A stretch of DNA of 64,000 nucleotides. Origin: Scyliorhinus canicula (Eukaryota). This document shows, piece after piece, positions 1 through 64,000 of the stretch (position 1 is its first letter; every line of letters starts with the position of its first letter). Where the stretch lies: positions 9,100,744 through 9,164,743 of the forward strand of contig NC_052170.1 in NCBI RefSeq assembly GCF_902713615.1. Reading direction: 5' to 3'. The notes beneath the pieces were generated by a model, which worked only from the letters and a program-made list of their open reading frames with translations, searched no databases and was not told where the DNA came from. Made by a program: the position numbers and the translations under genes.

Positions 1-1019
1 CCCCCTCCCCATCCCCCGCCCCCCAACCTTTGCACGTCAACGCTTATGAGCAGAGAGCGGCCAGGCCTCCATCAGGGACCCTCCCCCCACCCCCGGCTAG
101 GTCAGAGGTGCCGAGACCTCAAAACGCCAGCGAACCTGCCCCCCCAGGAATTCCCCACCCAAACAGCAGGCCAGCCGTCAAAGCTGAGGACCGTTCATGT
201 CTGAGGCCCTCTTGAGCCGCCAGGGAGGCCACAATGGCTCTTCCCCAAAGCTGATGCTCGTTGGTAATGGCGCTCGAGGGTTGCCGAGAAAGCGCGGCTA
301 CCTTTCGAACCGGAGCGGCTGCATTAATATTTCCAGCGACACCACATTCGAGGAGATAAACACAAACACAGCGCGCGGCGTTAAAACAAACTGGGCCACT
401 GCATGTAAAGCCTCTGTGTACTTGCCGCATGCACTGCAGCAAGAAAGGGGGTTTTTACACTCAACTGAGCAGGAATCTTGTGGCGTTTGCTTTTAAATTC
501 CAAGAAAAGTTGGGGGCAGCTTCAGCGGAACTTGATAAAAATCTGAGCACAGTTCGCTGGAAAAGCAGAGGGACAGGAAGCTTGTGGATGGGATAGGAAG
601 TGAAAGGCTACCAGCAGAAACAACTGTTTCAGCCAAACACAAGCACAATCATCTGTGCCCCGAGATATCTTAATCTCTCTCGTCAGGAAGGCGGGGAGAG
701 AAAGGGACTTTGCCGACGCCCCACATCTCTCACTGAACGCTATTCGCTAGGTGCTGCTCACAGCAGCTTCTCTTCCAGTGTTGGATTCAGACACACTGAC
801 CCTCGCCCATCATCGTGTACGGCGACTTAGGAAGTGCCGGATTTTGCAAGCTTTAAAATGCCTCCTGCAACTCTCCATCACGGAATGGCAGAAGGAGGCC
901 ATTTGGCCCATCGTGTCTGCGCCGGCCCTCCAAAACAAATGTCATGGCTTGGTGCCATTCCCCAGCCTTTGCCTCGTACCCCTGCGCATCGATTGAACCT
1001 ACCCCCACACACTTCCAGG

Positions 1020-1440
1020 CAGCGTACTCTGATTGGTGGCTGTGTTGCCATGGAGAATGCACCAGGGGACACTTAACTGCCACGTAACGCGAGCGAGGCA
1101 AGTCAACTCTGATTGTTAAAAGCATTAGTGTGGGGAGGAATGAACCAGGTCATGGCTGTCCCCCAAGCTGTTGTTTAGTTGAAAACGGCACAGTGCGTGG
1201 CCATGCTTTCTGTCTGCAAAGTACAGGACCGTGTGTGTGAACATATGGAGCTTCTAGCATGTGTAAGTAAGACGCACTGCAAGCCCGACTGACAATCTGA
1301 AATTGGTTTTCAGTATAATTCTAAGCATGATCAGGATTGTTTAGCTATCCAATCGAAGAATCGCATCTAATGTTGGACACTATCTTTTAAGTTTTGCAAG
1401 CACGGTCTGGTTGGCTTCGCTCTCGACTTTGCCAGTTGCA
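1020..1440 (-). mobile_element. Penelope-like element fragment, same family as 23640-24230
   Basis: Minus-strand translation RCDSSIG..NYTENQFQIVSRACS..LEAPYVHTHGPVLCRQK; shared 3' UTR sequence. Confidence 0.7.
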
Positions 1441-1951
1441 AATATCTACAATAAACATTCCTTTTCAACATCCTATGGTATAAAGATGGACCAGGTGGCA
1501 ATCCTGAAGATCTCAGAGTATCATTCTGTATCCCAGAATTAATTCTCAGATCAGTGTGGTCCAACTCTTGGTTGTTTATTTCAGGCTGTGGGGGAGAGGG
1601 GGGGGGGGGGGGGGGGGGCAGAGCAGATCATTGCACCTCTAGTGGTTCATGGATGGGATGCGAGTATCGCTGGCTCAGCCAGAATTTATTGCCCATCTCT
1701 AAATGCCCTGGAGAAGGTGAGCGAGTTGCCTCTTGAATCGCTGCAGTCCATGTGGTGTAGGTGCACCCACAGTGCTGTTAGATGGAGAGCTCTGGGATTT
1801 TGGCCCAGCCGCAGTGAAGGAAGGGCTGATATATTTCCAAGTCAGGATGTTGTGAGGGGCATGCGTGGATGGTGGCGTTCCCACGTGCCTGCTGTCCGGC
1901 GTTTTCAGTTGCAGAGAGGGTTTTAAATGTGCTGTATGTGTCGCACCATAT

Positions 1952-2150
1952 GTACTGTACACTGGAGGTACTGTACACTGGAGGTACTGTACACTGGAGG
2001 TACTGTACACTGGAGGTACTGTACACTGGAGGTACTGTACGCTGGAGGTACTGTACGCTGGAGGTACTGTACGCTGGAGGTACTGTACGCTGGAGGTACT
2101 GTACGCTGGAGGTACTGTACGCTGGAGGTACTGTACGCTAGAGGTACTGT
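1952..2150. repeat. 16-bp minisatellite GTACTGTAC[A/G]CTGGAG, ~12.4 copies
   Basis: Direct reading of tandem units. Confidence 0.97.
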
Positions 2151-2622
2151 TTGGTGGTGGTGGGAGTGAATTGTTTTTTTTATTATTTTAGATTTTTCAT
2201 GCAACGTTCTCAGTGTTAAAAGTTAAAATTAATCATATGGACTCTTACAGCAACTCATTCTTTCAGAAGGAATGAAGTCATCAACTCCCTTAGTCCTCCA
2301 AATCTACAAACTTTACAATCCAAATACTGAATCAACTAACCCTTTCCTCCGAACTAATTTCAGCCTTGTTGGTATGCCGTATTTGGAATACCAGATTGGA
2401 CGAGGAGTAATTTCCTCCTACGAAATGCCGGAACGAAGAAAGCCTTTGTCATCACAAACTCTGATCCCTACTCCAGCCCCCTCCGCTGTCGGAGGCTTCA
2501 ACCAGGCCGCTGGTCACAACCTCAGCATCCTACTTCTCCGCGAACATAGGCTTTTGACCCCAGACCCACACCACCAGCAGCAAGGACACCTACTTCCACC
2601 TCTACCACATTGCCTCCCCTGC

Positions 2623-2799
2623 CTCATCCCGCCTTCTGTTGAAGCCCTCATGCCCTCTGCTCATCCCGCCTTCTGTTGAAGCCCTCATGCCCTCTGCTCA
2701 TCCCGCCTTCTGTTGAAGCCCTCATGCCCTCTGCTCATCCCGCCTTCTGTTGAAGCCCTCATGCCCTCTGCTCATCCCGCCTTCTGTTGAAGCCCTCAT
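2623..2799. repeat. 37-bp minisatellite, ~4.8 copies, inside an L2-like remnant
   Basis: gaagccctca recurs at 2641, 2678, 2715, 2752 and 2789. Confidence 0.93.
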
Positions 2800-3136
2800 C
2801 CGTACCTCTACGTTAACTCCAGACCTGTCTGTTCCAACACTATCCTGGCCAAGCTCTATCCTTCTACCACTGTAGGCCCAGCAAAAAACTCTGCTTCTCA
2901 CATCCTACCTTACAGCACGTTGTCACAACCACTCGCCAGGCAGATTCACCTGGTCTGTTACAATTCCAGACGGGATACCCTCAAGTCATGGCAAGGTAGA
3001 ATGGTTCGCTGACTTTATTCAACCCAATTTGTCAGTCGCAACAAGGTTAATTTTTTTAAAAATACAGATCCCTTTCCTTGTGGATAGTTTATCTAATGTC
3101 CAAAGTCATTCAAGTTTCAAAAGGAGCCAGCAGGTG

Positions 3137-3330
3137 GGCGGCAGGGTGGTGCAGTGGTTAGCACTGCTGCCTCATGGTGCTGAGGGCCCGGGTTCGATCA
3201 AGGCACGGTCACTGTCCATGTGGAGTTTGCACATTCTCCCCATTTCTGCGAGGGTCTCACCCCCACAACCTAAAGATGTGCAGGGTAGGTGGATTGGCCA
3301 CGCTACATTGTCCCTTAATTTAAAAAAAAA
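3137..3330 (+). mobile_element. HE1/V-SINE, short-tail subtype
   Basis: tRNA-like head GGTGGTGCAGTGGTTAGCACTGCTGCC..GGTTCGAT plus V-domain TGGAGTTTGCACATTCTCCC. Confidence 0.9.
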
Positions 3331-3876
3331 AAGTTTTAAAAGGAGCCAATTTCACCAGGCTGGAGTTTAAGGAGTGAGTTTAAAGTTGCTAAAGTACGAG
3401 GAGAAATTAACAAAAACGCAGCAAACATACACATTAGAAATTAAAAATGAGTCCAAAATAAAAGTTGAAAAGATATACGAATCAGTCTTTGGCTTGTCTG
3501 CAAGAAGATGGTGAAACGTTGCGGCCATTAAGTTGGGTGATTCTGGTAGCGCTGATTCTGGTGGTTGAGCAGCTGATTTGGAGATTGTTGGTTCTGCAGG
3601 TTAGCTGAAAGGAATTTGACCCGTTACCTTTTCGACTATGGCGTTTCTGTCTTGCCTCCAGAAATCAGAGAGGGAAAAAACCTGCAAGAGTAGAAGTGGC
3701 TAGATGTTCATCAGCTGTGACCCTCACAGCACAGTAGCACATCAGAGCTAGAACCCCAGATTGGCACACAGGGACCAGATTGAAATTGTTTTTTTAAACC
3801 CTTTTCTTGTGCATTCCTGGAAGGGGGGAAAACACAAACATGACTTGGATATAACTCATGGAAGCGAGTTTAGTTA

Positions 3877-4331
3877 TAGAATTTCTACAGTGCAGAAGGA
3901 GACCATTCGGCCCATTGAGTCTGCACCCACCCTCTGAAAGAGCACATACTCCCTAGGCCCAATATCGCACCCTATCACCGTAACTCCACCTAGGGTCAAT
4001 TTGGCACGTTCAATCCACTTAACATTAAAATGAAATTAAATGAAAATCGCTTGTCACAAGTAGGCTTCAATGAAGTTACTGTGAAAAGCCCCTAGTCGCC
4101 ACAATCCGGCGCCTGTTCGGGGAGGCTGGTACGGGAATTGAACCGTGCTGCTGGCCTGCCTTGGTCTGCTTTAAAAGCCAGAGATTTAGCCCAGTGTGCT
4201 AAACCAGCTGTGGGAGGAAACACACACAGACACGGGGAGAACGTGCAAACTCCAGACAGACAGTCACCCGAGGTCGGAATCGAACCCGAGTCTCTGGCGC
4301 TGAGGCAGTAGTGCTAACCACTGTGCCACCC
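3877..4331 (-). mobile_element. HE1 SINE with a nested short SINE (4027-4209)
   Basis: CR1-type tail at 3877, head at 4331, interrupted. Confidence 0.85.
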
Positions 4332-4879
4332 ATTTCTGCCGTGACGGGAATCAGGTTCCATTATCCACACAGGAGAATACAGTGTGATTTGCATTGCATC
4401 TCGCCCTTTGAAATGTCTTCCACTGAAAAGAGTGCAACATTCCGTTGTCTCTCTCGATACTCAGTAGAACCCAGGCAAGTGGTTACATTGCAGGCTCAGA
4501 CAGATTTTGATTGTACGTCCTTTTTCTATTAAAAAAAAATTCCTTATTGAAGTTCAACACGTCCGTACATAATTCGAGAAGATGGTCCAATGCCGTGACA
4601 AAGTCCTGTGCACCTGTTACTCCCGGTGTTTGATGGCAGGGACTGACCCCCCAGTCTAGCCATGCCTCAATCTTAAAATTCTCACCGCTGTTTCAACTCC
4701 ACCTGCGGATTCACCTACCCCTCAATCCCCCTGCCTCCCCCACCCCTCCAAGCCATGGGACAAACCACTAAGCAAACAAGGCAGATGCCAAGGGGGGGAA
4801 AAATTTGAGAGGCAGCAAAAAAACTGAATAAACCAACCATGAAACTATGTAAGTAAACACGCAGGCTTCAGCAGTGGAG

Positions 4880-5059
4880 ATGAAATGAAATGAAATGAAA
4901 ATCGCTTATTGTCACGAGTAGACTTCAATGAAGTTACTGTGAAAAGCCCCTAGTCGCCACATTCCGGCGCCTGTCAGGGGAGGCTGGTACGGGAATCGAA
5001 CCGTGCTGCTGGCCTGCTTTAAAAGCCAGCGATTTAGCCAAGTGAGCTAAACCAGCCCC
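4880..5059 (-). mobile_element. Short tail-X SINE (another copy at 4027-4209)
   Basis: Reverse complement of the 28427-28612 type. Confidence 0.88.
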
Positions 5060-5370
5060 TACTGATATACATCCACATGAACCGTACATACCTTTAGATG
5101 TCCACATATTTGCATTGCCATCTTTCCCACAGTTTCACATTACGGGCAGTCCTCAACTTTACAAAGTTCAAGTTCCGACAAACGGCACTGACAAAATTTA
5201 TAAATTGACACTCTGCAGTGTTTTGAATTTGCAATCTCGGATCCAGCTCCATGTCGCCAGGTAGTGAACAAGGTCCAACACTGATACATGGGCATCAACG
5301 TTCTGCGCCGCACAACTCCCTGACTCATGGCAATCACATGCCGCTCCGAAGCATTTTTACTTGAGGAAAG

Positions 5371-5675
5371 GGCGACAGTACTGCTGCCTCACAACGCCAG
5401 GGACCAGGGTTCGATTCTGGCCTCGGGTGACTGCCTTGCATGGAGTTTACACTTTCTCCCCCTGTCTGCGTGGGTTTCCTCCGGTTTCCTCCCACGGTTC
5501 AAAAAAGTGCAATTTAGGTGGATTGGCCGAGTTAAATTGCCCCTTCGTGAGGTGCATGTTGGATGGGACTACGGGGATAGGGCAGGGGAGTGGGCCGAGG
5601 TAGGGTGCCCTTTCGGAGGGTCAGTGCAGACTCAATGGGCCGAATGGTCTCCTTCTGCACTGTAGGACATCTATG
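5371..5675 (+). mobile_element. HE1 SINE
   Basis: Head, V-domain and CR1 tail gggccgaatgg..ctgcactgta. Confidence 0.9.
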
Positions 5676-5861
5676 GTACTCGGTGAATCTTTGAGTTTCC
5701 AAACTTTTTCTTAAGTTTACATATTACAATATTAATTTATTTGCTATATTATTTTTTTTTAATACTTGATGGAGTAAAAGATCCTGGGTTATTTTGGTAA
5801 AAATGGTATCAGGCCTTAGTTCAGGAACCAATTTCCAATTTTTTTTTTTTTAATTTTTTTT

Positions 5862-6081
5862 TTATAAATTTAGATTAGCCAATTATTTTTTCCAATTAAG
5901 GGGCAATTTAGCGTGGCCAATCCACCTACTCTGCACATTTTTGGGTTGTGGGGGCGAAACTCACGCAGACACGGGGAGAACGTGCAAACTCCACACGGAC
6001 AGTGACCCAGAGCCGGGATCGAACTTGAGACCTCAGCGCTGCGAGGCGGTTGTGCTAACCACTAGGCCACTGTGCTGCCCC
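5862..6081 (-). mobile_element. HE1/V-SINE, short-tail subtype
   Basis: Reverse head and V-domain. Confidence 0.9.
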
Positions 6082-6164
6082 CAATTTCCAATTTATAACA
6101 CTTATGGCAAATTAGTTCTAACTTGCAATGTTTCGGCTGAAAATGCAGTTTTCAGGAAGCAATT

Positions 6165-6492
6165 CATAGAATCATAGAATCCCCATAGTGCAGAAGGAAG
6201 CCATTCGGCCCATCGAGTCTGCACTGACCCTCTGAAACAGCATTCTATCCAAGCTCACTCCCTGCCCTATCCCAATAACCCCTTGCCCTAACCTGCACAT
6301 CCCTGGACATTAAGGGGCAATTTTAGCGTGGCCAATCAGCCCAACCTTTGGGACTGTGGGAGGAAACAAGAGCACCGGGAGGAATCCCACGCAGACACGG
6401 GGGAGAACGTCCACACAGACGGTCACCCAAGGCTGGAATCGAACCCGGGTCCCTCGCGCTCTGAGGCAGCAGCGCTAACCACTGTGCCACCC
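6165..6492 (-). mobile_element. HE1 SINE
   Basis: Reverse head, V-domain and catagaatcatagaat tail. Confidence 0.9.
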
Positions 6493-7350
6493 CTGTCGCA
6501 AATGTGGTAAGTTCCGAGGACTGCCTGTATATTCCTCATCGTTGACGCAGCAGTTGTATAAATTTGTACACCTACGTGACTTATCCAAAACTGCGAACCG
6601 GTAAAGAATATTAAAGAACACAACTTAATCCAGCTTGCTGATTATTGATTATGTAAACGGGGCACAAAATCATTTTGTGACTGTTGCAGGAACGCATGGT
6701 ATGACATTGTGAACCATACTGCACACTAGAAAGCGCATTTCTCCCAGTACACACCCTGCGAAAAGTGTTGAACGATGTGAATTTGCAATCAGTATCATTA
6801 TCTCCTATACCCATGTGAAATAAATCTGTAATTATAAATGTGGGATTTCTATTCATGCTAATGCACAATATTAATTCACAAAATAATAGGGGGTGGGGGG
6901 GGGTGCATAATACTCCTGGACTGACCGCCTCCTCCTCCCTATATCCAGTGCTACAACCATCCGGGGTCTCTGCATTCCTCTTATTGAGCATTTCCAATCG
7001 CCATTTGCATCCATGCTTCCAGCCGTCTGGCACACAGACTCTGTAATTTCCTCCCTAAATCTCTCGGCCTCTCCCGCCACCCCCCAACTTCTAAGACATT
7101 CCTTGAACCTACCTCACACACGAGAGCGTTATCAAACAAGGCTAGACGCGGGACCATCCGAGTAGGTTTTGGGAGAGAGCAACAGTAGATCGTTCGAAAC
7201 GGTGAGCTCCATTTGAAAAATATTTTTATTCAACAAGATTTTCTTTATAACAAAAGGCAGTGCAGCAAATCCCCACACCGTATTGTACCAGAGCTACATC
7301 CACTCAAAATCAGTAAGCTTTAAAAGGAGCGTCGTGAAGGAGGTCAGCTA

Positions 7351-7560
7351 GGGCAACACGGTGGCGCAGTGGTTAGCACTGCTGCCTCATGGTGCCGATT
7401 TTCCAGATTCTATCCCGGCTCTGGGTCACTGTCCGTGTGGAGTTTGCACATTCTCCCCGTGTCTGCGTGGTTTCGCCCCCAAAACCAAAAGATGTGCAAG
7501 GTGGGTGGATTGGCCACGCTAAATTGCCCCTTAATTGGAAACTCTAAATTTATTTTTAAA
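7351..7560 (+). mobile_element. HE1/V-SINE, short-tail subtype
   Basis: Head and V-domain. Confidence 0.9.
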
Positions 7561-7874
7561 AAGAGGTCAGCAGAGTTGCCAACCCCTCCCAGAATTGGCC
7601 TGGAATCTTCAGGAATTGAAGATCAATATCCACGACGTTGCTGTGCGCAATGGTGAAGAATCATCAGGGCATTAAAGAGACTTTGTTTTCCTCTTCATTT
7701 TCTTTGTACCAGATGTAAAGTTATTGAAAATTGGATTAAACAGGTGTTTGACTGACACCATCCAATTGGGCAATGGGTTTTTTTTCTCTCCAGTTGGTGT
7801 AGCAAGGCCGTGCGACACAAGAATTGGACGTGTTGGCCGACTAATAGCTGGAGGATGGGTAAAGTTTAAAAAAA

Positions 7875-8085
7875 ATAAATTTAGAGTACCCCATTCATTT
7901 TTCCAATTAAAGGGGCAATTTAGTGTGGCCAAATCACCTGCAAGACACATTTTTTGGGATGTGGGGGCGAAACCCACGCAAACACGGGGAGAATGTGCAA
8001 ACTCCACACGGACAGTGACCCAGAGCCGGGATCGAACCCGGGTTCTCGTCGCCATGAGGCAGCACTGCTAACCACTGTGCCACCC
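7875..8085 (-). mobile_element. HE1/V-SINE, short-tail subtype
   Basis: Reverse head and V-domain. Confidence 0.9.
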
Positions 8086-8179
8086 TTGGCTGGGGGCAAG
8101 TTACGAGATGAAAACCCCCCCGGAATATATTTAATTGCAGTCGGCAACGTTTGGGAGAGAGAAGATCGTAATTTCATCA

Positions 8180-8472
8180 TCTTTATTATTATCGCCACAA
8201 GTAGGTTTACATTAACACTGCAGTGAAGTTACTGTGAAAATCCCCTAGTTGCCACATTCCGGTGCCTGTTCGGGTACACAGAGGGAGAATTCAGAATGTC
8301 CAATTCACCAGACGAACACGTCTTTCAGGAGTTGTGGGAGGAAACCGGAGCACCTGGAGGAAACCCATGCACACACAGGAAAAATGGGCAGACTCCGCTC
8401 AGGCAGTGACCCAAGCCGGGAATCGAACCTGGGACCCGGGCGCTCTGAAGCAACAGTGCTAACCACTGTGCT
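8180..8472 (-). mobile_element. V-SINE with alternative tail X
   Basis: HE1 head joined to the ...ggggattttcacagtaacttca.. tail. Confidence 0.85.
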
Positions 8473-9294
8473 ACTGAGGGACAGAGAGGTTTAGGGCAGG
8501 AATTCCAGAACTTGGGAGCACAGGCAGCTGAAGGCAGGGCCGCTAACGGCGCAGCAAAGAAAAATCAACGCACAAGGTCAGGACTGGAGGAGCACCAAGA
8601 TCGGAGGGTTGTAGGGATGGAGGAGGTGACCGAGGCCATGGAAGGACCTTAAAACAAGGAGGTGAATTTGAAAACTTGAGGCATCGTGGGACTTGCTGCC
8701 TGCCTGTAGACTTAACAGATTCTGATTGAAAACTAATGAAAAACACATTGCAAAAATGCAATTCGGAAAGAATTACTGTGTATAACATCCGAGGATAGTT
8801 GTTCTATATAATCTTAAAAAACATTGGAAACAGCGCCATCATGTGGCTGAAGCTCAAGCTTGGCCATGCAGTTCACCTATGCAGGCAAAGCCAGCAAAAA
8901 ATGTACTTCACACAGGTCTGCGAGGTCACATTCATAAAACAGACAAAAAAAAACGCCAATTAAAATGAAGCTTGAATTTATTTTATTGCAAAGCTGAGTA
9001 ATGCAGGTGTACCCAGCGTCTATTGGGGTAATTCTGCCTCAATAAGGCATCTTATTAACCTCACAAGACAGTGACGTATTGGGTAGAATTCGGACTGTGG
9101 CACAAACTGGGCAGTGTTGAAATGGTCGCCCATCATGCGGCCTACCCAATATATGGCTTCATTGACTGCAGTGTAACAGTTTCCAATGAGATTGTCTGCA
9201 GGACTCCCATACAATCCTGCCCAGATTTCTACCCCATACATTTTCCCCCACCAGCCACCCTGCAGCCCATCTCAGTCAGATTGTCAAATTAGTG

Positions 9295-9649
9295 CAGGGG
9301 TGGGCAAACTACGGCCCGCGGGCCGCATGCGGCCCGCCAAAGGTATTTCTGCGGCCCTCCAAGTCATTAAAAAAATAAATAAAAACATTTTAAAGGTTAA
9401 TGGGTGGGGGGGCTGTTGGGTTACTTACTGGTATAGGGTGGATACGTTGACTTGAGTAGGGTGATCATTGCTTGGCACAACGTCGAGGGCCGAAGGGCCT
9501 GTTCTGTGCTGTACTGTTCTATGTTCTATATGAGGCGCCCAGAATCATAACCGGGTGAAGTAATTATTTTACTTAATATACTATGCGGCCCTTTGTGAAT
9601 TGTGAATTTCTGAATGCGGCCCTTGCACGGAAAAGTTTGCCCACCCCTG
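9295..9649. mobile_element. Non-autonomous hAT (Charlie-like) DNA transposon / MITE
   Basis: Perfect 16-bp TIRs CAGGGGTGGGCAAACT / AGTTTGCCCACCCCTG; perfect 8-bp TSD AATTAGTG (9287-9294, 9650-9657); subterminal GCGGCCC repeats. Confidence 0.93.
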
Positions 9650-9711
9650 AATTAGTGCCTTCCGCCTGCTTTACGTTCAGCCATTTGGGGGGGGGGGAAT
9701 GAATTGTTGAT

Positions 9712-10020
9712 CTAGTATCCCTCCGCTGCGGAAGGAGGCCATTTGGCACATCGGGTCTGCACCAGACCTTGCTCCGATAGAGCATCCTATTTGGGCCCAG
9801 TCCCTCGCAACCCCACCCAACTCTTTGGGCAATATTTGCGTGGCCAATCCACCTAACCTGCACATCTTTGGACTGTGGGAGGATAGCGCAGCACCCGGAG
9901 GAAACCCACGCAGACACGGGGAGAAAGTGCAAACTCCACACATCATCCGAGCTCGGAATCGAACCTGGGTCCCTGGCACTGAGAGGCTGCAGTGCTAACC
10001 ACCGTGCCATCGAGCCGCCC
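9712..10020 (-). mobile_element. HE1 SINE
   Basis: Reverse head, V-domain and tail. Confidence 0.85.
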
Positions 10021-10573
10021 CAAGTTCACTTGTCAAGTTGAAGCTACACTATCAATTGCAAAAGCTCTTGGGGATGACCCAATGAGGAATGAAATTGGGT
10101 GGGGTGGGGGGGGGAGAAACACAGTCCAACACCAAATTACTATTTAATTGGTGCAAACTGTACTTGCGCCGATATCAGGCGAGTGTGATTTTGGGTTCAG
10201 CTACGAAGCTCCCGGCGAATGGTTCGCCCACGTGGCTCGGAGGCCAGCAGGGCTGTCATCATCGCAACAAAAAAAACCCGAGGGGCCGAGTCAGAGCAAA
10301 TGAAAGGAAGCGCAGGAGCAAGAGGGAACTTACATCTGTCTTCAGTGTGTCCATGATATGCTATAGCGCCCAGTGAATGACTTCATGAAGCACAGCCACT
10401 GTTGCACTGTGAGGAACACGGCAGATTTTCACATGGAACTAATTACACAGCAAGATGCCACCAACAGCGCCAAGCCAAATGAATAAAAGGAAAACCACTA
10501 TGGGTGCTGGAAATCTGAAAGGGAAACTGAAAACGCTGGAAACATTCAGAGGGTATAGCAGCATCTGGGAGGT

Positions 10574-10721
10574 CTGTGGGAGGAAACCGGAGCACCCTGA
10601 GAAAACCCACGCAGACACGGGGAGACCGTGCAGACTCCACACAGTGACCCAGCGGGGAATCGAACCTGGGACCCTGGCGCTGTGAAGCCATAGTGCTCAC
10701 CACCATGCTACTGTGCTGCCC
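10574..10721 (-). mobile_element. HE1 SINE 5' half
   Basis: Reverse head and partial V-domain. Confidence 0.85.
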
Positions 10722-11580
10722 ATCTTCCCAATATTCAGCTGAAGGCCATTTCTGCTCATCAAATGTAGAGGCAGTGTAGGGGTTGAGAGAGGTGGTAGTG
10801 GATCGGTGGGAATGGGTGTCATCAGTACTTCAATTTACTTTCATCCTGCACCCATACCGACCTAAATTTCAATGCTTCCTTAGCCATGCAGAGAAACCGA
10901 AATATTAACACCCACTAATATAAAAACATATCACTGAGCAATAGGTTTCATGTAAAGACAAGCTACCAAAAGGATAATATAATGCATACAAGAATGATAG
11001 GACTTCCCATCCATTGAACGGTTACCTCTGTGCCCAGAGTTACAGATGGAGATGACCATTCAACCCATTTGTGTTCATTTATTCAGAAAGATCCTGAATT
11101 TCTCCTCCCCCATCCTGCTCCTGCATCCACCATTGCCTTCGTTCCCCAATCTGTAAGATCACTGCCGCTGCATCACCAGGATCTCACAGATAAGCCTTCA
11201 GCTTACCTTTCAGAGGACTGAGCGGCGTCCGTCCCTTGTCCGGCCCCAGTTCAATTTAGCGTTAACAATTGGGTGCCGCTTTTTTCCCCCCCACAACTTC
11301 CCGATTTGCGGGGAAACCTCCCGACTGCGAACCTTCCAGCCGAAGAAAGCCCAGGTTTTCACCGGCCTGGCTTTGGAACTCAAACAGGGATTCAAAATGC
11401 CGCACAACACTTCGCTCGCCAGCGAATGCCAGCGCGGCCAACATCCATTTCCAAGTCACGGTACTCGATTAGCTTTGTTCCATTGTGGAGCTTGTTGCAG
11501 ACATCTGGAACAACGACCCAATTCCCCCATATTTGTCAGTGATCCGTCAGCAAACTGCATCCCTACAGTAGTCCATAGTA

Positions 11581-11927
11581 GGGGCAGCAGGGTAGCATGG
11601 TGGTTAGCATAAATGCTTCATAGCTCCAGGGTCCCAGGTTCGATTCCCGGCTGGGTCACTGTCTGTGCGGAGTCTGCACGTCCTACCCCTGTGTGCGTGG
11701 GTTTCCTCCGGGTGCTCCGGTTTCCTCCCACAGTCCAAAGATGTGCGGGTTAGGTGGATTGGCCATGCTAAATTGCCCGTAGTGTCCTAATAAAAAAAGT
11801 AAGGTTAAGGGGGGGTTGTTGGGTTACGGGTATAGGGTGGATATGTGGGTTTGAGTAGGGTGATCATGGCTCGGCACAACATTGAGGGCCGAAGGGCCTG
11901 TTCTGTGCTGTACTGTTCTATGTTCTA
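11581..11927 (+). mobile_element. Full-length young HE1 SINE
   Basis: Complete head, V-domain and tail gggccgaagggcctgttctgtgctgtactgttctatgttcta; very similar to 59510-59796. Confidence 0.95.
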
Positions 11928-12471
11928 AAATGCCCGATGCAGTTGCCGAGGGTCGGAAAGGGGCAGTACCGAGCGGTACAAAGTATTCGAATTACACAGT
12001 ATCTACAGCAGGCCATGCAGTCCCCACTGATCCGTGCTCCACACAAGGTTGCTCACTCCCTGTCTTCTCCCACCCCCTTCATCCTATCCTGGCGCAGGCA
12101 TTCCAGTGTTGTTATTAGAGGTTAACTAAAATATAACGATGTTCTGGTGAAGTTTATTTTAAACACAACGGCGTACTGAACTCAGAAAGAGCAGTAACAT
12201 TATTGCTCAGTGTCACAGCCCAGGGTTGGACACATTTTTAAAAATTTATTTAAGGGATGTGGGCGTCTGGGCCAGCATTTATTGCCCATCCCAAACTGCC
12301 CTCCATTTCAGAGGGGCATTTGAGAGTCAACCACATTGCTGTGGATCTGGATTGACATGTAGGCCAGACCAGGTAAGGACGGCAGATTTCCTTCCCTAAA
12401 AGGACATTAGTGAACCAGATGGGTTTTTACAACAATCGACAATTATTTCATGGTCATCATTAGACTTTTCG

Positions 12472-12775
12472 AACCATAGAATACCTACAGTGCAGGAGGA
12501 GGCCATTCGGCCCATTGAGCCTCTGAAATAGCACCCTACCTAGGTCCAGTCCTCCGCCCCATCCCTGTAACCCTACCAAACATGCACATCCTTGGATACT
12601 AAGAGGGCAAATGATCATGGTCAATCCACCTAACCTGCCCTTCTTTGGACTGTGGGAGGAAACCGGAGCACCCATCGACACGTGGTTTATGTGCAAACTC
12701 CACACCAAGTCACCCAAGGCTGGAATTGAACCCTGGCACGGCGAGGCAGCAGTCCTAACCACTCTGCCTCCCCGC
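12472..12775 (-). mobile_element. HE1 SINE nested in the older SINE
   Basis: Reverse head, V-domain and tail. Confidence 0.85.
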
Positions 12776-12850
12776 AATTAATTCCGGATTTTTATTGAAT
12801 TCAAATTTCACCATCTGCCGCAGTGGGATTCGAACCAACAGCCCCCAGAT

Positions 12851-15152
12851 AGAACATAGAACGATACAGCGCAGTACAGGCCCTTCGGCCCTCGATGTTG
12901 CACCGACATGGAAAAAACTAAAGGCCATCTAACCTACACTATGCCCTTATCATCCATATGCTTATCCAATAAACTTTTAAATGCCCTCAATGTTGGCGAG
13001 TTCACTACTGTTGCAGGTAGGGCATTCCACGGCCTCACCACTCTGCGTAAAAAACCCACCTCTGACCTCTGTCCTATATCTATTACCCCTCAATTTAAGG
13101 CTATGTCCCCTCGTGCTAGCCACCTCCATCCACGGGAGAAGGCTCTCGCTGTCCACCCTATCTAACCCTCTGATCATTTTGTATGCCTCTATTAAGTCAC
13201 CTCTTAACCTTCTTCTCTCTAACGAAAACAACCTCAAGTCCATCAGCCTTTCCCCATAAGATTTTCCCTCCATTCCAGGCAATATCCTGGTAAATCTCCT
13301 CTGCACCCGTTCCAAAGCTTCCACGTCCTTCCTATAATGAGGCGACCAGAACTGTACGCAATACTCCAAATGCGGCCGTACTAGAGTTTTGTACAACTGC
13401 AACATGACCTCATGACTCCGGAAGTCAATCCCTCTACCAATAAAGGCCAACACACCATAGGCTTTCTTCACAACCCTATCAACCTGGGTGGCAACTTTCA
13501 GGGATCTATGTACATGGACACCGAGATCCCTCTGCTCATCCACACTACCAAGAATTTTACCATTAGCCAAATATTCCGCATTCCTGTTATTCTTTCCAAA
13601 GTGAATCACCTCACACTTCTCCACATTAAACTCCATTTGCCACCTCTCAGCCCAGCTCTGCAGCTTATCTATGTCCCTCTGTAACCTGCAACATCCTTCC
13701 GCACTGTCTACAACTCCACCGACTTTAGTGTCGTCTGCAAATTTACTCACCCATCCTTCTGTGCCCTCCTCTAGGTCATTTATAAAAATGACAAACAGAA
13801 ACGGCCCCAGAACAGATCCTTGTGGTACGCCACTCGTAACTGAACTCCATTCTGAACATTTCCCATCAACCACCACTCTCTGTCTTCTTTCAACTAGCCA
13901 ATTTCTGATCCACATCTCTAAATCACCCTCAATCCCCAGCCTCCGTATTTTCTGCAATAGCCGACCGTGGGGAACCTTATCAAACGCTTTACTCAAATCC
14001 ATATACACCACATCAACTGCTCTACCCTCGTCTACTTGTTCAGTCACCTTCTCAAAGAACTCGATAAGGTTTGTGAGGCATGACCTACCCTTCACAAAAA
14101 CATGATAGATATTATTCCTATCTAGATGATTATAAATCGTATCTTTTATAATCCTCTCCAAGACTTTACCCACCACAGACGTTAGGCTCACCGGCCTATA
14201 GTTACCGGGGTTATCTCTACTCCCCTTCTTGAACAAAGGGACCACATTTGCTATCCTCCAGTCCTCTGGTACTATTCCTGTAGCCAATGATGACCTAAAA
14301 ATCAAAGCCAAAGGCTCAGCAATCTCTTCCCTGGCTTCCCAGAGAATCCTAGGATAAATCCCATCAGGCCCCGGGGACTTATCTATTTTCACCTTGTCCA
14401 GAATTGCCAACACTTCTTCCCTACGCACCTCAATGCCATCTTTTCTAATAGCCTGGGTCTCAGCATTCTCCTCCACAATATTATCTTTCTCCTGAGTGAA
14501 TACTGACGAAAGGTATTCATTTAGTATCTCGCTTATCTCCTCAGCCTCCACACACAACTTCCCACCACTGTCCTTGACTGGCCCTACTCTTACCCTAGTC
14601 ATTCTTTTATTCCTGACATACCTAGAGAAAGCTTTTGGGTTTTCCTTGATCCTACCTGCCAAAGACTTCTCATGTCCCCTCCTTGCTCGTCTTAGCTCTC
14701 TCTTTAGATCCTTCCTCGCTTCCCTGTAACTATCAAGCGCCCCAACTGAAACTTCACGCCTCATCTTCACATAGGCCTCCTTTTTCCTCTTAACAAGAGA
14801 TTCCACTTCTTTGGTAAACCACGGTTCCCTCGCTCTACCATTTCCTCCCTGTCTGACTGGTACGTACTGATCAAGAACACGCAATAGCTGTTCCTTGAAC
14901 AAGCTCCACATATTCAGTATGCCCAACCCTTGCAGCCTACTTCTCCAACCTACACATCCTAAGTCATGTCTAATGGCATCATAATTGCCCTTCCCCCAGC
15001 TATAACTCTTGCCCTGCGGGGTATATTTATCCCTTTCCATCACTAATGTAAAGGTCACCGAATTGTGGTCACTGTCTCCAAAGTGTTCACCTACCTCCAG
15101 ATCTAACACCTGGCCTGGTTCATTACCCAAAACCAAATCCAATGTGGCCTCA
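12851..15152 (-). mobile_element. CR1-clade LINE (HER1-like), 5'-truncated, 721-aa ORF2 fragment with RT domain
   Basis: KSPGPDG, NYRPVSLTS, GVPQGSVLGP, KFADDTK and RPHLEYC motifs; 3' tail ...gttctatgttct. Confidence 0.97.
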
Positions 15153-16032
15153 TCTTGCCTTGGATCTCTGGATTACTAGTCCAGCGACGGTACCACCACA
15201 ACGCCACTGCCTCCTGATTTGGCCCATCCGAGTTTTCATTGGTGTTTTTTCTTCACAAACCACCCCGCTGCCCTTGGTTTCATGTTGAAACATCAAGAGG
15301 TGGGTGTTTTAAAGTTGCAAAGTCTGTTTGTGGTTTTACTGAGAATTGGAAATGCTGAATGGGTTGACAGGGGGCAAGCGAGCATGAGAATGAAAATTAT
15401 AAATACAAAGCCCTTATCTTTCAACCTCAAATTTAGGGCAGAAACAGTGAATCTTCTATTCAGTCTTGCAAGTCACGGGAGTTGCCAGTAACCAAGAGAG
15501 GAAAGTTGATCAATAGAGCAAATTACGGATGAGTCAAATTCAGAGGAAGTTATTAGGGAAATCAAACTGAACCGCATTTCATTCACATTAGGACCAGAAA
15601 CATTCAGAAAAAAACAAAAGCACCTCTCTTGTTTATAAACCTCCCCTTTAGAAACAAATACAAGTCCCAAAGAAAAGAAATCGGCAAATGGCAGTCAGAC
15701 CAAGAGGAGAAGATTTTAAGAGTAGTGATCAAAAATAAAAGCTCAGATAAGTTTCTAAAAAAAAAGAGAGAAAGTGTCATCAAACGAGGGAGGGAGATGG
15801 TGAGGCGCAAGGGGCTGCCTGGTCTACAGGCCCGAAGAAGATACGAAAAAAAAAACCTTTCAGTCTTCCCAACATTTAGCTGCAGGAAACTGCGACTCAT
15901 CTCCACACCACCCCCCCCCCCCCCCCCCCCCAACCCACCATGGCTAGGAATCATGACAAGCGGGGCAACATCGCAAAAGGTCAAGATGTGGTAAAACGAT
16001 CGTGGAGAATGGCATCATGAGTGGACACGTGG

Positions 16033-16252
16033 AGGGCGGCACGGTGGCGTAGTGGTTAGCACTGCTGCCACACGGTGCCGAGGTCCCGGGTTCGATCCCG
16101 GCGCCGGGTCACTGCCCCAGGTCAGTTTGCACATTCTCCCCGTGTCTGCGTGGGTCTCACTCCCACAGCGCAAAGATGCGCAGGGGAGGTGGATTGGCGA
16201 CGCTAAATTGCCCCTTAATTGGGGAAGAAAATAACTGGGCACTCTAAATTAA
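16033..16252 (+). mobile_element. HE1/V-SINE, short-tail subtype
   Basis: Head and V-domain. Confidence 0.9.
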
Positions 16253-16392
16253 TTAGTGGACACATGGAAGCGGATTCCACGCCTGGGGAGCGTGTTGGGA
16301 GATGGGGTATGCAGAACCCTGCGCAAGTCCTGACATGCAGACATGCCACTGACCGAATATGTTTTCCCATGAAGCACTTTGGGACTTTTTTG

Positions 16393-17295
16393 ATTTTCAT
16401 TAATGACTTGGATGAGGGAATTGAAGGCTGGGTCAGTAAATTTGCAGACGATACGAAGATTGGTGGAGTTGTGGATAGTGAGGAGGGCTGTTGTCGGCTG
16501 CAAAGAGACATAGATAGGATGCAGAGCTGGGCTGAGAAGTGGCAGATGGCGTTTAACCCTGAAAAGTGTGAGGTTGTCCATTTTGGAAGGACAAATATGA
16601 ATACAGGGTTAACGGTAGGGTTCTTGGCAATGTGGAGGAGCAGAGAGATCTTGGGGTCTATGTTCATAGTTCTTTGAAAGTTGCCACTCAAGTGGATAGA
16701 GCTGTGAAGAAGGCCTATGGTGTGCTAGCGTTCATTAGCAGAGGGATTGAATTTAAGAACCGTGAGGTGATGATGCAGCTGTACAAAACCTTGGTAAGGC
16801 CCCATTTGGAGTAGTGTGTGCAGTTCTGGTCACCTCATTTTAGGAAGGATGTGGAAGCTTTGGAAAAGGTGCAAAGGAGATTTACCAGGATGTTGCCTGG
16901 AATGGAGAGTGGGTCTTACGAGGAAAGTTTGAGGGTGCTAGGCCTTTTCTCATTAGAACGGAGAAGGATGAGGGACGACTTGATAGAGATTTATAAGATG
17001 ATCAGGGGAATAGATAGAGTAGACAGTCAGAGACTTCTTCCCCGGGTGGAACAAACCATTACAAGGGGACATAAATTTAAGGTGAATGGTGGAAGATATT
17101 GGGGGGGGGGATGTCAAAGGTAGGTTCTTTACCCAGAGAGTAGTGGGTGAATGGAATGCACTGCCTGTGGAAGTAGTTGAGTCGGAAACATTAGGGACCT
17201 TCAAGTGGCTATTGGGTAGGTACATGGATTACGGTAGAATGATGGGGTGTAGATTAATCTGTTCTTAATCTAGGACAAAAGTTCGGCACAACATC
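16393..17295 (+). mobile_element. CR1 LINE 3' fragment (frameshifted)
   Basis: [29 protein letters not shown] spread across frames. Confidence 0.93.
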
Positions 17296-17799
17296 TGGAG
17301 TGTTGCAGGCATTCGAGTAGAAAGGTCACGGGACAGACACCAGGTTTGATGTCGCATTGGTGTAGACAGTGAAACAAAATGTTGCATTTCCTGATACAGA
17401 GATCCCTCATCTTAGTAACCACAAAGTTCACATATGGGTTCTTGGAAGTTCCTCAGAACTGTGATTATTATCAACGAAAATGATACACCGCCTTTGCTAA
17501 AGTGGCTTCTAGATTAACATAAAAGCAATGAGCAATTTCATTATTTTCACATTTCGCCTCAGGGGCAGGTGAGATTATCTCACTCTAAACATCCACACAA
17601 ATTCATCTCAGCGTCGAGCTGCCGAGGCACCAGTTTAACTGAAATAGACCAATGATCTCAGGAAGGAGAGATAAGGTTGCCTGGGAAATGGAAAGCAAGC
17701 GGTTTGAGGAGGGGAAAATTGAGTCAACTTCATCCGATGTCGATCAACGATTTTGCAACATTACCCAATATTCATGTATTCAGCAGCCTCGACTTACAG

Positions 17800-18177
17800 A
17801 TAAGACCATTAGGCCATTCGGCCCATCAAGTCTGCTCCACAATTCAATCATGGCTGATGGGTTTCTCATCCCCACTCTCCTGCCTTCTCCCCATAACCCT
17901 TGATCCCCCTATTAATCAAGAACCTATCTACCTCAGTGACTTGGCCTCCGCAGCCTTCTGCGGCAAAGAGTTCCACAGATTCACTGAAACAAATTCCTCC
18001 TCGTCTCAGTTTTAAAGGATGGTCCCTCCAGTCTGAGGCTGTGCCCTCGGGTTCTAGTTTCTCCTGCTAGTGGAAACGCTTTCACTCGATCCAGGTCTCT
18101 CAGTATCCTGTAAGTTTCAATGAGATCCCCCCTCGTCCTTCTAAACTCCCATCGAGTACAGAACCAGAGTCCTCAAG
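17800..18177 (-). mobile_element. CR1 LINE 3' end fragment
   Basis: Reverse CR1 3' UTR (ggccattcggcccatc...aatcatggctgat) and terminal ORF2 sequence. Confidence 0.8.
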
Positions 18178-19876
18178 ATATTACACGTGAACAAATAATC
18201 AGGTCATGTTGAGGCAGGACAAGGACAATTTTAACAGACCTACCTATACAAGAGTTTGGATTCAGCGAGAGGTTCCATCAAGACGAATACTGCTTAGTGC
18301 ATGTCCTACATAATGGATAAATCTTCAAGTGCTTAACATTAATGTTTTAAGAAACACTTCAGAGAGGCAGTACATCCTGATCATAAACATTTGAATCCCC
18401 CCCCCCCCCTCCAAACACAAAAGGAAAATGCTGTGGGATGGCGGAAATCGGAAATAATAACAGGGAATGCTCAGTAGATCAGGCTGTAATTAGGGAGAGG
18501 GAAACAGGGAGCAAACTTTTCAGGTGAAACACCTTTTGTCACAGAAAAAGTGAAGTCACAGATCTGAAATAGGGCAAATTAGAGGCAGTTCAGTTCTCAA
18601 TATTAAACTGCAGAAGGAACTGACCTGCTCAGATTGTCCAGGATTTTCTGTTCATGTTTCAGACTCTAGCATCCGCAGTAATTTGCTTTTATCCATAAGG
18701 AACTGGTCTGAGATTGACAAATTAATTCCAGATCCTTACTGTAAGACACGAGTCAGCCCCAGGCTCACTTTCTAACCTCAAACTTTTTATTTTGGTAGTT
18801 CAAGCAAATTGATCCCAACGGTAATTTTACTGTTTGTTTAAAAAAGGATACCCAAGGATGTTGAAAAAAAAAGGTTCATTTTGTCAAAGGTTTTAGTCTT
18901 GCAATCATGTGGACCATTTGCAAAAATAATCAGTGTTAAGGGGAAGCAACACTGTGCATAAAAGGGTGCCGATTGGTTAGCAAGTGGGCTCTGGATGGTA
19001 GAGGTTTTGCCATGGAGAATGCACCAGTTGATGATGACTGTAAATCAACTGTCAAGCATTGTTTGAAATTTAAACCAGGCAGCTTTCTTTTAAATTAATT
19101 TATGGGATGTGGACTTCGCGGGTAAGGCCAGCATTTATTGCCCATCCCTAATTTCACTTGAGAAGGTAATGGGGAGCTGTCTTCTTGAACCGCTGCAGTC
19201 CCTGTGTGTAGTTACACTCACAGTGCTGTTAGGGAGAGAGTTCTGGGATACTGTCCCAGCGACAATGAAGGAACGGTGATATATTTCCAAGTCAGGGTGG
19301 TGAGTGGCTTGGGAGGAGAACCTCCAGGTGGTGGTGTCCCCAGGTATCTGCCACCCATGTTCTTCCTAGATGGTAGCGGTTTTGAGTTTGGAAGGTGCAG
19401 CCTAAGGAGCCACTGCATCTGGTAGATGGGACACACTGCTGCCACTGTTTGACAGGGGACGGGGTCCCAACCAAGTAAACATTCTCAAAGAGTTGTTGAC
19501 GCAACACCAAGGCCAGATATAAACAAACAAGTAACACTCACGCATCCCTTGCAAAGACAGCAAACAAATCACAACCAAGGAACAAGCATTGCAGAGAGCA
19601 GCTAATGAAATGGCAACAAAATAAACCCCAAAAGGCAAACCCGACAGATGTTGCCCGGGTCACAGATTTACCACAAAAGGGGGAAGACACCAGAGAGGCG
19701 AGTGGTAGTAGCCTCTGTCCAGTATCCCCAGGCATAGGGATCTGGATGATCAGCTGAAAAATGTATGGCAGCACGTCACGATCCAGAAATGGGAGCCCTT
19801 CGGAACAGCCATGTCGAAAGTATCAAGTAAACCTTAATAACGGAGGTTCAGCAAAAGTGCCAAAAGGCCCAAAGAC

Positions 19877-20840
19877 TGGGATCAGTGCTGGGATCTTTGC
19901 TCTTTGTAGTATATAGTATATATAAATTCAGAGGAAAATGCAACTGGTCTGATTAGTAAGTTTGCGGATGCCACCAAGGTTGGTGAAATTGTGGATAGCA
20001 ATGAGGACTGTCAGAGGACACAGCCGGATATAGATCAGTTGGAGACTTGGGCGGAAAGATGGCAGATGGAGTTTAAACCGGACAAATGGGAGGTAATGCA
20101 TTTTGGAAGTTCTAATTCAGGTGGGAAATATACAGTAAATGGCAGAACCTTAAGAGTATTGTCAGGCAGAGGGATCTGGGTGCACTGGTTCATAGGTCAC
20201 TGAAAGTGGCAGCGCAGGTGGAGAAAGTAGTCAAGAAAGCAGATGGCATGATTGCCTTCATCGGCCGGGGCATTGAGTTTTAAAATTTGCAAGTCAGGCC
20301 ACACATGGAATGGAATGTTCAAATGTAGTCACCACACTACCAAAAGGATATGGAGGCTTTGGAAATGATACAGAAGAGGTTTACCAGGATGTTGCCTGGT
20401 CTGGAGGGCATTAGCTATGAGAGGTTGGATAAGCCCGGTTTGTTCTCATTGGAATGCTGGAGGTTGAGGGGCGACCTGATAGAAATCTACAAAATTATGA
20501 GGGTCATGGACAGAGTAGATAATCAGAAGCTTTTTCCCAGGGTGGAAGAGTCAATTATTAGGGGACTTAGGGTTCAAGGTGCGAGGGACAAAGTTTAGAG
20601 ATGTGCAAGGGACGTTTTTTGTTTTTTTTTAAAACAGAGGGTAGTGGGTGCCTGGAACTCGCTGCCAGAGGTGGTGGTGGAAGCAGGGACGATCTTGACA
20701 AATACATGAATAGGATGGGAAGAGAGGAATATGGTCCCTGGAAGTGTAGAAGGTTTTAGGTTAGATGGCAGCATGGCCGGCGTAGGCTTGGAGGGCCGAA
20801 GGGCCTGATCCTGCGCAGTATATTTCTTTGTTCTTTGATG
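19877..20840 (+). mobile_element. CR1 LINE 3' fragment inserted in the R2 fossil
   Basis: SKFADATK, WAERWQMEF, RFTRMLPGL, RLRGDLIE; CR1 tail. Confidence 0.9.
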
Positions 20841-20959
20841 CAAGGTCCATATATTCCAACTATGACCTAACTAAGGTTCTGGTAAAGAACCATCATAATA
20901 ATACTGTGTGGCAACCACTACACTGAACACTATATCCCAGGTGTGGCCTAACGAAGGTT

Positions 20960-21170
20960 CAGTGGGTTAGCCCTGCAGCCTCATGGCGCCGAGGTCCCAG
21001 GTTCGATCCCGGCTCTGGGTCACTGTCTATGTGGAGTTTGGACATTCTCCCCGTGTCTGCGTGGGTTTCGCCCCCACAGCCCAAAAGATGTGCATGCTAG
21101 GTGGATTGGCCACGCTAAATTGCCCCTCAATTGGAAAAAATGAATTGGGTACTCTAAATTTATATTTTTT
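20960..21170 (+). mobile_element. HE1/V-SINE, short-tail subtype
   Basis: Head and V-domain; tail ttggaaaaaatgaattgggtactctaaatt. Confidence 0.9.
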
Positions 21171-22831
21171 TAAAACGTTATCGAGAGTATCAGTGGCGAG
21201 ACCAATCTGATACGCATCAAAAAAGAGGGGTAAAGCAAATGTGACCCGCTCTTCCCAATGCATTTCAACATTACAATGGTCCCTCTTGCAGGAGCGTACA
21301 TTTGTGCCTTCATGGAAGTAAGATCAACTGTTTGGCGTTGGTTTCACCGATGACATTGCGCTCCTCAGCAACCCCCACGTAGAAATGAGCCATCCATCAT
21401 CCAGGCTTTCTGCAAACGTATATCTAATAGAACACTGTGAAAACCAAGGACTTCCATTTCATGCACAAACTTCCTGGAAGACTGACAACTGTGACATGGC
21501 TCCATTTCATACACACCGCCTGACGAAACAGAGAAGCACTTGGGAGCAGGAACCGACCCTTGGGCGGATGCAGCCGCGGAGAAGTGGGGGCCCAAATTGG
21601 AAGCTTGGACAGACGGTCTGAAAGCAACGGCCCTACATCCTAAGCAAAGGGTCACAAGTTACCGGGAATACACTCGCGCTTTGTCACTCGTAGAACTTTC
21701 CCAAAACACATTGATCAAGCTCAACCACATTATCCAGAGCACAGTTAAAGAAACCCTTCGCCTCCCACGACACATTGTCAATGGAATCCTGGGCAGCAGT
21801 AACAGGAGTGGAGAATTGGGATCCCCCAAAGTGAAGTGGTAGGCCAGTACAGTGATTGAACCCGTGCTGCTGGCATTGAACCCACGCTGCTGACATTGTT
21901 CTGCATTACAAGCCAGCTGTTTAGCCCGCAGTGCTAAGCCAGCCTCCTTTGCGCACAGTGGGACGAACAACAAAACAACAATCAAATCTCTGAAAAATGA
22001 AATGAAATGAAAATCGCTTATTATCACAAGTAGGCTTCAAATTAAGTTACTGTGAGGAGCCCCTAGTCGCCACATTCTGGCGCCTGTTCGGGGAGAAGAT
22101 TAAAAGTCGGCGGAGAAATCCAGGACATCCTGAGAAAGAAATACAGAGAGAGAGACCCAGGATGAGGGCAATCTCAATGACTTCTTAGATACACATTGGG
22201 CAGACATCATCCCAACAGCAAATCCCAAACCGATCAATGTATATGCAGCTTGGGGAGGGGGGGGGGGGGGGTGAGGAGGAGGAGGTTGAATGCATAAAGT
22301 GGGCCAACCTCCAAAGCCAAGGAACTGGCTAAAGTATTATGGCAACAGCTACATGCCAAACACTTGCCTCAAAACAATGAACCACTGTTCATTCGTTAAG
22401 AACACAAGAGTAAAATGGCAAAATAAATTTTTTAACCCACTTGCAGGCATTTGCCCCAAAATCTGAATGGAAATTCTACCTATAACCAAGACTCTTTGCC
22501 AATAAGGATGGGATGCTTTGGAAACCTGGCCTGGTGTTTGTGAAAGGTGAAGAAGCAGCGGTGGTGGATATAACAGTATAGCATGTAGAGTTACAACCCA
22601 TTGGGAGAAAGCACCAACACCTGAAATACGAGATACAGGTACTAACCAGCGCCCATTAGTTTCTTTGGATTCGCAACAGGAAGCTTAAGGGAAGTGGCTG
22701 GAAATGAACAATGGCCTAATGCGTTTCCCAAGAATCCAAGCCTTTTGCCCAGCTTGTGTCAAGACTAACAATCCCTCGGGCACTTGAACGCTTACAAATC
22801 TTTGGAGATAAATAATCGAAGAATAGTCAGA

Positions 22832-23065
22832 GCCCAGCATGGTGGTGCAGTGGTTAGCACTGCTGCCTCACAGCACTGAGGACCCGGGTTCGATGCTGTC
22901 CCCGGGTCACTGTCCATATGGAGGTTTGCACATCCTCCCCCTGTTCGCGTGGGTCTCACTCCCACAACCCACAGATGTGCAGGGTAGGGGGATTGGCCAT
23001 GTTAGATTGACCACGTTAAATTGCCCCTTAATTGGAAAAAAAAAATGAATTGGGTACTCCAAATG
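22832..23065 (+). mobile_element. HE1/V-SINE, short-tail subtype
   Basis: Head and V-domain. Confidence 0.88.
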
Positions 23066-23639
23066 AATAGAAAAAACAGAGCCGAGCCTGGAACCAAGTC
23101 ACATACCTGCGGACCTGGCGGGCACAAGACAAAGGTACTGCATATTCCCAGTGTGGGTGAAGACAAAGGCTAACACCTGAACCCCGGGAGCTAGGTATGG
23201 GGAATTGTTTCATGTCATTTTCTTGGCCAGTTGAGTTTAGCATTTTATTTTGGCAGTACCTCGAGATGTTATTCTGGGTGGTTGGTGTATGCTCGCAACA
23301 ATCTTTATATTAACTGAAATCAGCTCTTCCTGTGTTGATGCAAATAATTAAATAAAAGTGGCAACAAATATCAGGCGATGTATTTAAGGGGAGGTCTTCA
23401 GATCACTAACTATGCAAATGGTTACCCAGTCACTAGCCCGTTGGGATGGTCCACATTTGGTCAACGTCGAAGTTCACGGTCAGTTACTTTCAACCCTCCC
23501 TCTCTAACAAGTTAGAAGTTAATTTCCCTGGTGTGGTCACTCCTGGAGCAAGTCACAATGTGGATAAGCTGCTACTCACATTAGGCGCAACTAAATTTGT
23601 GTGTTATAAATGAGCCCAGTGCCTCGTCATCTAATTACT

Positions 23640-24230
23640 GATGTGCATATACGGATGAACAACATTCCCACCGTCTCTACTTACTATCAAGGCTCAATCG
23701 GATTGGTCAAGGCATTGTCCTGGGGAATGAACCAGTGAATGGCCACCACATTTTATTTAGCTGAAACAGGCGCAATGTGTGCACATGTTCTGTCGGCAAG
23801 CGACAGGGTCCTCCGTATTAATAGGTATAGATTCCAGTACATGTAAATGCACCACACTGTGAGCCGGATTGACAATGTTAAAATTAGTCACCTGTGTAAT
23901 TCTTAGCACACTGAGAAACATTTAGCAAATGTTGGCCAACCGCAGAGTCACATCTAAATGTTGGACACCGAGTTCCAACACTCAACCTTTCCCGTTGCAA
24001 ACAGCGCTCCACCAGTCTTTGGGATGCATGGCCTACATACCTAGCACCACATTTGCACTGAACTTCATTTAGCACATTACTCATCTGTGATAGACGGAAC
24101 GTCTTTTTGGCTGGACAGCAGCATCCTGTTAGTGGCAAACACCACTGGTGTTGCTACTGGATAGTAACAGCCAGCTTAACCTGTTGCTCAAATTGTTTGA
24201 GGTATCGTGAATGCAAGCATTACTCAAGTT
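23640..24230 (-). mobile_element. Penelope-like element fragment (GIY-YIG endonuclease C-terminus and 3' UTR)
   Basis: SNVLNEVQCKCGARYVGHASQRL..RCDSAVGQHLLN..CAKNY, a degenerate VYxFxCxCxxxYVGxT GIY-YIG motif. Confidence 0.8.
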
Positions 24231-25683
24231 TACTCAGATAAACAAGCAATTGTGATGCGTGCACATCATTCTGCTACAACAAAATTAAATCCCACCCCCC
24301 CCCCCCCCCCCCCCCAACCCGAGAATTTCCACCTCGGGGATTAAGCTTGGATTAAGCACAAAATATTTTGACTTCCATCGTGGCATATATTAACGTATTA
24401 TCAAATCATGCTTCCCCCTTGAATGAAAATAAATCAGATTGTGCCTCGTGAAGCATTTCAATCTGATTCAGTTCACACATGAAACCCATTATACAGGCCA
24501 GTGCATAACTTGCAACAAAAAGAGGCCATTCCCATATAAACTCGCTAAAAATGGGCATCCGTCAAGGCAACAAAATGCATTGGAGTAGCCGCAATGCCTC
24601 AGGTTGGCTCGTTCTTGGCAATGTTTTGTCGAGGGGTTCCAATTTTAACCCTTACATGTCGGTGAACAGCGCAGCCCAGGTCCAACGCTTTGCAGGTTTT
24701 TGTTCCGATGCAGCGCGGTATTTGGGGAGCCGCTGGAAGCCCTCCGCCACCTTCGCCCCACTCCACGCCCACAGCTGCCAACCAAACCCTTCGTCTTAAG
24801 AAATCTGGATTTCGGGACACTTTTGGAACCCAAGCTCCAATATTTTGTCAGCGAATGTCCTATTTACAACTTTCAGCACGGACTGCATGCAATCTCAATC
24901 GAACACTAAAAAGATGGCCGGCAGAGTCAGGTGACTTCTGCAGTTTTGGCGCAGATTAACTCACGTCTGAAAATGCCCATGGAAGATTCCCAAATGCAAA
25001 TGGGTTTCTCAGGAGTGAAAGGGACCGTCCTCATCAGCTGAGTGAAAGAGATTTACAAACAATGGCTGCCAGGCGTGGCGAGGCTAAGAGGATAGAATAT
25101 TAAATGAGGTCTTCCAATAAGCTAATCGCAGTTGGTATACTAATTGTTAACCTATCACTTCCCCCCCCCCACCGTATATCAATCACCCTGGTCATATGAC
25201 TGAAACTGGCTACAGACAATAAATCTATTATCCCAAGAGCCAGAGGGAAACTGTTCATTCCACACAAGAATATCACAAAGAATAGCAGCAGCAGCCATGC
25301 CGTTCTAAAAACCTGGAGATCATTACATCTTAAAAATATCCCCAGCTTATTCGTTTTTCAAAGTCCACCAGGATCGAATTGAGCTCCTGGTAAGAAAACT
25401 GCAAATGACTTACTTTCTGACCTGCTGAACATCCATAACTGCGAGGGAAACCTGTGATAACCCTGATATACGATTACAGCTATTGAACCCACCTAAACTA
25501 CCCTTCTAAAGTGAAAGTGCTGCCTTCAAAACTCACACATAGGTTTTTCCTATGACAAGGCAAATACGTGAACTACTCTTTCGTTTAAAACTTATAAAAG
25601 TGCATGATCCTCTTGAACATGTGTGTCCATGGGAGTAACGCAGTGCTAAGGCTGTCAGGGTGAATGCAGAGATAATCTTTTTT

Positions 25684-25903
25684 TAAATAAATTTAGTGTA
25701 CCCAATTTATTTTTTCCCATTAAAGGGCAATTTAGCGTGTTCAATCCACCTATCCTGCACATCTCGGGTTGTGGGGGGAAACCCACACAAACACGGGGAG
25801 AATGTGCAAATTCCACACGGACAGTGACCCAGAGCCAGGATCAAACCTGGGGCCTCGGCGCCGTGAGGCAACAGGGCTAACCCACTGCACCACTGTGCTG
25901 CCC
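25684..25903 (-). mobile_element. HE1/V-SINE, short-tail subtype
   Basis: Reverse head and V-domain. Confidence 0.9.
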
Positions 25904-26379
25904 TGATAAATAATCTTCTTTATTTAAACCCACAAAAGCTTTCTGTTGTTATTTATATTGACTCAAGGGCTAAGAAGTACACACAGTTTCCTGAAATAAA
26001 ACACACCAATTACATTCAGTCAGGGAAAAGGACCAATATTTCAGTTTGTTCCCGACCTGGACAATAATGTTTGGTTACAGGCCTTAGGAGGAGTAGGCCA
26101 TTCGGCCCTTCGAATCTGCTCTGCCATTCAATATGATCATGGCTGACTTGATTGTGGTCTCAGCTCCACTTTCTCCGTCAGCCCCTCATAACCCCAGACT
26201 CCCTTGTTGAAAAGAAAATCCATCCAACTCAGCCTTGAATAAACTCAAGACATTTCTTCATGAATAAGTGCAACTACATTTGCACTGGAATGTCTACGAA
26301 GTACACGTTCATTCATAAAACATTAGGAAAGCATTTTCAATTTGTTTTGATTTTTTTTATACAATTAAGGGGCACTTTA

Positions 26380-27424
26380 ATTGTTTTTTCGGAATGGCAG
26401 CCGGTGACCAGCGGTGTCCCACAGGGTTCAGTGTTGGGGCCGCAGCTGTTCACCATATATATTAATGATCTGGATGAAGGGACTGGGGGCATTCTAGCAA
26501 AGTTTGCCGATGATACGAAGTTAGGTGGTCAGGCAGGTAGTGCTGAGGAAGTGGGGAGGCTGCAGAAGGATCTAGACAGTTTGGGAGAGTGGTGCAGGAA
26601 ATGGCTGAAGCAATTCAACGTGAGAAAATGTGAGGTCTTGCACTTTGGAAAAAAGAATCCAAGCATAGACTACTTTCTAAACGGTGAGAAAATTCATAAT
26701 GCCAAAGTACAAAGGGATCTGGGAGTGCTAGTCGAGGATTCCCTAAAGGTAAACATGCAGGTTGAATCTGTGATTAAGAAAGCGAATGCAATGTTGTCAT
26801 TTATCTCAAGAGGGTTGGAATATAAAAGCAGCGATGTGCTACTGAGCCTTTATAAGGCTCTGGTTAGGCCCCATTTGGAGTACTGTGTCCAGTTTTGGGC
26901 CCCACATCTCAGGAAGGACATACTGGCGCTGGAGCGTGTCCAGCGGAGATTCACACGGATGATCCCTGGAATGGCGGGTCTAACATATGATGAACGGCTG
27001 AGGATCCTGGGATTGTATTCATTGGAGTTTAGAAGGTTAAGGGGAGATCTAATAGAAACTTACAAGATAATACATGGCTTAGAAAGGGTGGACGCAAAGA
27101 AGCTGTTTCCGTTAGGCGAGGAGACGAGGACCCGTGGGCACAGCCTTAGAATTAGAGGGGGTAAATTCAGAACAGAAATGCGGAGACATTTCTTCAGCCA
27201 GAGAGTGGTGGGCCTGTGGAATTCATTGCCGCGGAGTGCAGTGGAGGCCGTGACGCTAAATGGCTTCAAGGCAGAGATAGATAAATTCTTGATGTCGCAA
27301 GGAATTAAGGGCTACGGGGAGAATGCTGGTAGGTGGAGTTGAAATGCCCATCAGCCATGATTGAATGGCGGAGTGGACTCGATGGGCCGAATGGCCTTAC
27401 TTCCACTCCTATGTCTTATGGTCT
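26380..27424 (+). mobile_element. Young 5'-truncated CR1 LINE (uninterrupted RT C-terminus) inserted into a minus-strand SINE
   Basis: GVPQGSVLGP..KFADDTK..RPHLEYC open to the stop at 27342. The host SINE resumes at 27425. Confidence 0.95.
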
Positions 27425-27599
27425 TTAGCGTGGCCAATCCATCTAACTTGCACATCATTTTGGGCTGTGGGGGTGAGACCCACACAGACACGGGGAAAGT
27501 GTGCAAATTCCATACAGGCAGTGACCCGGGGCCGGAATGGAACCCGGGTCCTCAGCACTGTGAGGCAGCAGTGCTAACCTCTGCACCATCGTGCCGCCC
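27425..27599 (-). mobile_element. HE1/V-SINE 5' part (its tail is at ~26345-26378, separated by the CR1)
   Basis: caattaaggggca...|...tagcgtggccaatcc continuity across the CR1. Confidence 0.85.
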
Positions 27600-27895
27600 A
27601 TCATTTAAGACAAGAATTGACAGTTTTTTTCTTTCACAGGATCATGAGTTTTTGGAACTCAGTTTCCACGTCCCCCCCCCCCCCCCCCCCCCCCCCCCAA
27701 TCCCCTTTTTGAGGAAGGAAGTCTTTAAATGTTTTTTTAAGGCAGGGATAGGTAGATTCTTGATAAGCAACAGGGTGAAAGGTCACCGGGTGTAGGCGGA
27801 AATGTGAAATGTAGACTACGATCAGCTCAGCCATGATCTTACTTGAATCGTGGAGAAGGCTTGAGGGGCCAAGTGGCCTCCTCCTGCTCCTAGTA
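27600..27895 (+). mobile_element. CR1 3' tail fragment
   Basis: FKAxIxRFL-type end and 3' UTR gatcagccatgat...ggcctcctcctgctcc. Confidence 0.7.
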
Positions 27896-28426
27896 CTCAA
27901 GTGTGCTTACCCTGACCCTGTAGAGGGCAGCAGCTACAATGGAGCTTCAACACATTGGCCCCCCAACTTGTGCAAATATTCAAAACAACAACAAAATGTA
28001 CCGCAGAACACAAAATGGGCCGATCCCACCTTTTAGGTTTGAGATACTTCACACTCCATCATACGAGACCATTGTACGGTACATAATTTGGGCCAGTCTA
28101 ACCTGCTTGGTACAACATAACATACAGGAGCTTCATTTCGTAGTAATACAAGTAAAAATAACAATGGAACAATTATCTTTATTCAGCATTACGTGCGTCA
28201 ATATTCCTAAGAGCAAAAATAAAATGTTACCGTATCCAGAGTTAATCTACATTGGCTTGCTTTACTACCCTTGGTATTGGCAGCCCTTCTCTCAGCAGGT
28301 ACTCAGCAAGACCTTGGAAAGTAGGTTGACTTCTGCAGCCTCATTTGAAGCCAGGGGCAGCCCAGTACCATACAGACACAGGTGGTCTTGCTGTTGGCTG
28401 CCTTCCTGCTCCAGGATTAGAGGCTC

Positions 28427-28612
28427 AGGGGCTGGTTTAACACAGGGCTAAATCGCTGGCTTTGAAAGCAGACCCAGGCAGGCCAGCAGCACGGTTCAAT
28501 TCCCGTACCAGCCTCCCCGAACAGGCGCCAGAATGTGGCGACTAGGGGCTTTTCACAGTAACTTCATTTGAAGCCTACTTGTGACAATAAGCAATTTTAA
28601 TTTCATTTCATT
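28427..28612 (+). mobile_element. Short (~185 bp) tRNA-like SINE with tail X and no V-domain
   Basis: GGGGCTGGTTTA..GGGCTAAA head, B-box GGTTCAATTCCC, tail X, (TTTCA)n end. Confidence 0.85.
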
Positions 28613-28821
28613 CACCACCACCCCCCCACTTGCGCACAGCAGCAGCAAAATATTTCTGCCCTCCTCCCAGGGTACAGGTTCTCCTCCTGGAGGAACCGTT
28701 AGCAGCCACAGCCAACACTGCAAATAACGGTTCGATTTGGCATTGCCCGTTAAAAATTGGTTGGACAGCAAAATGTCAAATTTTGTCCAAAATGTCCAAA
28801 AATCTATCCTGTTCCACTCAA

Positions 28822-29410
28822 GACCAGGCTACCGCCAAGAAAGCACAACAGTGCCTATACTTCCTCAGGAAGCCAAGGAAATTCGGCATGTCCACACTGA
28901 CTCTTACCAACTTTTACAGATGCACCATAGAAAGCATCCTATCGGGCTGCATCACAGCCTGGTACGGCAACTGCTCGGCCAAAGACCGCAAGGAACTTCA
29001 GAGTGTCGTGAACACTGCCCAGTCCATCACATGAACCCGCCTCCCACCCATTGACTCCATCTACACCTCCTGCTGCCTGGGGAAAGCGGGCAGCATAATC
29101 AAAGACCCCTCCCACCCGGCTTACTCACTCTTCCAACTTCTTCCATCGGGCAAGAGATACAAAAGTCTGAGAACACGGGCGAACAGACTCAAAAACAGCT
29201 TCTTCCCCGCTGTTACCAGACTCCTAAACGACCCTCTTATGGACTGACCTGATTAATACTACGCTCCTGCATGCTCCACCCGATGCTGCCGTCTAGGTAT
29301 TTACATTGTGTATCTTGTGTTGCCCTATTATGTATTTTCTTTTCATGCTCGCAGAAAAATAGTTTTCACTGTACCTCGGTACATGTGACAACAAACAAAT
29401 CCAACATCCA
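28822..29410 (+). mobile_element. Rex1/Babar-clade LINE 3' fragment
   Basis: KKAQQCLYFLRK..FYRCTIESILSGCITAWYGNCS; 3' end gtacatgtgacaa. Confidence 0.88.
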
Positions 29411-32400
29411 ATTCATCCCTGAAATTTCTGTAAGCAACGAGATCGGAGACGCTGCAGCAGAAGTGCTTCAAATGGAATGCCTGCCCCAATGAAGCAGATA
29501 AAGTTAAAGCGGCACTGGCAGAGGGGACCAGAAACTAAAGTCTATTTTACCCTCCCAACGGGGTGTAGTACAGCAGTTTACGGAGTCTATTTAAAAAAGA
29601 AATTCCACAAACTATAGCAATTTACGATTGAAAGGACAGTAACAGACTGGATTATTCTGCCACACCCCCCGCAAGATAGCCATGGGCAGGACGCGGGCCA
29701 TGTGAAAATCCACTGACCTCAGGGTAGGAATTACTGGTCACTGGGCGGACGTGGCCGAAGAATCCCGCCCAATGTCTCCCGCAAAATACAGTTCATGGAG
29801 GGTAGTTACAGAGAAGTTATGTGAATAAAATCACTTACAGAAGTCTCTGGGTCTGATTGACGGGAGAATTGTCCAATCACGTCCATTCTGCCCAGAATCG
29901 AAGTGCCACCTGGTGCCAACCTGATGTTTTGAAATGAAAATCGAATGTTCTTTGGCCATCAGGTGCACTTTGAAATAAAGCACCTCAAGCTTGGGTCGGT
30001 GTCAGGGAGACTGGATTGTTCTCTGGGAGGTGTAACTGTCACCGGATTCATCTGTTCTGCTTCGAGCTGGGTGATTAGTGGCAACTAGAAAAGCAAACCA
30101 AAAAAAAAAAAAGGAGGGGAAAGCAGAACTGAGAGTTTGAGTTAACGGCAATCCACACGAACCAGAGGTGGCAAAGATGTCTCAGAAATGGGCTGGAAGG
30201 AAGTCGAAGGAAAGTGAAATCAGGGAAGGAAAAAAAAAGCCTCACAAAGCTCCCCTCGGCATAAGCTAACTTCGGTAACGTACGATTTGCCACCACGTTT
30301 TTCCATTGCTGATTGATGTAGACCCCCCCCCAAAACTTGTAGAGATCTGGAGGTAAAGGACAGATTGGCAGCGTGGGTAGTAAATGCGTCCTTGAAGCAG
30401 ATCACAAATTCTCACAGCACGATTCATGTCGGGAATTTTTCTTTTGGATCAGGCCAAGCACTCGGGTTTCCACCTGCATGGGAGGGCTTTTCGCGTCAGT
30501 CTGTAAAGGTAGAGTCAAGCAGAGATGACAACATGGGCAGGTCCACCCTTGAAACAAAATCCGAGGAGGCTAACAATAGCTGAACGTTTTTTTTTGGTAC
30601 GGGAGGGAGGAAAGGGGAAGGTGCACTCTCAATACACCTTCAACATACTAATAGATCTGGTTGATAAATAAGCACGCTAATGAGATCTAATATCCACTTG
30701 CCAACTTTTCCATAAATAACAGTATTAGCTTACGAGAGCTACCATATTTGAGAATCAAGCAGTGTTCGGTGTAAAATAAAAGGCCCTCTTTTGCCACTGG
30801 GCCCACTTGCTCCTGCCTTTCCCACTGTGGGCAGGAATCCGACAAGTTGACCGCCACTAATCAACTTCACAACCAGCAACAATACGGGCCATGAATGAAA
30901 CAATGAGATTGCGGAAGAGATTTTGGTTGCACGGTGGTGAGGACTGCGGAGTGGTGCATGGCATTACTGTCCCGTGTGTACCCAGTTCAAGTACAGCTCA
31001 AATTTGAGAACTGCTATGCGCTGAACTGAAGTGAGAAGCTACAGGGCGATGCCATGCCCTACTCGGCCTGATGTGAAGCTGGGAAAGATTTACGACACGC
31101 AAGAAGGGCGTTTAGCCCATCATGCTCATGCTGGTCGAGAAAGAGCGAGCCAGTCCAATCCCACCTCTATGTCCCCCAACAGGTCTCCATGAAGAAACTT
31201 TAATTATGATTGCAAATGATGGGGGGGAAAAATACAGACGGGGCCCAAAAGTAGTTAATTTTTTTCCCAGTCTTTCGGAGTTATCAATCAGCAAGCAGGT
31301 TTGAATCTAGCAGATAAGCAAAACCGCCAGCTCTCCTTCCATCATCACAAAGCTTTTTTTTGCTTCTCTTGAAGAAAACGCAGTGGTTACCCATTTTTGG
31401 AATGAGGCTCTCAATGATCACAGCAACAGTGTGGCACGAACTCCCCACAAAAGGTTGCTTTCACAGAATGCAATCTCTTGGACAAGTACATCGCTGATTC
31501 CACCTCCATTGTTCTGGGGTGTGGTTCCAACCTTCCCACTCCATAGAATCCTTACAGTGCAGTTGGTGGTCATTCGGCCCTCTGAAAGAGCAACCTACCT
31601 AGACCTGGGGTCCAGCAACAATGATGTAATCAAACCGGCCAAGCAGCCAATCACACCAATGTATTCCCACAGGCAGCAAATCAGGGAGTAAAATGCACTG
31701 GGTTTTTTTTCCCCCACATGCAAAATTTAAATCTCAGAGCAAAATAAATTATTCTGACATACATACACACATGGGATTAAGGTAAAAACTGAAGGATCAA
31801 AAACTTTAAAAAATTTAAAACCTGAATTACTGAAATGGAGAAACTTAACATTCTGTAAATACAAAATTACGCTGTTCAATAATGATTAGGTTCGGACATC
31901 ATTAAGTCCCGATTGCACCTCATTCAACGAGGTACAACCTTTTCCAAGGGTTTTCACAGAGATGAATACTGTAACGGCAAGTTTTTGTCAGATCAGTGAT
32001 TTTCTACATGTCTGAATTCAACAGCACACCCAAAGAGGAGAATCACTGACAGCAACTTCTGGATTTTCACATTTTACTTCCCGAATTCCTGAAGTTGCTA
32101 CCAATTTCAGAGGAGTAATGACAATGAATGTTGGCAGCTTCACTGGCACTCTACAATTCAGGCCACTGGTTAGAATTTTACCTTTTACAGTTTAACAAAA
32201 ATAGAGACATGATACATCATACACGCATGCATACTGACACTTGGATTCCTTCCAAATTCAGAACATCCAACACATCTCTCTTGTTAGCCTATACAAGAAA
32301 CAATGCTAGTTTGGAATTTCAACCACTTGCTTCCTTGTGCATTGTTCCTTCAAATGAGCCAAAACCCCCGAGTGTCTTTTTGGATGGATCCCAAAGCAAC

Positions 32401-34003
32401 AAAACAGTGATGTTCTCCTGCTATCCTAGCCAATATTTCTCCTTCAGCTAACCACACCAAAAGACACTTTACCTAGTTAGTTTATTTATTTGTGGTTTAT
32501 GGGACCTTGGTGTCTGCAAACTGGTTCCCACATATGCCTACATAATTACAATGACTACACTTCAAATCATTCACTGGTTGTAAAGTGCCTCTCGGGCAAC
32601 CTCAAGACACGATACGGTGCTTATTCCTTCTGTTATGTTAATCTCAAATGTAATTTGTCAATCGAATTTATAGAATATGCAAGCATTTTATTACAAAGCG
32701 CATTGCAATGTGGATCCACAATGAACTTCAGAACACCATAATTCGTGACTTTCATCGAAATTAGAATTCAAACTCTACTTTCATTTGCTCACCAAAGGAC
32801 AAGAGCAAATACAGCACAGGATTCCAGCCCAAAGATTCCCGCTAAAAATCAGGCTGTGTGTGTGTCCCAGCCGGCCCGGCTCAACCTTTACACAGAAGAG
32901 GAAACTCAAATTTTGCATTTGTGAAGGAGCCGCAGCATTCATGACCAGATCTTGCGTCTAAATGGGAATTGTTACCCAATGAAAAGACATGGTGGATCGT
33001 GACATTTTCAGTAAAAATGGAGGCAATGACTCGCCACAATAACATGTACATCAGAAACTTTGCTGTAAAAGAGACGGATTTAAAAAAAGAAACATACAGT
33101 AGAAACAACTGCTAGGAACAAGCATAGCAGAGCTTTCAGTGCGAACCATTCTAGGGACACAGCGAGCCTTAGTTGCAACCTCCACACCCTTCAAAAGAGT
33201 TACTGGCAACCTTAAGATAGGAGCTGACAATTAATCCAATTTAATCAATTTAATTTGATATTTAGCAGCAAGAGCTTCTTGCCCCGAATCAATTCATTCC
33301 ATTCCCTTCACTTATTGAACTGCACCCGTCTGGCTAATGGTTCTGTCTACACAGCAAACCCAAACGCTTGACAGCAGGACTTAGGAGCAGAAGGCATTCG
33401 GCCCTTCTAGTCTGCTCCGCCAGTCGAGAAAATCATGGGGCTGGTTTGATCGTGGACACCACTCCACCCCACTCTCCCAGTCAGTCCCTACGAACATGGA
33501 CTACCCCTGCATTATCAAAAACCATATCCCGGCCTCGAATAAACGCAACGGATTTCTTCCAGAATGAACGCAATTGCATTAGAACTGAAATGAACCACAA
33601 TGTCTATGAACGACACAAATCATCTGTAATGTACAAGATCATGAAACATTTCTTCCATTTCTTTCTGTAGAAAGGAATCATTCAGTTGCAACTGACCAAG
33701 AAAACAACAATGCTGCTTGTATATCAGAATAATAGCACGTGCAGTGGCCAGCACATGTCACCCTCGATAACCATATATTTTAAGTTTAGTGAATCACTGA
33801 CCACTGTGAATTAAGAGGATTTCATCCACCGCCTGCGTGACTTGATACATTCTCTGGCATGATATTGTTTCCTGGTAACCAGCATTGTTGAATAAGCTAA
33901 AACGGGAGAGTACAATTGGTCAAAAGCTTCAATTTTAGGGGATGCTGGAGGAACCATGGCATTGAAGCATTGCAGTTATCAAAATTCTCTTGCATCTTTC
34001 CCT

Positions 34004-34737
34004 TCATTTCCTTTGATCCATTTCTGGTTGGAAAGAGCACCGTGGCGGCTCCCTGTCCTGCAACCTTTCGTCTTTCCCCTCTTGTGTTCCTTCCACCAGT
34101 CCCCTGTCGAAAAGCAAGTGACACCTCTTGTCTCTGTCCTCCTGCATTTCCTGCTGGGTAAACTGCCTCATGGCTTCCCAAATCCTACACAACATGTCTT
34201 CCTTCTCGCCCTCGTTCTTCTGCTGCCGCCGGTTCTTGATGCCTTCCCAGTTTTTCCGCAGCCGTTTCTGCCGCTGCTCGTCGGTCTCCTGCTCGCGGCG
34301 CCTTTTGATGCCGTCCCAGTTTCTGCGCAACCTTTGCTCCCGCTCCTCCTCGGATTCCTCCTGCCGGCGGACTTTGGTCGATTCCCAATTTTTCCGCAGT
34401 CTCTCCTCCCGCTGCTCCTGCGATTCCAGCTGCCGCCGGCTTTTAATGGATTCCCTGTTTCTGCGCAATCGTTCGTCCCTCTGCGCTTCCGTTTCCCTTT
34501 CACGGAACCGCTTCATGGCCTCGCGGTTCTTGCGCAGTCTGTCGTCCCGCTGCTCCTCGGACTCCATCTGACGGCGGACTCTCATTGCCTCCCTGTTTTT
34601 GCGCAGTCTGTCTTCCCTCTGCTCCGCCGTCTCGTCTTCCCGGTGCTTTTTCATGGCTTCCCGGTTCTTCCTCAGTTTCTCCTCTTTCTTGGAGTCCACG
34701 GCCTGTTTCTCAGCTAACAGCTCGCCAATCACTGGAT
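34004..34737 (-). CDS. Terminal coding exon of an unnamed STPR (23-aa repeat) protein gene
   Basis: Acceptor ctatctgtcttttaaag|ATCCA at 34737, open to the stop at 34004. Exact 23-aa periodicity E[TS]xxQR[ED]xRLR[KR]N[RW]ExxxxRRxx. Confidence 0.85.
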
Positions 34738-36489
34738 CTTTAAAAGACAGATAGACACAGCTGAGAGCATTTAGAACTGCGACATCACCCAGATTTGAGA
34801 CCAACATTGATATTCTACGGTTATGTTTTCAAATCGTGGCTCTTTTTCTTGGTTTAAACACAAAATTATCTGACGACAAATTTTCAAAAAGTGAATGTAA
34901 TGAGAGATTAATGCCACCCATATTATCAAGACCGGACCTGGCGGCGTTGTATTAGCATCCCTACCGCCGGACCAGAAGCTCCGCCATCGATTCCAATGCT
35001 AGGACTTGTTGGCCGTGGACACGATTCAAGGGCTGATGATCAGCACAGGAATCCTTCCACCATTTCCCCCCACCATTCCCCAAAAGGGTTTAAAAAAAAA
35101 AATCGGCGCGAAGATAAGCCAAAACAAAAAAGACTAGACTGCAGCGGAAAGGCGGAGATGCATTGTGCAGTTGAAGAGAGTTGCTAGACAGATCATAAAT
35201 TAGCGGAGTGTGTCAACATGTCCATTACTCCGCCGTTTGTTTGTTTTTTCCCCCCCCAAGGGCGTCAGTGTTGGAATGTGACAAGGAGAGGCTAGTGTTT
35301 CCTCAAAGGAGGATACGGTAAAATGTGGACATGCATGTATGTAAGGGAGGGAAGCTGCTTGAATGAACCTCCCACTGGCCTGTTTAAGAGTAGCTTTAGC
35401 AGACACCGGAGACATGTATGCCCTCGCAGCTAGGAGGTCCTAATGGAGGCAATGGATGAGGCAGAAAATGCTTAAACAGAGCAAAAATGGCAAGACAAAG
35501 TTGAAGCGAGCAAATTATTTCTACATTCGGTTGTTGCTCATCTAATGGCACTTGTCTGAACGTCAGGGAAACAGACTGCAGAGGATTACTGACCCCAGTG
35601 GTGCAGAGAAGCCGAATTATTACGCGTACAGTCAAAACTACTATCTCTAAACTCAGCTCTTAAGAATCATCATCCAGGCTTGAAACGTTAACTCTTGTTG
35701 CTCTCTACACAGATGCTGCCGGACCTGCTGAGATTTTTCAGCGTCCTCTGGTTTTTATTCCAGATGTCTGGTATCTATAGTACTTTTCTTTCATCTCTGA
35801 AGGAGTTTGGCTATTTTTCCCCGTACGCCAGTTCAGCCCCCCCAGTCTCAGCAGGAGTCAGTAATTCTGGCCAACCAGTCCTCTCCGTGCAGGAGCAAAT
35901 TGAAAAGATTTTGAAAGTAAAGAATAACGCTTTTTAAATGGCTTTGGTCTCGAAATGAAAAAAAGAGGATATGCTGGGAAGCGATCACAAATACAGGCGT
36001 ATTTTTTTTACATTACTTTAAAGAATCCACATTAAAAATGTCAAAGAAGAAAACAAATAGGAAAAAGCGGAAATAAAAATTGCAAATGGTCAGTAATGCT
36101 CAAAACACTGAACAGCACGAGTGTGAAAACACTTGGAACCAAAGCAAAACTAAAAGGCCATTTTTGTCTCAAACACCTGTGCCAGCTCTCCAACAGTTAG
36201 CCAGTTCATCCAATTTCACTTCGCTTTCCTCTAAACCCTTTTAAAAACATTTCAAAGTTATCTACTTCCCTTTTAAAGAGCCATCATGCTGCCGCTGCTA
36301 CAGTTTGCAGAAGGACATTCCATGGTTATTAACCACGGCAACTAGATTTTCTTGAATCGTCATTCTGTTGGCGATAATCTTAACTTTTATGCCCTCATTA
36401 CCTCCTCAAACGGTACCTTTTCCTTGATACCTTAATCAAACCTCTGAACCTTTCAAATAACTGTTACATCTCCTTTTACTTGATGTGCA

Positions 36490-37005
36490 CTACAGGGCAG
36501 AAGGAGACCATTCCGCCCATCGAGCCTCCACCAACGCTCCGAAAGAGCATGCTAACAAGGCCCATTCCCCCACCCTATCCCCATAACCCCACTAATCTGC
36601 ACATCATTGGACACTAGGGGTAATTTAGCGTAGCCAATTCACCTAACCTCTACATCTTTGGATGCTGCTCAAATTGCTATGAATCATAGAATTTACAGTG
36701 CAGAAGGAGGCCACTCGGCCCATCGAGTCTGTATCGGCCCTTGGAAAGAGCTCCCTACTTAAGCCCTCATCTCCACCCTATCCCCGTAACCCCACCTAAC
36801 CTTTTATGGGCACGCAAGGGCAATTTAGCATGGCCAGTCCATCTAACCTGTACATCTTTGAACTGTGGGAGGAAACCGGAGCACCCAGAGGAAACCCACA
36901 CAGACACGGGGAGAAGGTACAGACTCTGCACAGTGACCCAAGCCGGCAATCAAACCTGGGACCCTGGAGCTGTGAAGCAACAGTGCTACCACAGTGCTAC
37001 TGTGC
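36490..37005 (-). mobile_element. Two tandem HE1 SINEs (partial 36490-36665, full 36681-37005)
   Basis: Two reverse tails, one complete head. Confidence 0.88.
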
Positions 37006-37434
37006 ATTTTAAATTTCTTTTGGTGCTATAGTTTGTAGCGATTTGGCATAATGCTCGTGTTTATGCAGCAGCTCAAGTTGCTTTTTCCTGGTTCAGGGTC
37101 TACAGGAACTAATCACAGTGATTCTATTTGATAGTCTGTACAGCACATTGGAATATGCAGCACACAATCTTGCAACACAGGGTGTGAGGTCCGCGCTACT
37201 GATGTGGACCAAGTTCTTATTATGTTGGACCACAGGAGACTCGAGGAGGAAAAAAGTGAAGCAAGTCAACGGCAGCACATTCTCAAGACACTGCCTTAAC
37301 ATTAGCAGGGATCTAGCGTAGGATACAGCACAGAACTCCTTGCCTAAACTTTGATTGTAAGTTAACCTAATATTTCACTCTAGGAGGATCTGCCGCTCAT
37401 TGCTAATTTCATTCTTCATACTTTTTAAAAGAAA

Positions 37435-37651
37435 ATAAATTTAGAGTACCCAATTCTGTTTTCCCCCCCCAATTAAGGTGCAATTTGGCGTGGACAATCC
37501 ACCTACCCTGCGCATCTTTTTGGGTTGTGGGGATGAGACCCACACAGACACGGGAAGAATGTGCAAACTCCACACAGACAATGACTCGGGGCCGGGATTG
37601 AACCCGGGCCCTCGGTGCCGTGTGGCAGCAGTGCTAAGCACTGCGCCGCCC
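37435..37651 (-). mobile_element. HE1/V-SINE, short-tail subtype
   Basis: Reverse head and V-domain. Confidence 0.9.
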
Positions 37652-38286
37652 TTTCATTCTGCATACTCTACTTTCCCACACCATCCAATTTGTTTTGGGG
37701 CCAAAGCCGCAGTGGCCAATTTGTGCCAGGGCCAAGTTCCTTACATACCGAAACTAGTGCCTCCAGAACCACTATCTTAAAAATAAACCTCAGGTTGAAG
37801 ACCTCCATCTCCTCTTTCAGAACAGGTTCCAGACTCTGATAGCAGCACTTACACTGATTCAGCAAGATGTCATTTCCTCCCCTCTCCCTTCACATAGGCA
37901 GGCTACGTACAAAGAAATACAATGGGTTTTAGAAAGGAGTGGGAGGCACAAAAATATGTGCTGATATTTATTAAAGCAATGCAAAGCAAGCAGGGCTGGA
38001 AAGTTCCAGTTAACAAGGAGCTGACTTACTTTCCAGCTTCAAGCTCAAAAGCAATGGGTGTAGCAACTTGATGTTTACTCCCCAACTTCAATCCCTTGAC
38101 TCCTCTATTTTCCTGATGAATGTGAGCGTTTGAGGCCTGTTCCAGTTCTTTGCTACACAACTACCATACCTACACAAAAAGGGCGCAGTTTATTTTCCTT
38201 TTAAGGATTATATTTCTCTACGTAAGAGATTTCAGTTCAATGGCTTCCTCCAAACTCCTCTGTAAGTAAAGGGACCGCCGAGTGTT

Positions 38287-38464
38287 AATGAAATGAAAAA
38301 TGAAAATCGCTTGTCACAAGTAGGCTTCAGTGAAGTTACTGTGAAAAGCCCCTAGTCGCCACATTCCGGCGCCTGTTCGGGGAGGCTGGAATCGAACCGT
38401 GCTGCTGGCCTGCTTGGTCTGCTTTAAAAGCCAGCAAGTTAGCCCAGTGTGCTAAACCAGCCCC
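38287..38464 (-). mobile_element. Short tail-X SINE
   Basis: Reverse complement of the 28427-28612 type. Confidence 0.88.
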
Positions 38465-39365
38465 ATGTAATAATCTACCCAGACTGAAAGGACCAGCGTT
38501 GGAGCCTCAGCCAGTGTTCAGTTGGCAGATCTCAGCTGGGTGCTACAGTGGACAAGAGGCGCCCACAGCCAAGAGAGGAGATTTTTTTTTTTTTAAAAAA
38601 AGATGAATTAGTTAAGGTTTTCACTCCCGATTATGATTCACGAGTAATGGGCAATGGGGGAAAATAATGCTCAGACTGAGCTGTGATGTGCCTTTGGTCA
38701 GACAGCCAGTCAGCACACATGGTTATCACAAAGAATGGCCAGGCGGGCGAAGTAATGGAAAGTAAATGGCACTCAGACGCAAGCAAGAGCTGGAACTTTT
38801 AAGAGCAGAACGGGAAGCAAATGAAAAAAAAACGAAAACGTTTTCAGCCGGTGAAAGCTTTGGCAAGTTTACACGACACCAATTGAAAACCTTAGCTGCC
38901 GAACAATCTATCTTTCTTTTTAAAATAAAGGGTACTCTGGAATGACAGGGTGTAAATTTGACACAGGTGTCAGCTCATACTTGTTCCCAAAGGACCAACA
39001 AGGAGAAATTGAAGGGGGGGAGCGTGCAGCAAAAAAACCGGGATCACGCAAATCGAACATTTAAGGCAGGTGACAAAAAGCTTGGTCAAAGAGGTAGGTT
39101 TTAAGGACCGTCTTAAAAGAGACGCGTATGTAGCCAAAATGAGAAAATACACATCGGGGCTATCGGGAAAGCGCAAGGGAGTGGGACTAAGATGTCCTTT
39201 CAAAGAGGCCGAACAGACACAATGGGCCTCACCCTGTGGTTTACAAAGCACTTGGACACTGACACAAGTGCATGCGGAGGTCAAATTTTAGTTAATTACT
39301 AGGGTTAGGGTTATCTGTATTTGCGTAAAATAGTATGCACTTTACATCGCAATCGGCTCCGAGGG

Positions 39366-39684
39366 AGGGTTGCCAACCTTCCACGATTGGCCTGGAGTCT
39401 CCCAGAATTGAAGATCACTCAGTCCCCAGAGGACGCTGGTGTGTGAAATCGTGGAAGAAATATCAGCGGGGTATTAAAGAAGTTGTTTCCTCCCCCACCC
39501 CCTCTACTCGGTTTGATCTTTTCTCTTTCCCTGTTTTGACATCCCCCAATTGAGTCTTTTTGCTCTCTAACTGGTAGTGCATCACAAGGATGGATATGTC
39601 AGCTGAACAGTGGCAGGCGTGGGGAAAATTTATGCACTGAAATCTCCAGAAATACATTTAATTTAATCACAGTTGGCAATCCTA
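39366..39684. mobile_element. Old hAT-like MITE (related copy ~7570-8150)
   Basis: Termini AGGGTTGCCAAC / GTTGGCAATCCT; internal sequence shared with 7575-7680. Confidence 0.5.
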
Positions 39685-39880
39685 CTTAGCGGGGTTACCG
39701 CACCACCTTTGGACTGAGTAAGAATGGGGATTATAAGAGGCCAGAATAGCAAGATGGCCGTACTACGCACTGATCTCAAAGTGCTAAGTCGCAACATCAT
39801 AGACTGAAAGACGTTCACATTCTTACAATGGCTATCAATAGCTTTGTGACTTAAATACCATCGACTTGGAAACAACTTAC

Positions 39881-39943
39881 CATGCAGAATTGGAAGACCT
39901 TTCAAAGACAGCTCGGTCATAGTTCTCCTGAGGTGATCCCAGT
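39881..39943 (-). CDS. STPR gene exon 5 (NWDHLRRTMTELSLKGLPILH)
   Basis: tttgtag| acceptor, ATG|gtaagt donor, 63 nt, phase 1->1. Joins the terminal exon in frame (G+AT = Asp). Confidence 0.7.
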
Positions 39944-40043
39944 CTACAAACATGCAAGACAAAATTCACAACTCTTTGAATACCATTGTCAAATTCCCAA
40001 AGGAAAAATGCTCTTCAGTTTTCGAGGCCGCAGCACAGCTTAC

Positions 40044-40172
40044 TGCGAGACACCCTTGATGGATTCTCACTACTGGTCGAACTGTGATCTGAATGATGTC
40101 CTTTTGCTTTCTCCAGCAGTAAAAGGATTGATATCAATGGATGAGCAGCCTTAAAGCAGTTGCCAAGGCCAA
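40044..40172 (-). CDS. STPR gene exon 4 (GLGNCFKAAHPLISILLLLEKAKGHHSDHSSTSSENPSRVSR)
   Basis: cctttgcag| acceptor, |gtaagc donor, 129 nt, phase 1->1, open in the required frame. 100-nt intron to exon 5. Confidence 0.6.
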
Positions 40173-40726
40173 CTGCAAAGGATTACTGGAAGATTTGGCA
40201 CTCTGTTTATTAATTTTGCACCTTTGCGGTGTAAATAAAAGCGGCAGTTCTGATGACGCCACGAGGAATTGGTTGTCACCACCAATCAGTTCAACAAGGG
40301 AAAGATGGGGATAAACAAAATGACAAAAAGGTTTCTAATTCTTTGCAATTGCCCATTTGCAAAATAGTTCCTAATGGCAAATCTTCTACTTTAAGAATAC
40401 ATCGCAAAATTATAATAACTCATCAGAGTATATAGAATTCTGATTCCGATCTGGTTGTACCCTGAAACCCAAATCTTACTGAATATTCCCCTGGACTCCC
40501 TGCCCGCAACACGTGGCATATTTCTTTTAAAAATAGTGCCTCTGCCCCCCCCTAACTTCCCCAGCTCTTGCCGGGTATGGTTCTATGGTTGCTAGTAGTT
40601 CTCCAATACTCCACCCAAACGGCTACCAATTCTTCGTTGTGAGCCCAGGCAGCCAGCAGCCCGCTTGGCCACGGGAAGCATCACAGTCGAACCCAATCAT
40701 GTCCTGTCCTGTCTGGTGTTCTGTAC

Positions 40727-40789
40727 CTTGGGTGAAGCACTGAAGAGCCACAGGCAGTTGTGGAGCCATACCCCAGCAGGAGTCATCAC
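40727..40789 (-). CDS. STPR gene exon 3 (DDSCWGMAPQLPVALQCFTQ)
   Basis: Strong acceptor ttttctccctgccttctctgcag|, donor AAG|gtacag, 63 nt, phase 1->1, open. Confidence 0.5.
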
Positions 40790-41125
40790 CTGCAGAGAAG
40801 GCAGGGAGAAAAGCGAGGGGACAAAGTTTAAAAACACATGTGCCATTCAACATCGTCTCCCACAAGCTGTCAATTTCTACTGCTCCCAAACCTCAGGCCC
40901 TGTACCCTTCTTCCTTGTACCGACCTCTGACCTAGGTGTATCATGTGCCGTAGCTAGGCAACAAAAGGGCAGAAGAATCTGAATGGCTCAATAAAATTTA
41001 TTGCCTCTATAATAAAGCCTAAACATTTTATTAGTTATGAAAAACATATGGATAAATTGACAGGTAGCTAAAATCGGTGATTTCTAACACTGATCGCATG
41101 CGTTAAGAAATCAAATTCCACAAAT

Positions 41126-41360
41126 AGTCACTGCCTGTGTGGAGTCTGCACATTCTCCCCATGTCTGCGTGGGTTTCCTCCGGATTCCTCCCACAAGTCC
41201 CGAAAGACGTGCTTGTTAGGTGAATTGGACATTCTGAATTCTCCCTCTGTGTACCCGAACAGGCGCCGGAATGTGGCGATGAGGGGATTTTCACAGTAAC
41301 CTCATTGCAGTGTTAATGTAAGCCTATGTATTATAATAATAATAATCTTTATTGTCAAAA
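41126..41360 (+). mobile_element. 5'-truncated V-SINE with tail X
   Basis: V-domain plus gaattctccctctgtgtacccgaacagg..cacagtaac tail. Confidence 0.88.
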
Positions 41361-41864
41361 GTTTGTGGCTCACTACCAACCTTTATTCTCCATTAATTTA
41401 GTTTCCAACACATTTCCTCCATTAGTGGAATCCCACGTCTGTGCAATTTCGTGATTTAATCCAATTACCTAGTTTTCAAAACACTGCAACATAATTACCA
41501 GGAGGTCCTCTTGCTCAATGCTCTTTCCCACAATATTCTCCAGAAACCAGCACAGACACAAATGGACCAAATGGCCTTCTTCTGTGCTGTAACCATTTTA
41601 TGGTTCTTACTGGGGGAAAATCCCAATGGTAACATCTTTCTTCCAACACCCAAATGGCCATTCACCAAAGTCATGAGACAGCGAGTGTCAGCAGGCTATT
41701 TGACTGAAAGGGCATCACAGTCGAACTCCAAACACACTTCGAGCAGGCATCACCTTGTAGCAACCTCCGGCGAGGGAACCCCGGTTGCCTTTCCCACTTC
41801 CCAACTCCGGGCGCCCGGAACAATTGTCACATCTCAGTCGATGCCAGCAAATAAACTTTTTTAA

Positions 41865-42070
41865 AAATAAACTTAGAGTACCCAATTCATTTTTTCCAAT
41901 TAAGGGGCATTTTAGCATGACCATAGCACATCTTTGGGTTGTGGGGGCGAAACCCACGTAAACACGGGGAGAATGTGCAAAACGTCACACGGACAGTGAC
42001 CCAGAGCTGGGATCGAACCTGGGACTCAGTGCCGTGAGACAGCAGTGCTATCCACTGCGCCACCGTGCTG
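41865..42070 (-). mobile_element. HE1/V-SINE, short-tail subtype
   Basis: Reverse head and V-domain. Confidence 0.88.
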
Positions 42071-42153
42071 CTGCCAGCAAAGAAACTGAACAGGGGATCT
42101 TCAACTGGAGGAGCACCGAATAAAATTCCTTCAAAACCAAGTGGCACAAATAT

Positions 42154-42460
42154 AGGGCAGCATGGTAGCACAGTGGTTAGCACTATTGCTTCACAGCGCC
42201 AGGGACTCGTGTTCAATTCCCAGCTTGGGTCACTGTCTGTGCGGTGTCTGCACGTTCTCTCCGTGTCTGCATGGGTTTCCTGCGGGTGCTCCGGTTTCCT
42301 CCCACCAGTCCCGAAAGGCGTGCTTGTTAGGTGAATTGGACATTCCGAATTCTCCCTCTGTGTACCCGAACAGGCGGCAGAATGTGGCGACGAGGGGCTT
42401 TTAACAGTAACTTCAATGCAATGTTAATGTAAGCCTACTTGTGACAATAATAAAAATTAC
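42154..42460 (+). mobile_element. Full V-SINE with tail X
   Basis: HE1 head, V-domain and tail ..aagcctacttgtgacaataa. Confidence 0.9.
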
Positions 42461-42674
42461 TATCCATCCTTTTAAAAAAAAGTGCATGAAAATTTCAATC
42501 AGCAGCTCCAAATTTTTGTATATTTTGCTTCTCACATATTGTCACTATTCTCTCTAATCTATGCTCACAGAATGATACACGTCATATTTATTGTTCTTTT
42601 TCTAGCTCCAAATCAGCTTGCTGGGGCCAAAGGTTCATTATTACTTCAAATATTTTTTACATATGGTCACATTC

Positions 42675-43065
42675 AAAGAACAAAGAAAAGTACAACACAG
42701 GAACAGGACCGGCCCTCCAAGCCTGTGCCCTCCATGCTGCCCGTCTAACCCAAAACCTTCTGCACTTCCGGTGTCCGTATCCCTCTATTTCCATCCTATT
42801 CACGTATTTATCAAGATGTTCCTTAAACTTCATATCGTCCCTGCTTCCACCACCTCCTCCGGTAGCGAGTTCCAGGCACCCAGTACCCTCTTGTGTAAAA
42901 GACTTGCCTTGTACATCTCTTCTAAACTTTGCCCCTCACACCTTAAATCTATGTCCCCTAGTAATTGACCCTTCCACCCTGGGAAAAAGCTTCTGCCTAT
43001 CCACTCTGTTCATGCCCCTCCTAGTTTTGTAGACTTCTATCAGGTCACCCCTCAACCTCGTGTCG
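42675..43065 (-). mobile_element. CR1 LINE 3' fragment
   Basis: Reverse RLRGDLIEVYK...GAWNSLP and tail. Confidence 0.85.
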
Positions 43066-43400
43066 TTCCATTCATCAGGCAAGGTTTGGTGTCCATCACC
43101 AATTTTCAAGAAAGAAAAAAATTACTTCTACAAAGTGTTTAGCAAAATGTGCACCGGGAAACCAAATTCTCAAGAATTCTGTATTTGTTCACGAATAAAA
43201 ACATTCTTTCACATGAGCATGATTTCCTTTGGGTACTGCGGTCTTTTGTCAATTTCTGCACTTGCGGGTAATCCGTTAACATTCGTAGAGAATAGAAAAT
43301 CACAAGTTCTACACCTCGCACCAAAATAGAATCAGCTATTTCTATGCCTTTGCTTATTTGAAACACTGACTACAGCTGTTAGATATTTTTGAAGTCTTAC

Positions 43401-43440
43401 CACAAAGAAAAGGATGTCCATTCGAAGACAGTTCATTCAT
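43401..43440 (-). CDS. STPR gene exon 2, coding part (MNELSSNGHPFLC); whole exon 43401-43464
   Basis: ttttctttgtag| acceptor, GTG|gtaaga donor, ATG at 43440 with A at -3, phase 1 out. Paralogous to exon 5. Confidence 0.6.
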
Positions 43441-43699
43441 AGTTCTTCGGGGATAATCCTGTCTCTACAAAGAAAACCTCTTTAATATTACCTCTCACAA
43501 CACAAGCGTCTCCATGTTAAAATAAAGCATTTTAAATCAAAACAATCACGTTCTACATCGATATGTTACGTCTGCAAGAGGGGGAAATCCTGCTCAGGTC
43601 ATAGCCTTTGGATGGTGTACTGGAGCTACACTTCAAGGAGCTCCTACACTGGTTTTGTGAAGATCTTTGGGACATCCTGAGGTTGAGAACGACAACTAC

Positions 43700-44560
43700 A
43701 TCAAGAACTTGCATATATAGTGCGTTTTGACGACCCAGGCACTACACAGGAGCCTCACCAACTAACACTTGACTCAGAGGCACACAAGGAGGTGTCGGGG
43801 TCAAAACGTGGTCAGAGGTAGGTTTTCAGGACCGTCCTAAAGGAGGTGGAGAGAGTGGAAGAGCGTGAAGACTTGGCAGCCGAAGGTACTGCCGCCCATG
43901 CTGGAGCTATTAAAATCGGGGATGTTTATGCAACCAGAACCAGCGGAACGCAGAGACGTCAGAGGACTGTGAGAGGTTACAAAGATATAGAGGGGCAAGG
44001 CAATAGAAGGATTCGAAAACAAGGATGAGAATTTTAAGATTGACGCAATTCTTGACCAGACGTTAATGTAAGTCAGCAAGCCATGGGGTGGTGGGTGAAG
44101 AGGAATTGGTGAGAGATAGGATTTGGGCTGCAGAGAGAGCAGCCAGAAGTGCAGTGGAATAATCGCATTTAGCGGCAACAAGGATATGGATGAGTATTCA
44201 GCAACAGTCAGGGCAATGTTACAGGGGGAGAAGTAGGCAACACGATGGAGTGGGCACACGGTCGGAAGCTCATCTCGGTATCATCAAGGTCGCAAACAGT
44301 CTGGTTCAGCTCAGGCAGTTGCTCGGAGGTAAGGGCTGGAGTTTGCGCTTGGGGAATGGAGTTTGAAGCACGGACAAAGATAGCGGTTTCGGCCAGCCCA
44401 AAATTGAGTTGGAAGAGATTTCTGCTCATTCAATACGAAGGACAATTTAGGGTTAGTGGAGGGGTCAGGACGGCTGGCTATGAGGCGAGACTGGGTCTCC
44501 TTGTATATGTTGTGTTGTCAGATGATGTTGCCAAGAAACCGTGTACATGAGAAGCTACGA
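43700..44560 (-). mobile_element. Old L2-like LINE remnant (smaller pieces ~2500-2930, 6920-7120, 8475-8700, 15850-16000)
   Basis: MSRNLFQLNFG / MSRSFLQLNVGKTE and ILKFSSLFSNPS-type L2 ORF2-end remnants. Confidence 0.6.
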
Positions 44561-44749
44561 TAGGTAACAGATACAAGTTATAATGCACAATGTATTACGC
44601 TGCTACCACAGTGCAGATCTCACATTCCAAGGCTAAATTCATATTATTATTATTAAAGTAAACATCGCATTGGATGTCACAGACTTGCATTACCATTTGA
44701 CAAGGAAATTTATTGGAAAATGGTTATCAATTCGGGGCTCCAGGTCAGA

Positions 44750-45340
44750 TGCATTAAGCCGCAACTCCACCGTCCTGCCCGTTCTCCATAAACCTTCAAC
44801 CCATTACCAATTAAAATCTGTCTAACTCCTCCTTACACTTACTCACTGTCTCGAGTAGCAAACTAGTCAGATTCACAACCCTTTGGGAGAAGCAATTTCT
44901 CCTCAACTCGGTTTGAAATTTGTTACCGCTTATTCTGAGATTATGGCCTCTCGTTCTAAAATGCCCCACAGCAGGAAGCATCCGCTCCACGTCTACTTCA
45001 GCCATACCTTTCATACCTCAATTTGAACTCCCCTCATTCTTCTAAACTCCAGAGAGAGTCGGCCTAAACTTTTCAATCTCGCCTCATACAACAAACCTTT
45101 CATCTCTTCAATCAGCCCAGTGAACCTCCTCTGAACTGCCTCCAATGCCACTACATCTATCCTCAAATAAGGGGACCGAAACTGTGCACAATACTCCAGG
45201 TGTGGTCTCACCAATGCATTGTACAGTTGCAACAACACTTCCTTACCTTTATGCTCTATTTCTTTAGCTATAAATGCCAACATTCCATTCGCTTTCTTTA
45301 TTATCTGCCGTACCGACATGCTAGTTTTCTGTGACTCGTC
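44750..45340 (-). mobile_element. CR1 LINE 3' fragment
   Basis: KKANGMLAFI..LVRPHLEYC..QRRFT. Confidence 0.9.
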
Positions 45341-45469
45341 TAGGACAGCTTGACTTAGGCACTGTAGGGTAGTTGGCACCCTGTGGAAGACCTGTATCTC
45401 AGAATTGGCAATTTTAGGAGAGGTAGAGAGAAAAATGGAAATAAAAGACACTCACTATGATGAGACCTA

Positions 45470-45688
45470 GGCGGCACGGTGGCGCAGTGGTTAGCATTGT
45501 TGCCTCACAGCGCCACGGACCCGGCTTCGATCCCGGCCCCGGGTCACTGTCCGTGTGGAGTTTGCAGATTCTCCCCGTTTCTGTATGGGTCTCGCACCCA
45601 AAGGTGTGTAGACTAGGTGGATTGGCCACGCTAAATTGCCCCTTAACTGGAAAAAATAATTGGGTACTCTAAATCTATTTTTAAAAAA
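45470..45688 (+). mobile_element. HE1/V-SINE, short-tail subtype
   Basis: Head and V-domain. Confidence 0.9.
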
Positions 45689-46127
45689 TCATGGTGAGTC
45701 CTGGGCCTGCGGTGCATTTAATTAAAGAACCAATAGGCCAAATGGCCTCTTTTTGTCCCCTAACTATTCTGTAATTAAATCATTCATGATATCTTTGTAT
45801 AAATATTCTGACAAGTTAAAACAAGGAAACATTGTTATGGGGAAACAGATCACAAGATACATATGGTGATGAAAGACCAGTGGGAAAGATGTTCAAATCA
45901 TCCATCACAGCATGCAACCAGTTCTTAAATGATTCTAAAGTTATCAGCACTACTAACTACTTGGAAGTATTGATCACTGTGTAAAGGTGACTTCAGACCT
46001 ATACATGCATTTGGCGACTGTTACCCGTTGATCTCATTATCACGGTTTATATTTATCTGGAGAAATAACACATTCCTGACAATACGATTAAAAAATAATT
46101 TGTAATTGGACAAAGATGTGACATATA

Positions 46128-46262
46128 GGGCACGGTAGCACAGTGGTTAGGACTATGGCTTCACAGCGCCAGGGTCCCGGGTTCGATTCCCGTCTTGGGT
46201 CACTGTCTGTGTGGAGTCTGCACGTTCTCCCCGTGTCTGTGAGGGTTTCCTTCGGTTTCCAC
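46128..46262 (+). mobile_element. HE1 SINE 5' half
   Basis: Head and partial V-domain, truncated by other repeats. Confidence 0.85.
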
Positions 46263-46369
46263 TGTTATGGGCCAGGGTTTGGAGAACCCCAAAGTGTATC
46301 ATGGAGTTCACCCGACCCACAACTTTTAATGGATTGTGGTATGGGGAGCACATGGTCCACTCTACAGGA

Positions 46370-47063
46370 CACTCATGAGGCTTAAACGTTGCAGCTGCAC
46401 ATACACATTACAATCCCCACAGACTCATCCAAGCCAACAAGATTGCACTGGTTGTGGAGTGCGCCCATACAGCTGATGAGTCGGCGGGGGCCAGAGGGCA
46501 CCTGGGGGGGGTGGCCTGGGGAGACACCTATATGACTCGTGGCCCTATGTTCACAGTGGGCAGTCAGCGGCGTGCACACCTGCATGGCTGCCTTTCCGGC
46601 TGCAACAATGGTGTTCCATGCCCGTCCATCCTGACCCCACCGCCCACCTTCTGGCACCCCCCTCTACTCCCCCAGCCCTGGCAGAAGCCCCCCGGCCAAC
46701 AGCACAGCTGTCAGCAAACTATGGTCATGTTGGACACTTTCCGTACCCCCTCTCTCTCCCTCAGCAGCCATGACCCTGGTTTCACAATTTTTGAAAGCAC
46801 AAGTGAACTCCGCCATCAGGAACTTGGCCCATCAGAGGCGTAGAATCGCAGACACCCTGGGGAATACCGGGTCAGGCCCGCTAACGATATGCAAACAGTG
46901 TTTACTGTAAGTGCGTTCCTGCCGCATTGACGTCGTTGTCGAGGCGACGGAGAATTGCGATTTGGCGTCAAATCAGCGGCCACCATAATTTTGGCATCAG
47001 AACCTATTCGCCACACAACCACGTTTTCCGATGTTATCGTCAACCAACAGAGAATCCCACCCG
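46370..47063. mobile_element. Partial GC-rich Harbinger-like element (one end)
   Basis: Ends in gagaatcccaccc, like the 54910 and 29770 termini. Confidence 0.5.
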
Positions 47064-47350
47064 TAATACGTCACCATGCGTTCATCAATCTCACAGATAA
47101 AGAGATATAGATTTCACTTTGCATTATGAAAATGGGGGGGGGGGGGGGGGGGGAGAAGAGAGTTGGCAGGCACTTCAGGAGCAGATCAGAGGAATGGAAG
47201 AATTATTGAGAAAGCTGATGAGCGTAAGGGAGGAGACACCAGGGGGTCTCAGAACAATCATGTTAGCCTCCCCCAGTCTGCACTTTGGACAAAGGAGTAT
47301 AGAGTATTGCTGTTTGTTTTTAAAGAGTGGAAAAGCAGACCCTGAAATTT

Positions 47351-48090
47351 AAAGAACAAAGAAAATTACAGCACAGGAACAGGCCCTTCAGTCCTCCCAG
47401 CCTGCGCCGATCCAGATCCTGTATCTAAGCCTGTCACCTATTTTCCAAGAATCTACTTCCCTCTGTTCTCTGCCCGTTCATATATCTGTCTAGATGCATC
47501 TTAAATGATGCTATCGTGCCCACCTCTACCACCTCCGCTGGCAAAGCTTTCCAGGCACCCACCACCCTCTGCGTAAAAAACTTTCCACGCACATCTCCCT
47601 CAAACTTTCCCCCTCTCACCTTGAAATCGTGACCTCTTGTAATTGACACTCCCAATCTTGGAAAAGGCTTGTTGCTATCCACGCTGTCCATACCTCTCAT
47701 AATTTTGTAGGCCTCAATCAGGTCCCCCCTCAACCTCCGTCTTTCCAACGAAAACAATCCTAATCTACTCAACCTTTAGCACCCTCCATACCAGGCAATG
47801 TCCTGGCAAACCTCCTCTGCACCCTCTCTAAAGCATCCACCTCCTTCTGGTAATGTGGCGACCAGAACTGCACGCAATATTCCAAATGTGGCCTAACCAA
47901 AGTCCAATACAACTGTAACATGACCTGCCGACTCTTGTACTCAATACCCCGTCCGATGAAGGCTAGCATGCTGTATGCCTTCTTGACCACTCTATCGACC
48001 TACGTTGCCACCTTCAGGGTACAATGGACCTGAACTCCAAGATCTCTCTGGACATCAATTTTCCCCAGGACTCTTCCATTGACCGTATAG
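47351..48090 (-). mobile_element. CR1 LINE 3' fragment
   Basis: KKAYSMLAFIGRGIEYKS..RPHLEYC..RRRLRGDLIE; tail. Confidence 0.93.
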
Positions 48091-48258
48091 TCCTAAAGGA
48101 GGCCATTTGTTTCGAAGCGGAGTTGGAGGCACATTTGCTGAGGAGTGCTGCAGGGTGAAGCATCCTTTTTGCTCCCTCACTGGGCTGTGGTGAAAGTGTC
48201 AGCAGTGTTTTTGAGGAGGGGACAATAATAAGTGTTGAGGTTTCTGGAAGCATCTTAC

Positions 48259-48500
48259 CTGGGCAGCTCTGGGTTAAACTAGCTGCAGTTCAGCATCCCC
48301 ACCATCGCCCTCTTCACACCCCCCCCCCCCCCCCCTCAAACATAAGGGGAGGATTTAAAAATTGCTATCCAGTTATTTGGCTCTTTCTGGAGCGGAGAAC
48401 CAGCAAGGCCGCTGCTGCCGCTGGGCTCCAGCTGCCTCCAACACACAAATTCAGAGCAGGCGATCGGCGAGGGCGACTAAAAGCGGCGGGTCGACGCAGG
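48259..48500 (-). other. Predicted non-coding first exon of the STPR gene (5' end approximate)
   Basis: Strong donor CAG|gtaaga at 48259 leaving the CpG island. Spliced to exon 2, it puts an in-frame TAA upstream of the 43440 ATG. Confidence 0.55.
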
Positions 48501-49090
48501 CGCATGAGGGTGCCGGCGGGTTGGCGCAGGCGCATTCGGGCGGGGGAGGGGCTGACTTAGACCGACGCAGGCGCATTAGCGAACAGGGGCGAGGTTTAGA
48601 TCGACGCAGGCCCATTAAGCGGGAGTGTGGCTGGGGTTGACGCGAACGCTCTCGCGGGGTGGTGGGCGGGTAGCTGCCAGATTGACGCAAATGCATTAGC
48701 GGGTGGAGGGGAGGGGCGGTACAAGCGGGCAGGGGCGTGGCTTAGATCAACGCATGCGCATTATCGGGAAAGGTGCGGCTGCGAGACCGACGCATTAGCG
48801 GGCGGGGGGGAGGGGCCGCATTATCGGGAGGGGCGTGGCTTAGACTGCCGCAGGCGCATTAGCGGGAAGGGGCGTGGCTTAGACAGACGCATGCGCATTA
48901 GCGGAAAGGGGGCGTGGCTTAGACCGACGCAGGCGCATTATCGGTGTGTTGGTGGCGGGTTGGCGGTTAGTACGGAAGCCGCTACGGTCGGGATAAGGCG
49001 AAGGGTGAGGGATAAGAGGGAGAGCTGACACGGAGGACAATTCGGTGGTGTCGTTGTTTAAATACCCCCCCTTCAAAAGAACAAGGATGA
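48400..49090. promoter_or_regulatory. CpG-island bidirectional promoter (HOOK2 / STPR gene)
   Basis: Very high CpG density. Repeated NRF1-like CGCA[GT]GCGCA motifs, Sp/KLF GGGCGTGGC boxes and an ETS CGGAAG (~48973), between two divergent first exons. Confidence 0.85.
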
Positions 49091-49131
49091 GTTTGGATAA
49101 AGCCGAGCTGTGCGACAGCCTTTTGCTCTGG
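49087..49131 (+). CDS. HOOK2: HOOK2 coding exon 1 (MSLDKAELCDSLLLW)
   Basis: ATG at 49087, 45 nt, donor TGG|gtgaga. Closely matches the human HOOK2 N-terminus MSVDKAELCGSLLTW. Confidence 0.93.
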
Positions 49132-49235
49132 GTGAGATTTATAAGCGGCTCACTTGCCCCCCCCACAACTTGCCCGACTTTTACTCTTTAAAGAGGTCGA
49201 CACCGAGCCTCAGCTCAATGGGAGCCAAAAGAAAA

Positions 49236-49478
49236 AGCCCTGAGGGGGTCTGGGCCACCCTGAGGGGGGTCTGGGCCACCCTGAGGGAATCGGGGCCACC
49301 CTGAGGGAATCGGGGCCACCCTGAGGGAATCGGGGCCACCCTGAGAGGATCCGGGCCACCCTGAGGGATCCGGGCCACCCTGAGGGGGTCCGGGCCACCC
49401 AGAGGGGGTCCGGGCCACCCCGAGGGATCCAGGCCACCCCGAGGGGCTCGGGCCACCCTGAATGGTCCAGGCCACCCA
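49236..49478. repeat. ~19-20-bp GC-rich minisatellite (GGCCACCCTGAGGG core) in HOOK2 intron 1
   Basis: About 12 tandem units with the ggccaccc core. Confidence 0.93.
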
Positions 49479-50024
49479 GAGATAATGTTTTTTTCCAGGT
49501 GGCATCTCCCCTCCACCCCCTTCCTGGAAGACCTGACAGAGGGAGCAGGTTACCGGCTGCAGAGGGATTGGAGTGAAAACTCACAGTGACCGGCTGGCTG
49601 GCTGCAGGGTATAAACAGCCTGGAAAACAAGGAGGGATTCAGAGCAGAGTGGATGACATCCGCACCCCAGGACAAAGAAAGCAAGGACGTGCATTTGTGT
49701 AGCGCCTCTCGCGACCTCTGGGAATCCCAAAGTGCTTTACAGCCAATGGAGGAGTTCCTCCGCAAAGTGTCGTTGCTGGTCAGGGAAAACGCAGGTAGCT
49801 TATTGACCCACAGCAAGCTCTGGCGATGCGATAGCGATCCAGTCAATCTTGCGTTTTCTTTCTGAAGTGACTGAAGGATAAATATTGGCCAGAACACGCG
49901 GGCAATAAGTTTCTGGCATTTCTGAATAGCGGCTGCGGCGATACTTTGCGTTGCTAATGGAGCGGCGCGCCCTCGGCGCTGCACGGAGAGTGTCAACCTT
50001 GATCTTTTCTCTTAGTGGTCAAGG

Positions 50025-50450
50025 CAAAGGCTATGAGGGGAGGTTGAATACACATGGATTGTTTTCACTGGAAAGACAGAGGCTATGGGGAGACCTGATA
50101 GAGGTCTACAAAATGATGAGAGGCATAGACAGAGTGCATTGTCGGAGGCTTTCTCCAAGGGTGCCAGTGTCAATTTCAAGGGGCACAGGTTCAAGGTGAG
50201 AGGGGAAATGTTTAAGGGATGTGCGGGGTAGGTTTTTTTACATTGAGAGTGGTGGGGGCCTGGAACGTGCTGCCAGAGAATGTGGTGGAAGCAGGCACAT
50301 TAGCAACATTTACTCATCTGGATGGGTACATGAATTATGAGGAAATAGAGGGACCGAGTAAGGCAGAAGATATTTTTTCTAGGGAGGGCATCATGATCGG
50401 CACAGGCTTGTGCCGAAGGGCCTGTTCCCCTTCTGTACTTTTCTTTGATA
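50025..50450 (+). mobile_element. CR1 LINE 3' fragment
   Basis: GLFSLERQRLWGDLIEVYK; tail gccgaagggcctgtt. Confidence 0.85.
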
Positions 50451-50459
50451 GCGAGGCAG

Positions 50460-50945
50460 AGGAGTAATTCGTGGGCTCAGCACATTTGGCGGCATCTGTT
50501 GACAGATGGAGAACAATTCAAGTCTAATATGACTGTTCTTGTTCCACTCAATAACTCTCTTGTTCCTTGCTCTCCACAAATGCTGCTGGACCTGCTGAGC
50601 TTTTCCAGCATGTTGTTTTTACTGCTGATCTCCAGCATCTGCAGTATTTTGCTTTTATCCTTCCTGGGTTCCTTTAACCTCTGGGGATATACTGTCTCGT
50701 TATAGGCCCTCCAATTCCCACACCTATCTGGATTATACTTTGCACACGCACCACTTCTTGTAAAAACTCAGTTCCCTTTTCCCAGTTTCTCCCTTCCATG
50801 GTAGAACTCCTGAAATTTCCGACTTTTCCCTCAATTGAGGGCTCTCTCCATCGAGACACTCGACAGTCTATCCTTCCACCCGCTCTCACCTCCCACGCAT
50901 TGTGATGAGGTCCAACAGTCCTTCGTTACCAGCCTCTGCATTCAG
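50460..50945 (+). mobile_element. Penelope-like remnant (terminal repeat plus decayed RT C-terminus)
   Basis: gatgctgc..gacctgctgag..ccagcat repeat (also ~10490-10570, 18420-18695, 35650-35790), followed by YLDYT..CKNSVPFSQFL-like coding remnant. Confidence 0.6.
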
Positions 50946-50947
50946 CT

Positions 50948-51260
50948 GGGCGACAAGGAAGCACAGTGGTTAGCACTGTTGCTTCACAGCTCCAGGGTCC
51001 CAGGTTCGATTCCCGGCTTGGGTCACTGTGCGGAGTCCGCACGTTCTCCCCTTGTCTGCGTGGGTCTCCTCCGGGTCCTCCGGTTTCCGCCCACAGTCCA
51101 AAGATGTGCAGGGTGGGTGGATTGGCCATGCTAAATTGCCCTTGGTGTCCAAAAAGGTGAGGTGGGGTTACTGGGTTCCGAGGATAGGGGGAGGTGTGGG
51201 CTTAAGGGCCAGTGCAGTCGATGGGCTGAATGGCCTCCTGCACTGTAAATTTTATGATTT
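50948..51260 (+). mobile_element. HE1 SINE
   Basis: Head, V-domain and CR1 tail. Confidence 0.9.
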
Positions 51261-63330: not shown

Positions 63331-63628
63331 GGAGCAGCACGGCAGCACAAGTGGATAGCACTGTGGCTTCACAGCCCCAGGGTCCCAGGTTCGAGTCCCC
63401 GCTGGGTCACTGTGCGGAGTCTGTACGTTGTCTGCGTGGGTTTCCTCCGGGTGCAGACCAAAGACATGCAGGTTGGGTGGATTGGCCATGCTAAATTTCC
63501 CTTAGTGACCAAAAAAAAATGTTTGATGGGATTATTGGGTTAAGGGGATAGGGTGGAAGTGTGGGCTTAAGTGGATTGGTACAGACTCGATGGGCAGAAT
63601 GGCCTCCTTCTGCACTCTATGTTCTATG
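63331..63628 (+). mobile_element. HE1 SINE
   Basis: Head, internally deleted V-domain and tail. Confidence 0.88.
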
Positions 63629-63903
63629 TATTGTCAGTAGGCTCGATCACCTTAATTCAGTTGGCAGCACTCACCCCTGAGTTGGAAGCCACTCTGTGTT
63701 GAGTCCACAATTGGCGCACAATGTCAGCCGATCTGCCATTGCTGTTGGATGTGCGAGGCCTATCTTCTCTGGTGAGTCTGAAAAATTTCATGCCAGTTAT
63801 TCAAAGAGTGAGGGGTTCTCTTGGATTTTCTGACCAATACGTTTCCGTCAACCGGTATCGCTTGAGAACAGATTGTCTGGTGATTTATACATTGCCCGAT
63901 GGA

Positions 63904-64000
63904 AGTAGTTGGAAAAGTGCGTAAGCCGGGTGGGAGGGATCCTTGATTATGCTGCCCGCTTTCCCCTGGCAGGAGGTGTAGATGGAGTCCATGAATGGGA
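63904..64000 (-). mobile_element. Rex1/Babar fragment (cut by the window end)
   Basis: Reverse complement matches 29040-29140. Confidence 0.75.

What the first reader, a model, noticed from the sequence alone, without database searches (positions are those of the whole stretch)
34004..48500. Unnamed spliced gene encoding an expanded STPR-repeat protein, head-to-head with HOOK2
Seen in sequence: minus-strand exons 43401-43464, 40727-40789, 40044-40172, 39881-39943 and 34004-34737 all have canonical GT/AG sites and phase-1 junctions, and they stay open in one frame (40+63+129+63+734 = 1029 nt, 342 aa). A donor at 48259 leaves the HOOK2 CpG island. The last exon has exact 23-residue repeats, e.g. 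ETAEQREDRLRKNREAMRVRRQM, ESEEQRDDRLRKNREAMKRFRER, ETDEQRQKRLRKNWEGIKNRRQQ. Established: E1-[TS]2-R6-R9-L10 23-mers define the STPR DNA-binding domain of silkworm FMBP-1 and vertebrate ZNF821, each with four repeats plus an AT-hook or C2H2 fingers. In human, the divergent protein-coding neighbour of HOOK2 is JUNB. Inference: this is not ZNF821 (no C2H2 fingers, different flanks, 6+2 repeats). It may be a cartilaginous-fish-specific or amniote-lost DNA-binding factor, possibly domesticated from the STPR-like N-terminal repeats of a Helitron protein and co-regulated with HOOK2.
Basis: partly seen in the sequence, partly recalled or inferred. Interest (0 to 1): 0.85.

Follow-up and report, generated by a model that had tools for sequence, protein, structure and literature searches.

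The report
Shark/ray STPR-repeat DNA-binding gene
A real, spliced and expressed gene beside HOOK2 encodes a small protein made almost wholly of 23-residue STPR repeats (a known DNA-binding repeat); it is kept under strong purifying selection between two distant cartilaginous fishes but has never been studied.

Summary
RNA contigs from four studies show these junctions:
- exon 1→2 (43401→40789)
- exon 1→4 (43401→39943)
- exon 2→4 (40727→39943)
- exon 4→5 (39881→34737)

The predicted exon 3 (40044-40172) is in no spliced contig and is not conserved. The products are therefore 278 aa (E1-E4-E5) and 299 aa (with exon 2), not 342 aa.

The last exon holds nine in-phase 23-residue units, six of them canonical. 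It matches Pfam STPRs above threshold. An AlphaFold model superposes on the FMBP-1 STPR-DNA crystal structure at 1.1 Å over 64 residues.

Narcine bancroftii has the only ortholog found in the databases searched. It is auto-named "trichohyalin-like", 85-87% identical, and also head-to-head with HOOK2. Codon positions differ 10/6/43% and repeat units are 1:1 orthologous, so the protein is selected.

A conserved 140-nt exon in intron 4 carries stops in every frame and is joined to exon 4 in one run. I read it as a likely poison exon.

The nearest other arrays include Helitron-like (Helentron-type) proteins, but a transposon origin is not shown.

Verdict: a new member of the STPR family, of moderate interest. 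The scan has no other note of this kind on other DNA.

The parts
48260..48405 (-). Probable non-coding first exon (5' UTR) leaving the CpG island. The upstream limit is a minimum.
   Evidence: Donor CAG|GTAAGA at 48260/48259. An X13 contig has 146 letters 5' of exon 1. RNA-like runs of 8 studies hold 0.55-0.73 of its sampled words. The junction to 43464 was not seen, so this part is inferred.
48406..49095 (.). Shared divergent promoter region (CpG island) between this gene and HOOK2
   Evidence: GC 0.60-0.69 over 48350-49550. A 39-bp tandem repeat of 3.3 copies lies at 48817-48944. The HOOK2 first coding exon is at 49096-49131 on the + strand.
43401..43464 (-). Exon 1, with the start codon at 43440-43438. 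It codes for 13 residues plus the first base of the next codon.
   Evidence: Loose ends at 40790 and 39944 are the reverse complement of its 3' end in X1, X7, X9 and X13. It is 38/40 identical to Narcine coding exon 1. In-frame stops lie upstream if the 5' exon is as proposed.
40727..40789 (-). Exon 2, an optional 63-nt cassette that adds 21 residues in frame
   Evidence: Joined to exon 4 and to exon 1 in X1, X7 and X9, and skipped in X1, X9 and X13. It is 49/63 identical to Narcine exon 2, which is 61 nt, so the reading frame is not conserved.
39881..39943 (-). Exon 4 (constitutive), an old duplicate of exon 1
   Evidence: Present with sharp borders in all four runs. It is 56/63 identical to Narcine. 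It aligns with exon 1, splice sites included, in both species.
38030..38169 (-). Conserved alternative exon with stops in all three frames. It is a likely poison exon: inclusion ends the protein five codons after exon 4.
   Evidence: X1 record 1 joins exon 4 to 38166-38137, 30/30 letters. Acceptor and donor are identical in Narcine (L001 12606-12750). It lies inside a 301-nt block of 78% identity in an otherwise unalignable intron. It was seen in one run only.
34004..34737 (-). Exon 5: the last coding exon, holding the whole STPR array, a C-terminal tail and the stop codon (34006-34004)
   Evidence: The acceptor is used in X1, X7, X9 and X13. The ORF is open. It is 87% identical in protein and 79% in DNA to Narcine.
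34220..34633 (-). Six canonical STPR units (units 2-7), consensus E-[TS]-x-E-Q-R-x-x-R-L-R-[KR]-N-[RW]-E-x-[IM]-K-x-R-R-[QE]-x
   Evidence: Exact 23-residue spacing. Position counts over both species. Pfam STPRs E=5e-9. The AlphaFold model breaks its helices every 23 residues at E1-T/S2.
34082..34219 (-). Degenerate units 8 and 9, in phase but lacking E1-T2. They are predicted as one long helix with unit 7 and are the best conserved part.
   Evidence: 100% and 96% protein identity to Narcine. Unit 8 is 94% identical in DNA. Helix 152-210 in the model.
34634..34702 (-). Degenerate unit 1. It keeps L10-R-K-N-R-E but has lost E1-T2.
33245..34003 (-). 3' UTR (short form). A longer form probably runs to about 32670.
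   Evidence: The X7 contig has 1493 letters 3' of exon 4, which is 734 + 759. AATAAA sites are at 33254 and 33245. The X13 contig has 1785 letters. The next signal is at 32692.

Best explanation
This is a single-copy, expressed, protein-coding gene of cartilaginous fishes, transcribed divergently from the HOOK2 CpG island.

Its conserved product is exon 1 + exon 4 + exon 5: 278 aa, pI about 9.5. A 299-aa variant includes exon 2. The product is a short N-terminal peptide followed by an array of STPR repeats, with six canonical 23-residue units flanked by three degenerate ones.

By analogy with the solved FMBP-1 STPR-DNA complexes, each unit should be a two-residue linker plus a 21-residue helix. 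The helices should zig-zag along the DNA major groove, about 4 bp per unit. The protein would then cover roughly 24-36 bp and act as a nuclear DNA-binding or architectural factor.

The phosphate-contacting and helix-capping residues (E1, T/S2, R6, R9, L10, R20) are kept. The base-facing ones are replaced (N13, R/W14, I/M17, R21). The preferred DNA is therefore probably not the AT-rich target of FMBP-1.

A conserved exon with stops in intron 4 probably diverts part of the transcripts to an unproductive form.

Shown: transcription, four splice junctions, the repeat anatomy, family membership by profile, conservation and synteny.
Inferred: DNA binding, footprint length, the poison-exon role and the 5' exon.
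For: - Splice junctions appear in RNA contigs of four studies.
- Pfam PF21107 scores 36.9 bits against a cut-off of 27. The Narcine ortholog scores 51.5 bits.
- The only PDB sequence hit is the FMBP-1 STPR, 5d23 (E=1.5e-3).
- The AlphaFold model has mean pLDDT 87, with helix breaks exactly at each E1-T/S2.
- 5d23_A is the top hit of 48,161 chains: Z 6.5, rmsd 1.1 Å over all 64 residues, 33% identity.
- The defining residues are taken from PMC4856987 and counted.
- The ortholog in Narcine bancroftii is also head-to-head with a HOOK gene.
- Differences by codon position are 10%, 6% and 43%. Four-fold sites differ at 0.54 and dN is 0.064.
- Each repeat unit is closest to its positional counterpart in the other species.
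Against: - No experiment on this protein exists.
- The structural Z (6.5) does not stand above unrelated long helices (Z 6.0-6.4), and Foldseek found nothing.
- AlphaFold may simply reproduce 5d23.
- Tyr16 and the hydrophobic base contacts of FMBP-1 are not kept.
- The protein is rich in E/R/K/Q, so a charged single helix or coiled coil is conceivable.
- The runs are only guessed to be RNA by the tool, although the joints show they are.
- Copy number in the whole genome was not measured.
Confidence: 0.7

Rival explanations
1. Same gene, but its origin is a domesticated piece of a Helitron-like element. The STPR array of a Helentron-type transposase N-terminus was captured next to HOOK2 and kept as a host DNA-binding factor.
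For: The best non-orthologous hits are P0006 (94.9 bits, STPRs + DUF6570) and P0008 (amphioxus; STPRs + DUF6570 + Helitron_like_N). Of 81 nearest relatives, 10 carry DUF6570 and 3 carry Helitron_like_N, the commonest partner domains. STPRs are a published captured domain of Helitron-like elements (PMC11417382). The whole array sits in one exon.
Against: The other top hits are non-transposon proteins of bryozoans, mosquitoes, ladybirds and arachnids. Identity is only 30-46% and confined to the repeats. No Rep, helicase or DUF6570 remnant lies in or near the gene. Named relatives of P0006 are from sponge and amphioxus, none from elasmobranchs. Arrays of 23-residue units carry little tree signal.
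Confidence: 0.22
2. A charged helical structural or scaffold protein, 'trichohyalin-like' as NCBI named the Narcine ortholog. It would be a single alpha-helix or coiled coil, and its likeness to STPR would be compositional.
For: The product is very rich in E, R, K and Q, with 75 basic and 65 acidic residues of 278. Many coiled coils score about as well as 5d23 in the structure search.
Against: The period is exactly 23 residues, with invariant E1, R6, R9, L10, R11, N13 and R21, not a heptad pattern. The Pfam STPRs score is above the curated cut-off in both species. 74 of 81 relatives are STPR proteins. The predicted helices break at every unit start, as in the STPR crystal structure.
Confidence: 0.1
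3. A paralog of ZNF821, the known vertebrate STPR gene, that lost its C2H2 fingers and expanded its repeats.
For: ZNF821 is the STPR protein named for vertebrates in the literature read here. A vertebrate source for the array would be simplest.
Against: The 278/299-aa product has no C2H2 motif. Among 82 HMMER hits, only two weak ones (E > 1e-4) have C2H2 motifs, and those are teleost proteins with C-terminal fingers. Invertebrate and transposon arrays score far higher. ZNF821 itself was not compared directly.
Confidence: 0.08
4. Transcribed by-product of the HOOK2 bidirectional promoter, or a decaying transposon fragment, with a chance ORF.
For: It shares a CpG island with HOOK2. Its introns are full of SINE and LINE debris. 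No protein from the window's own genome was in the protein collection.
Against: The ORF is intact and 85-87% identical in protein to a species whose introns are mostly unalignable. Third-position changes are seven times as frequent as second-position changes. Exons, splice sites and synteny are conserved.
Confidence: 0.03

Closest known systems
FMBP-1 (fibroin-modulator-binding protein 1, Bombyx mori) STPR domain; PDB 5d23, 5d2q, 5d2s
   Same: Tandem 23-residue units with E1, T/S2, E4, R6, R9, L10, K12 and R20. There is a two-residue linker plus a 21-residue helix. The predicted zig-zag superposes at 1.1 Å over three units. Like FMBP-1, it has no other recognised domain.
   Different: Six canonical plus three degenerate units instead of four. 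The base-facing residues differ: M13, S14, A17 and L21 are replaced by N, R/W, I/M and R. Tyr16 is absent. The product of HMMER similarity is only 21.5 bits. It is a vertebrate gene with five exons and alternative splicing.
ZNF821 (vertebrate STPR protein with C2H2 fingers)
   Same: A vertebrate protein with an STPR array of the same Pfam family.
   Different: No zinc fingers and more repeats. The locus is different, beside HOOK2. It is not among the strong HMMER hits. It was not compared directly.
N-terminal STPR arrays of Helitron-like (Helentron/HLE2) transposases, e.g. P0006 and amphioxus P0008
   Same: These are the highest-scoring non-orthologous arrays. They share L10-R-K-[ND] and T17-K-x-[KR]-R features.
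   Different: No DUF6570, Rep or helicase part. The gene is single-copy in the window and syntenic in two species. Identity is 34-39%.
Narcine bancroftii 'trichohyalin-like isoform X1' (P0001, 333 aa)
   Same: It is the ortholog: same neighbour (HOOK), same exons 1, 2, 4 and 5, and 1:1 repeat units.
   Different: It is an automatic prediction with a misleading name. Its model uses a 61-nt exon 2 and an unrelated 113-nt exon 3 to stay in frame. The conserved isoform would be 275 aa.

Membership tests
STPR domain (Pfam PF21107; FMBP-1/ZNF821 type) | Tandem repeats of strictly 23 residues | tested here: met
   Seven successive spacings of exactly 23 residues. Nine units are in phase.
STPR domain (Pfam PF21107; FMBP-1/ZNF821 type) | Glu1, Thr/Ser2 and Arg9 conserved in each repeat (PMC4856987) | tested here: met
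   12 of 12 canonical units (two species) have E1, T/S2 and R9. Units 1, 8 and 9 have lost E1-T2.
STPR domain (Pfam PF21107; FMBP-1/ZNF821 type) | Profile score above Pfam's curated cut-off | tested here: met
   36.9 bits against 27. The Narcine ortholog scores 51.5 bits.
STPR domain (Pfam PF21107; FMBP-1/ZNF821 type) | Phosphate-contacting residues Arg6, Arg9, Leu10, Tyr16, Arg20 | tested here: inconclusive
   R6, R9 and L10 are present in 12/12 units and R20 in 10/12. Position 16 is A, G or S, never Tyr.
STPR domain (Pfam PF21107; FMBP-1/ZNF821 type) | Hydrophobic base contacts Met13, Ser14, Ala17, Leu21 (AT-rich shape readout) | tested here: not met
   The residues here are N13, R/W14, I/M/T17 and R21. 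This bears on DNA specificity. The paper's alignment of homologs stresses only E1, T/S2 and R9.
STPR domain (Pfam PF21107; FMBP-1/ZNF821 type) | Two-residue linker plus 21-residue helix, helices at an angle (zig-zag) | tested here: met
   The prediction breaks helices at 34-36, 57-59, 81-82, 103-105, 127-128 and 149-151. Superposition on 5d23_A gives rmsd 1.1 Å over 64 residues. This is a prediction, not an experiment.
STPR domain (Pfam PF21107; FMBP-1/ZNF821 type) | Binds double-stranded DNA along the major groove | not testable with these tools
   Needs EMSA, SELEX or a structure.
ZNF821 orthology | C2H2 zinc fingers together with a four-unit STPR array | tested here: not met
   No zinc-finger family in Pfam. 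No C2H2 pattern in the products. There are six plus three units.
Helitron-like element (autonomous or fragment) | Rep/helicase (Helitron_like_N, PIF1) or DUF6570 next to the array; many copies | tested here: not met
   Only STPRs is found in the ORF. The large ORFs of the window are LINE reverse transcriptases. There is one copy in the window. Genome-wide copy number was not tested.
Trichohyalin-like (automatic name of the ortholog) | S100 EF-hand head and long irregular E/R/Q-rich repeats | tested here: not met
   There is no S100 or EF-hand hit, and the repeats are a strict 23-mer STPR. The name reflects composition only.

The most novel reading that the evidence does not exclude
This is an elasmobranch-restricted gene, or one lost in bony vertebrates, born from the STPR array of a Helitron-like transposase. 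It has been kept for hundreds of millions of years as a stand-alone protein that tracks the DNA major groove over about 30 bp with a new base-reading surface (N13, R/W14). It limits its own output through a conserved poison exon.
Probability: 0.15. Interest if true: 0.65.

Novelty: new member of a known kind. Interest (0 to 1): 0.45.

Why it matters
STPR is a rare DNA-binding fold in which tandem helices run along the major groove. In the literature read here it has been studied structurally only in one silkworm factor.

This gene would be a second vertebrate STPR gene beside ZNF821. It has no other domain, more repeats and a different base-facing surface, and it is conserved between deeply diverged cartilaginous fishes. 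That makes it a natural test of how repeat number and residues 13, 14, 17 and 21 set DNA preference.

It also corrects a misleading automatic name ('trichohyalin-like'). It adds an unannotated gene to this genome and offers a candidate case of transposon-domain domestication and of poison-exon control.

None of this overturns current knowledge.

Tried and rejected
The exon 4→5 junction therefore had to be read from loose ends, and exon 5, the 3' UTR and the 5' exon were never laid.
2. Predicted exon 3 (40044-40172) and the 342-aa product are rejected.
3. Foldseek against PDB found no match.
4. Rfam over 32000-49500 found nothing.
5. A word-based search with the unique C-terminal tail found only Narcine.
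6. A search for an elasmobranch source element through P0006 found only sponge, amphioxus and unnamed metagenome relatives.
7. The NG86 dS (3.2) is inflated by two-fold sites. I rely on codon-position counts and four-fold sites instead.
8. The scan's notes hold no other STPR or Helitron finding in this genome. That is weak evidence against dispersed copies.
9. No repeat-unit phylogeny was attempted, because 23-residue units carry too little signal.
10. Complex prediction was not used, because no protein partner is claimed.


Full report
**1. The observation**

The minus strand holds an open frame at 34004-34807 (267 codons). From the AG at 34739-34738 onward it encodes an array of repeats. The motif [RKM]-L-[RC]-[RK]-[NI] recurs eight times at exactly 23-residue spacing. 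All five proposed exons have AG and GT borders, and the joined frame is open. The sequence-level observation is therefore correct.

**2. Transcription and splicing**

Eighteen runs of the same organism, from seven studies, hold the last exon. Seven of them hold 0.91 of the sampled words, and 0.913 is exactly the exon's share (734 of 804) of the stretch searched.

The second attempt, on 39500-41100 with four runs from four studies, gave clear results:
- Coverage exists only over 39881-39943 and 40727-40789, apart from two thin unspliced contigs.
- A joint 39943/40727 has CT..AC ends, which is GT..AG on the minus strand, in X1, X7 and X9.
- Loose ends before 39881 in all four runs are the reverse complement of the first letters of exon 5.
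- Loose ends behind 40790 (X1, X7, X9) and behind 39944 (X1, X9, X13) are the reverse complement of the last letters of exon 1.

The junctions 1→2, 2→4, 1→4 and 4→5 are therefore real. The predicted exon 3 (40044-40172) is in no spliced contig.

The products are 278 aa (exons 1-4-5; 34.6 kDa, pI 9.5) and 299 aa (with exon 2), not 342 aa.

Contig lengths imply a 3' UTR of about 760 nt ending at the AATAAA pair at 33254/33245, plus a longer form.

One contig carries 146 more letters 5' of exon 1. The stretch 48260-48405, which ends in a good donor, is held by RNA-like runs of eight studies.

**3. Conservation**

The only close relative is P0001 of the electric ray Narcine bancroftii. It appeared in 5.8 billion protein clusters and in 1.84 billion representatives read in full by HMMER. 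NCBI named it 'trichohyalin-like isoform X1'.

Its locus is also head-to-head with a HOOK gene, with an adhesion GPCR downstream. In the window, HOOK N-terminal coding exons lie on the + strand at 49096-49131 and 55169-55276.

DNA of the two loci aligns only at a few places:

| Region | DNA identity |
|---|---|
| Exon 1 | 88% |
| Exon 2 | 74% |
| Exon 4 | 82.5% |
| Exon 5 | 79% |
| One block in intron 4 | 78% |
| HOOK exons | 75-85% |

In exon 5, 208 of 240 codons keep the amino acid. Differences fall 10%, 6% and 43% on codon positions 1, 2 and 3. Four-fold sites differ at 0.54 and dN is 0.064. This is strong purifying selection on the protein.

Every repeat unit is most like its positional counterpart in the other species (75-94% in DNA) and less like its neighbours (45-75%). 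The array is therefore old and stable.

Narcine exon 2 is 61 nt, against 63 nt here. Only exons 1-4-5 give an orthologous open frame in both species, 278 and 275 aa. Exons 1 and 4 are old duplicates of each other in both species.

**4. A conserved exon with stops**

The conserved block in intron 4 (37908-38202) contains a 140-nt exon at 38169-38030. Its acceptor and donor are identical in Narcine, where the exon is 145 nt. It has stops in all frames in both species.

The X1 loose end at 39878 matches 38166-38137 exactly, so exon 4 is spliced to it in that run. Inclusion ends the frame five codons after exon 4.

I read it as a poison exon. That is an inference from one run plus conservation.

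**5. What the protein is**

Pfam finds only STPRs, at 36.9 bits against a cut-off of 27. The one PDB sequence hit is the FMBP-1 STPR domain.

The paper on that structure (PMC4856987) gives the defining features:
- strict 23-residue repeats with conserved Glu1, Thr/Ser2 and Arg9
- Arg6, Arg9, Leu10, Tyr16 and Arg20 on the phosphates
- Met13, Ser14, Ala17 and Leu21 on the bases
- a two-residue linker plus a 21-residue helix
- 4 bp covered per repeat
- most proteins with four repeats, a few with three or with five to seven

Here the six canonical units of both species have invariant E1, R6, R9, L10, R11, N13 and R21, T/S at position 2, and R20 in 10 of 12. Position 14 is R or W, position 16 is A, G or S, and position 17 is I, M or T.

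An AlphaFold model (mean pLDDT 87) breaks its helices at each E1-T/S2. Of 48,161 PDB chains, the best match is 5d23_A, with rmsd 1.1 Å over all 64 residues and 33% identity. Its Z of 6.5 does not stand clear of unrelated long helices, and Foldseek found nothing.

I conclude that it is a member of the STPR family. It most likely binds DNA along the major groove over about 24-36 bp. Because the base-facing residues differ, its preference probably differs from FMBP-1's AT-rich sites.

**6. Origin**

Of the 81 next-best proteins, 74 are STPR proteins. The commonest partner domains are DUF6570 (10) and Helitron_like_N (3). The top hit P0006 and the amphioxus P0008 are of this Helentron type.

STPRs are a published captured domain of Helitron-like elements (PMC11417382).

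Other top hits are ordinary proteins of bryozoans, insects and arachnids. No transposase remnant lies near the gene. The named relatives of P0006 are from sponge and amphioxus.

A transposon origin is possible but unshown. A ZNF821 origin is less likely on scores but was not tested directly.

**7. Verdict**

This is a real, unstudied gene that is, as far as the protein collection shows, unannotated in this genome. It is a new member of the STPR family with a corrected exon structure. Interest is moderate. The scan's notes contain no similar finding on other DNA.

Noticed in passing
window 34151-34219 (-): Repeat unit 8 is 65/69 identical in DNA to Narcine, against 75-81% for units 1-7. Even synonymous sites are frozen there. 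This could be an RNA-level constraint or chance.
   Followed up: no
window 37908-38202 (-); L001 12572-12867: A 301-nt block of 78% identity sits in an otherwise unalignable intron. It extends 33 nt upstream and about 120 nt downstream of the stop-bearing exon, as around regulated alternative exons.
   Followed up: partly
window 43401-43464 and 39881-39943 (-): Exons 1 and 4 are duplicates of each other, with the same length, phase and splice-site context and a shared RRTM-x-ELS motif. Both are present in Narcine, so the duplication predates the split.
   Followed up: yes
window 48817-48944: A 39-bp tandem repeat (3.3 copies, 88% matches) with GGGGCGTGG and GCGCATGCG-like cores lies in the CpG island shared with HOOK2. 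More degenerate copies flank it.
   Followed up: partly
window 36700-37005 and about 35 other places: A SINE family is scattered through the window on both strands at 65-87% identity. Six copies or fragments lie inside this gene's introns. Its core at 36878-36918 tripped the read-laying filter.
   Followed up: partly
window 12977-15142 (-), 26260-27342 (+): LINE reverse-transcriptase ORFs (RVT_1, E=7e-33 and 2e-10). Smaller fragments of the same C-terminal region lie inside the gene's first intron at 45011-45451 and 47434-47990.
   Followed up: partly
run X14 (organism B): A run labelled as another organism holds 0.90 of the sampled words of the last exon. That implies a near-identical sequence, so either a very close species or a labelling matter.
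   Followed up: no
window 48321-48340 (-): A run of about 20 G sits inside the probable first exon. It may explain why RNA contigs hold only 55-73% of that exon's words.
   Followed up: no
L001 19632-25764 (-): In Narcine the gene's downstream neighbour is an adhesion GPCR (EGF_CA, GPS, 7tm_2). No counterpart was seen in window 1-33000, which is mostly repeats, so the locus is much expanded here.
   Followed up: no
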